DNA from: Euglena gracilis
Taxonomy: Eukaryota
Length of the DNA stretch: 64,000 nt
Direction of reading: 5' to 3'
Assembly (NCBI GenBank): GCA_039621445.1
Contig: CP154954.1
Location: forward strand, 1,736,001 to 1,800,000
Part shown: piece by piece, positions 1 through 64,000 of the stretch
How the letters are laid out: every line of letters begins with the position of its first letter
Position numbering within the stretch: position 1 is the stretch's first letter
The notes under the pieces: generated by a model
Databases searched by the model: none
What the model was told of the DNA's origin: nothing
The model's input: the letters and a program-made list of their open reading frames with translations, nothing else
Translations under genes and position numbers: made by a program

Positions 1-352
1 CATGATTTATTAGTTGTTTTGCAGCCATTATTGTAGGTGCAAAACCTATTCGATGTACAATATTATCTAATCTCATTTCCAAAAAAGTTAGCAAAAATCT
101 TCCGGATGATCCTTTTTTTTTCCTAGATTTTTTTACATAATTTAGAAGTTGTCTTTCGGTTATTCCGTAGTTAAATCGCAGTTTTTGTTTTTCTTTTAAT
201 CTTATGTTATATTTTGATATTTTTTTTTTCCTTTTAAAGGATGTTGCTGGTTGCCCTGGGGATTTTCTTTTCTTTGATGTTTTATTTGTAAGACTTGGAA
301 GTTTTCCTATTCTACGAACTATTCGCAATCGTGGTCCTCTATATCTTGACAT
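1..352 (-). CDS. rps4: ribosomal protein S4, 5' part only (inverted duplicate copy, truncated by window start)
   Basis: Reverse complement of 9262-9613; ATG at 352 reads [11 protein letters not shown]... Confidence 0.93.
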
Positions 353-428
353 AGTTTTATCTATATTTTTTTTGATCTTAAATAACTTTTTCTATGTTAA
401 TTGTTTTTGTTGTTTAACATCTAATTGC

Positions 429-510
429 GAGTTGTTGCCCGAGTGGTTAATGGGGGCGGATTGTAAATCCGCTAGTTCATCTTTCGCTGGTTCGAATCCA
501 GCACGACTCA
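429..510 (+). tRNA. trnY: tRNA-Tyr(GUA)
   Basis: Acceptor GAGTTGT/ACGACTC, anticodon arm GCGGA-TTGTAAA-TCCGC, T-loop GGTTCGAATCC, long variable arm. Confidence 0.95.
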
Positions 511-574
511 AAATATTTTTATATTTAATCAGACAGTTTTCGAGTTATAATAAATTTTTATTATATTTTTTATA

Positions 575-649
575 GGTGGGTGTGTAGCCAAGTGGTAAGG
601 CAAAGGACTGTGACTCCTTCATTCGCGGGTTCGATCCCCGTCATTCACC
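575..649 (+). tRNA. trnH: tRNA-His(GUG)
   Basis: Anticodon loop CTGTGAC, T-loop GGTTCGATCC; carries an extra TG relative to the mirror copy at 8967-9039. Confidence 0.92.
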
Positions 650-664
650 ATCTATTAATTTTTA

Positions 665-736
665 GGCTCAGTAGCTCAGAGGTAGAGCAGGGGATTCATA
701 AGCCCTTGGTCACAGGTTCAAATCTTGTCTGAGCCA
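665..736 (+). tRNA. trnM: tRNA-Met(CAU)
   Basis: Acceptor GGCTCAG/CTGAGCC, anticodon loop TTCATAA, T-loop GGTTCAAATC. Confidence 0.93.
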
Positions 737-740
737 AACT

Positions 741-813
741 GCGCTTTTAGTTCAATTGGTAGAACGTAGGTCTCCAAAACCTGATGTAGTAGGTTCGAAT
801 CCTACAGAGCGCG
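741..813 (+). tRNA. trnW: tRNA-Trp(CCA)
   Basis: Acceptor GCGCTTT/AGAGCGC, anticodon loop CTCCAAA, GGTTCGAATCC. Confidence 0.95.
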
Positions 814-840
814 TTTATTTTTTTTCTTTATCTTAAATTT

Positions 841-913
841 GCCCCCATCGTCTAGAGGCCTAGGACATCTCCCTTTCACGGAGGCAACGGGGATTCGAAT
901 TCCCCTGGGGGTA
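841..913 (+). tRNA. trnE: tRNA-Glu(UUC)
   Basis: Typical plastid trnE GCCCCCATCGTCTAG..., anticodon loop CTTTCAC. Confidence 0.95.
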
Positions 914-919
914 ATTTAT

Positions 920-992
920 GCGGGTATAGCTCAGTTGGTAGAGCGTGGTCCTTCCAAGTCCAATGTCGCGTGTTCGAATCACGTTACCCGCT
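920..992 (+). tRNA. trnG: tRNA-Gly(UCC)
   Basis: Acceptor GCGGGTA/TACCCGC, anticodon loop CTTCCAA. Confidence 0.95.
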
Positions 993-1052
993 TTTAACTT
1001 TTTGTCTTTATAGAAAGTTAATTTTTAATTTTTATGATATTTTTAATATACT

Positions 1053-4000
1053 ATGGGATGTGCGATTCGTAAAATTTGGATCTTATTTTTAAAAAAATTT
1101 TTTGTCCATGTAAATTAAATTTTTACTCTTAATTTTCCGATATTTTAGTAGTTTAGTTTTTATTATCGAAAGAATTTTTTTATCTTTAAATTTTCTTATG
1201 TTTATAAAGAAAAATAATTTGGAACTTTAGTAGGAAATGTTTATACGATCATTTTGTAGTTTTTGTTATTTGTTTCCATGTTTTATTAAAAAATAATTTA
1301 TTTATTCCTCTAATTTATTTTTGTTATTAATAAATGAATGATCATTTCATTAAAAGAATAATAAAGCGGATAAAAAAAACGAAAAATATATATTAAATTT
1401 TATAAGGATGATTTTTTAATCAGAATTATATCTAAGTTATTTTAAGTATTTTTTGCGTTTTCTAATCTTTTAAGATTATATAATTGAGTAGCCGTATGTT
1501 ATTGAATTAACAAGTACGGTTTCGGATAAAAAACTTTTTAATTATTAAAGTTGATTTTACCTGCCTTGGTATCGTGTTGTGATTTTTAGTTTTTTACTTA
1601 TAAATGATATTTATAGTTTTAAAAATTTCCTTATAGTTTATTTTTTGATTTTTTAATAAAATTTTTAAAAATATTTGTTTTACATACTGTTGTTCTTAAT
1701 GATCCAGGTCGTTTGATTTCTGTTCATTTAATGCATACTGCATTAGTTTCAGGATGGGCTGGATCTATGGCCTTATATGAACTTGCTATTTTTGATCCTT
1801 CTGATGTTGCGCTAAATCCTATGTGGCGCCAAGGAATGTTTGTTCTTCCTTTTATGACACGTTTAGGGGTAACAAAATCTTGGGGTGCTTGGAGTGTTAC
1901 AGGGGAATCTTTTTCGGATCCAGGAATTTGGAGTTACGAAGGTGTAGCGGTAGCACATATAATTTTATCGGGTCTTTTATTTTTAGCTGCTATTTGGCAT
2001 TGGGTTTATTGGGACCTTGATTTATTTCGTGATCCAGCTAGTGGTGAGTTAAAGTTAGATTTACCTAGAGTATTTGGAGTTCATTTATTCTTGTCTGGAG
2101 CATTATGTTTAGCTTTTGGAGTTTTCCATGTTACGGGTGTTTTTGGTCCTGGTATTTGGGTTTCTGATCCTTATGGTTTAAGTGGGAGTGCGATTCGTTT
2201 TTAATGTTCTTTTAATAATTTTATATCGTTAAGAGATTTTTTATGAAATTTTTGTTCAATTAGGTGAAAAACCTTTTATTTTATTGAAATTATTGCGTTA
2301 TCAATAAGAACGATAACTTATTTAATTTTTTAACTGTAAAAAATTAACGATTTTTGGATAGATAATCTAAATATTGGCTATGCCATAGTTATATATTTTC
2401 TAATTAAATTTTGTATAATTTTTAATTTTTCTTCTAATAAGATTAATTTTTTAGCAAAATTGTGGATAAGTGTGTCCTCAAGAATTTCATTTAGCAACAA
2501 AAAGCAACGAAATAATTTAGTTTCTATCTTTGACATTTTTTGATATGTCTATTTTTAACTTTTTTAGAGGGGATGATTTAAACGGAAAAATTTTTTATTA
2601 ATTTTTATTGACTTAAATCACACTTATAAAAGTATCAAAATTATATTTTGATATATAAGTATTTGTTAAAATACAAGTACTTTATAAGTGAGTAGTTAAA
2701 TGATTTAAAAATTTCATATTTAATTTCGGATGAAAGATTTTTAATCTATTCTTGCAAATTGAACCTGTTATTCCTTCTTGGGGTGCTGAAGGTTTTGATC
2801 CGTATAATGTAGGTGGAATTGCTTCTTTGCGAGTTGTAAAAGTTCATACTTATGAGTTAAAAGTTTTTAACTTTTTCTTACTTTAATACCTTTTATTCAA
2901 TTTTTAATTTTTAGTAATAAAAAGCCAGGTAGATTTTTTTACTAAATAGCCATTTTTGTTTTAGGTTAGTTATATTTTTTGCAATAATATTTGCAGTTTA
3001 TTAATATTCTTGATAAAAACTTTTTTTACAGTTTTGTGAGAGTTTGGCTGTTAAAGAAGCATAAAATTTATTTTATTTTATTTTGTTATTGTAATTTTTA
3101 TTTTTTGTGTATGAAAATAATAACTAATTAATTGTATTTTTTTCCAAAATTTTTTTTTACACTTTGATTCGAAATTTTTTCCTAAGTTTAGTATTTACGA
3201 ATATTTTGTAAAAAAAGTTGAGTTAAAGATTTAAAAATAACTTATTTGTTTAGGTATTTTTAAATCTTTAAAATTTGTCCTAAATTTAGTATTAGGAAAA
3301 ATTGATTAATAATTTTATTATTAATTAAAGCCGTGTGCATTTTTATTTTGCATGCACGGTTTTTTTGAGGAAATATAATAATTTATTTTCTATCAAGGCA
3401 TCATATTGCTGCAGGTCTTTTAGGACTTATTGCTGGTGGATTTCATGTTTTAGTTCGCCCTTCTCAACGCTTGTTTGTACTTTTACGTATGGGGAATATT
3501 GAAACTGTTCTTTCTAGTAGTATAGCTGCGGTTTTTTGGTCTGCATTTGTTGTTTCAGGCACTATGTGGTACGGTTCTGCTTCTACACCTATTGAGCTAT
3601 TTGGTCCTACTCGATACCAATGGGATAAAGGTTATTTTCAGGAAGAAATAGAAAGACGTGTTCAAGCTAGTTTATCTGATGGTTGTTCTTTGTCAGAAGC
3701 TTGGGGTGCTATTTCGCCTAAGTTAGCTTTTTATGATTATATTGGGAATAATCCAGCAAAAGGTGGATTATTTCGTTCTGGTCCTATGAATAATGGTGAT
3801 GGTATAGCGACTGCATGGTTAGGTCATGCAGTATTTATTGATAAGGAAGGTAATTCATTGTTTGTTCGTCGTATGCCTACTTTTTTTGAAACGTTTCCAG
3901 TAATATTATTAGATCAAAATGGTGTTGTTCGTGCCGATATTCCGTTTCGTCGTGCTGAGTCTAAATATAGTATTGAACAAGTAGGCGTTACTGTTCGTTT

Positions 4001-4323
4001 CTTCGGTGGTAGTTTCGATACTTTAAGTTTTAATGATCCTGCTACTGTGAAAAGATATGCACGACGTGCTCAGCTTGGAGAAATTTTTGACTTTAATCGT
4101 TCTATTTTACAGTCTGATGGTGTTTTTAGAAGTAGTCCAAGAGGCTGGTTTACTTTTGGTCATTTGTCTTTTGCTTTAATTTTCTTTTTTGGGCATATTT
4201 GGCATGGGGCAAGAACTTTATTTAAATATTTGCTTGCTGGTATTGACCCTGATTTGGAGGAAGAGATTGAATTTGGTACTTTTGAAAAATTAGGTGATGA
4301 TACAACTAAGAGAATTAGTTTAA
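1053..4323 (+). CDS. psbB: photosystem II CP47 apoprotein, 5 exons (approx. 1053-1059, 1562-1576, 1681-2187, 2756-2826, 3399-4323)
   Basis: Spliced exons give [30 protein letters not shown]...; introns begin GTGCG/TTGTG/GTGCG/TTGCG; a 2-nt deletion near 4311 garbles the last codons relative to the copy at 41050-41613. Confidence 0.95.
1060..1561 (+). mobile_element. group II intron (psbB intron 1)
   Basis: 5' GTGCG; domain V-like AGCCGTATGTT...AGTACGGTTT at ~1490-1522; interrupts the Leu3 codon. Confidence 0.88.
1577..1680 (+). mobile_element. group III intron (psbB intron 2), 104 nt
   Basis: NUNNG start (TTGTG), ~100 nt, very U-rich, removal restores YRV-HTV. Confidence 0.88.
2188..2755 (+). 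mobile_element. group II intron (psbB intron 3)
   Basis: 5' GTGCG; removal restores LSG-KIEP. Confidence 0.85.
2827..3398 (+). mobile_element. group II intron (psbB intron 4)
   Basis: 5' TTGCG; domain V AGCCGTGTGCA...TGCATGCACGGTT at ~3329-3362; removal restores IAS-HHI. Confidence 0.88.
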
Positions 4324-5307
4324 TTATTTAATTAGTAAATTTGTTTTAGGAAATGTGAAAGTTGTGTAAATTTTTTATTTTTTATGAAGACTTTAGTTTA
4401 ACATTCTGTGTGCTAAGTTGTATTCTTTTTACAAAAGAAAAAATAAAAACAGCCAGTGTATATTTATTTTTTTGATAGATAGGAAAAAAAAAATAAAAGT
4501 GCAAAATGATATGGAAGAGATGAATACCTGGAAAAAATGAAAAAAACTAAAAAGAAAATTAGTAAAGCAGTAAAAGGAAACAAAGTATAAAAAAGTGCGG
4601 GAAAAATTAAATACAATAAAAAAAAATAAAATTTTTTAAATTTATTATATTCTATAAATTCTTTTTATTACAAAACTTATAAATTTTTTAATACTTTAAT
4701 TTAATAAAATAACTAATAATTATATAGATTTTAATATATATAATTATAAATTAATTATTTTTTATTTCTTTTTTCACATTTATTTTTTATTATTTTTTTT
4801 TTTGTTTTTATTTTTTATTATTTTTTGTTTTTTTTTCTTTTTATTTCTTTTAAAAAAATAAGAAATTATTTATTTTTATTTTTTTTTTATTTTTGTTATA
4901 TTGTTTTTTTTGAAATTATAAATACTGTTATTTTTTTAAATTTTTTTATTTATTTTTGTGTAAATTATTCTGTATTCTTTTCCTTAAAAATTTAAATTTG
5001 TCATAAAATTTAGTTTTATTTTTTATAATTTTTTTTTTTCCAATATTTTATTTTTTTTCTAATTTTTTATTTTTTTCTTTTTTTGCGTTTATTTTTGTCC
5101 TTTCTATTTTATCTTTTTAGTTTTTTGTTTCATATATTTATTGTTATGTTTTCGTTTTTTAATTTTTGTTTTTACTTGTTTTTCCTTTTTTTTATTTCTT
5201 TTTTAGTGTTGTCTCTTTTCTTCTTTACTTTACCCTTTTTTATTTTTTTTTCCTTTGCAACTTTCTCTTTTCTTTTCTGTTTTTCTTTTTTTTTTTTTTT
5301 TTTTTTC

Positions 5308-8300
5308 AGTTGTATCATCACCTAATTTTTCAAACGTACCAAATTCAATCTCTTCCTCCAAATCAGGGTCAATACCAGCAAGCAAATATTTAAATAAAGT
5401 TCTTGCCCCATGCCAAATATGCCCAAAAAAGAAAATTAAAGCAAAAGACAAATGACCAAAAGTAAACCAGCCTCTTGGACTACTTCTAAAAACACCATCA
5501 GACTGTAAAATAGAACGATTAAAGTCAAAAATTTCTCCAAGCTGAGCACGTCGTGCATATCTTTTCACAGTAGCAGGATCATTAAAACTTAAAGTATCGA
5601 AACTACCACCGAAGAAACGAACAGTAACGCCTACTTGTTCAATACTATATTTAGACTCAGCACGACGAAACGGAATATCGGCACGAACAACACCATTTTG
5701 ATCTAATAATATTACTGGAAACGTTTCAAAAAAAGTAGGCATACGACGAACAAACAATGAATTACCTTCCTTATCAATAAATACTGCATGACCTAACCAT
5801 GCAGTCGCTATACCATCACCATTATTCATAGGACCAGAACGAAATAATCCACCTTTTGCTGGATTATTCCCAATATAATCATAAAAAGCTAACTTAGGCG
5901 AAATAGCACCCCAAGCTTCTGACAAAGAACAACCATCAGATAAACTAGCTTGAACACGTCTTTCTATTTCTTCCTGAAAATAACCTTTATCCCATTGGTA
6001 TCGAGTAGGACCAAATAGCTCAATAGGTGTAGAAGCAGAACCGTACCACATAGTGCCTGAAACAACAAATGCAGACCAAAAAACCGCAGCTATACTACTA
6101 GAAAGAACAGTTTCAATATTCCCCATACGTAAAAGTACAAACAAGCGTTGAGAAGGGCGAACTAAAACATGAAATCCACCAGCAATAAGTCCTAAAAGAC
6201 CTGCAGCAATATGATGCCTTGATAGAAAATAAATTATTATATTTCCTCAAAAAAACCGTGCATGCAAAATAAAAATGCACACGGCTTTAATTAATAAACC
6301 AAATTACTAATCAAATATTCCTAATACTATATTTAACACAAATTTTACAAATAGAAAAATACCTAAACAAATAAGTTATTTTTAAATCTTTAACTCAACT
6401 TTTTTTACAAAATATTCGTAAATACTAAACTTAGGAAAAAATTTCGAATCAAAGTGTAAAAAAAAATTTTGGAAAAAAATACAATTAATTAGTTATTATT
6501 TTCATACACAAAAAATAAAAATTACAATAACAAAATAAAATAAAATAAATTTTATGCTTCTTTAACAGCCAAACTCTCACAAAACTGTAAAAAAAGTTTT
6601 TATCAAGAATATTAATAAACTGCAAATATTATTGCAAAAAATATAACTAACCTAAAACAAAAATGGCTATTTAGTAAAAAAATCTACCTGGCTTTTTATT
6701 ACTAAAAATTAAAAATTGAATAAAAGGTATTAAAGTAAGAAAAAGTTAAAAACTTTTAACTCATAAGTATGAACTTTTACAACTCGCAAAGAAGCAATTC
6801 CACCTACATTATACGGATCAAAACCTTCAGCACCCCAAGAAGGAATAACAGGTTCAATTTGCAAGAATAGATTAAAAATCTTTCATCCGAAATTAAATAT
6901 GAAATTTTTAAATCATTTAACTACTCACTTATAAAGTACTTGTATTTTAACAAATACTTATATATCAAAATATAATTTTGATACTTTTATAAGTGTGATT
7001 TAAGTCAATAAAAATTAATAAAAAATTTTTCCGTTTAAATCATCCCCTCTAAAAAAGTTAAAAATAGACATATCAAAAAATGTCAAAGATAGAAACTAAA
7101 TTATTTCGTTGCTTTTTGTTGCTAAATGAAATTCTTGAGGACACACTTATCCACAATTTTGCTAAAAAATTAATCTTATTAGAAGAAAAATTAAAAATTA
7201 TACAAAATTTAATTAGAAAATATATAACTATGGCATAGCCAATATTTAGATTATCTATCCAAAAATCGTTAATTTTTTACAGTTAAAAAATTAAATAAGT
7301 TATCGTTCTTATTGATAACGCAATAATTTCAATAAAATAAAAGGTTTTTCACCTAATTGAACAAAAATTTCATAAAAAATCTCTTAACGATATAAAATTA
7401 TTAAAAGAACATTAAAAACGAATCGCACTCCCACTTAAACCATAAGGATCAGAAACCCAAATACCAGGACCAAAAACACCCGTAACATGGAAAACTCCAA
7501 AAGCTAAACATAATGCTCCAGACAAGAATAAATGAACTCCAAATACTCTAGGTAAATCTAACTTTAACTCACCACTAGCTGGATCACGAAATAAATCAAG
7601 GTCCCAATAAACCCAATGCCAAATAGCAGCTAAAAATAAAAGACCCGATAAAATTATATGTGCTACCGCTACACCTTCGTAACTCCAAATTCCTGGATCC
7701 GAAAAAGATTCCCCTGTAACACTCCAAGCACCCCAAGATTTTGTTACCCCTAAACGTGTCATAAAAGGAAGAACAAACATTCCTTGGCGCCACATAGGAT
7801 TTAGCGCAACATCAGAAGGATCAAAAATAGCAAGTTCATATAAGGCCATAGATCCAGCCCATCCTGAAACTAATGCAGTATGCATTAAATGAACAGAAAT
7901 CAAACGACCTGGATCATTAAGAACAACAGTATGTAAAACAAATATTTTTAAAAATTTTATTAAAAAATCAAAAAATAAACTATAAGGAAATTTTTAAAAC
8001 TATAAATATCATTTATAAGTAAAAAACTAAAAATCACAACACGATACCAAGGCAGGTAAAATCAACTTTAATAATTAAAAAGTTTTTTATCCGAAACCGT
8101 ACTTGTTAATTCAATAACATACGGCTACTCAATTATATAATCTTAAAAGATTAGAAAACGCAAAAAATACTTAAAATAACTTAGATATAATTCTGATTAA
8201 AAAATCATCCTTATAAAATTTAATATATATTTTTCGTTTTTTTTATCCGCTTTATTATTCTTTTAATGAAATGATCATTCATTTATTAATAACAAAAATA

Positions 8301-8563
8301 AATTAGAGGAATAAATAAATTATTTTTTAATAAAACATGGAAACAAATAACAAAAACTACAAAATGATCGTATAAACATTTCCTACTAAAGTTCCAAATT
8401 ATTTTTCTTTATAAACATAAGAAAATTTAAAGATAAAAAAATTCTTTCGATAATAAAAACTAAACTACTAAAATATCGGAAAATTAAGAGTAAAAATTTA
8501 ATTTACATGGACAAAAAATTTTTTTAAAAATAAGATCCAAATTTTACGAATCGCACATCCCAT
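5308..8563 (-). CDS. psbB: psbB, inverted copy (same 4 introns), last ~5 codons lost in the garbled palindrome centre
   Basis: ORFs 7412-7903 and 5230-6144 match the + copy; ATG at 8563. Confidence 0.93.
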
Positions 8564-8623
8564 AGTATATTAAAAATATCATAAAAATTAAAAATTAACT
8601 TTCTATAAAGACAAAAAGTTAAA

Positions 8624-8696
8624 AGCGGGTAACGTGATTCGAACACGCGACATTGGACTTGGAAGGACCACGCTCTACCAACTGAGCTATACCCGC
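8624..8696 (-). tRNA. trnG: tRNA-Gly(UCC)
   Basis: Reverse complement of 920-992. Confidence 0.95.
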
Positions 8697-8702
8697 ATAA
8701 AT

Positions 8703-8775
8703 TACCCCCAGGGGAATTCGAATCCCCGTTGCCTCCGTGAAAGGGAGATGTCCTAGGCCTCTAGACGATGGGGGC
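8703..8775 (-). tRNA. trnE: tRNA-Glu(UUC)
   Basis: Reverse complement of 841-913. Confidence 0.95.
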
Positions 8776-8802
8776 AAATTTAAGATAAAGAAAAAAAATA
8801 AA

Positions 8803-8875
8803 CGCGCTCTGTAGGATTCGAACCTACTACATCAGGTTTTGGAGACCTACGTTCTACCAATTGAACTAAAAGCGC
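8803..8875 (-). tRNA. trnW: tRNA-Trp(CCA)
   Basis: Reverse complement of 741-813. Confidence 0.95.
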
Positions 8876-8879
8876 AGTT

Positions 8880-8951
8880 TGGCTCAGACAAGATTTGAAC
8901 CTGTGACCAAGGGCTTATGAATCCCCTGCTCTACCTCTGAGCTACTGAGCC
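8880..8951 (-). tRNA. trnM: tRNA-Met(CAU)
   Basis: Reverse complement of 665-736. Confidence 0.93.
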
Positions 8952-8966
8952 TAAAAATTAATAGAT

Positions 8967-9039
8967 GGTGAATGACGGGGATCGAACCCGCGAATGAAGG
9001 AGTCACAGTCCTTTGCCTTACCACTTGGCTACACCCACC
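8967..9039 (-). tRNA. trnH: tRNA-His(GUG)
   Basis: Canonical-length copy of 575-649 (G-1, GTGGGTG/CATTCAC). Confidence 0.95.
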
Positions 9040-9103
9040 TATAAAAAATATAATAAAAATTTATTATAACTCGAAAACTGTCTGATTAAATATAAAAATA
9101 TTT

Positions 9104-9185
9104 TGAGTCGTGCTGGATTCGAACCAGCGAAAGATGAACTAGCGGATTTACAATCCGCCCCCATTAACCACTCGGGCAACAACTC
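9104..9185 (-). tRNA. trnY: tRNA-Tyr(GUA)
   Basis: Reverse complement of 429-510. Confidence 0.95.
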
Positions 9186-9261
9186 GCAATTAGATGTTAA
9201 ACAACAAAAACAATTAACATAGAAAAAGTTATTTAAGATCAAAAAAAATATAGATAAAACT

Positions 9262-9879
9262 ATGTCAAGATATAGAGGACCACGATTGCGAATAGTTCGT
9301 AGAATAGGAAAACTTCCAAGTCTTACAAATAAAACATCAAAGAAAAGAAAATCCCCAGGGCAACCAGCAACATCCTTTAAAAGGAAAAAAAAAATATCAA
9401 AATATAACATAAGATTAAAAGAAAAACAAAAACTGCGATTTAACTACGGAATAACCGAAAGACAACTTCTAAATTATGTAAAAAAATCTAGGAAAAAAAA
9501 AGGATCATCCGGAAGATTTTTGCTAACTTTTTTGGAAATGAGATTAGATAATATTGTACATCGAATAGGTTTTGCACCTACAATAATGGCTGCAAAACAA
9601 CTAATAAATCATGGTCACATTTGTGTAGATGACAAAGTTATCAATATACCTAGTTTTATTTGCCAACCAAAAAGTATTATAAAACCTAAAAAAAGTACTG
9701 TATCAGAAAATGTCATACAAAAAAACATAGAATCTAAAGAATTACTATTAATACCACCACATTTATCTCTTAACAAAAAAAACTTAGAAGCAAAAATTAT
9801 TGGTTTAATCAATAGAAAAGCGATATCGTTAATAGTTAATGAACTTTTAGTAATCGAATTCTATTCACGCAAGGTCTAA
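9262..9879 (+). CDS. rps4: 30S ribosomal protein S4
   Basis: 205 aa; MSRYRGPR..., [32 protein letters not shown] are S4 signatures. Confidence 0.98.
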   Translation: MSRYRGPRLRIVRRIGKLPSLTNKTSKKRKSPGQPATSFKRKKKISKYNIRLKEKQKLRFNYGITERQLLNYVKKSRKKKGSSGRFLLTFLEMRLDNIVHRIGFAPTIMAAKQLINHGHICVDDKVINIPSFICQPKSIIKPKKSTVSENVIQKNIESKELLLIPPHLSLNKKNLEAKIIGLINRKAISLIVNELLVIEFYSRKV

Positions 9880-10002
9880 TTATAAATTAATTTATAGGGA
9901 AAATTGTGAATAATATAAAAAATGAAATAAATATTAAAAACTCAAGGAAATCATGCTTTTTGCAAATTTTGTTCTTAAAAAGAAATATTTATTTATAAAA
10001 AA

Positions 10003-10599
10003 ATGATAAAACAAAAAAAAAAAATAATCAAAATAACAAAAAAAAAATTTCCAAAAGGAATTGTCCATATTATGGGATTAAACTTACATGCAATCAAAAA
10101 TTAATAGTATATAATGTAATATAAAGTTATTATAATTTTTATCTTTAAAAAAAAGCATTTAAAAATCAATATCTTAAAAAAACAACTTATAATAATGAAG
10201 CGATTTAATATTAAAAAAATTATACAAAAAATCATCACAATAAAACTAAAAAAAATTTTCCTTTATATTAAATAATAAAAAATACATCTAATTAAATTCT
10301 TAGTTTCGGTAAGTGATCCAAAAGGAAATGTAATCGCTTGGTCATCTTCAGGAGCATGCGGTTTTAAAAGCTCGAAAAAGGCTACACCGTTAGCTACAAA
10401 GACAACTACTGCAATTGCCGTTAAGAAAGCTATAGAACAAGGACTTCAAAAAGTTGAGATAAACATTAGTGGACCTGGAACCGGACGAGAAACAGCTTTA
10501 AAATGCGTACAAAGTTTAGGTCTACGCATAAGTTGCATAAGAGATGTCACTCCCTTACCACATAATGGATGTCGACCTAGCAAGAGACGTAGAATATAA
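10003..10599 (+). CDS. rps11: 30S ribosomal protein S11 with two group III introns (approx. 10072-10178 and 10197-10296)
   Basis: Exons read ...PKGIVHI / KTTYNN / FLVSVSDPKGNVIAWSSSGACGFK...IRDVTPLPHNGCRPSKRRRI*; intron borders approximate. Confidence 0.92.
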
Positions 10600-10670
10600 A
10601 ATAACAAAATTTATTTAACACGTTTTAAAATAAATAAAAAACAATATTAACATTTATTAATATTGATAAA

Positions 10671-10754
10671 GCAGGCATGGCGGAATTTGGTAGACGCGCA
10701 GGATTTAGGTTCCTGTGTCTTTATGATGTGAGAGTTCGAGTCTCTCTGCCTGTA
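10671..10754 (+). tRNA. trnL: tRNA-Leu(UAG)
   Basis: GCAGGCA/TGCCTGT acceptor, CAGGA-TTTAGGT-TCCTG anticodon arm, long variable arm. Confidence 0.95.
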
Positions 10755-10799
10755 TTAAAAATTAAATGATCATAAAAAATAACGAAATTACTAATCAAT

Positions 10800-10873
10800 C
10801 GGGCAAGAAGGGATTCGAACCCCTGACTCCGTAGTTCGTAGCCACGTGCTCTAGTCCACTGAGCTACAAGCCC
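10800..10873 (-). tRNA. trnR: tRNA-Arg(ACG)
   Basis: Minus strand GGGCTTGTAGCTCAG...CTACGAA...GGTTCGAATCC. Confidence 0.95.
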
Positions 10874-10876
10874 TTA

Positions 10877-10948
10877 CTCCTTAAGTAGGATTCGAACCTA
10901 CGACCGATCGGTTAACAGCCGATTGCTCTACCACTGAGCTATTAAGGA
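10877..10948 (-). tRNA. trnN: tRNA-Asn(GUU)
   Basis: Minus strand TCCTTAATAGCTCAG...CTGTTAA...GGTTCGAATCC. Confidence 0.95.
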
Positions 10949-10964
10949 TAAAGTAAATAACCTT

Positions 10965-11037
10965 TGAGGGCAAACGGATTCGAACCGCTGACATTCTGCT
11001 TGTAAGGCAGACGCTCTACCAACTGAGCTATACCCCC
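10965..11037 (-). tRNA. trnV: tRNA-Val(UAC)
   Basis: Minus strand GGGGGTATAGCTCAG...CTTACAA...GGTTCGAATCC. Confidence 0.95.
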
Positions 11038-11067
11038 AGTTACTCAAATTATAGTAAATTTTGCTAA

Positions 11068-14000
11068 TTAATTTTTAAAACCAGTACCTGCGGGAATAAT
11101 ATTTCCTAAAACTAAATTTTCTTTTAACCCAGATAACCAATCAGCTCTTCCTTGTAAAGCAGCTTTTGTTAAAACTCTAGTAGTTTCTTGAAAACTCGCT
11201 TGAGCTATAAAACTTTGACTAGATAGAGAAAAACGAGTCAATCCCATAATTATAGGCTCATAAACAATACTATTTACTAGTCTTTTATTTAATACCTCTA
11301 CTAAATTAAGATCTAAAAAATCCCCTACCATAAAGCTAGAATCACCTGGATTAGTAACAATCACTTTTGACGTTATTTGTTTAACAATAAGTTCAATATG
11401 TTTATCCGCTATTTTGACACCCTGAGATTTATAAACAGTCTGAACACCATCTATTAAATATTTTTGTATTACCTCAAAACTTTTTCGCGCAGCTACAAGA
11501 TTCTCATAATCATCTAAAAAAGTAAAAAAAGACTCCGTCAATATATCATGAGGGTTATTTATTATTTCTTTTAACGAAGAAGTCATTCGAGCTTCTAACA
11601 ATTTTTCTACTTTAGGCAATCCTTGAACTATATCATAAGTTTTTTCTCGGACAAAATTAACGCGATATAATAATTGGTTCTTTCTTATAAAAGGTTTATC
11701 TTCTATTCTCATCAATGTATCATCATTAGTCGAAAAAGGCATTACTTTTCGAAAAATCGAAAACTCTTTTTGTTCTTGTATTATTTGAGAAGAATGAAGA
11801 AGCTTAAAATTACTAATTATTTGACCCGTTTTAAGAAAACATCCAATTTTAAAATTACCAAAAATACGCTTTTGTTTTTTAAGATTTCGAAGCATTATAA
11901 CCTTATCTTGATCAAGTATACATGTAATAATATGTGAACTTCTTTTTTTTAAAACTTTCGATTTATCAACTAAACTATTAACGTTCCTAATGTTAATAAA
12001 TAATTTACCAAATTTACGAGGAAAAAGTTCTTTCTTCCTGTTAACAAATAATTCTTTTTTATGAACATTTGTAGTAGGACAAATTAATTTATTTTTAAAA
12101 GAAAATTTCTTTGTCAAATGAAAAAATAAAGAAGTAAAACTCATAATAATAGAACTTATTATCCAAAATATTTTTCCAAATTGCTTCGAATTAATTTGAG
12201 GGAAAAAGATTTGACCAGAAATTTTTGCCTTAACATCTCGAATTTCCTCAATACCAAAAACGTCATTTTTCAAGTTAGAATTTACAGATTCTCCTATTAT
12301 TTGCTTATCAAATATTTTTCTTCCTGGCTTAACATATAAAAGCGTACTAGAAGGTAAAAACATAATAGATTTACTAACGTCATTTTCGTAAATCACAATT
12401 TTTTTTTCTTGCAAAGTTAAAAAAGCTTTTTCCTTAAATTTATTATAAACTCTTCTTAACCCTGTAGTTAAAGTTGACCTATAAAAATCACTTTTACGAA
12501 GTCATACTTGATATATTATATCATACGACTACTCAATTATAATTGTGATTAATTTAATGGCTAATACTTCATATTTATTTTATAATTGCGATCTATAAAT
12601 TTAAATACTAATAATAAACATCCCCTAACCCCAAACTAATTTTAATCGTTCCTTCTATTTTAAAACATCGTTTTTTAGAACATGTTTTATCAAATAAAGT
12701 TTAAAATTATAAATTTTATTAGAAAAACCATTTATTCTCACTCTATTTACTAAAAAAATACGTAACAAAATATAAACAACATTTTGTTTATCTATTCTGC
12801 AAAATTGATTTCAATTATAAAAAAATAAACTTACAATATAAATCAATTTAAAAAACTTTAAGTTACTATCTATAACAAGTAATAAATATAAAAATTGTAA
12901 TACAATAACAAAGACAATTAGTCTAAAATAGAAAGTTTAATTCTGCCATTAAATATTGTAAAATTAAAAACGATACACACTTCAAATCGTACCATATTTT
13001 TCCATTTAAAGGAGATGTTATAACTTCTTTTGCCTTTGCAGAAAAAACACCACCCGTATGAAAAGTTCGCATTGTTAATTGCGTACCAGGCTCACCTATT
13101 GATTGAGCAGCTAAAATTCCTACACATTCACCAAGTTCTACCATTTTGCCACAGGCTAAATTCCAACCATAGCATATTTGGCATATGCCTTCCATTAATA
13201 CACAATTAAAAGGTGTACGAATATAAACCTCGGGAAAATTAATAATTTTTTAAACGTATAGACTGAAAGTTAATATTTAATAAAAATATTTCTCATTCGA
13301 AACCGAGCATGAAAATTCTTTTTCACTCGGCTACCTAAAAATCATAAACTTTTTATGATATTTAAGAAATATATCAGCATATGCCGGTGATTACACCTAC
13401 TACTTTTCATAGAGTATTTTAAACGTTTTTATAACATCGTTCAGACCTTTTGCTTCATATTCCATCCTTATAAATAAAAATTCAATTCGTTTATACCATA
13501 ACTACTATACATAAAAGGTATGTTTTAAAATGGCTCCTAATATAACTCCCCCTTAATTTTCAATAACAAAGTGTAATAAAATATTATAAAAAAAGTTGAA
13601 GCTTTTTAGTTTCTTAATTTTCTGTAAACCATATAAAATTACTATTTCAAATACTTTTAATACTTTGAAATTTTAATCCTGTTTTTTTATTCTAATAAAA
13701 AGGAAATTATGTTTAATAACAATGATCTGTATATTATTAGAATTTCGCTAATTTTAAAGTATAATAATCTTAGATAAAAATTAATATAAAAGAATTTGCC
13801 ACATTCCTTAAATTTTAAAATTTTTGTAGCTCGAACCACACATTACAAATATCTTGACCAGCACTAACTAAAATATCACCTGTTTTGGCATTAACAATAG
13901 TTTTTGCTAATACTCTACCAATTAATTTTTCCTTCAAAAACTTTAGTTCTTCTTTATCTTGGTTTTGTAGTAATACGCACGTATTATATTTTGTAAAACA

Positions 14001-14654
14001 ATCCGACCTTTTTACAATTAAGTTTTGTGCTGTATAAATCATTCGTCTAGTTAAATACCCAGCATTAGCTGTTTTTAAAGCAGTATCAATTAAGCCTTTT
14101 CTAGCACCGTAACAAGAAACAAAATATTCAGTAATATTTAAACCTTCTTTAAAATTAGTTTTTATTGGAAAAGGAATTACATTACCCTGAGAATCGGACA
14201 TTAGTCCTCGCATACCTATCAATTGTTTCACCTGTGTAATACTACCCCTTGCACCTGACAAAGTCATAGAATACAAAGGATTCAAAAAGTCGGATTGTCT
14301 CAAATTATTAATAGATTCTTTCTTCAAATTTTCATTAACGACATTCCAAATATCCCTTTCTTCATCCAAAACATTAATGAAATTTATCATACCATTTTTA
14401 TATCGATTTCTCGTTTTAAATAAAATTTTTTCAGAACTTTTAACCAAATTTGCTTTTGAAGAAGGAATTTTAAGATCTCCAAGTCCTAATGATAATCCAG
14501 TGGTTGTTGCATAGGTAAAACCAAAATTTTTCATTTTATCCAATAACTCTTTTGTTCGGATACTACCATAATTTGACAAAAACCAGCTAATTAAATTTCT
14601 AATTTCATTTTTATCAAAAACTCTATTAAAACATACTATATTTCCGAAATTCAT
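11068..14654 (-). CDS. rpoC2: RNA polymerase beta'' subunit, 3 exons (approx. 14654-13842, 13257-12981, 12466-11068), two group II introns
   Basis: Motifs [66 protein letters not shown]; introns start GTGTG. Confidence 0.96.
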
Positions 14655-14744
14655 AATTAAAATAATAATTTAACAAACTTATTGAAATAAATCAATAAAA
14701 TAATAAACTTTAAAACTACTTAGCTCATACAAAAATTAAAGTAT

Positions 14745-24187
<9,443 letters not shown>

Positions 24188-24271
24188 AAATACAAAAATA
24201 AATAAAAATAAGTATCAGGTCTTAATTGACCATAAAAACTTCATAAAAAAAAAAATAACTCAAAAATTTAA

Positions 24272-27200
24272 CTAATCGAATTTTTTATAATTATTTGTAA
24301 AAATTTTAATATCAATACATAAAGATTGCATTTCTAAAATAAATAACTTGAAAGCTTCGGGAATATTTGGCTTAGAAAAATAAGTACCATTTATTAAACT
24401 AAATAACGCTTCTGATCTATTTAATACATCATCAGATTTAATAGTTAATAACTCCTGCAACAAATATGCAGCACCAAATCCTTCTATAGCCCAAACCTCC
24501 ATTTCCCCAAACCTTTGTCCACCATTTTTCGATTTTCCACGTAAAGGTTGTTGAGTTACTGAAGAATAAGGGCCGGTAACTCTCGCATGAATTTTGTCTT
24601 TAACCATATGTATTAATTTTAAAATATACGCATAACCAAAAGCTACAGGGTGATCAAAAGGCCTACAATTTCTACCATCATATAAAAAGGCTTTTCCTGG
24701 ATAATTTGGATTAAAAAGCCAATCTTTTTTAGTTCTTTTACGCGCTTCATTTAATTTTTTATACACAAAAGATTTTGAATTCATACTTGTTTGGACTTCA
24801 TCAAAAGGTTGAATTTTATACCTTTCTTTCAAAAATAAAGAAGACAAGTTTAACAAACTTTCAAAGACTTGACCAACATTCATTCTAGATGGTATGCCTA
24901 GAGGATTTAAAATCATATCAACAGGTGTACCATCAGGAAGAAAAGGCATATCTATAGACGGAACAATTTTCGAAATTATACCTTTATTACCATGCCGTCC
25001 TGCAATTTTATCACCTATTTGTATTCTGCGTTTTTCGGCAACATGAATAAGAACAGAACAATTCGACTTTTTACATAAAATCTCAACACTTGTAACAATA
25101 CCTACCAAAGAGCGAGGAGAACGTAAAGAAACGTCTTTTCGTACCTTATTGCCAAAAAATGCTATTAACATTTTATTTTTTGGCGTATTTTTTAACTTAA
25201 CTTTAATTCTTCCAATTAAAACATCCTGTGCTTTAATCTCTGAACCTATTTTAATAATACCATTATTTTTCAAGTTTTTAATAGTTTTTAAACTTGCATT
25301 AGGAATAAACATACTAATATTTTCTTAAAACTTAACAAATTAATATTCGTTTTCAAACTAAACATCTAAACTAATAATAGATTTAGCTTTATTAAATAAA
25401 ATAAACATTTTTCATTTAAATCAAAAAATTTTAATTGAATTTAATTTTTCATTAATAATGAAATATGAAAAAAAGCTAAATATAAATTTTTGAAAAAGTT
25501 ATAAAAAAATTAATAATTTTAAAAACAAATAAAAGTTATAATTAAATATCTCTAAATAATATTTATACCAAAATTTACGAAAAATAAAATTAAGAATTAA
25601 ATTTTCAAAATTAACTAAATTTAAATTCGCACACCTTTTTTTCATCATTTACAATAAAAGTTTTAAATTTTTTCATATGTATAGAAGTAAAAATATCTTC
25701 AAAAACAAGCCTTTCACTAATAATTACGGCATCTTCAAAATTATAACCTTCCCATCCAAGGTACGCGACCAAAACATTTTTTCCTAAACAAATGCCACCT
25801 CTTAATGTACTCATACCATCAGCTATAATTTGTCCTTTTCTAACCCACTCACCTTCATGAACAATAGGAATTTTCTGAATATAAACACCGTGATTCGATT
25901 TCTTAGGAGACTCTAAAAAATAAATTTTTTGGTTAACTTTTTTAATAAGTTTAAAATTTTTTTGAGATATTTCATTTAAGCACCCCAATAAATTAAAAAA
26001 AGAATAATTTTTATTAAAAAATTCAATATTAGCACAATATTCTTCCTCTTGAATAACTATTTTTTTTAAACTAGAATAAATTACTTTTCCACTACTTTTT
26101 GCTAAAACCGTGGCATCACTTTCTCGATTAATTAAAGCCTCGCGTCCAGTTTTTATAAAAGGAACTTCCTTTTCCAATAAAATAAGAGATTGTCGTTGCA
26201 TGTTTGAACCCATAAGAACCCTATTAGCATCGTTATGCTCCAAAAAAGGAACTAAGCCTGTACCTAATGAAGTAAATTGATCTGTTGAAATACTTATAAA
26301 ATCAATATTTTTTGAGAAAGAATATGAAAAAATTTTACTTCTTTTAACACCTAGAAGCTTATTTTTATCTAAAAGATTACTTTGAGAACTTCTAAAGACA
26401 TCAAACGGAGCTACTGTAAAATATTTTTCCTGCGCAGAAGAAATAAAATAAATTCCTTTATTGGTTTCTATCTTTCCTCTCAAAACCTTATAAAAAGGGC
26501 TTTCTAAAAATCCATACTTATCAACTCTTACATCTTTTGCTAAAGATAAAATCAAACCAGCATTTTTTCCCTCACTTGTCTCAATAGGACAAACCCTTCC
26601 ATATTGACTAGTATTTATTTCTCTTACATCTAACTTTGTTCTTTCTTTATTAAGACCATTAGGACCAAAGGGACTTAACTTCCTTTTATGTGTAAGCTCA
26701 GACAAAGAATTTGTATCATCTAACAATTGAGAAAGTGGATTAACAGAAAAAAACTTTCGAATACGATTAGTTATAAAGTAAGAATTAAAAAATCTAGATA
26801 ATCTAAAAGTTTTTTCAGAAGGATTTTTATAAAGAAATATCAATTTTTCTTTTAAACTAGATTCTAATTCATTTAAAATAATTCGGAATTGACTTTGAAG
26901 AAGTTCACCTATACTACGTACTAATTTGTTTTTTAAATCATCGATCTCATCAAAAGGTATCATTAATAAAATATTGCTAAAAAATTTTTATAATAAATAA
27001 AAATTTTAATAAATTTAAATAAACAAACAAATAAAGATACTATTATTCTTCATTATTTCCCAACCTTTCTTTAACTCAATCAAATAATGAGCTATACCCA
27101 AAACATCTTCGGGTTGCAAAGTTCTATTACTTTGAAAAAATTCGGATCTATAAATTTTAGTATTAACCCTAAAGCGACCTACTTCACCCAAATCATATTT

Positions 27201-28518
27201 ACGTGTTTAATCTCGGCTAATAATGCTGGCATAAAATAATAAATCAAAAAATTTTAAAATAATCTATAAAAAAATTTAACTTTTGTAAATTACAAAAAAT
27301 ACACGAATAAACTCAAGATCCATAAACTTTGAACGTAAAAATTTTCGGGCATTTCCTTTCAGATAAAAAAACATCTGAAAAAATAAAAAAAATATTAATA
27401 TCTTATTAACTAAAAAAATAATATAAAATAATAAAATCAAACATATAAAAATCTCAAAAAACGAACATTAACTTCGTTTGGAAAAAATATTTTATAAAAT
27501 TCGAAAAATTCCAATCTAATACCATAAGACTCACTTTCTTGTAACGTTTCTATAAAAATAGGATCGTTAAGATACAAAAAAAATTTTTTTCGGGATAGGC
27601 CTAAGCATTTCAAAAAATTTATTAAAGGTATAGCTGTCTTTATTTTGTCTACTTTAACGAAAATTCCCTCGTCTTGACCCAAATATAAAAAATTTTCAAT
27701 TTTAAAAAAGAATTTAATTTAATGTAAAAATATAATTTAAAAATCCAAATTACTAAATAACATTTAAAAACGCACATCAATTTTAAAAGTTAACCAACTA
27801 CCAAAAGTTGGTATTAACGTCGCAAATATGGAATCATTATAACGATTTTTTTCAAAATAAACGCCAGGACTACGAATAATTTGGTTAAAAATGAATTAAA
27901 AAAACTCAAACCTAAAAATTAAAAAAAAATTAACTTATAAATATAATTAATAAAAAATTAAAAGTAATAATATAAACCACATCCATAATTCTTTTATTAC
28001 CGTTAAAAATAAACGTACCTTTTTCAGTCATTAAAGGAATTTTTGCAAATAATATATAATTATTTAATAAGATAATAAATTCTTTTTTGCTAAAAAAAAA
28101 CTTATTATTATAATGAAAAATATATTATAAAATTAATAGGAAAAATAATAAAAATCTCTCCTAACAAGGAACATATTATTATAGGTAACTTCAACAGGTA
28201 TATGAACAGATAAACTGTATGTTTCCCCGTTTTTCAATGCAAATTCAGCAGATATTTTAGGCTTTTTATATTTCACATTATCTGTTTGAAAGCTTATCCT
28301 AAAGCCTTCATGAGCTATATCTTTTATTTTTCTTAACTCTTCTACCAAACCCTTTTTTAAAAAGGAGCGAAAACTATTTCGTTGTATCATCAGTAAAATT
28401 TTTATCTAACATAAACATACCAAAAAAATTATTTATTTATTTGTAATAAATAAAACCAAAGTTAAGAATTAATTCACAAATCTAATAAATTAGAGCGTAC
28501 TCTACAACCATTTACCAT
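24272..28518 (-). CDS. rpoB: RNA polymerase beta subunit with 8 introns (seven ~90-110 nt group III, one ~310 nt at approx. 25327-25633)
   Basis: Motifs CPIETSEGKNAGL, HNDANRVLMGSNMQRQ, GDKIAGRHGNKG, GQRFGEMEVWA; exon 1 MVNGCRVRSNLLD joins IQRNSF. Confidence 0.96.
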
Positions 28519-29784
28519 TTCTCACAAAGTTCAAACAGTCTGTTTCTTTGATTTGACATTAATAGTATAATGGATTTTTTAAAATTAATTTTAAATGCAT
28601 ATAAATTAACTAACCTTAATATTTAATAAAACAAAAAGTTCCCTTAAAAAAATAATGTTTTAAAACAATTACTTCGATGTTTATACAATTTTGCAGAAGT
28701 ACTATTTTTCGCATTATTTTCATGGCCAAAATTAATTAACCAAGAACGAGCTTTTTTAATCCTTTATTTTCAAAGGCTTTCTTACGGAAGTTTGCAACCA
28801 ACCTGTTAATGCTTACTTCTCTTTTAGTTTCATTACTCTCCATTATTAAAGACAAATTAGATGCTGAGTTAAATAAATAAATTTTCGAAAAAAATAAACG
28901 AACTCTTGTTAAATAATAGTTTTTTTATAACATAAATTTTGATATTACACTACATAAAACTATTAGTTTTTCAAAAAAGTTGAAAAAATTAAAATGGTAT
29001 TATATGAACAAATTGTTTTTATTAACTCAAAACTTTAAAAATTGAAAAATTTGCCTCTTTATTAAATTTGATACTAAAAAATTATTGTCTTGTTTTTTTC
29101 ATATCATAGGAGTTTTCTAAAAATTTAATAATTTATATTTTTTGTAAAAAAATTACTTGTTCTTACCATTTAATAAAAATTTGGCTTTTATTAAAAAAAT
29201 TTTTTCATTAAATATTATATTGAAATTTATAACGAAAACGATGCTCTAATTCTATATTTAGTTGATTAGATGGAAATTTGATAAAATTAGAACCATTTTT
29301 ACTAATATAAATAGGTCAAGTGTTACACATACAATAGAGAAAATAAACCATAAAAAATTAAAGTATTTTTAACAAAATTGACGTACAATTTTTGTCCTAA
29401 CTTGAAAAAATAACAATCTTCAATTCTTGTAATAGGAAAGTTTGGCAAATTTATGGTATTATAGTAAAATAACAAAGTTTAAACTAGCTCAATATTAGAA
29501 AAAATTTTAAGCAATAGTATAAATAATTATTAAATTGACAAAAAATCATAACCAAAAAAGTATTAGAGTTCAAATTTTTAAGAGTCACTTTTTCTTTATT
29601 CAAAGATTGTCTTAAAAATTTCTTTACAAAAAGTTCAAACATGATGTTTTTTTATTATTTAACTTGTTGAGAGAAAAATTTTTTATCAAAACTTTAAAGA
29701 TTTTAACTACTTTAACAAAGAAATCGACAAAATTCATAAAAATCAATCAAAAACATACTCAATATTAATAAATAAACTCGCGAT

Positions 29785-29899
29785 AAGGGCACTAAAAGCT
29801 TTTCCCAGAAAGCAACCTTCCAAGTATCCATTTACCCTTTATGTTTAACTTGCAAGTTCGAAATGTTTTAAGTGGATCCATAAAGACAAGAGCACCCTA
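29785..29899 (-). rRNA. rrn5: 5S rRNA
   Basis: Terminal helix AGGGTGCT/AGTGCCCT, conserved CGAAC, ~115 nt, directly downstream of the 23S 3' end. Confidence 0.88.
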
Positions 29900-29973
29900 A
29901 AATAAAAGTTCATTCAAGAAACTTTTAAATCTTAAAAAAGTGACAAGTAAAAATAAATGTTTTGTTTTCATAT

Positions 29974-30290
29974 AGGAAAAAATTTTCGGTCGGTTAGTAT
30001 ATCTCGGCTAAAATTGTTACCAATTGTACACCTAATACCTATCAAACGGTTCGTCTTACCGTGACCTATGAAGAGTACTTATCTTAAGGTGGGCTTCCTA
30101 CTTATATGCTTTCAGCAGTTATCCACTCCGCACTTGACTACCCAGCGTATTCTGTTGGCACAAAAACTGGTACATCAGTGGTGCGTCCTTCCCGGTCCTC
30201 TCGTACTAAGGAAAGCGCCTTTCAATACTCTAACGCTCACACCGGATATGGACCGAACTGTCTCTCGACGTTCTGAACCCAGCTCACGTA

Positions 30291-30325
<35 letters not shown>

Positions 30326-30342
30326 GTACTACCGCCCCAGGT

Positions 30343-30402
<60 letters not shown>

Positions 30403-30564
30403 CAGCCTGTTATCCCTAGAGTAACTTTTATCTGTTTACGACGGCCTTTCCATACAGCACCGTCGGGTCACTAAGACCGACTTTAGTCTCTGTTTGACTT
30501 ATAAGTCTCACAGTCAAGCTTTCTTATGCCTTTACACTCCACAACTAATTCCGTAATTTGTGAG
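29974..30564 (-). rRNA. rrn23: 23S rRNA, 3'-terminal ~590 nt fragment (chimerically truncated)
   Basis: Peptidyl-transferase region (GGATAACAGGCTGAT, GGCACCTCGATGTCGGCTC, GAGCTGGGTTCAGAACGTCG) and sarcin-ricin loop AGTACGAGAGGACC. Confidence 0.96.
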
Positions 30565-30991
30565 TTCACAAAAAGCACGCCAAAATTCAGAATCTAAATT
30601 ATATATTTTTCCTTTCTTTTTTCGTAAGGCCAAATAAGATTCTATTTGGTTTTTATTAAGAAAAGAACCTTTACCTTCAACGCTCTTTTCAAAGTTTAGA
30701 TTATCATATTCGGATAACATAACATTTTTTTTTTACTTAAATTCTTGCCTAAAAGTCGAATTTTGAATTTTAATTTAATTAAATTAAAGAATAAATGAGT
30801 GAATCGAAACCAAAAACGTTTAAATCAAACTGTCAGTTTCAATACACTAACTACACTATTTTATAGTTTAAGTAATAATATACTATAAAACAAACATAAT
30901 TTTAAACTATTAATAATTGAAAAAATTTTTATTATAAAAAATCTATCAACATAAATTAAAAACGTATAATTTAATAAAACAATAAATTAAA

Positions 30992-32817
30992 CTACTTTTT
31001 AAGTTGAGTGACCTGGAATCTAGCACGTGCTTTTTTTAAATTTAAAGTTAATTCAAATTTTCTCTTAATATCTTTATTCATTTCTAAAGCATGTTTAGAT
31101 GAATTATAAGAAATCTGTGCTTGTTCTACATTAATTTCGGAACCAAATTCTGCTTCATTGACTAATATAGTAACGTTATTGCTATTAATTAATGCAAAAC
31201 CTCCTGTTACAACCAAACTAGTCCAATCGGAAGAAGACTTTTGACGAACTAAGATTATACCTATATCTAATCCAGTCAATATTGGAATATTTAGATAGAA
31301 AAAAATTTATCATTAAAAATTAATAAATTAAGTTAATTTTTTCCCCAACAATACAGTACGGGAGATTTAAATCTCATACGGCATTTAACAAAAAATCTTT
31401 TAAAATTTGCTTAAAAATTGACTAAAACTAAATTGTGATAGAATCAAAAGTACTAAAAAAAAACAAAAATTTTGTAAATAATTTACATAAAAATACACAT
31501 TCCTTACCATTGCATACAAATTTAAAAATTTTTTAGATTCAAATATTATATCTTACAAATTATGTTTATCAAGTATTGTTTTTAAAAAAATTAAAACTAT
31601 TAAAAATTTTTTCTAAAACATGTAAAAACACTTTAAATAGTTATAAAATAACAGTTTAAATATATTCTTCTAAAACAAGACTTAAATATACATTTTCAAA
31701 ATAAACTATAAATTATATTAATCTTAAAATTTTAAATTTTTCTTATTTATAAAAAATAATTTATAAAAAAGTAAATTTTAAATTTTAGAAAATATTCAAA
31801 GCTACCACGCACAAACAAAATGTTAATGCAGAAAATAAAAATAATTAACTAATATGGTTAAAAGTAAAAGTAAAGTTAAATCTCAAACAAGCATTTATCA
31901 AAAAATTATAATTAATAAAATTAACAAACGTTTTAATAATGTGTCACACATGGTCTTTAAGAACCCCCATCTGACCACTTAAAGTAGGAAGAATAATTTC
32001 TTCAACTCGTTTTTCCCAAAAAACTCTTTCAGGAATAAGTAAAGTAGAAAATATAAATTCAATTTTGAAAATTTTATTCACAAACTAAACAAAAATTGTT
32101 GATTTATTTAGCTTTTCAACATACTATCGCAAAAAAGGTTAGGTTGTTTTATATTATATAAAACTCTAAAACAAGACTTATTAAAACTAAAATGTAAAAT
32201 TTTCTTTAGAATAAAAATTTATAGAAAATTAAATTAAAACCTATTCTCTTTGCTTTTATTGGTCTACTAAAATAATAAATAAATTTCAATTACCAAAAAA
32301 TAAAATAATTTTACTTTTCATACAGAAAAGTTTAAAAAAGAGAATAAAATCCCCAAAAACGAAAATTATTTAAAAAATTAACTTTTGAAAAATAAATACT
32401 CAAGAAAAAAGATTTAAACTAGAATTTAATGAAAAAAGAAATATATTAGCGAACTAAAATTTCTCTTAAAAAACTGTACAAGTAAAAAAAAACATACAGC
32501 TTAAACATTTAATTTTAAATAAAAATATGTCAAAAGTTTATTCTTTATTAAAAAAAAATCCAAAATAAAACCTATTTACGTTCTACTTGAAAAATTACTA
32601 AACTTATTAACAAATTATTGAAAATATTAAGATTAACCAATTAGATTAACCAATTTTTTAATTAATATGAATAGCCAAAAACATACAATTTAAGGAAAAT
32701 TTACTTAACTTAAAAAAAACACATAAATAAAATTTTATTTCTTATCTTTTATTTTAACTTATACCTAATAAACTAAAAGCAACTTCGTAACGTACTAATT
32801 GATACATCTAATGTCAT
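30992..32817 (-). CDS. atpE: ATP synthase CF1 epsilon subunit (inverted copy, 2 introns)
   Basis: Reverse complement of 49275-51100. Confidence 0.93.
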
Positions 32818-32967
32818 TGTAAAAAAATTATAATTTTTCGTAGTCAAACTAAAAAAACAAAGTGGAAACATTATGTTTACTCAACAAAGCATAACTTAAT
32901 AAATATTAATAAAAGCTTTTTAAGTAAGATATAGTTAAAAATTATTTACAATACGTCAATAATAATT

Positions 32968-36016
<3,049 letters not shown>

Positions 36017-36083
36017 TAAACAAGGCTCAAGGGTTCCTTATAATTAAGAAATACATCGTAAAAATCATAAACACAAAGAATTT

Positions 36084-38175
36084 TTATAAAGGTCCAGAAA
36101 TGCCTTGTTTACGTATCATTAAAAAATGTCCTAACATAAAAGTAGCTGTTAACAAAGGTAAAACAAATGTATGTAAACTATAAAAACGAGTTAAAGTAGA
36201 CTGTCCCACACTAACACTTCCTCTCAATAACTCAACAATAAAATTTCCAATTAATGGAATAGCTTCGGGAACACCTGTTACAATTTTAACTGCCCAATAA
36301 CCAACTTGATCCCAAGGTAAAGAATAACCTGTAACACCAAAAGAAACAGTTAAAATTGCCAAAATTATACCCGTAACCCAAGTTAACTCTCTAGGTTTTT
36401 TAAACCCACCAGTTAAATAAACTCGGCAAACATGTAATATCATCATTAAAACCATCATACTAGCGGACCAACGATGAATTGAACGAATAAGCCACCCGAA
36501 ATTAACTTCATTCATAATATATTTAACAGAAAGAAAAGCTTCTGTAACAGTTGGACGATAATAAAAAGTCATTGCAAAACCAGTAGCTACTTGAATAATA
36601 AAACAAGTAAATGTTATGCCACCAAGACAATAAAAAATGTTTACGTGAGGAGGAACATATTTACTGCAAAAACTAGTCATTTAAAAAATGATTGTTTTCC
36701 AACCCTACAAGATTGAAAAATAACTAATCAAATAATCAAAAGGCTTTTTATAAAAAAATTATTATTAAAAAATAGTTTTATCGATCTTTTATATAAACTT
36801 TTAAAAAGTCTCTGAATTATAAAAAATTTATTTAGTATTATAAAAACAACAAATATAAATACATTCAATAAATATTTAAAAAAATAAAAATAACATTAAA
36901 TAATTAAAAAACATATATATTTTAAACAATTTAGAACTTTTTAAACTACTAATATTTTATCATAAACATTTTACTAACCAACAAATCTATAAAATTTCAA
37001 ATAAAAAAGTATCTATAATTTAAAACATAAAAAATTTTATAAAACAAATTAAAATGTAAAAAAAAATTTATTAATAAAAACAATTAATTATCTTAAAATT
37101 AAGACTAAATATTTATAAACTAAAGCATTTATTCATTAAGATTTTTGTAAATAAATAATCATAATCTAGAATTGAAAAATAATAATACAAACCAAATCGC
37201 ACTAACATCGTCAGCAATCGCTTGAATCTCCAATCTTTCCTCGTACAGGTAAGCAAGCTCCCTTAAAAACAAAACAAGATATAGATAATCATTTTGCTTT
37301 ATAATTCTTAAAAACGAATACCAGTTAAAATTCCATATTAACAAATACAACAAATCGCAATTAAAATAAGAATTTTATTGAATTTTTTCCTACCTTAATA
37401 AAACCGTTTAATAGAATCCTAAATATTATTTTTTAATTTTGTAAAAATATAAAAGAAATGATATTCAAATTATTATATCTTAAAAAATTAATTCAGAGAA
37501 GCTACAACTTAGAAAAACACAACTACAATTATTTAAAATGAATTAAAGTATAACTTTATTATAATACTTTATTCGCAAACTGAAAAAATATTACTACATA
37601 TACACAGCTTTTGTCAAAACTAAAATTATCTAAAATTAGATAAGCGATCTTTATAACTCGTAACAAAAATAAAAATTTTTATTTTCTTTTGAAACTTACA
37701 GGTAATTTTAAATATTGATTCTTTTAAGAAATAACATTTAATTTAATAAAAATTAAAATATATAAAAAATATTATGTATTTCCAATTATTTTTAATCAAT
37801 ATTTAAACTTAGATTAAAATAGTACTTAGAAATTTTTATTAAATTTTTGATTCAAATTATAATATCCTAAAACAAAAACATAAAACTTTAAGTTAACCCT
37901 TTTTTCAAAAAAAAAATAGTAAAAATTATACTGTAACAAACAAAGTTTTTTCCATTACCGAAAAAGTTTAACAAGCAAAAAATTTGCTATTTAACATACA
38001 AATGCTAAATTACGGAGCAATAAAATAATTAAAATTTTATAAATAACTTTCTAAATTTATATGAAATTAGGCTTCAAACTATCAAATAGCTAAAAAACGC
38101 TAAGTAAAAATCTTCAGGAATTATAACCTAATATGCTAAATTCGGTCCGCACAACCAATCGTAAACTCGACTCAT
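36084..38175 (-). CDS. petB: cytochrome b6 (inverted copy, intact frame, 2 introns)
   Basis: MSRVYDWF / [13 protein letters not shown] / [17 protein letters not shown]...[10 protein letters not shown]. Confidence 0.96.
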
Positions 38176-38440
38176 AAAAAGAGAAACTTATCAAACAAGA
38201 ATTAAAATTTCAAGTATGCATTATAAAGATAAAAGAATTCATTATACCTAACTTCATGCAATATAAATACACAAAAAATTTTATATTAAAAACTTAAAAT
38301 TCTCAAATATACGAATATAAATAAAACACATTAAATCAAAACCAACAATTTTCGAATTGGAATAAAAATTCTTTAATTTTAAAAAGTCAGCCAAAAATAA
38401 TATACTAAAATAAAAGTAATATAAATTTTTATTTAAAATA

Positions 38441-38566
38441 ATATCATTTTTATCAACTATTTTTTTAGGTTTTTTTATTATAAGTACAACAATATACTCA
38501 ATTTACATGGGATTTGGTCCAATGTCAAGAAAACTTAAAGATCCTTTTGAAGAACATGAAAATTAA
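38441..38566 (+). CDS. psbN: PsbN (start codon or first exon not resolved)
   Basis: ISFLSTIFLGFFIISTTIYSIYMGFGPMSRKLKDPFEEHEN*, with the PsbN C-terminal signature DPFEEH. Confidence 0.85.
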   Translation: MSFLSTIFLGFFIISTTIYSIYMGFGPMSRKLKDPFEEHEN

Positions 38567-38617
38567 AATAAAATAGGTAATTTCAAAAGAAAGTTAAAAA
38601 TTATTAAATTTAATATT

Positions 38618-38830
38618 ATGACAACTATTTCAAAAAACAAAACATCAAATTCTAAAGGTAAAACAACTACTTTAGGAACAATATTAAAACCTTTAAATTC
38701 TAAATATGGAAAAGTTCTTCCTGGCTGGGGGACAGCTGGAATAATGTTAATTTTTATGACTTTATTCGCAATTTTTTTAACAATAATTTTAGAAATATAC
38801 AACTCTTCAGTAATTCTTGACATTAAATAA
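38618..38830 (+). CDS. psbH: photosystem II PsbH
   Basis: [23 protein letters not shown]...[12 protein letters not shown]. Confidence 0.96.
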
Positions 38831-38975
38831 AATGAAATAAATAACAAATTAAAACTGTTGTGAAAATTTCATTTTATTTATTTTTTATTTCTTTTTCTTT
38901 TTAAAATTTTTATTAACTTTTTTATAAGTTAATAAAAATTAAATCACATCGAAAATTGAAAGATAATAAGAATAA

Positions 38976-40421
38976 TTATTTATTAATACGTGGAGATTCA
39001 CGGAAAAAAATAGCAAAAAAAATAACGCCTAAAGTACCTATCAATAGTTAAGTAAGGAAACCCTCCTAAAAGAACTTTACAAGTATTATACTATTACACA
39101 AAGCTCAAATATAAATTTTTAAAATAAAATAATATTAACAACTATTCTAGTAGTTAAAATCCTCATATATTTTAATATATATAATACGTTTTATAAACTT
39201 CAAAAATATTTATGAAAATTAAAAATTATATAAAACTCAATGTAAAAAAAAAGACTAAAAATAAAAAATAATTGTCACCAAACTATGCTTGATATGTATA
39301 TCACAAAGCTTTATAAATACACTAGAAATTTCTAAAAAAATAAAATTAATATAATTCGTATTGAAGAAAAATTACATATTTAAACAATTATAATTGATTT
39401 CGTTGAAAAAAATGAAAAAAACACTAATAAAGATTAAGTAATTACAGTAAAATAAAATTATACTAAAAGACCTAACAGAACTGCATTAAAAAGGAAAACG
39501 ACTACAGTAAAAAAATAATTTACAAAAAATACAAATTTTTCATAAATTTTATTGAAACTTCAAAATTTCAAAACATATCAATATTATCAACAAAAAAAAG
39601 CAATAAAATAATATTTACAACAAAAAATAATCAATCCAAAAAAAATCATCCTTAATTAAAATAAAAACAGTAAAATCAAATATAAGGTAAAAAAAATTCC
39701 CTAAAGAACCGGACAAGCTAATTCCTAAGCATCTGGCTCACCCAAAAAACTAAAATCATCAAAAGAATAAAGATAAAAAATCTTTACCCGCCTGAAATGA
39801 TATCGTGGACAATCCAAGATTAATAAAAAATTATCGATCAATTAAAATAACCATAAAAGTAATTATATGATACCTTTAATAAAAATTATATTTTTCAGAA
39901 ATCGTTTCTATCCCAAATCATCTTAATAAAAATTAATTCAAAAATAAAAGAATTAAATGTAATTACAATTTCCTCGACAAAAAGATATAACAACCGTGTA
40001 AAAGAACAAAAAAAAAAAGCACTTAAAAATAATTATTACATTAAAATATCGAAATTAAAAATTACAAAATAGTAAAAATTTCCTTTTCTACTAAATTAAA
40101 ATAAAAAAAATACGAAAAAATCAAATCAAAATAATAAAATATAAATTCACTACCAAACTATAAAATCTATAAAATTAGTTTTAATTGCTTAAAGTATAAA
40201 AACTCCATAAATTAAGTAAAGTAATATTCAAAAATACAAAATTAAAACATATAATCTTGTTTTGTCCTAGGTAAACCGCACAAAAATATACCCCAAAAAA
40301 AATTTAATAAAGGCGTTTATGAAAAGTCTTAATCCACCCTTTTATTAATTTAAATTTAATTACCTAAAGTAAAAAGAATACAACTTCGTAGCACACAGAA
40401 TGTATAAACTAAAGCTTCCAT
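38976..40421 (-). CDS. psbT: photosystem II PsbT (inverted copy) with ~1.35 kb complex intron
   Basis: Reverse complement of 41677-43123. Confidence 0.9.
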
Positions 40422-40483
40422 AAAATAAAAAATTTTCACAACTTTGCACATTTCCTAAAACAAATTTACTAATTAAATAATAA

Positions 40484-41040
40484 TTAAACTAATTCTTTCT
40501 TAGTTGTATCATCACCTAATTTTTCAAAAGTACCAAATTCAATCTCTTCCTCCAAATCAGGGTCAATACCAGCAAGCAAATATTTAAATAAAGTTCTTGC
40601 CCCATGCCAAATATGCCCAAAAAAGAAAATTAAAGCAAAAGACAAATGACCAAAAGTAAACCAGCCTCTTGGACTACTTCTAAAAACACCATCAGACTGT
40701 AAAATAGAACGATTAAAGTCAAAAATTTCTCCAAGCTGAGCACGTCGTGCATATCTTTTCACAGTAGCAGGATCATTAAAACTTAAAGTATCGAAACTAC
40801 CACCGAAGAAACGAACAGTAACGCCTACTTGTTCAATACTATATTTAGACTCAGCACGACGAAACGGAATATCGGCACGAACAACACCATTTTGATCTAA
40901 TAATATTACTGGAAACGTTTCAAAAAAAGTAGGCATACGACGAACAAACAATGAATTACCTTCCTTATCAATAAATACTGCATGACCTAACCATGCAGTC
41001 GCTATACCATCACCATTATTCATAGGACCAGAACGAAATT
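40484..41040 (-). CDS. psbB: psbB 3' fragment (left arm at the fold-back point)
   Basis: [11 protein letters not shown]...DDTTKKELV*; 5' two thirds absent. Confidence 0.9.
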
Positions 41041-41049
41041 ATCCAGCAA

Positions 41050-41613
41050 ATGGGATTCTTTCGTTCTGGGCCTATGAATAATGGATATGGTATAGCGACT
41101 TCATGGTTAGGTCATTCAGTGTTTATTGATAAGGAAGGTAATTCATTGTTTGTTCGTCGTATGCCTACTTTTTTTGAAACGTTTCCAGTAATATTATTAG
41201 ATCAAAATGGTGTTGTTCGTGCCGATATTCCGTTTCGTCGTGCTGAGTCTAAATATAGTATTGAACAAGTAGGCGTTACTGTTCGTTTCTTCGGTGGTAG
41301 TTTCGATACTTTAAGTTTTAATGATCCTGCTACTGTGAAAAGATATGCACGACGTGCTCAGCTTGGAGAAATTTTTGACTTTAATCGTTCTATTTTACAG
41401 TCTGATGGTGTTTTTAGAAGTAGTCCAAGAGGCTGGTTTACTTTTGGTCATTTGTCTTTTGCTTTAATTTTCTTTTTTGGGCATATTTGGCATGGGGCAA
41501 GAACTTTATTTAAATATTTGCTTGCTGGTATTGACCCTGATTTGGAGGAAGAGATTGAATTTGGTACTTTTGAAAAATTAGGTGATGATACAACTAAGAA
41601 AGAATTAGTTTAA
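41050..41613 (+). CDS. psbB: psbB 3' fragment (right arm at the fold-back point)
   Basis: Same C-terminal CP47 sequence ending KKELV*, with a few substitutions next to the junction. Confidence 0.9.
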
Positions 41614-41676
41614 TTATTATTTAATTAGTAAATTTGTTTTAGGAAATGTGCAAAGTTGTGAAAATTTTTTATTTTT

Positions 41677-43123
41677 ATGGAAGCTTTAGTTTATACATTC
41701 TGTGTGCTACGAAGTTGTATTCTTTTTACTTTAGGTAATTAAATTTAAATTAATAAAAGGGTGGATTAAGACTTTTCATAAACGCCTTTATTAAATTTTT
41801 TGTGGGGTATATTTTTGTGCGGTTTACCTAGGACAAAACAAGATTATATGTTTTAATTTTGTATTTTTGCATATTACTTTACTTAATTTATGGAGTTTTT
41901 ATACTTTAAGCAATTAAAACTAATTTTATAGATTTTATAGTTTGGTAGTGAATTTATATTTTATTATTTTGATTTGATTTTTTCGTATTTTTTTTATTTT
42001 AATTTAGTAGAAAAGGAAATTTTTACTATTTTGTAATTTTTAATTTCGATATTTTAATGTAATAATTATTTTTAAGTGCTTTTTTTTTTTGTTCTTTTAC
42101 ACGGTTGTTATATCTTTTTGTCGAGGAAATTGTAATTACATTTAATTCTTTTATTTTTGAATTAATTTTTATTAAGATGATTTGGGATAGAAACGATTTC
42201 TGAAAAATATAATTTTTATTAAAGGTATCATATAATTACTTTTATGGTTATTTTAATTGATCGATAATTTTTTATTAATCTTGGATTGTCCACGATATCA
42301 TTTCAGGCGGGTAAAGATTTTTTATCTTTATTCTTTTGATGATTTTAGTTTTTTGGGTGAGCCAGATGCTTAGGAATTAGCTTGTCCGGTTCTTTAGGGA
42401 ATTTTTTTTACCTTATATTTGATTTTACTGTTTTTATTTTAATTAAGGATGATTTTTTTTGGATTGATTATTTTTTGTTGTAAATATTATTTTATTGCTT
42501 TTTTTTGTTGATAATATTGATATGTTTTGAAATTTTGAAGTTTCAATAAAATTTATGAAAAATTTGTATTTTTTGTAAATTATTTTTTTACTGTAGTCGT
42601 TTTCCTTTTTAATGCAGTTCTGTTAGGTCTTTTAGTATAATTTTATTTTACTGTAATTACTTAATCTTTATTAGTGTTTTTTTCATTTTTTTCAACGAAA
42701 TCAATTATAATTGTTTAAATATGTAATTTTTCTTCAATACGAATTATATTAATTTTATTTTTTTAGAAATTTCTAGTGTATTTATAAAGCTTTGTGATAT
42801 ACATATCAAGCATAGTTTGGTGACAATTATTTTTTATTTTTAGTCTTTTTTTTTACATTGAGTTTTATATAATTTTTAATTTTCATAAATATTTTTGAAG
42901 TTTATAAAACGTATTATATATATTTAAAATATATGAGGATTTTAACTACTAGAATAGTTGTTAATATTATTTTATTTTAAAAATTTATATTTGAGCTTTG
43001 TGTAATAGTATAATACTTGTAAAGTTCTTTTAGGAGGGTTTCCTTACTTAACTATTGATAGGTACTTTAGGCGTTATTTTTTTTGCTATTTTTTTCCGTG
43101 AATCTCCACGTATTAATAAATAA
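41677..43123 (+). CDS. psbT: photosystem II PsbT, exons 41677-41701 and 43053-43123
   Basis: Spliced product [31 protein letters not shown]. Confidence 0.93.
41702..43052 (+). mobile_element. complex group II twintron in psbT (1351 nt)
   Basis: Outer 5' GTGTG, inner GTGCG at ~41817, three domain V-like hairpins (~42359, ~42788, ~42993). Confidence 0.8.
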
Positions 43124-43268
43124 TTATTCTTATTATCTTTCAATTTTCGATGTGATTTAATTTTTATTAACTTATAAAAAAGTTAATAAAAATTTTAAAA
43201 AGAAAAAGAAATAAAAAATAAATAAAATGAAATTTTCACAACAGTTTTAATTTGTTATTTATTTCATT

Positions 43269-43481
43269 TTATTTAATGTCAAGAATTACTGAAGAGTTGT
43301 ATATTTCTAAAATTATTGTTAAAAAAATTGCGAATAAAGTCATAAAAATTAACATTATTCCAGCTGTCCCCCAGCCAGGAAGAACTTTTCCATATTTAGA
43401 ATTTAAAGGTTTTAATATTGTTCCTAAAGTAGTTGTTTTACCTTTAGAATTTGATTTTTTTTTTTTTGAAATAGTTGTCAT
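43269..43481 (-). CDS. psbH: photosystem II PsbH
   Basis: Mirror of 38618-38830 (KNKT read as KKKK in a poly-T run). Confidence 0.95.
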
Positions 43482-43532
43482 AATATTAAATTTAATAATT
43501 TTTAACTTTCTTTTGAAATTACCTATTTTATT

Positions 43533-43658
43533 TTAATTTTCATGTTCTTCAAAAGGATCTTTAAGTTTTCTTGACATTGGACCAAATCCCATGTAAATTG
43601 AGTATATTGTTGTACTTATAATAAAAAAACCTAAAAAAATAGTTGATAAAAATGATAT
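43533..43658 (-). CDS. psbN: PsbN (start not resolved)
   Basis: Mirror of 38441-38566. Confidence 0.85.
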   Translation of the reverse strand: MSFLSTIFLGFFIISTTIYSIYMGFGPMSRKLKDPFEEHEN

Positions 43659-43925
43659 TATTTTAAATAAAAATTTATATTACTTTTATTTTAGTATATT
43701 ATTTTTGGCTGACTTTTTAAAATTAAAGAATTTTTATTCCAATTCGAAAATTGTTGGTTTTGATTTAATGTGTTTTATTTATATTCGTATATATTTGAGA
43801 ATTTTAAGTTTTTAATATAAAATTTTTTGTGTATTTATATTGCATGAAGTTAGGTATAATGAATTCTTTTATCTTTATAATGCATACTTGAAATTTTAAT
43901 TCTTGTTTGATAAGTTTCTCTTTTT

Positions 43926-46014
43926 ATGAGTCGAGTTTACGATTGGTTGTGCGGACCGAATTTAGCATATTAGGTTATAATTCCTGAAGATTTTTACTTA
44001 GCGTTTTTTAGCTATTTGATAGTTTGAAGCCTAATTTCATATAAATTTAGAAAGTTATTTATAAAATTTTAATTATTTTATTGCTCCGTAATTTAGCATT
44101 TGTATGTTAAATAGCAAATTTTTTGCTTGTTAAACTTTTTCGGTAATGGAAAAAACTTTGTTTGTTACAGTATAATTTTTACTATTAAAAAAAAAAAAAA
44201 AGGGTTAACTTAAAGTTTTATGTTTTTGTTTTAGGATATTATAATTTGAATCAAAAATTTAATAAAAATTTCTAAGTACTATTTTAATCTAAGTTTAAAT
44301 ATTGATTAAAAATAATTGGAAATACATAATATTTTTTATATATTTTAATTTTTATTAAATTAAATGTTATTTCTTAAAAGAATCAATATTTAAAATTACC
44401 TGTAAGTTTCAAAAGAAAATAAAAATTTTTATTTTTGTTACGAGTTATAAAGATCGCTTATCTAATTTTAGATAATTTTAGTTTTGACAAAAGCTGTGTA
44501 TATGTAGTAATATTTTTTCAGTTTGCGAATAAAGTATTATAATAAAGTTATACTTTAATTCATTTTAAATAATTGTAGTTGTGTTTTTCTAAGTTGTAGC
44601 TTCTCTGAATTAATTTTTTAAGATATAATAATTTGAATATCATTTCTTTTATATTTTTACAAAATTAAAAAATAATATTTAGGATTCTATTAAACGGTTT
44701 TATTAAGGTAGGAAAAAATTCAATAAAATTCTTATTTTAATTGCGATTTGTTGTATTTGTTAATATGGAATTTTAACTGGTATTCGTTTTTAAGAATTAT
44801 AAAGCAAAATGATTATCTATATCTTGTTTTGTTTTTAAGGGAGCTTGCTTACCTGTACGAGGAAAGATTGGAGATTCAAGCGATTGCTGACGATGTTAGT
44901 GCGATTTGGTTTGTATTATTATTTTTCAATTCTAGATTATGATTATTTATTTACAAAAATCTTAATGAATAAATGCTTTAGTTTATAAATATTTAGTCTT
45001 AATTTTAAGATAATTAATTGTTTTTTAATAAATTTTTTTTTACATTTTAATTTGTTTTATAAAATTTTTTATGTTTTAAATTATAGATACTTTTTTATTT
45101 GAAATTTTATAGATTTGTTGGTTAGTAAAATGTTTATGATAAAATATTAGTAGTTTAAAAAGTTCTAAATTGTTTAAAATATATATGTTTTTTAATTATT
45201 TAATGTTATTTTTATTTTTTTAAATATTTATTGAATGTATTTATATTTGTTGTTTTTATAATACTAAATAAATTTTTTATAATTCAGAGACTTTTTAAAA
45301 GTTTATATAAAAGATCGATAAAACTATTTTTTAATAATAATTTTTTTATAAAAAGCCTTTTGATTATTTGATTAGTTATTTTTCAATCTTGTAGGGTTGG
45401 AAAACAATCATTTTTTAAATGACTAGTTTTTGCAGTAAATATGTTCCTCCTCACGTAAACATTTTTTATTGTCTTGGTGGCATAACATTTACTTGTTTTA
45501 TTATTCAAGTAGCTACTGGTTTTGCAATGACTTTTTATTATCGTCCAACTGTTACAGAAGCTTTTCTTTCTGTTAAATATATTATGAATGAAGTTAATTT
45601 CGGGTGGCTTATTCGTTCAATTCATCGTTGGTCCGCTAGTATGATGGTTTTAATGATGATATTACATGTTTGCCGAGTTTATTTAACTGGTGGGTTTAAA
45701 AACCTAGAGAGTTAACTTGGGTTACGGGTATAATTTTGGCAATTTTAACTGTTTCTTTTGGTGTTACAGGTTATTCTTTACCTTGGGATCAAGTTGGTTA
45801 TTGGGCAGTTAAAATTGTAACAGGTGTTCCCGAAGCTATTCCATTAATTGGAAATTTTATTGTTGAGTTATTGAGAGGAAGTGTTAGTGTGGGACAGTCT
45901 ACTTTAACTCGTTTTTATAGTTTACATACATTTGTTTTACCTTTGTTAACAGCTACTTTTATGTTAGGACATTTTTTAATGATACGTAAACAAGGCATTT
46001 CTGGACCTTTATAA
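43926..46014 (+). CDS. petB: cytochrome b6, exons approx. 43926-43948, 44858-44898, 45432-46014; 1-nt homopolymer frameshift near 45700
   Basis: Cytochrome b6 sequence; split ORFs 45419-45715 and 45736-46014 are one frame in the mirror copy. Confidence 0.94.
43949..44857 (+). mobile_element. petB intron 1, 909 nt (group II, likely twintron)
   Basis: 5' GTGCG; length about twice a typical Euglena group II intron; internal domain V-like AGCTGTGTA at ~44492. Confidence 0.75.
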
Positions 46015-46081
46015 AAATTCTTTGTGTTTATGATTTTTACGATGTATTTCTTAATTATAAGGAACCCTTGAGCCTTGTTTA

Positions 46082-49124
<3,043 letters not shown>

Positions 49125-49274
49125 AATTATTATTGACGTATTGTAAATAATTTTTAACTATATCTTACTTAAAAAGCTTTTATTAATATTTATTTAGTTA
49201 TGCTTTGTTGAGTAAACATAATGTTTCCACTTTGTTTTTTTAGTTTGACTACGAAAAATTATAATTTTTTTACA

Positions 49275-51100
49275 ATGACATTAGATGTATCAATTAGTAC
49301 GTTACGAAGTTGCTTTTAGTTTATTAGGTATAAGTTAAAATAAAAGATAAGAAATAAAATTTTATTTATGTGTTTTTTTTAAGTTAAGTAAATTTTCCTT
49401 AAATTGTATGTTTTTGGCTATTCATATTAATTAAAAAATTGGTTAATCTAATTGGTTAATCTTAATATTTTCAATAATTTGTTAATAAGTTTAGTAATTT
49501 TTCAAGTAGAACGTAAATAGGTTTTATTTTGGATTTTTTTTTAATAAAGAATAAACTTTTGACATATTTTTATTTAAAATTAAATGTTTAAGCTGTATGT
49601 TTTTTTTTACTTGTACAGTTTTTTAAGAGAAATTTTAGTTCGCTAATATATTTCTTTTTTCATTAAATTCTAGTTTAAATCTTTTTTCTTGAGTATTTAT
49701 TTTTCAAAAGTTAATTTTTTAAATAATTTTCGTTTTTGGGGATTTTATTCTCTTTTTTAAACTTTTCTGTATGAAAAGTAAAATTATTTTATTTTTTGGT
49801 AATTGAAATTTATTTATTATTTTAGTAGACCAATAAAAGCAAAGAGAATAGGTTTTAATTTAATTTTCTATAAATTTTTATTCTAAAGAAAATTTTACAT
49901 TTTAGTTTTAATAAGTCTTGTTTTAGAGTTTTATATAATATAAAACAACCTAACCTTTTTTGCGATAGTATGTTGAAAAGCTAAATAAATCAACAATTTT
50001 TGTTTAGTTTGTGAATAAAATTTTCAAAATTGAATTTATATTTTCTACTTTACTTATTCCTGAAAGAGTTTTTTGGGAAAAACGAGTTGAAGAAATTATT
50101 CTTCCTACTTTAAGTGGTCAGATGGGGGTTCTTAAAGACCATGTGTGACACATTATTAAAACGTTTGTTAATTTTATTAATTATAATTTTTTGATAAATG
50201 CTTGTTTGAGATTTAACTTTACTTTTACTTTTAACCATATTAGTTAATTATTTTTATTTTCTGCATTAACATTTTGTTTGTGCGTGGTAGCTTTGAATAT
50301 TTTCTAAAATTTAAAATTTACTTTTTTATAAATTATTTTTTATAAATAAGAAAAATTTAAAATTTTAAGATTAATATAATTTATAGTTTATTTTGAAAAT
50401 GTATATTTAAGTCTTGTTTTAGAAGAATATATTTAAACTGTTATTTTATAACTATTTAAAGTGTTTTTACATGTTTTAGAAAAAATTTTTAATAGTTTTA
50501 ATTTTTTTAAAAACAATACTTGATAAACATAATTTGTAAGATATAATATTTGAATCTAAAAAATTTTTAAATTTGTATGCAATGGTAAGGAATGTGTATT
50601 TTTATGTAAATTATTTACAAAATTTTTGTTTTTTTTTAGTACTTTTGATTCTATCACAATTTAGTTTTAGTCAATTTTTAAGCAAATTTTAAAAGATTTT
50701 TTGTTAAATGCCGTATGAGATTTAAATCTCCCGTACTGTATTGTTGGGGAAAAAATTAACTTAATTTATTAATTTTTAATGATAAATTTTTTTCTATCTA
50801 AATATTCCAATATTGACTGGATTAGATATAGGTATAATCTTAGTTCGTCAAAAGTCTTCTTCCGATTGGACTAGTTTGGTTGTAACAGGAGGTTTTGCAT
50901 TAATTAATAGCAATAACGTTACTATATTAGTCAATGAAGCAGAATTTGGTTCCGAAATTAATGTAGAACAAGCACAGATTTCTTATAATTCATCTAAACA
51001 TGCTTTAGAAATGAATAAAGATATTAAGAGAAAATTTGAATTAACTTTAAATTTAAAAAAAGCACGTGCTAGATTCCAGGTCACTCAACTTAAAAAGTAG
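49275..51100 (+). CDS. atpE: ATP synthase CF1 epsilon subunit, exons approx. 49275-49296, 50054-50142, 50804-51100
   Basis: MTLDVSI / IPERVFW...LPTLSGQMGVLKDH / IPILTGLDIG...KKARARF. Confidence 0.93.
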
Positions 51101-51371
51101 TTTAATTTATTGTTTTATTAAATTATACGTTTTTAATTTATGTTGATAGATTTTTTATAATAAAAATTTTTTCAATTATTAATAGTTTAAAATTATGTTT
51201 GTTTTATAGTATATTATTACTTAAACTATAAAATAGTGTAGTTAGTGTATTGAAACTGACAGTTTGATTTAAACGTTTTTGGTTTCGATTCACTCATTTA
51301 TTCTTTAATTTAATTAAATTAAAATTCAAAATTCGACTTTTAGGCAAGAATTTAAGTAAAAAAAAAATGTT

Positions 51372-52089
51372 ATGTTATCCGAATATGATAATCTAAACTT
51401 TGAAAAGAGCGTTGAAGGTAAAGGTTCTTTTCTTAATAAAAACCAAATAGAATCTTATTTGGCCTTACGAAAAAAGAAAGGAAAAATATATAATTTAGAT
51501 TCTGAATTTTGGCGTGCTTTTTGTGAATCTCACAATATTAATATGGAATCTATTTTAAATTTATATATATCGAATAAATCTATTTCTAGTAAGGATTGTT
51601 AAAATACTATCTTATATTGTTGGACGAGATTACCTTAAAGGCAGAACCGCTAACTTTTATGCTTACATTAAAGTGGATAAACGATTAGATACGCGCTCGA
51701 CTCGTTTTTTGGATTTGAGATTAAAAAAAGACTGTGAAGAGGTTACAGTTTGTGGAAATTATAGCGCAGCTAAGTCAGAAGAATATTCTATCGATTATAT
51801 AATAAAAATGGTTTTAAGTCAGAGAGCATATGGTATACAAGATTTTACTGATTCGTTAGTAATTAGTCCGTGTTTGTCTGTAAAATTAGATGATCATTAC
51901 CAAATGTTGTCACTTTGGAACCGCATGATAAAACTAGCTGAAAAAGGCAATATTTTTAAGGCTCTATCTCTTTTAAAAAAAGAAAGGCCAGATTACTACA
52001 TCAAAAAATTTGTAGCAATTAAAAAAAATTTAAATGCAATTTTTATGTCTTTTAAAAATGATAAAAAATTAAATAGGGAGGTTTTATGA
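51372..52089 (+). pseudogene. degenerate geminivirus-Rep-like protein (HUH-fold plus oligomerisation region, no helicase), one frameshift near 51600
   Basis: ORFs 51372-51602 and 51673-52089 join after removing one T; contains KRLDTRSTRFLDL (GRS-like), CGNYSAAKS..IDYIIK (motif III) and RMIKLAEKG..ALSLLKKERP; clearly paralogous to the downstream Rep. Confidence 0.65.
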
Positions 52090-53930
52090 ATTTATTAAAT
52101 ACGAACAAAAATAACATTGATAATAATATGAGACGTATTTCATCAAAAAAAGTTTTTTTAACCTATTCTTATTGTTCCGCAGATCTTTCAGAAATTTTAA
52201 ATTTTTTTAAAAATAAATTTGAAGTAAAATATGGACTAGTTGATTATGCGTTGGTAAGATAGTTTCATAAAACCGGATACCCTCATGTACACTCATATTT
52301 CGTTTTTATTAAAAAAATAGACACTAAGGCAGCAAATTTTTTTGATATATATGTTGATTCTAAAACTTATAGTGCATATGTTCAAACAGTTAATAACGAG
52401 AAAGATTTGTTGGACTATTTAACAAAACAAATATTTAACTTTGTAGATGCTTCAAAAAATTTCATGGCTTCTCCATCAATTTTGAAAAAGTATGGTAAAT
52501 ATTTTGAATATTGTCCATTAGAAGAAAGGATGATTGAATTAGCAAAAAAAGGAGAGATAGCGGATGCTATGTTGTTGTTTGAAAAAGAAAAACCTTCTGA
52601 ATTTGTATATAAAGGTGATGCTATTGAAAAACGACTTAGAAACATATATTTAAGCACAAGGTTAGGAGTTAAAGCAAAAATTAATTTTAATGACTATGTG
52701 ATACCTCGAGATTTAAGGTGGATGTTAGACATTTATGAATCTTATCTGAATATGGGTGAAAATAAAGTATTTTTAATTTTAGGCGGTGAGCTTAGGTATT
52801 TAATAGATTTTTTTGAATCTTATTTGCAATTCATCAGCTTTTATCTTCTAGTAGTAAAGGCAGCTAAGAATCTACTGTGATTTAGATATAATTGTAATTA
52901 CTATGCGATAATTTTTTCATACTCTAGCATTTTAGAGTATCAAAATGTAGATGAGCTAAAAAATTTATTTAACTCTTTACAAACAAGGTTAAAAGCTCAT
53001 AATAGAATAAATAGTTTTAAAGTACTTTTATTTCCTTTTTTATATAAAGCTATAATGTAGTCAAAAAGCTGTAAAGTTGTGGAACAATTTCTAAAAGAAA
53101 AAGGAATTGAAATGCAAGGCATACTACCTTAGCAATTAAATGCCGATGATAAATATTCCCCCACATCATATTCAGAAATGGAAAAATCAAGAATACAGAG
53201 AACTTGAAAGTAAAAACTAAAGTTATATTCAAGAATTCTTAAAAAAGCTATATAGAATGATGAAAATGAAGGAAATGATAATCACAAATACTCTACGTTT
53301 TTATTATATGTTATATATTTATCGTAGGGAATAACTAATTTGTTAAAATATGTTAGATTTATTCTGGGCGGTTAGTGGTAACATAATTTGAAAGCCCTCT
53401 GACATCAAAGTTCGAATTATTCAAGCACTGAGGTTTTTTTAATAAGATTTTGCAATTTTAAAGGAGAGTAGTAATAAGGAAGCTTAGAGAAGATTAATAA
53501 TGATTTAGAAATACTTGTCATTACCGATGCGATAATTTTTCAGACTACTAGCATTTAGAGTATCAATGTAGATGAGCTAAAAAATTTATTTAACTCTTTA
53601 GAAACAACGTTAAAAGTTCATAATCGAAAAAATAGTGTTAAAGTACTTTTATCTCCTGCTTTACCAAAAGCTATAATGTCGTCAAAACCTTATAAAGTTT
53701 TGGAACAATTTTTTAAAGAAAAAGGAATTGAAATGGAAGGCATACTACCTTATCAATTAAATGCCGATGATAAATTACTTCCCCCACATTTTCATAATTC
53801 AGAAATGGAAAAATCAAAGGAATACAGAGAACTTGAAAGTAAAACTAAAGTTTATATTCAAGAATTCTTAAAAAAAGCTAATATGAATGATGAAAATGAA
53901 GGAAATGATAATCAAAAAAATACTAATTAA
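52086..53930 (+). pseudogene. geminivirus/CRESS-type rolling-circle replication initiator (HUH endonuclease plus degenerate SF3 helicase); in-frame TAG at 52260, 3' half disrupted by a tandem duplication
   Basis: Manual translation from 52086: ...RRISSKKVFLTYSYC...ALVR*FHKTGYPHVHSYF...KIDTKAANFFDI...DLLDYLTK; GGGAGG Shine-Dalgarno upstream. Confidence 0.8.
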
Positions 53931-54110
53931 TACGTTTTTATTATATGTTATTATTTTATTAGTAATAAAAATATTACTAATTTGTTATTTGTTATAAATA
54001 TGTTATATTTATTCTAGGGCGGAAAATTAGTGGTAACATTAATTTGTTAAAAAATGCCTCTTGACATCAAAAGTTCGAATTAATTTTGAAAAGCATGAGG
54101 CATTTTTTTA
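52800..54110 (+). repeat. imperfect ~0.65 kb tandem duplication (approx. 52800-53440 and 53441-54110)
   Basis: Shared strings GATGAGCTAAAAAATTTATTTAACTCTTTA (52950, 53572) and TGATGAAAATGAAGGAAATGATAATCA (53258, 53888). Confidence 0.85.
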
Positions 54111-54114
54111 ACAA
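54044..54114 (+). terminator. long stem-loop downstream of the Rep-like gene (terminator or origin element)
   Basis: Arms TTGTTAAAAAATGCCTC / GAGGCATTTTTTTAACAA with inner TCAAAA/TTTTGA stem, ending in a T-run. Confidence 0.55.
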
Positions 54115-54537
54115 TTATTTTAAGTTTAATAAAACTTAAAATTTTTTTTTAATAAATTTTTTTTTTTCTGTCCGCCCGGAGAATAAAAAAATTTAGAAAA
54201 TTATTGCTCTATTATTTTTGGGAGAATAAAATGAACAATTCAAAAACAAAACTTCAAAAAAAAAAATAAAGTTCGCTGAGAATAAAATACCAGCGGACAC
54301 GTTTTTGTTATTTTTTGTTATAAAGTTGTGATTAAAATCATTATAAATATTATTACTAGTATAATTATTATCAAATTAATTTTTATTTTATTGCTAACTT
54401 GTTATTAAATTGTTATTAAATAGCTAATTTGTTGTATGAGCATTAAGCGTTAAATTAATTGGGTAGGTCAACAATAAACTATTGTTGAAAGAATATAGTT
54501 ATAGTTAATTGGACAAATTTTTTATGGGAGAATAATT

Positions 54538-55719
54538 ATGGTTCAAAAATTAAGAAAAAAATACAAATTCAAAATTAACACCACAAGTTCGAGATATTAT
54601 GGTAGTTATAATATAACACGTAATTGGAGAATTTTAATAAGGACAAATTTTCAATCTTTAATAGAAATGGATTATTCTTTTATTAAAAAATGGCATGCAA
54701 TAATAAACGACGATAAAATTTCTTTTATTATGTATACCATATGCAAATACGTGGATTTTCAGAAAGAAACCGATATTTTTATTAAAGCTTACCTCGAACT
54801 AAAGAAAAATTGTCGGCCAAAATATTTAGAAGACTTGTTTAGTTTTGATAAAAATACAAATATAAGTATCGAAAAAGCTAAAGGGGATAGTCCTGGCAAT
54901 GTTGGTGGTTTTATTATTAATTGCCGAGACCCCGAAGAGGAACTTTTTTGGAATAGAATACCGCGCTATGAATCTAAAAATAATAACTGTTTAAGTTTTA
55001 AATTTATTACTCAATATAATTTAATTGAGAAAGCAAGGGGAAATTATTTTCTACCTAAAATTTTCCTTGAAGTTTTAAAAAAAGGTCCGGAAGAGATTGA
55101 TAAAGAAAAAAGAAAAACTGTTTTAGCAAAAAAAATCGATAATGACGAAGAAATAGAAAAAATAGAAATAAAAAAAGAAAAACAATTTGAAATTAAGAGC
55201 TTTTTCGAGGATTCAGAATTTTTAGCAATAACCGAAAAATATACAAAAAAGTGTGAGGATTTAATAAATATTAACAATAAAGGGAAAAAAATAAGAGATT
55301 TATTTTGCAATTATATTTTAGAATTATTAATTCTAGAAATAAATATTTTAAATTCTCAAAGTAAACCAAAATATTCGGATGTTTTTATTTGTACTTATAA
55401 AAAAAAAAAGAACAATAATGAAATAGAGTGGTATTTTAATTGGATGTCTATTGATAGAATCCTTAAACAATTTTTATATAAATCAATTAAACCGTGGCAA
55501 AATAAAAATATTGACGATATTAATCAAGGAGAAATTTATAATATAATTACTAATAAATCACTTACAGATAATACAATAAATTCTGTTAAACGTTCTTTTC
55601 AAAATAGATTGAATGAAAATGTTAACTTAACGAACGTAAGAAAATCATACAAAAAAATAAAATTTGTTTCGTTTAGTTTAACTAAGTTTTATAGCAATGA
55701 AAATAACGTTTTTTTGTAA
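54538..55719 (+). CDS. hypothetical protein, 393 aa, intron-less
   Basis: Long open frame in very AT-rich DNA; GGGAG Shine-Dalgarno 7 nt upstream of the ATG; no motif recognised. Confidence 0.75.
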   Translation: MVQKLRKKYKFKINTTSSRYYGSYNITRNWRILIRTNFQSLIEMDYSFIKKWHAIINDDKISFIMYTICKYVDFQKETDIFIKAYLELKKNCRPKYLEDLFSFDKNTNISIEKAKGDSPGNVGGFIINCRDPEEELFWNRIPRYESKNNNCLSFKFITQYNLIEKARGNYFLPKIFLEVLKKGPEEIDKEKRKTVLAKKIDNDEEIEKIEIKKEKQFEIKSFFEDSEFLAITEKYTKKCEDLININNKGKKIRDLFCNYILELLILEINILNSQSKPKYSDVFICTYKKKKNNNEIEWYFNWMSIDRILKQFLYKSIKPWQNKNIDDINQGEIYNIITNKSLTDNTINSVKRSFQNRLNENVNLTNVRKSYKKIKFVSFSLTKFYSNENNVFL

Positions 55720-55814
55720 AATTAAAAATTGAGATTTTCGTATGTGATAGTTTTAATACTAGCCTTATAAGAGATTTTCTTAATTTAATTACAAGTGAAG
55801 ATATTCTATGGATA

Positions 55815-56267
55815 ATGTATTCGGTAGAACCTGTAATATTAATACATACTGATTCCAAAGATAAAATTCTTCAAGAGACATATCTAAAATTAGAATGTAA
55901 AGCAGTAAAATCACAGCTATATTTAAATATATATGTGATATTTGATGAAAAAAGAGTATGGACTAAAAATTTAGTTGAAAGCTTTTTTTCTACTATTAAA
56001 AATGGTAAAATTTTAAATATATCAAACGTACCAAAACTAGGAGGTCTTTGTTTTTGTTATGTTCTTAATAACCTTTTGCTAAAAGCAAATAAAAAAAATC
56101 AATTAGCTGAAATTAAAATATATCAGCATACAAAATATGAAATTCCTTCCAAATATAAAATCAAATTTATCAACGAATCGCCATTATTTTTAAGAGAATA
56201 TACTGGGTCTTTGAACTTCTTATATATTTTACTTAGTATGTTACTAGATAATATAACTAATAAATAA
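55815..56267 (+). CDS. hypothetical protein, 150 aa
   Basis: Open frame co-oriented with the 393-aa ORF; no motif recognised. Confidence 0.55.
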   Translation: MYSVEPVILIHTDSKDKILQETYLKLECKAVKSQLYLNIYVIFDEKRVWTKNLVESFFSTIKNGKILNISNVPKLGGLCFCYVLNNLLLKANKKNQLAEIKIYQHTKYEIPSKYKIKFINESPLFLREYTGSLNFLYILLSMLLDNITNK

Positions 56268-56748
56268 TTAAGTTATTATATTATTCCATTAAAATTTTTT
56301 AAAGTCCACCAAGAATAAAATTCTAGTGGACACGTTTGTTATTAAATTGTTATTATTAGTATAATTATTATAAAATTATTTAATTAAAAATATAAATAAT
56401 TTAGTTAGCTAGTTGTTATTAAAATGTTATTAACTTTTTTAAAGTTCACCGAGAATAAAATCCTAGTGGACACGTTTTTGTTATTTTTATTGGTTTTAGT
56501 TTAAGGTCAGCAGGAACAACTTTTATAACCTTTTATTATGGTATCGTACTTTAATAAATCTAAATTTAAGGAATTCTGCAACATATTCTAAAGATAAAGG
56601 GCATTTTGGAGATGTAAGAAATACTTTCCTAGCTGACAGTCGGTATTTAGCGTTTTTACCAACGTTTTTTTCAAATTTATTAAAGGAACTTTTCTTTGAT
56701 TTTACTTTTTTCTAACGTAATTTTTTGATTAGTTTTATTTGGAGTTAT

Positions 56749-56798
56749 AACCTATTATTAATCTATTAACCTATTATTAATCTATTAACTTATTATTA
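56749..56798 (+). repeat. 19-bp tandem repeat (AACCTATTATTAATCTATT x2.6) followed by a TAT microsatellite
   Basis: Read directly from the sequence. Confidence 0.8.
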
Positions 56799-57134
56799 TA
56801 TTATTATTATTATTAGGGGGCAATTTACTTAGCAAATTCTCGGTCGTTACTGACAAAACGGGGTATGGTTTTGTAAACATTAACCACGCAATAACACAAT
56901 CACAATATTGCACTAATAACTTAAAAAAGTCACTCACATGATATTATTACTAAATAAATGTAATCTGCCTCAGGCAAACGGTTTTGAACTATGTGTATGA
57001 AAAGTAATGAGAATTCTTTACAATTAAAGGGATGTAACATGTAAATCGTTAAATACGACTGCATACAACTCCTATTTAAGATACTATGTACGGGAAATAA
57101 GCAAAAAATAATACATTATTCAAGGAAAACTACT

Positions 57135-57344
57135 ATGGTACGTAAAAAAGATATATTAAATGAAAGGTTAAAAAATTACACAATAGAAACAGACGTGTCC
57201 CGTAAGGTGAGGCAAAAAGTTGCGTTCCGTTTAGCGGCTAAAAACATATTTTTGATGTATAATAAAGTTTCATCTTCATTTACTGTGGAGGATATTAGTT
57301 ATTCTTTACTTGAGAAGCTGAAGCCATATGGTGTATTATCGTAG
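57135..57344 (+). CDS. hypothetical small protein, 69 aa
   Basis: ATG start with AAGGA 8 nt upstream; basic N-terminus; no recognised homology. Confidence 0.35.
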   Translation: MVRKKDILNERLKNYTIETDVSRKVRQKVAFRLAAKNIFLMYNKVSSSFTVEDISYSLLEKLKPYGVLS

Positions 57345-57536
57345 ATACGTATATTGACTGTGAAACTAACGTAACTGACTTATCTAGAGTAAAAGAAACT
57401 AAACGTGAGTATTATATTTTTAGACCTCAAATAGACAAAAATTAGTAGCAAAACTTATTAATAATAATAATGTAAATTATCTATAAATAACTGTAAAGTG
57501 ATTTTTCGAATATAATTTTTATTTTATTATTAAAAT

Positions 57537-64000
<6,464 letters not shown>

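Follow-up and report, generated by a model that had tools for sequence, protein, structure and literature searches.

In the Euglena gracilis-type plastome, atpE and rbcL are separated by a spacer with a group of reading frames, which database records list under the name "uncharacterized protein in rbcL-atpE intergenic region". Are they parts of a single rolling-circle replicon of about 6 kb, with Rep genes, repeats and cargo, as originally predicted, or do they have another history? In the window, which is the whole 64-kb stretch of DNA analysed here, the last exon of atpE ends at 51100 (Pfam assignment) and exon 1 of rbcL starts at 57537; the peptide read from this position is the rbcL N-terminus. 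The five ORFs named in the prediction are all co-oriented and unsplit:

51673-52089, + strand: ORF of 138 aa, first described as a 'dead Rep'
52407-52880, + strand: ORF of 157 aa, first described as a Rep, within a stop-to-stop frame from 52263
54538-55719, + strand: ORF393, 393 aa
55815-56267, + strand: ORF150, 150 aa
57135-57344, + strand: ORF69, 69 aa

None of them matches a plastid family in Pfam or NCBIfam, in agreement with the prediction that no recognisable plastid gene is present. The ORFs are likewise not conserved plastid genes, Rep and ORF576 (described below) having relatives only in E. gracilis-type records in searches of 5.8 billion proteins. In a passage of Hrda et al. 2012 (PMC3308993), eight genes are counted as E. 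gracilis-specific relative to Eutreptiella.

A Rep profile of our own, built from 105 relatives, was run on the entire window in six-frame translation. Four Rep-derived pieces were detected, none of them outside the spacer, and the minus-strand piece (56678-56553) had been overlooked in the original prediction:

51559-52086, + strand: Rep pseudogene A (the 'dead Rep'), motif II to linker domain only
52086-52982, + strand: Rep pseudogene B, motifs I-III and linker domain, own-profile E 2.5e-64
56553-56678, - strand: Rep fragment C, N-terminus with motif I, KYRLSARKVFLTSPKC, motif FLTS
57135-57344, + strand: Rep fragment D, identical to ORF69, N-terminus with degenerate motif I, FRLAAKNIFLMY, motif FLMY

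All four pieces are broken, by a nonsense codon, loss of HUH, loss of Walker A or truncation. Most probably the spacer is a graveyard of decayed Rep genes, at least four in number, from one or more small circular geminivirus-like replicons (CRESS-DNA virus or plasmid). The insertion of Rep-encoding sequence is real, old and decayed; it is not an intact 6-kb element.

Rep B is the best-preserved copy. Its own-profile match spans positions 9-296 and includes FLTY (motif I), HVH (motif II, metal-binding) and YLTK (motif III, the catalytic YxxK). The Rep ORF of the original prediction is present, but its true frame starts at 52086 and is interrupted by an in-frame TAG at 52260-52262. When read through the TAG, Rep B scores 33 bits against PF00799, the geminivirus Rep catalytic domain (cut-off 24), and without read-through the separate ORFs score nothing. 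Geminivirus Reps in the PDB are matched by sequence at E 1.5e-6. The predicted model of Rep B (pLDDT 86) superposes on the Rep of TYLCV (7vg8) with a target-normalised TM of 0.85 and an rmsd of 2.0, and on that of wheat dwarf virus with a target-normalised TM of 0.82. The TAG aligns to Glu in 12 of 14 aligned relatives and to Ser or Gln in the other two; Glu is also kept at this position in P0024, a relative 56% identical to Rep B. In place of Walker A (the SF3 signature GxxxxGK[ST]), Rep B has GGELRYL, while GK[ST] is found in 14/14 aligned relatives. Between motifs II and III the relatives carry an FHGNYQ..K block, which we take to resemble the geminivirus block, and its FHGNY is replaced in Rep B. 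A second relative, P0053 (81% identical), likewise lacks Walker A.

In this window Rep B meets a TGA at 52878. Its C-terminal, helicase portion survives only as a vestige, carried by a tandem array:

52878-54082, + strand: tandem copies, 52878-53419 and 53501-54082, 85% identical and about 620 bp start to start

Copy 1 is full of stops. Copy 2 contains ORF84 (53676-53930), which is equal to the C-terminus of the reference ORF281/ORF333, and a weak own-profile match at 53523-53807 (positions 271-361, E 0.007). Since the reference records have a single copy only, the 620-bp duplication may be an assembly artefact.

The other pieces retain less. Rep A is related to Rep B (BLASTP E 2e-15, 26% identity) and matches positions 56-196 of the profile (E 5.6e-34, genome 51598-52050). 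Its HUH is replaced by FYAY, its YxxK is kept as YIIK, and motif I and the helicase part are missing. Fragment C (E 6.7e-9; own-profile positions 18-54, E 8.3e-9) ends about 50 bp short of a hairpin-bearing repeat copy at 56440-56488. Fragment D (E 5.4e-6; own-profile positions 13-60, E 3.7e-6, genome 57147-57341) shows weak tblastn matches to Rep N-termini in four viral loci; its pairwise comparison with Rep B was not significant. The rbcL start lies 193 bp downstream of it.

A HMMER search with Rep B returned 376 relatives at E<=0.001. The best non-Euglena matches (E~1e-36) have 35-37% identity over residues 16-252, and 19 of the 20 top matches scanned passed the PF00799 threshold. All ten of the nearest relatives looked up reside on contigs of 1.0-2.9 kb, and 57/65 related IMG/VR loci are on contigs shorter than 3 kb. 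One IMG/VR contig of 2508 bp with overlapping ends, L001, encodes Rep alone. These uncultivated small Rep elements (P0011-P0031 and L001) are the closest known systems: identity is 30-37% across almost all of the preserved sequence, linker domain included, and their size of 1.4-2.9 kb is near that of the repeat-bracketed Rep module described below (~2.2-2.8 kb). In contrast to Rep B, their frames are uninterrupted and Walker A is in place; circularity is taken from the overlapping ends of L001 only.

With geminivirus Reps (PF00799; TYLCV 7vg8, wheat dwarf virus 6q1m/6we0) Rep B shares the HUH nuclease fold, the order of motifs I-II-III and the linker domain, which in the relatives is followed by an SF3-type P-loop. 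It differs in having 21-26% identity to the solved nuclease domains, and it is interrupted by a stop, has lost the P-loop and is located in a plastid. A further difference is that neither a capsid gene (no capsid match in Pfam or PHROG) nor a TAATATTAC-type origin was found in the spacer. Matches to the Rep nick motif NANTATTAC occur at chance frequency (24 against 21.4 +/- 4.6 expected), and no origin-like stem-loop with this motif was found. An 11-nt match to the L001 hairpin loop is at chance level, being reached by 38/100 shuffles. No virus or plasmid gene besides Rep was found in the spacer, and tblastn against 72,556 plasmid records gave no match.

The Euglena plastid genome is enclosed by three membranes. 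Comparable remnants are described in other hosts. Passages of Lee et al. 2016 (PMC4814812) report on red-algal plasmids that encode geminivirus-related replicases, and on sequences of plasmid origin in the plastid genomes of red algae. That case resembles the present one in that algal Rep-type replicons left remnants in organelle genomes, with replication-domain remnants in plastid ORFs. It differs in that the plastids are primary and red there and secondary and green here, and the plastid remnant domain described in those passages is a B-family polymerase, unlike the spacer Rep. The word Euglena has 0 occurrences in that article. In plant nuclear genomes, e.g. yam (PMC5014472), endogenous geminivirus-like Rep sequences are described that are similarly integrated, partly decayed and often multicopy; they are nuclear, whereas the Euglena copies are in an organelle genome.

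Of the single integrated replicon that was predicted, the foreign Rep genes and the repeats stood; one recognisable ~6-kb element did not, as four distinct Rep-derived pieces were detected, not all in the same orientation, and every one is defective. Together with the size of the nearest relatives (1.4-2.9 kb), these pieces are better explained if Rep sequence was inserted several times, or duplicated internally, and then decayed. We infer the integration route and the number of events as follows. Plastid DNA downstream of atpE would have received at least one element of about 2 kb, which probably carried only Rep, and Rep sequences would later have been duplicated or re-inserted and afterwards decayed. 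In the course of this, copy A was stripped of its HUH metal-binding motif and truncated at both ends. Copy B kept the three nuclease motifs, but its helicase P-loop disappeared and a nonsense codon arose in its frame. Of C and D, N-terminal stubs remain, head to head. No copy in the spacer should now be capable of rolling-circle replication.

How much of the remaining spacer belongs to these insertions depends on the following features:

51115-51207, + strand: ~92-bp direct repeat, left copy, just past atpE, 71% identity to its partner
54036-54112, + strand: strong hairpin then T run, ~110 nt past the end of the Rep frame
54267-54315, + strand: hairpin-bearing direct repeat upstream of ORF576, loop AGAATAAAAT
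54538-56267, + strand: ORF576, orphan gene, GGGAG at 54526-54530
56748-56798, no strand assigned: 19-bp unit x2.7, 96% matches, score 95

The predicted inverted and direct repeats are real. The partner of the ~92-bp repeat (53920-54012) directly follows the Rep reading frame, so the pair brackets the Rep module; the local alignment scores 26 against 14.0 +/- 2.0 for shuffled sequence, and 0/300 shuffles reached 26. The hairpin at 54036-54112 has a folding energy of -14.6 kcal/mol (z -4.15; 0/200 shuffles as stable), and no fold is formed by its counterpart behind the first tandem copy (z +1.31). Further copies of the hairpin-bearing repeat at 56300-56348 and 56440-56488, downstream of ORF576, bracket that gene; the three matches compare with 0.00 expected, and none is found elsewhere in the window. 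The 19-bp repeat sits between the head-to-head fragments C and D and is iteron-like by position only.

ORF393 and ORF150 exist as reading frames but not as separate genes, since they form a single ORF576 elsewhere: five other contigs carry it at 576 aa, and the var. bacillaris version has 586 aa. In this window a T7 run (55709-55715), as against T8, splits the frame into 393 + 150 aa. The probability of finding no stop in 576 codons is ~2e-27. ORF576 is a real, lineage-restricted gene in its own repeat-bracketed module of about 2 kb. No relative was obtained in family, atlas, viral or plasmid searches, and its structural model was unusable (pLDDT 32.7).

It may be asked whether the Rep pieces alone are foreign, with ORF576, ORF76 (described below) and the repeats being native, lineage-specific plastid sequence adjoining the insertions. 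We give this reading a substantial chance, somewhat below even. It agrees with the absence of an ORF576 relative from the Rep-bearing contigs, viral collections and plasmid records searched, with the lack of similarity between ORF576 and our Rep profile, and with its codon usage, which correlates best with plastid rpo/rps genes (r 0.88). Strain-specific unidentified spacer ORFs are also described in other euglenid plastomes in passages of Karnkowska 2018 (PMC6207741). Against it, Rep pieces flank ORF576 on both sides, and the gene lies in a repeat-bracketed unit of ~2.0-2.2 kb, near the size of the Rep module and of Rep-only circles. It also has a GGGAG site, as Rep B does. The predicted Shine-Dalgarno-like sites were all recovered: GGGAGG (52076-52081) 4 nt upstream of ATG 52086, GGGAG (54526-54530) 7 nt upstream of ATG 54538 and AAGGA (57122-57126) 8 nt upstream of ATG 57135. 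GGGAG occurs ten times on the + strand of the window, and three of these are in the spacer, each 7-11 nt upstream of an ATG. The 'cargo' role given to ORF576 did not hold, as nothing ties it to Rep elements. Comparison of codon usage with plastid genes gave no foreign signal: GC3 of the spacer ORFs is 0.16-0.22 (plastid genes 0.17-0.19), and their RSCU correlates with that of rpo/rps genes at r 0.73-0.88. Foreign origin is thus argued from homology alone.

A different reading concerns the state of Rep B. A domesticated nuclease plus linker could be produced by read-through of the TAG, or in strains without the stop, and such a helicase-less protein might act in site-specific nicking or DNA binding during plastid replication or recombination, with the hairpin repeats as its targets. 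For psbC of Lepocinclis tripteris, passages of Karnkowska 2018 (PMC6207741) give the proposal that an in-frame UAG is read through, and the TAG by itself is therefore no proof of a dead gene. Motifs I-III are intact in Rep B, and HUH and YxxK (II and III) are kept in the 56%-identical P0024 as well, a retention that may point to a constraint on the nuclease domain, whether past or still acting. The confident model of Rep B and the strong GGGAGG close to its ATG point the same way, as do the conserved loop AGAATAAAAT of the hairpin repeat and a stem pair altered on both sides (G-C to A-T). We nevertheless regard an active Rep as unlikely. The 58-aa product ending at the TAG is found exactly on eight other contigs, which share the stop. 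Relatives are broken too, at sites other than those of Rep B: P0010/P0053 are a split relative on one contig, and P0024 is limited to 91 aa. In Rep B the FHGNY block is replaced and Walker A is lost. The hairpin repeats have no known motif and fold modestly (z -1.5, -3.4 and +0.1), weakly in two of the three copies. The graveyard of decayed Rep genes remains the preferred reading.

The window carries signs of assembly error. It contains a 5.7-kb poly-C tract (85% C) and a 21-kb palindrome, one arm of which terminates within the spacer, the initial 440 bp past atpE (to 51540) being part of it; the petB copy of one arm is intact, and that of the other arm has a frameshift. Tandem copy 2 shows small indels at its 5' end relative to the reference protein, and the best run contains only 0.86 of sampled words. 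Window-specific details are therefore possibly assembly errors, and the 620-bp copy missing from the reference proteins and the T7 frameshift of ORF576 are doubtful. That the whole spacer structure arose from the same errors is very improbable, because the Rep pseudogenes, the TAG, ORF576 and ORF69 are seen in independent records (E. gracilis Z, var. bacillaris and, exactly, 5-8 other contigs), so assembly error could account for no more than the 620-bp duplication, the TGA at 52878 and the frameshift in ORF576, and leaves the finding itself untouched. P31919 (E. gracilis ORF281, 'rbcL-atpE intergenic region') matches at 97% identity, and further matches are var. bacillaris ORF333 and ORF586 and Z-strain ORF295/ORF274. 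One more reading frame lies at the palindrome boundary:

51372-51602, + strand: ORF76, orphan, without family match in Pfam or NCBIfam

The initial 170 bp of ORF76 are within the 21-kb palindrome (boundary 51540), and its sequence is identical on eight other contigs.

The window comes from a Euglena gracilis-type plastome. Its genes include the tRNA cluster Y-H-M-W-E-G and many exon-sized ORFs of psbB, petB, atpB, atpE, rpoB, rpoC and rbcL, and its GC content is 15-33% over the profiled part (44000-64000). The ORFs in the spacer between atpE and rbcL are 97-100% identical to the E. gracilis proteins P31919 (ORF281), P31920 (ORF295) and P48338 (ORF274), which are filed under the label "Uncharacterized ... 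protein in rbcL-atpE intergenic region", and hypothetical proteins of 333 aa and 586 aa from var. bacillaris likewise match them. The spacer is thus a known, published locus whose content is unexplained. The chloroplast genome of E. gracilis, reportedly sequenced by Hallick and co-workers in 1993, is a classic reference, yet the rbcL-atpE ORFs are still uncharacterized in databases.

The original prediction described the spacer as a ~6-kb plasmid- or virus-like island with five ORFs. These are present at the positions claimed, all on the + strand and unsplit, and none of them matches a plastid gene family. The Shine-Dalgarno-like sites proposed for several of them, read from the sequence, are genuine. 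The + strand of the window has just 10 copies of GGGAG, and 3 of these copies are in the spacer, each 7-11 nt 5′ of an ATG. The comparison of codon usage suggested at the same time gave no foreign signal. GC3 of the spacer ORFs is 0.16-0.22 (0.17-0.19 in plastid genes), and their RSCU correlates with that of rpo/rps genes (r 0.73-0.88). This plastid-like codon usage is consistent with long residence and lends it no support of its own.

With the ORFs as listed, Pfam yielded no match at all and PHROGs no Rep match. The frame 52086-52880, referred to here as Rep B, holds one in-frame TAG (52260-52262), and its match appears solely after this TAG is read through, the stop being written as X. The read-through sequence scores 33 bits with PF00799, the geminivirus Rep catalytic domain (curated cut-off 24), and matches solved geminivirus Rep domains with an E of 1.5e-6. 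With HMMER, 1.84 billion representatives were searched exhaustively. Relatives numbered 376 at E<=1e-3, of which 69 reached E<=1e-10 and 5 reached E<=1e-30, and the best matches outside Euglena are 35-37% identical across residues 16-252; no match was obtained among plasmid records. The PF00799 threshold was passed by 19 of the 20 top matches scanned, the exception being the 91-aa fragment P0024, and the Walker A signature GK[ST] is found in all 14 aligned relatives. A model of Rep B built with the alignment of its relatives (pLDDT 86) has the Rep of TYLCV as its top fold match (target-normalised TM 0.85, rmsd 2.0 Å), and that of wheat dwarf virus aligns with a TM of 0.82; both outrank circovirus and nanovirus Reps in the fold search. 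By fold and motifs, the spacer Rep genes belong with the HUH Reps of the geminivirus-type branch.

A Rep profile was constructed from the 105 relatives of at least 250 aa among 148 (P0011-P0158), the shorter ones being excluded, and was run on all stop-to-stop frames of the window and, with stops masked, on 50800-58000 in all six frames. Over the whole window, four significant matches were obtained and all are in the spacer. They are listed below with the weak continuation of Rep B and the flanking exons.

51100: end of the last atpE exon
51598-52050, + strand: Rep A, profile positions 56-196, E 5.6e-34
52086-52982, + strand: Rep B, profile positions 9-296, E 2.5e-64
53523-53807: weak continuation of Rep B, profile positions 271-361, E 0.007
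56678-56553, - strand: Rep fragment C, profile positions 18-54, E 8.3e-9
57147-57341, + strand: Rep fragment D (the 69-aa ORF), profile positions 13-60, E 3.7e-6
57537: start of rbcL exon 1

The original observation is confirmed and extended. What had been called a dead Rep and a Rep both match the profile, as Rep A and Rep B; the 69-aa ORF, listed separately from the Reps, is itself fragment D, and fragment C had been overlooked. Fragments C and D are placed head to head with 470 bp between them, where a 19-bp unit is present in 2.7 copies. Rep A and Rep B may have arisen by tandem duplication or by two insertions, and the trees leave both standing: a free quick tree parted the two, whereas a tree joining them had a log-likelihood 28.5 units higher (AU p 0.90). 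Rep A is a long branch.

All four Rep copies are defective. In Rep A the HUH motif is replaced by FYAY, and motif I and everything beyond the linker are absent. Rep B retains FLTY, HVH and YLTK, and its Walker A position reads GGELRYL. Its TAG aligns to Glu in 12 of the 14 aligned relatives (Ser and Gln in the other two), and Glu is also found at this position in P0024, which is 56% identical. Since exact copies of the 58-aa product ending at the TAG occur on 8 other contigs and the annotation of var. bacillaris begins downstream of it, the stop is not peculiar to the window. In a relative 81-89% identical to Rep B, on one 1379-bp metagenome contig, the P-loop is also gone (LILGSEHRYL) and the break falls elsewhere than in Rep B; P0024 is open for 91 aa only. 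Judged by their sequence, the spacer Rep genes would not work as Reps, the frame being interrupted and Walker A lost. It is very unlikely that the nuclease of Rep B is active or domesticated. The HUH and YxxK residues are kept in both Rep B and P0024, at 53-56% identity, so that the nuclease domain may have been constrained for a time, and an in-frame UAG in psbC of another euglenid has been proposed as read through in the available text of PMC6207741. However, the breaks differ between lineages and come on top of the common P-loop loss, which is the pattern expected of a gene that has been non-functional for some time and drifts.

The repeats reported in the spacer were found as direct repeats, a tandem repeat and hairpins. 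A 92-bp direct repeat is located directly after atpE (51115-51207) and again directly after the Rep frame (53920-54012); its alignment score is 26 against 14.0 ± 2.0 for shuffled sequence, and none of 300 shuffles reached 26. The Rep module is therefore bracketed by direct repeats. They are 2805 bp apart, or ~2.2 kb without the extra copy of a 620-bp tandem duplication, and in this the module agrees in size with the free relatives. A hairpin repeat of 49-94 bp has one copy before ORF576 (54267), two behind it (56300 and 56440) and none elsewhere in the window, and the second repeat-bracketed unit, around ORF576, is ~2.0-2.2 kb long. We infer that the repeats mark the borders of integrated units, and they could equally be 3′-end processing elements. 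Promoter-like sites (53 vs 49.8 ± 6.9 expected) and terminator-like sites (1 vs 1.2 expected) were not enriched.

The 393-aa and 150-aa ORFs belong to a single gene, ORF576 (54538-56267, + strand). Its counterpart has 576 aa on 5 further contigs and 586 aa in the variety bacillaris, and in the 1993 Z record the gene is broken at a different place, a run of A. By codon reading, a 7-T run (55709-55715) shifts the frame in the window and the intact form needs 8. With stops at a frequency of 0.10 per codon, the chance of a 576-codon open frame is ~2e-27; ORF576 is a real gene or was one until very recently. It has no match in the protein atlas, viral contigs, plasmids or NCBIfam; hhalign against the Rep family gave a probability of 0.15%, and the single-sequence AlphaFold model is unusable (pLDDT 32.7). 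Apart from where it lies, a similar leader with GGGAG and the repeat-bracketed unit around it, nothing connects ORF576 with the Rep elements. Its leader ATTATTTTTGGGAGAATAA is duplicated 306 bp upstream (54211-54270), ahead of a 12-codon mini-ORF (ATG at 54232). No capsid gene was matched by Pfam or PHROG among the spacer ORFs. A published plastid proteome, in its available text, detected 48 of 67 plastid-encoded proteins (bioRxiv 10.1101/573709). The part of the original prediction that holds is the presence of Rep-type rolling-circle replicon DNA inside the plastome; a single intact 6-kb element does not, and the link to cargo is unproven.

The ten nearest proteins examined are encoded on contigs of 1024-2854 bp. 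Their Reps are 339-574 aa long, apart from the fragment P0024 of 91 aa, and the non-coding space calculated for five of the contigs is 360-470 bp. A scan of IMG/VR with a 6-row alignment found 65 related loci, 57 of them on contigs <3 kb; scans with single proteins found none in viral contigs (P0012, P0001) or metagenome contigs (P0001). The locus closest to Rep B, L001 (31% over 245 aa), is a 2508-bp contig with overlapping ends and a 542-aa Rep as its sole coding content. Its ~750 bp of non-coding DNA contains hairpins, among them a GC-rich one at 1122-1161, and short repeats. Because the relatives sit on small contigs and L001 encodes Rep alone, the donor was likely a Rep-only mini-circle, plasmid-like or satellite-like more than virus-like, gene content among the relatives being read in L001 alone. 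The canonical nonanucleotide occurs at chance frequency, and a match of 11 nt to the hairpin loop of L001 is likewise at chance level.

The closest biological parallel comes from plasmids of red algae, which have geminivirus-related replicases and have left remnants in red-algal organelle genomes, according to the available text of Lee et al. 2016 (PMC4814812), where Euglena is not mentioned. The text available from Hrda et al. 2012 (PMC3308993) counts eight genes specific to E. gracilis and gives no origin for the ORFs. In full-text literature no earlier account of Rep-like genes was found for any euglenid plastome; most subscription journals lay outside this search, and prior notice elsewhere is possible. 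Reading the uncharacterized rbcL-atpE ORFs as Rep relics supplies an origin for them. It implies that a replicon of the single-stranded-DNA type at one time got into a secondary plastid, and a green-lineage secondary plastid joins the few documented plastid genomes with plasmid- or virus-derived DNA. The relics also offer dated fossils for the geminivirus-like Rep family. A wider proposal, improbable when all its parts are taken together, is that the E. gracilis lineage hosted a multipartite family of ~2-kb Rep-type mini-circles inside its secondary green plastid, which some strains may still host. Rep and ORF576 would then be two integrated, direct-repeat-bracketed components, ORF576 would be a new and still open cargo or structural protein, and the hairpin repeat, with its loop AGAATAAAAT, would be the shared origin region.

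Several parts of the window outside the spacer are irregular. Among the rpoB/rpoC exons, 5.7 kb (18083-23759) consists of ~85% C, with four of its reading frames open; almost certainly this is junk from sequencing or assembly. Directly after rbcL exon 1, the stretch 58000-60500 is degenerate, of low complexity, G/T-rich and almost C-free (GC skew 0.88-1.00), and represents either a junk sequence or an intron insert of a very odd kind. A 21-kb palindrome of 99.6% identity (30554-51540) has its centre at ~41047 in a 5′-truncated psbB copy; it is a fold-back chimera or else a rearranged molecule that really exists. The right arm stops at 51540, within the orphan ORF76 and 440 bp into the spacer, and the left arm adjoins a truncated 23S rRNA (3′ fragment) and 5S (29784-30578). 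The segment 1-4307 recurs inverted at 5308-9613 (4.3 kb, 99.6%), duplicating the Y-H-M-W-E-G tRNA cluster and psbB exons, and the inner ends of this repeat share ~680 bp (97%) with the centre of the palindrome. On the left arm of the palindrome petB is one ORF of 198 aa (36084-36680, - strand), whereas on the right arm it is split into 98 and 92 aa (45419-45715 and 45736-46014, + strand), indicating indel noise beside the spacer. The best public run contains 0.86 of the sampled words of the spacer (24 runs listed), and no RNA run with spacer words was present among the 24. The C tract, GC skew, palindrome, inverted repeat, petB split and 0.86 run point to an assembly of the long-read type that is chimeric and unpolished in places.

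The 620-bp tandem duplication (85% identity) is doubted because the reference proteins are without it and, by our own reading against the reference protein, the 5′ end of the second copy is like the reference with small indels. Like this duplication, the TGA at 52878 and the frameshift in ORF576 are regarded as unverified and possibly not real. The Rep relics do not depend on the window, being present in other E. gracilis-type records.

What the first reader, a model, noticed from the sequence alone, without database searches (positions are those of the whole stretch)
51372..52089. Second, catalytically dead Rep paralog overlapping the first by ATGA (RepA-like)
Removing one T at ~51600 (GAT TGT T AAA) fuses two listed ORFs into a protein of about 238 aa that aligns with the downstream Rep. 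YNLDSEFWRAFCESHNINMESIL aligns with RRISSKKVFLTYSYCSADLSEIL. SYIVGRDYLKGRTANFYAY aligns with DYALVR*FHKTGYPHVHSY. KRLDTRSTRFLDL aligns with KKIDTKAANFFDI, and IDYIIK with LDYLTK. RMIKLAEKGNIFKALSLLKKERP..AIKKNLNAIF aligns with RMIELAKKGEIADAMLLFEKEKP..AIEKRLRNIY. The metal-binding HxH is lost, the catalytic YxxK is kept, and the protein stops before any helicase domain. Its TGA overlaps the next ATG (ATGA at 52086-52089), which suggests translational coupling. Inference: a two-gene Rep cassette with a truncated regulatory or hetero-oligomer partner, reminiscent of the helicase-less RepA of mastreviruses.
Basis: partly seen in the sequence, partly recalled or inferred. Interest (0 to 1): 0.85.

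Follow-up and report, generated by a model that had tools for sequence, protein, structure and literature searches.

The report
Dead Rep gene relic in Euglena plastid
This stretch is the remains of a virus- or plasmid-type DNA-replication gene that has lost its cutting site and its motor domain; it sits beside three other remnants of the same gene family in a chloroplast genome of the Euglena gracilis type, an unusual place for such genes.

Summary
The observation largely holds. Frame 51601-52086 (A2) is homologous to the downstream Rep-like gene B (z=20.8, 0 of 1000 shuffles; BLASTP E=1e-14). It matches a profile of 81 full-length geminivirus-like Reps at E=2.6e-33. The two metal-binding His are Asn and Tyr, motif III Tyr/Lys is kept, no helicase follows, and its TGA overlaps B's ATG. 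Three points fail.

- The upstream frame (A1, 51372-51599) shows no Rep similarity.
- B is not an intact Rep. It has a TAG at a conserved Glu codon, no P-loop, and is partly the "uncharacterized" ORF281 of Euglena gracilis chloroplast DNA.
- A is no closer to B (27%) than to outside Reps (up to 34%).

Two more Rep fragments lie at 56.5-57.3 kb.

A's frames stay open far longer than neutral AT-rich DNA allows. The central domain is fully conserved while the active site is gone. So A evolved as a non-catalytic coding gene and is now probably freshly disabled by a one-base frame offset.

An active RepA/Rep cassette is not supported. The contig has assembly oddities, so the frame offset needs independent reads. 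I found no paper reporting Rep relics in a euglenid plastid genome. Interest is moderate.

The parts
51360..51599 (+). A1: upstream open frame (80 codons stop-to-stop, ATG at 51372). It has no recognisable Rep similarity and probably was the N-terminal part of gene A.
   Evidence: Searches give the frame. Searches show no similarity to B or to the family profile. In one search, an open run of 80 or more codons ending within 45 nt of the start of another frame arose in 21 of 20000 simulations. The first 169 nt are also present as an inverted copy at 30554-30722.
51559..52086 (+). A2: open frame of 176 codons. The Rep-homologous part is 51598-52056 (profile positions 75-218: back half of the nuclease domain plus the central helical domain).
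   Evidence: One search gives E=2.6e-33 (113 bits) and one search gives 103.6 bits. One search gives a model with pLDDT 91.9. Searches show Rep-like folds. In one search, 0 of 300 simulations gave an open piece of 176 or more codons.
51652..51660 (+). Degenerate motif II: Asn-Phe-Tyr where the family has His-hydrophobic-His.
   Evidence: H18 and H20 nearly invariant in the family. (columns 93 and 95 are H in 98% and 95% of members; A2 has N and Y. Column 85 is E in 94% and A2 has D. Column 87 is H in 84% and A2 has L).
51796..51807 (+). Motif III retained: Tyr66-Ile-Ile-Lys69.
   Evidence: K69 invariant, Y66 nearly invariant. (columns 138 Y and 141 K kept).
51805..52056 (+). Central helical domain. 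In full-length relatives it lies between nuclease and helicase. It is fully conserved in A.
   Evidence: 8 of 8 columns with at least 70% conservation are kept, and 11 of 13 at 50% or more. predicts helices at residues 105-154.
52076..52081 (+). Shine-Dalgarno-like GGGAGG inside A's last codons, 4 nt before B's ATG.
   Evidence: GGGAGG occurs only twice outside the C-rich run, and the other copy is in 23S rRNA. Of 23 GGAGG sites, only this one directly precedes an ATG.
52086..52089 (+). ATGA: B's start codon overlaps A's stop codon.
52086..52877 (+). B: the longer Rep-derived gene. It has motif I (FLTY), a TAG at 52260-52262 in place of the conserved Glu, HUH at 52284-52292, motif III and the central domain. 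The P-loop is missing near 52776-52799. Its C-terminal half is the Euglena gracilis 'ORF281'.
   Evidence: Pfam Gemini_AL1 at 33 bits against a cut-off of 24; geminivirus Rep structures at about 1e-6; 97% identity to P0001. Searches give the profile matches and motif states.
52878..54130 (+). Two tandem, mutually divergent copies (about 621-630 nt each) of the degenerate helicase part of B. Copy 1 carries stops. Copy 2 holds the 84-aa ORF 53676-53930.
   Evidence: 84.7% identity over 589 nt with 30 gaps; 53559-53927 matches profile positions 307-410 at E=0.005. One search gives the collinear ORF281 sequence.
56550..56708 (-). C: third Rep fragment, motif I region only (FLTSPKC).
   Evidence: E=6e-9, profile positions 32-74..
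57117..57341 (+). D: fourth Rep fragment, motif I region only (FLMYNKV).
   Evidence: E=3.8e-7, profile positions 18-78..

Best explanation
Segment 51372-52089 is a gene derived from a geminivirus-like (Pfam Gemini_AL1 type, Cressdnaviricota-like) rolling-circle replication initiator. It lies in the atpE-rbcL spacer of a plastid chromosome of the Euglena gracilis type.

Shown:
- It keeps the back half of the HUH nuclease fold (GNY, motif III Tyr/Lys) and the whole central helical domain.
- It has Asn/Tyr for the two metal-binding His and Asp/Leu for the conserved Glu/His.
- It has no recognisable motif I and no helicase, so it cannot nick an origin or unwind DNA.
- It is one of at least four mutually divergent Rep-derived pieces in this spacer. 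It is not a recent copy of its neighbour B, which is itself disabled by a TAG and the loss of its P-loop.

Inferred:
- Rep-encoding plasmid- or virus-like elements integrated here, probably more than once.
- Both of A's frames are open far beyond what neutral AT-rich DNA allows, and only the active site has decayed. So A lost catalysis while still under selection as a protein. It would then have been a DNA-binding or oligomerising, non-catalytic Rep-like partner or competitor, either in the donor element or after integration.
- Today it is most likely a freshly inactivated pseudogene, split by a one-base frame offset within 51559-51602.
- The ATGA overlap and the SD-like site are left over from a compact, prokaryote-style gene arrangement. 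They are not evidence of a working pair.
For: Homology:
- Family profile against A2: E=2.6e-33.
- A2 against B: z=20.8, 0 of 1000 shuffles, and E=1e-14.
- B passes Pfam Gemini_AL1.
- 17 of 20 relatives or fragments tested pass it. The 3 that fail are short fragments.
- The family profile hits geminivirus Rep structures at 1.9e-28.
- The A2 model has pLDDT 91.9. It matches wheat dwarf virus Rep with prob 0.99 and TM 0.56 by target, and begomovirus Reps over 146-164 columns with best E=3.4e-4.

Dead active site and missing parts.

Selection in the past:
- 0 of 300 simulations gave an open piece of 176 or more codons.
- Under neutral substitution, 12% of replicates stay stop-free at 5% divergence and 1.7% at 10%.
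- The abutting 80-codon frame arose in 21 of 20000 simulations.
- Conserved columns kept: 8 of 8 in the central domain against 5 of 11 in the nuclease part (Fisher p=0.018).

Relic cluster: fragments C and D, and B's TAG and lost P-loop.

Not a recent duplicate:
- 37/138 identity to B against up to 47/139 to outside Reps.
- The two are not sisters in the tree.
- There is no DNA similarity.

Frame offset probably real:
- The 138-aa form is on 8 contigs in the protein collection.
- No 89-284 aa variant spanning the junction was found.
Against: - The contig is unreliable in places. It has a 5.7-kb C-rich run and two long inverted duplications whose arms differ by short indels. There are 9 gap openings per 10.5 kb, and one arm ends at 51540, inside A1. 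So the frame offset could be an assembly error and A an intact 238-codon ORF.
- Open frames plus a fully conserved central domain are also what a still-functional gene would show.
- No orthologue of A from another genome was found, so no dN/dS test was possible.
- The tree rests on 143 columns, with supports of 0.37-0.86.
- The structure model is driven by the family alignment. The PDB Foldseek E-value is only 0.26.
- The source of the relatives is unknown, because that library has no names or genomic context.
Confidence: 0.55

Rival explanations
1. Plain neutral pseudogene. A is a fragment of a once-active Rep that integrated very recently in an already defective form, or it simply has not yet collected stops. 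It never served as a non-catalytic protein.
For: - It sits among clearly decayed fragments C and D and next to the broken gene B.
- It has a frame offset, and no motif I or helicase.
- No orthologues were found.
- HUH-degenerate Rep-like ORFs also occur among database relatives. 10 of 139 hits that cover the nuclease part lack a His: 7 of 41 helicase-less against 3 of 98 others. These could all be debris.
Against: - Neutral decay deep enough to replace E85, H87, H93 and H95 and erase motif I should have introduced several stops. The simulation gives a mean of 3.9 stops at 10% divergence and 8.6 at 30% in 176 codons.
- None is present in 176 + 80 codons.
- Loss is concentrated in the active site while 8 of 8 central-domain columns persist.
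Confidence: 0.2
2. A is a live plastid protein and the frame offset is an assembly error, or only the A2 part is made. It would be a domesticated, catalytically dead Rep. It could bind Rep-type origins or Rep oligomers, for example as a dominant-negative block to invading Rep plasmids, or serve some plastid DNA function. ORF281 would be a second such protein.
For: - Long open frames.
- Central domain conserved 8 of 8 in both A and B while their nuclease parts decay in different places (Fisher p=0.018 and 0.045).
- An SD-like site precedes B.
- The contig's indel discrepancies make a false frameshift possible.
Against: - The 138-aa form, not a fused form, is what the protein collection holds, on 8 contigs.
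- No orthologue of A was found elsewhere.
- No promoter or terminator signal stands out: 19 promoter-like sites against 22.9 +/- 6.0 in shuffles, and 0 terminators.
Confidence: 0.17
3. One reading: a working, translationally coupled cassette of a RepA-like regulator and an active Rep that replicates a plasmid-like element.
For: - ATGA overlap and SD-like site.
- A ends where mastrevirus RepA ends relative to the helicase (the RepA features are recalled).
Against: - B has an in-frame TAG, no P-loop and a degenerate, duplicated helicase part.
- The reference ORF281 annotation starts after the TAG.
- There is no enrichment of the geminivirus-type nonanucleotide: 80 matches against 70 +/- 10 expected.
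- A and B are only 27% identical.
Confidence: 0.04
4. Assembly artefact: the locus or its arrangement does not exist in the real plastid genome.
For: C-rich run, palindromic duplications, and the noisy duplicated segment 52878-54130.
Against: - B's C-terminal half is identical over its first 121 residues to an independently deposited Euglena gracilis protein said to lie between rbcL and atpE.
- The window places the locus between atpE and rbcL.
- A2 is a clean 176-codon frame with strong family homology.
Confidence: 0.04

Closest known systems
Geminivirus/genomovirus-type Rep (Pfam PF00799 Gemini_AL1; solved nuclease domains 6q1m/6we0 of wheat dwarf virus and 1l2m of TYLCV)
   Same: Same fold and motif order. 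The family profile hits these structures at 1.9e-28 to 1.5e-24. The A2 model superposes on 6we0 at 2.7 A over 89 columns. Motif III Tyr/Lys is present.
   Different: A lacks motif I, both HUH histidines and the SF3 helicase. A2 alone gives no Pfam or PDB sequence hit. It lies in a plastid chromosome, not a small circular replicon, and no capsid gene or origin hairpin was found.
Mastrevirus RepA (features recalled, not tested)
   Same: A Rep-related protein that stops before the helicase and keeps the central region.
   Different: RepA is made from the same gene as Rep and shares its N-terminus and catalytic motifs. A is a separate, 27%-identical gene without motifs I and II.
Euglena gracilis chloroplast 'Uncharacterized 33.1 kDa protein in rbcL-atpE intergenic region' (ORF281; P0001)
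   Same: It is the immediate neighbour, being the C-terminal part of B. It is 97% identical over the 138 residues matched and identical over its first 121 residues. Like A it is Rep-derived and keeps the central domain.
   Different: ORF281 has no Pfam domain assigned because it starts after the nuclease domain. It carries the degenerate helicase part that A lacks. In the window that part is duplicated and interrupted.
Geminivirus-related replicase genes of red-algal (Porphyra/Pyropia) plasmids and their copies in organellar and nuclear genomes; phytoplasma pCRESS9 plasmids
   Same: Gemini-like Reps on non-viral replicons in algae, with relics in organelle genomes. Lee et al. 2016 (PMC4814812, section 8 read) cite a Phytophthora mitochondrial orf98. 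Kazlauskas et al. 2019 (PMC6668415, passages read) give the wider context.
   Different: No euglenid case is mentioned in the parts read. There was no tblastn hit of B in 72,556 bacterial plasmid records. A pattern-limited scan of bacterial and archaeal genomes found no relative. Relatedness to the red-algal plasmid Reps themselves was not tested, because no such sequences were at hand.

Membership tests
HUH rolling-circle Rep of the Gemini_AL1 / CRESS-DNA type | Significant sequence similarity to the family | tested here: met
   A profile of 81 full-length relatives against A2 gives E=2.6e-33, positions 75-218. However, A2 alone does not reach Pfam Gemini_AL1 even at E<=1.
HUH rolling-circle Rep of the Gemini_AL1 / CRESS-DNA type | Motif I (FLTY-type strand) | tested here: not met
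   No frame upstream of 51598 matches profile positions 34-74. A1 scores 1.5 bits, within the shuffle range.
HUH rolling-circle Rep of the Gemini_AL1 / CRESS-DNA type | Motif II: two metal-binding histidines (HUH) | tested here: not met
   A2 has N and Y at columns that are His in 98% and 95% of members.
HUH rolling-circle Rep of the Gemini_AL1 / CRESS-DNA type | Motif III: catalytic Tyr with Lys (YxxK) | tested here: met
   Y66 and K69 at 51796-51807.
HUH rolling-circle Rep of the Gemini_AL1 / CRESS-DNA type | HUH nuclease fold | tested here: inconclusive
   The alignment-driven model has pLDDT 91.9. Against 6we0 it gives prob 0.99, TM 0.56 by target, but E=0.26. Viral Rep models give a best E of 3.4e-4. 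The first strand, which carries motif I, is missing from the modelled piece.
HUH rolling-circle Rep of the Gemini_AL1 / CRESS-DNA type | C-terminal SF3 helicase with Walker A and B | tested here: not met
   A stops at profile position 218 of 451. Neighbour B also lacks the Walker A columns 257-260.
HUH rolling-circle Rep of the Gemini_AL1 / CRESS-DNA type | Nicking of a cognate origin (activity) | not testable with these tools
   This needs a biochemical assay. The geminivirus-type nonanucleotide is not enriched in the window: 80 matches against 70 +/- 10.
Mastrevirus-style RepA | Shares its N-terminus and catalytic motifs I-III with Rep and is made from the same gene (recalled definition) | tested here: not met
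   A is a separate gene, 37/138 identical to B, without motifs I and II.
Mastrevirus-style RepA | Ends before the helicase and keeps the central region | tested here: met
Translationally coupled gene pair | Overlapping stop/start with a ribosome-binding site in the upstream gene's end | tested here: met
   ATGA at 52086-52089 and GGGAGG at 52076-52081.
Translationally coupled gene pair | Both reading frames intact | tested here: not met
   There is a frame offset in A within 51559-51602 and a TAG in B at 52260-52262. The frame offset is not verified against reads.

The most novel reading that the evidence does not exclude
The Euglena plastid keeps catalytically dead Rep-derived proteins as working genes. 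These are A (or its A2 part) and ORF281, and both retain the central oligomerisation-type domain. They could poison or repress incoming Rep-encoding plasmids or viruses as dominant negatives, or they could have been recruited to plastid DNA maintenance. That would be a domesticated CRESS-type Rep in an organelle genome.
Probability: 0.12. Interest if true: 0.7.

Novelty: new member of a known kind. Interest (0 to 1): 0.45.

Why it matters
Foreign DNA in plastid genomes is rare. Lee et al. 2016 make this point, and the replication-related remnant they describe in red-algal plastid genes is a type-B polymerase domain. Here a secondary green plastid of a model protist carries at least four remnants of geminivirus-like rolling-circle initiators.

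This gives an identity to the long-"uncharacterized" ORF281. It also points to Rep-encoding elements that once lived in, or reached, the euglenid plastid.

The pattern of active sites lost while the central domain and reading frames are kept makes one question testable. Organelles may retain dead replication initiators for a reason, or we may be seeing very young fossils. In eight text searches I found no paper reporting this, so it may be unreported. It remains a relic, not a new mechanism.

Tried and rejected
- A1 as the motif I region: rejected.
- Pfam, PHROGs and PDB sequence searches with A1 or A2 alone: no significant hit.
- Word-based homologue search for A2 at near and shorter lengths: only its own 138-aa cluster was found.
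- The listing of cluster members: the database was switched off, so the sources of P0001 and P0002 stayed unseen.
- tblastn of B against bacterial plasmids: no match.
- Scan of bacterial and archaeal genomes with a 6-protein alignment: 19 pattern matches, none confirmed. The first, 28-protein alignment was too diverse for the tool.
- Geminivirus-type nonanucleotide: not above chance.
- Promoter and terminator scans: nothing above shuffles.
- IQ-TREE with 1000 bootstraps timed out. FastTree was used instead.
- A first MAFFT run timed out and was rerun with faster settings.
- Continuation of fragment D beyond 57341: it looked Rep-like by eye, but the profile search with stops read as X did not extend the match, so it is not claimed.
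- ORF393 (54538-55719): the Atlas gave only weak leads to small Rep clusters, with scores of 0.78. The profile search gave nothing significant.
- Hallick et al. 1993 could not be read because it is not held.
- The preprint on the plastid proteome says 48 of 67 plastid-encoded proteins were detected.
- No complex prediction was run. I do not claim binding, and paralogous domains tend to pass by likeness.
So the genomic context of the relatives, including tandem Rep pairs elsewhere, stayed unchecked.
Full report
**Setting.** The window is plastid DNA of the Euglena type. It holds the tRNA cluster Tyr-His-Met-Trp-Glu-Gly (that this order is typical of Euglena is recalled). It also holds psbB/psbC, rps4, rpoB/C1/C2, petB and atpB, and a split atpE at 50011-50148 / 50813-51100. 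rbcL exons start at about 61.3 kb. The finding therefore lies in a spacer of about 10 kb between atpE and rbcL. The C-terminal half of the downstream gene is 97% identical to a UniRef protein named 'Uncharacterized 33.1 kDa protein in rbcL-atpE intergenic region', Euglena gracilis (P0001, 281 aa).

**The observation.** ORFs 51372..51602 (76 aa; A1) and 51673..52089 (138 aa) are real. The second frame is open from 51559, giving 176 codons (A2), so the two frames overlap over 51559-51602 with a one-base offset.
- A2 against the downstream gene B (52086-52877, TAG read as X) scores 161 against 36.0 +/- 6.0 for shuffles. That is z=20.8, with 0 of 1000 shuffles reaching it. BLASTP gives E=1e-14 and 36/131 identities.
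- A1 is a different matter. Against B it scores 26 against 31.6 +/- 5.4, and 904 of 1000 shuffles reach it. Against the family profile it scores 1.5 bits, while shuffles reach 8.4.
- The ATGA overlap at 52086-52089 is real.

**What the family is.** B passes Pfam Gemini_AL1 at 33 bits against a cut-off of 24 (E=6.3e-8, residues 17-115). It also hits geminivirus Rep nuclease structures (6q1m at 1.5e-6).
- A full HMMER search of 1.84 billion representatives with B found 376 proteins at E<=1e-3 and 69 at E<=1e-10.
- The full-length hits are 330-600 aa. They carry FLTYP.C, H.H.Y, HGNY, Y..K, a central helical region, Walker A (G.GKT), Walker B (DD) and motif C.
- Of 20 tested, 17 pass Gemini_AL1. 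The three that fail are short fragments: P0017 is below threshold, and P0003 and P0046 give no hit.
- A profile of 63 sequences (A2 and the B2 piece of B plus 61 of the relatives) hits wheat dwarf virus and TYLCV Rep structures at 1.9e-28 to 1.5e-24.
- The Atlas places one member, P0012, among Cressdnaviricota Rep clusters.

**What A is.** A profile built from the 81 hits of 330-600 aa was run over all 3114 stop-to-stop pieces of the window.

| Piece | Coordinates and strand | E-value | Profile positions |
|---|---|---|---|
| B2 | 52263-52877 (+) | 5e-45 | 86-254 |
| A2 | 51559-52086 (+) | 2.6e-33 | 75-218 |
| B1 | 52077-52259 (+) | 2.1e-13 | 34-84 |
| C (new) | 56711-56526 (-) | 6e-9 | 32-74 |
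| D (new) | 57045-57341 (+) | 3.8e-7 | 18-78 |
| Helicase remnant | 53559-53927 (+) | 0.005 | 307-410 |

At the columns conserved in at least 70% of the family, A2 reads as follows.
- It has D, L, N and Y at E85, H87, H93 and H95, so the metal site is gone.
- It has R at K103 and C at H123.
- It keeps D113, G124, N125, Y126, Y138 and K141.
- It keeps all 8 central-domain columns (K141, S155, L178, A179, G182, A187, P196, L210).

An AlphaFold model of A2 with the family alignment has pLDDT 91.9.
- Its first 89 columns superpose on the wheat dwarf virus Rep domain at 2.7 A, with prob 0.99 and TM 0.56 by target, but E=0.26.
- Against viral models the top hits are geminivirus and CRESS Reps over 146-164 columns, with best E=3.4e-4.
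- The model leans on the alignment, so this shows compatibility with the fold, not independent proof.

**B is not a working Rep.**
- It has a TAG exactly at the 94%-conserved Glu85 column.
- It has lost HGNY (it reads SAYV).
- It has no residues at Walker A columns 257-260.
- Its helicase part is degenerate. ORF281 reads 'YDAIIFSD' where relatives have '..AIIFDD'.
- In the window that part is present twice in tandem (52878-53500 and 53501-54130). The copies are 84.7% identical with 30 gaps, and copy 1 carries stops.
- ORF281 as deposited starts at the first ATG after the TAG, which fits the TAG being present in that independent sequence too. This is an inference.

**A and B are not close copies.**
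- They share 37/138 identical positions. A2 shares up to 47/139 with outside Reps, and its best BLASTP hit among the 151 fetched proteins, after its own ORF, is P0004 at E=3.6e-21.
- In a FastTree of 82 sequences and 143 columns they fall in one 9-member clade with support 0.78 but are not sisters. P0003 and P0017 were left out of that tree as too short.
- There is no DNA-level similarity between A, B, C and D. B1 and C are 35% identical. D shows no significant match to B1 (E=2.1) and only a 16-residue match to C.
- So the spacer holds at least four old, mutually divergent Rep derivatives. Repeated integration of related elements is the simplest reading (inferred).

**Was A a gene after it lost catalysis?** Three results say yes.
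1. In first-order Markov simulations of the local 25% GC DNA, 0 of 300 three-kb sets gave an open piece of 176 or more codons. The mean piece was 10.9 codons.
2. Neutral substitution on A2's own DNA leaves 39%, 12%, 1.7% and 0.1% of 2000 replicates stop-free at 2, 5, 10 and 20% divergence. Replacing four conserved active-site residues and erasing motif I by drift should therefore have left stops.
3. An open run of 80 or more codons in another frame ending within 45 nt of a fixed point arose in 21 of 20000 simulations. So A1 was very probably part of the same ORF.

Loss is also uneven: 5 of 11 conserved nuclease columns are kept against 8 of 8 central ones (Fisher p=0.018). B shows the same skew, 6 of 11 against 8 of 8 (p=0.045). 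At the 50% threshold the figures are p=0.077 for A2 and p=0.002 for B.

Among the database relatives, 10 of 139 that cover the nuclease part lack a His. These are 7 of 41 helicase-less proteins and 3 of 98 others. So short HUH-degenerate Rep-like ORFs recur, but without genomic context I cannot say whether they are genes or debris.

**Is the frame offset real?** The contig has problems.
- There is a 5.7-kb C-rich run at 18083-23759, which is 92% C.
- There is an inverted duplication of 1-4307 and 5308-9613 at 99.63% identity.
- There is a second inverted duplication of 30554-41038 and 41059-51540 at 99.65% identity, with 20 mismatches and 9 gap openings. It ends inside A1 and joins it to a truncated 23S rRNA.
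- Arm differences include homopolymer-length changes, so a false one-base indel is possible.

Against an error: the protein collection holds the 138-aa form on 8 contigs, and it holds no 89-284 aa form spanning the junction. I rate the offset as probably real, but it is unverified.

**Other features.**
- GGGAGG occurs only twice outside the C-rich run. One copy is in 23S rRNA and the other is 4 nt before B's ATG, inside A's last codons. Of 23 GGAGG sites, none other directly precedes an ATG. This points to a prokaryote- or organelle-style expression signal inherited with B.
- No origin-like nonanucleotide enrichment was found (the motif is recalled), and no promoter or terminator signal above shuffles.

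**Literature.** Eight text searches found no paper linking Euglena plastid DNA with Rep, geminivirus-like or CRESS sequences. They paired Euglena or euglenophyte terms with Rep, geminivirus, CRESS, Cressdnaviricota, ssDNA virus, orf281 or replication-associated protein. One search paired red-alga and plastid terms with geminivirus, Rep and plasmid.
- Lee et al. 2016 (PMC4814812; passages and section 8 read) describe geminivirus-related replicases on red-algal plasmids and relatives in nuclear and organellar genomes. The word 'Euglena' does not occur in the main text.
- Kazlauskas et al. 2019 (PMC6668415; passages read) group geminivirus and genomovirus Reps with phytoplasma pCRESS9 and P. pulchra plasmid Reps.
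- Hallick et al. 1993 is not held.
- The plastid proteome preprint (passages read) reports 48 of 67 plastid-encoded proteins detected. The list is in a closed supplement, so expression of ORF281 or A stays unknown.

**Verdict.** The functional model of an active RepA/Rep cassette does not hold, because the partner is itself disabled and the two are distant relatives. The best reading is a former non-catalytic Rep-like gene, now probably just broken, inside a small graveyard of integrated Rep elements in the Euglena plastid genome. A still-live domesticated dead Rep is not excluded.

Noticed in passing
window 18083-23759: A run of about 5.7 kb that is 92% C (5204 C, 444 T, 18 A, 10 G). It lies between rpoC1 and rpoB pieces and is open in four frames. 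It looks like an assembly or read artefact rather than biology.
   Followed up: partly
window 1-4307 / 5308-9613 and 30554-41038 / 41059-51540: Two long inverted duplications at 99.63% and 99.65% identity. Their arms differ by a few substitutions, short indels and one flipped A9/T9 tract. The second joins a truncated 23S rRNA 3' end plus 5S (29784-30578) to an inverted copy of the start of A1. Its centre lies in a psbC 3' fragment that also matches 3747-4432. The likely cause is fold-back or chimeric assembly.
   Followed up: partly
window 56550-56708 (-) and 57117-57341 (+): Two further Rep N-terminal fragments (motif I region only: FLTSPKC and FLMYNKV), divergently oriented. Both are as distant from A and B as from outside Reps.
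   Followed up: partly
window 52878-54130: Tandem duplication (period about 621-630 nt) of the degenerate helicase part of ORF281. The deposited ORF281 reads like copy 1 at its start and copy 2 at its end. Copy 2 differs from it by many small indels.
   Followed up: partly
window 54538-55719 and 55815-56267: ORFs of 393 and 150 codons in the same spacer. Neither has a Pfam or PHROG family above the curated cut-offs; ORF393 gave only weak Pfam matches, E=0.012 and 0.024. The Atlas gives only weak leads (0.78) from ORF393 to small Rep clusters. They are unusually long open frames for 22% GC DNA.
   Followed up: partly
window 58003-60448: About 2.4 kb of degenerate internal repeats, roughly 72% self-similar, with a 387-codon open piece of low complexity. 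It lies just upstream of rbcL.
   Followed up: no
window 50149-50812: atpE appears split by an intron-sized insert of about 660 nt between 50148 and 50813. Rfam group II intron domain hits lie elsewhere, at 3326-3399 and 6216-6289.
   Followed up: no
protein P0053 (database relative, source unknown): A 967-aa protein made of seven tandem Gemini_AL1 nuclease domains. Several of them have the first HUH histidine replaced (for example PYLHAY, PDLHAY). So tandem multiplication with partial loss of the metal site occurs elsewhere in this family.
   Followed up: no
proteins P0003, P0017, P0046 (database relatives, source unknown): Short ORFs that are 89%, 56% and 81% identical to parts of B. P0017 has Glu where B has TAG and shares B's loss of HGNY. 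P0046 shares the lost P-loop. They look like B orthologues in related plastid genomes. No counterpart of A was found.
   Followed up: partly

Follow-up and report, generated by a model that had tools for sequence, protein, structure and literature searches.

Rep proteins of the HUH type bind a metal ion through their two HUH histidines, with a conserved glutamate preceding this motif as a metal ligand, and use the tyrosine of motif III to nick an origin hairpin. The central domain of Rep forms the oligomer, and its SF3 helicase unwinds DNA in the course of rolling-circle copying. Relics of mobile replicons in organelle DNA are of an already known kind: plasmid genes were reported to be integrated into red-algal plastid genomes, often as multi-copy pseudogenes, and plasmids of the red algae Porphyra/Pyropia carry geminivirus-related replicases (Lee et al. 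2016, PMC4814812). In those parts of that paper drawn on here, the pieces integrated into red-algal plastids are other plasmid ORFs; the sole sources named there for replicase homologues are the Phytophthora sojae mitochondrion, Reticulomyxa and Nicotiana nuclei, and Euglena is not mentioned. A further likeness is given by the endogenous geminivirus-like elements of plant nuclei, which, according to the part of the literature considered (PMC7758297), are Rep-derived, host-fixed and in many cases decayed, as is the Euglena relic; in contrast to the latter, which is plastid-resident and belongs to a different Rep clade, they are nuclear and descend from true angiosperm geminiviruses.

The window analysed here is a 64,000-nt stretch of Euglena gracilis chloroplast DNA (GenBank assembly GCA_039621445.1, contig CP154954.1, positions 1,736,001 to 1,800,000), in which Rep relics locate to the spacer that separates atpE (50011-51100) from the rbcL exons, the latter starting at about 61265. 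A literature search found no publication reporting Rep relics in Euglena plastid DNA. With a family HMM, six significant pieces were identified at four places in the window, and the spacer holds at least four Rep-derived pieces, the main copy being one of them. The parts of the spacer are the following:

51559..52086, + strand: older decayed Rep copy with GRS KRLDTRSTRFLDL, motif III YIIK and central domain kept (family HMM E 2e-33, positions 51-192)
52076..52081, + strand: Shine-Dalgarno-like hexamer GGGAGG (sequence only)
52086..52259, + strand: main Rep relic, N-terminal 58 codons, motif I FLTY at 52155-52166 (family HMM E 1.9e-12)
52260..52262, + strand: in-frame TAG at the Glu column (E59; among 66 relatives in the alignment, 90% or more carry Glu here)
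52263..52880, + strand: remaining nuclease domain, central helical domain and start of the dead SF3 helicase (family HMM E 3e-46)
about 52518-52649, + strand: central helical domain of the main relic (alignment)
52782-52799, + strand: Walker A remnant GGELRY (alignment with relatives)
52878-52880, + strand: TGA closing the main frame (translation)
52878..53500, + strand: copy A, a second helicase tail, degraded and interrupted by several stops (tblastn of P0001 passes through at 83% identity)
53501..53930, + strand: copy B, C-terminal tail of the helicase (match to positions 286-391 of the family HMM, E 6.6e-4)
53931..54130, + strand: 3' flank with a small hairpin and a long stem-loop (folding)
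56526..56711, - strand: Rep N-terminal fragment, motif I remnant KVFLTSPKC (family HMM E 5.3e-9; tblastn of P0008 E 6.7e-6)
57045..57341, + strand: Rep N-terminal fragment (ORF 57135-57344, NIFLMYNK; family HMM E 4e-5, tblastn of P0004 E 6.4e-4)

The main frame (52086-52880) comprises 264 codons and is continuous except for its sole internal stop, the TAG at 52260-52262, which is how the earlier note had read it; translation likewise places motif I, HVH (52284-52292), KKIDTKAANFFDI (52311-52349) and YLTK (52416-52427) precisely where this note had located them, and the hexamer taken for a Shine-Dalgarno sequence is indeed found 4 nt 5' of the ATG. The note had also stated that solely the portion downstream of the stop was annotated, and this is correct: P0001, recorded as 'Uncharacterized 33.1 kDa protein in rbcL-atpE intergenic region' of Euglena gracilis (281 aa, ORF281), begins with MASPSIL and is identical to window positions 52464-52877 in 134 of 138 residues. 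It was thus one stop codon because of which the nuclease half escaped annotation.

Similarity of the main relic to Rep is far beyond chance. With X placed at the stop, Pfam Gemini_AL1 (PF00799) matches residues 17-115 with 33 bits (E 6.3e-8; curated cut-off 24 bits), while the portion after the TAG alone scores 17.9 bits and hence remains under the cut-off; the same family is matched in all ten close relatives scanned. As to the two other Pfam families proposed by the earlier note as a check, neither Gemini_AL1_M (PF08283) nor Viral_Rep yielded a match at E<=10. Searching PDB sequences with phmmer identified wheat dwarf virus Rep (E 1.5e-6), and HMMER against 1.84 billion representatives returned 376 matches at E<=1e-3, of which 69 reach 1e-10 and five 1e-30. 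Motifs I, II (HUH), GRS and III (YxxK) follow each other in the relic in the order identical to that of geminivirus Rep, and H67, H69, Y111 and K114 occupy alignment columns in which 90% or more of the relatives agree. The fold was predicted with AF2 on the basis of a 67-row alignment (pLDDT 87.1, pTM 0.73, residues 20-190 above 90), the single-sequence model (pLDDT 44) being useless. The best six PDB matches of this model in Foldseek are geminivirus Rep nuclease domains, led by 7vg8 (E 1.5e-8, target TM 0.85, rmsd 2.0); across 7vg8, 6we0, 6we1, 6q1m and 1l2m E-values range from 1.5e-8 to 5.8e-7, and for the Reps of TYLCV (7vg8/1l2m) and wheat dwarf virus (6q1m/6we0) the nuclease fold is alike with target TM 0.82-0.85 and rmsd 1.8-2.0. 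Consequently, the assignment to the Gemini_AL1-type HUH Reps made in the earlier note holds at the levels of profile, sequence and fold as well as in an alignment to L027, a geminivirus Rep that was verified as such; this alignment takes in the central stretch and in this way also bears out the proposed match to the Rep oligomerisation helices.

The other three pieces are all more decayed than the main copy. The upstream copy (51559-52086) is related to the latter with a BLASTP E of 5e-14, reads NFY in place of HUH, misses motif I and the helicase and gives no Pfam match at E<=1. At the tail of the main copy, copies A and B are about 85% identical at a spacing of 621-630 nt; copy A has no counterpart in the reference protein P0001, of which residues 147-281 are 94.8% identical to 53526-53927, i.e., to copy B, whose ORF 53676-53930 corresponds to the P0001 C-terminus and whose frame is disturbed at 53504-53570 relative to that protein. 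Within the 3' flank, a small hairpin (53958-53981, z -3.0) is followed by a long stem-loop (54044-54114, -16.8 kcal/mol, z -4.3), and these hairpins may mark the 3' end of an mRNA or be left over from the border of the element; the segment 53921-54012 is a repeat of 51116-51207 at 71% identity. The motif NANTATTAC, expected in the loop of a geminivirus or CRESS origin hairpin next to rep, occurs 24 times in the window (21.4 expected) and is therefore not enriched; one copy (53970-53977) forms part of a hairpin stem, the hairpin being weak (z -3.0). Next to the relic, a search for origin hairpins carrying a Rep-type nonanucleotide gave none; the clade to which the relic belongs may have a nick motif of its own. 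An ORF at 54538-55719, considered as Rep on account of weak atlas leads (0.78), was rejected after hhalign against the Rep profile had given a probability of 0.5. A further candidate, for the mapped replication origin, was the repeat tract rich in TG at 58000-60700, across which GC skew does not change its sign.

Regarding its kinship, the relic is distinct from the geminiviruses proper, and this candidate source was rejected: apart from the missing Gemini_AL1_M and Viral_Rep matches, its position in the tree is outside the geminivirus references. The Gemini_AL1 score of 33 bits compares with 100-188 bits for true geminiviruses, and where the true geminivirus loci L016 and L027 match both Gemini_AL1_M and Gemini_coat, the Euglena relic is broken, plastid-resident and without a nearby coat gene, no coat match having been obtained with Pfam among the neighbouring ORFs of the window. 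In a 50-row tree the four Euglena-linked rows (main copy, upstream copy, P0002 and P0016) fall into a 17-row clade (SH-aLRT 98) together with 13 unnamed Reps, all of them encoded on contigs of 1,400-2,854 nt, and the four geminivirus references stand opposite the Euglena rows across starred branches (98). Uniting the four Euglena rows in one clade is not rejected by the AU test (p 0.84), the tree constrained in this way being 33 log-likelihood units better. Members of the unnamed clade, found in metagenomes and sequencing runs (P0003, P0004, P0005, L001 and others), are 32-37% identical to the relic over residues 15-257 (E about 1e-36) and have in common with it the domain order of nuclease, central domain and P-loop helicase; in contrast to the broken Euglena relic they are intact, comprising 355-574 aa and retaining both Walker motifs (A and B) and the Arg finger. 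One of them, L001, possesses a 108-nt terminal repeat at 99% identity and is therefore a 1,637-nt circle; it encodes Rep only, and a strong hairpin (z -6.5) immediately precedes the gene.

Among 30 clusters of Rep relatives almost none bears a name, and a profile word search returned five proteins. PLSDB plasmids gave no match, neither by blastn of 51300-54200 nor by tblastn of Rep at E<=1e-3, so at that sensitivity a close connection with plasmids of phytoplasmas or of other bacteria is not seen. The window protein matched no metagenome contig, the single proteins P0004, P0009, P0012 and P0011 had no match in IMG/VR, and a narrow motif I pattern was not found in 185,579 prokaryote genomes, the latter being weak evidence. 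From the earlier proposal of a captured gene of a rolling-circle plasmid or ssDNA virus there remains a Rep in plastid DNA beside atpE, while a geminivirus proper as the source does not hold; since the nearest kin are unnamed Rep replicons of 1.4-2.9 kb, the main relic is more aptly termed a captured small plasmid or CRESS-like element.

The identity of the main relic as Rep does not render it the Rep gene it had been called, as far as a working gene is meant. The TAG stands at the near-invariant E59, hence an uninterrupted nuclease frame with the conserved Glu is not found, and given that TAG also terminates atpE of this window (51098-51100), this codon is a stop in this plastid. It is moreover not peculiar to this assembly, as a 58-aa product (P0007) identical to 52086-52259 is recorded on eight Logan contigs. 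Where relatives show PGTGKT (family GxPGTGKT), the relic reads GGELRY and is four residues shorter, and P0001, the frame of which is intact, reads IFSD, SS and EG in the positions of FDD (Walker B), xN (motif C) and RR (Arg finger), i.e., none of the SF3 helicase signatures (Walker A, Walker B, motif C Asn, Arg finger) is present; in the window the helicase region is in addition duplicated and frame-broken. The main copy (52086-53930) has accordingly kept its nuclease motifs and central domain, is closed by the TAG and has lost Walker A; with its stop, its lost helicase motifs and its degraded and duplicated tail it is a pseudogene and not a working gene, and the present copies are presumably without replicative activity.

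Several observations support that the relics are part of the plastid genome. Their GC of 0.26 resembles that of the surrounding plastid DNA (0.40 for the free circle L001) and, as expected of an organelle relic, they lie within organelle DNA, have a host-like composition and are broken. The idea of an artefact, be it similarity that arose by chance in AT-rich DNA, contamination or an assembly error, could draw on the two foldback palindromes of the assembly, the arms of which differ by 0.4% and which are typical of long-read artefacts, and on the best public runs containing just 0.73 of the sampled words of 51300-54200. It is, however, contradicted already by E-values of 1e-8 to 1e-46, by the independent reference annotation, which puts the C-terminal two thirds into the same spacer, and by public-run contigs matching at about 99% (an X9 contig of 2,833 nt spans 51300-52963 with 13 differences) along with the plastid-like GC, and is hence barely conceivable. 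As the X9 contigs do not cover 52964-53564, copy A may be confined to this assembly and, because of the foldback palindromes, single-base details in the window other than the independently confirmed stop deserve caution. Very probably, the relics derive from a small circular Rep replicon, plasmid- or CRESS-like, captured in the plastid spacer of Euglena gracilis: by a presumed route, this Rep-encoding element would have entered the plastid DNA between atpE and rbcL in the Euglena gracilis lineage and, once integrated, have been duplicated locally and have decayed.

A copy about 85% identical to the main one is present elsewhere in four public runs (X1, X2, X5 and X9), and the comparison of both counts against a relic that merely decayed. 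Third codon positions account for 22 of the 40 listed nucleotide differences, 19 of the 31 changed codons are synonymous (19% expected), amino-acid differences amount to 10/89 and 4/37, and the Walker A loss is common to the main copy and the second copy (P0045). Due to this synonymous-biased divergence and the common loss, purifying selection after the loss of Walker A is suggested, so that a Walker-A-less Rep would have been under selection after the split and for much of its history may not have been mere junk. This, together with intact catalytic motifs, an ORF281 still open in the reference strain, and the GGGAGG before the ATG along with the strong stem-loop at 54044-54114, would fit a helicase-dead Rep (central domain with or without nuclease) which was domesticated and is expressed in the plastid (ORF281 in strain Z, a 205-codon frame here), having an organelle role, e.g., in DNA binding, recombination or replication control. 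Against such a role speaks that a stop common to eight independent contigs interrupts the nuclease half, that the window frame ends at 52880 with the last 143 residues of ORF281 lost to the degraded duplicate, and that the second copy itself is broken up into two ORFs (89 and 114 aa) and passes into unrelated sequence after its SLETTL stretch; domestication is accordingly considered improbable. The contigs carrying the second copy (2,238-2,344 nt) were also considered as a living autonomous Rep plasmid of E. gracilis, the plastid copies being recent integrations of it, as their size fits the relatives and their depth is organelle-like (3,807 in X2; in X9 40-46 versus 43 for the plastid-type contig). 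Yet they match window positions 52219-53613 only, their motif I region is unlike that of the window, their flanks were not found in the window, the recorded products are fragments with the dead Walker A in common, and the length of a Logan contig is no indication of circularity, hence a living plasmid is very improbable. A rather doubtful extension would be that a Rep consisting of nuclease and oligomerisation domain, its ATPase site lost, was kept by purifying selection through duplication and about 15% nucleotide divergence, either as a domesticated DNA-nicking or -binding protein or as initiator of resident plastid mini-plasmids which make use of a host helicase; if true, the contigs of 2.2-2.3 kb which show organelle-like depth in E. 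gracilis runs may be a surviving resident replicon of this sort.

The assignment to Rep gives an identity to ORF281 of the model E. gracilis plastid genome, formerly 'uncharacterized' in its database record, and, within the literature searched, the relic is the first HUH Rep of the geminivirus/CRESS kind to be reported in a plastid genome. Euglenid plastids thereby join the few organelles known to have acquired mobile replicons, and for the large unnamed clade of metagenomic Rep circles of 1.4-2.9 kb, algal organelles emerge as a possible host setting. The finding suggests that the euglenid plastid was at one time home to mini-replicons or was entered by them, and the synonymous-biased divergence of the two copies raises the question of a cellular role for a helicase-dead Rep.

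Between atpE and rbcL, the Euglena gracilis-type plastid DNA of the window carries a decayed gene for a rolling-circle replication initiator of the HUH class (Rep; main copy, 52086-53930), whose frame runs from ATG 52086 to TGA 52878-52880 with a TAG at 52260 as sole internal stop. The earlier note had described this continuous frame, its single TAG and the preceding GGGAGG, all of which were found in the sequence, and sequence and translation likewise bear out its motif coordinates exactly. The stop is real, because a 58-residue product identical to the window and ending there was recorded from eight Logan contigs, and since atpE ends with TAG, it is read as an ordinary stop in this plastid. 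In at least 90% of aligned relatives, the TAG column holds Glu; the columns of H67, H69, Y111 and K114 reach this same level of conservation. A profile HMM derived from 47 relatives was searched against the six-frame translation of the entire window, and the stretches identified are given below with their neighbours.

Rep-derived stretches (family HMM E-values) and neighbouring features
50011-50148 and 50813-51100, atpE exons
51559-52086, + strand, upstream copy, E 2e-33
52076-52081, GGGAGG
52077-52259, + strand, main copy, N-terminus, E 1.9e-12
52263-52877, + strand, main copy, E 3e-46
53559-53927, + strand, helicase tail, E 6.6e-4
56526-56711, - strand, Rep N-terminal fragment, E 5.3e-9
57045-57341, + strand, Rep N-terminal fragment, E 4e-5
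From near 61265, rbcL exons

The proposed identity as a Gemini_AL1-type Rep nuclease is supported by profile, sequence and fold comparisons. With the stop replaced by X, 264 residues were compared with Pfam, whereby Gemini_AL1 was matched at 33 bits (cut-off 24, E 6.3e-8); Gemini_AL1_M and Viral_Rep, which the earlier note had also named, did not appear at E<=10. In an alignment, the central stretch, taken there for the oligomerisation helices, falls on the Gemini_AL1_M region of L027, a verified geminivirus Rep. Among PDB sequences, phmmer identified the Rep domains of wheat dwarf virus and TYLCV (E 1.5e-6 to 3e-4), and a HMMER search of 1.84 billion representatives yielded 376 matches at E<=1e-3, the best full-length ones being the intact relatives P0003, P0004 and P0005 (E ~1e-36, 35-37% identity over residues 15-257). 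All ten relatives scanned possess Gemini_AL1, in most cases followed by a P-loop stretch. While folding from the single sequence reached a pLDDT of only 44, the model predicted from an alignment with 66 relatives (pLDDT 87.1, pTM 0.73) fits geminivirus Rep nuclease domains, which make up its six best Foldseek matches in the PDB (top match 7vg8, E 1.5e-8, target TM 0.85, rmsd 2.0).

The helicase part of the main copy is, judged by its motifs, dead: where relatives possess a Walker A of the form GxPGTGKT, the window has the shorter GGELRY. Window positions 52464-52877 are identical in 134 of 138 residues to the E. gracilis reference protein P0001 ('Uncharacterized 33.1 kDa protein in rbcL-atpE intergenic region'), which hhalign places on columns 134-360 of the family profile (probability 99.7, E 1.3e-25) and which has IFSD as Walker B and lacks both the motif C Asn and the Arg finger. 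Behind the frame, the tail is duplicated in tandem, copy A (52878-53500) being ~85% identical to copy B (53501-54130); copy A contains stops, and the start of copy B is disturbed in frame relative to P0001. Copy A is absent from P0001 and so far known from this assembly; of the words sampled from 51300-54200, a fraction of 0.73 at most is present in the public runs, and the contigs of run X9 end at 52963. The upstream copy retains GRS, YxxK and the central domain, has NFY in place of HUH and lacks the helicase part. Between the divergently oriented N-terminal fragments stand 2.7 copies of a 19-nt repeat unit (56748-56798, 96% identity), a layout that may be described as iteron-like.

A further copy, ~85% identical to the main copy, was found in the public runs X1, X2, X5 and X9 on contigs of 2,238-2,344 nt that lack copy A. 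It matches window positions 52219-52273, 52388-52831 and 53565-53613, shares the dead Walker A, and is the source of two fragments, P0002 (89 aa) and P0045 (114 aa); its flanks were not found in the window. Its depth is organelle-like (3,807 in X2; 40-46 in X9 as compared to 43 for the plastid-type contig of that run).

One clade of a 74-row tree, with support 99, unites the main copy with P0002 and P0016 (a 91-residue fragment, 56% identical by phmmer, with Glu at the TAG column). Inclusion of the upstream copy was not rejected by the AU test (p 0.84); the tree so constrained surpasses the quick free tree by 33 log-likelihood units. A second tree of 50 rows (22 close relatives, 20 IMG/VR Reps, four verified geminiviruses, four Euglena rows) placed all four Euglena rows in a 17-row clade (support 98) beside 13 unnamed Reps, all on contigs of 1,400-2,854 nt, and the geminiviruses apart. 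The reading of the earlier note holds and the finding is real, but what is present is a relic in several copies rather than a gene, derived from a clade of Rep mini-circles instead of a geminivirus. The metagenome contig bearing P0004 (L001, 1-1751) has a 108-nt terminal repeat and is therefore a 1,637-nt circle; its Rep (428 aa) is the sole long ORF, its GC is 0.40, and a hairpin with 27-nt arms (z -6.5) lies directly upstream of the gene. Of the Rep replicons found in this analysis it is one of the smallest. Among IMG/VR relatives further removed, most are circular 2-2.8 kb contigs that also bear a second ORF, exact terminal repeats being present in 29 of 38. The GC of the plastid copies (0.26-0.29) matches their surroundings, which suggests long residence.

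Directly past the atpE stop and again directly past the Rep tail lies a 92-nt direct repeat (51116-51207 and 53921-54012, 71% identity, 2,805 nt apart), possibly left over from the borders of an inserted or duplicated unit. The cluster of the neighbouring ORF 54538-55719 includes two other E. gracilis 'rbcL-atpE intergenic region' proteins and, from E. gracilis var. bacillaris, a protein of 586 residues. Together, ORF393 and ORF150 (54538-56267) correspond to a single 576-residue protein that Logan contigs encode (P0154, 99% identical), and in this same cluster are ORF274 plus ORF295 of the reference. The window appears to carry a frameshift near 55716; a family search with this protein gave no match, and by hhalign it does not resemble a Rep. 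Upstream of rbcL, degenerate tandem repeats rich in TG extend over ~2.7 kb (58000-60700), their + strand being nearly devoid of C (GC skew 0.94-0.97). Elsewhere, 30554-51540 is a foldback palindrome centred near 41047 and 99.6% identical to its own reverse complement, so that atpB/atpE are present twice, inverted; in a second one (1-9613), 1-4307 is mirrored by 5308-9613 at 99.6%, doubling the tRNA Y-H-M-W-E-G cluster. The arms differ by 0.4%, which points to an artefact of long-read assembly and not to a biological origin. At 29784-30578, directly adjoining the left end of the larger palindrome, only 5S rRNA and the final ~600 nt of 23S rRNA are found.

In the open-access literature searched, no paper was found linking Euglena or euglenid plastid genomes with geminivirus-like, CRESS or HUH Reps; passages of euglenid plastome papers name neither plasmid nor viral genes in those genomes, and the word Euglena is absent from passages of Lee et al. 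2016 (PMC4814812) and of Kazlauskas et al. 2019 (PMC6668415). Lee et al. report that red-algal plasmids encode geminivirus-like replicases and that red-algal plastid DNA holds plasmid-derived pseudogenes, which is the closest known kind to the Euglena relics.

Motif counts and a hairpin scan gave no convincing replication origin beside the relic: NANTATTAC occurs 24 times in the window as compared to 21.4 expected, and the single copy near the Rep gene forms part of a weak hairpin's stem. HUH Reps bind metal via the HUH motif, nick an origin hairpin with the motif III tyrosine, form oligomers and unwind DNA by an SF3 helicase. By analogy, the ancestral Euglena-plastid Rep would have held a metal ion with its HUH, cut a hairpin origin with its motif III tyrosine, assembled into an oligomer and unwound DNA with its helicase; the present copies are presumed to lack replicative activity. 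Selection was assessed on 40 listed of the 73 differences between main and further copy, the listed ones spanning 52423-52675. Third codon positions account for 22 of the 40 (binomial p 0.004), and of the 31 codons changed, 19 are synonymous, where random changes would give 19% (p 3e-7). At ~15% nucleotide divergence, the protein-level changes amount to just 10 in 89 and 4 in 37 residues. This synonymous bias and the few residue changes argue that a Rep already devoid of Walker A remained under purifying selection after the two copies had split, which is the chief result against reading the relic as simple junk.
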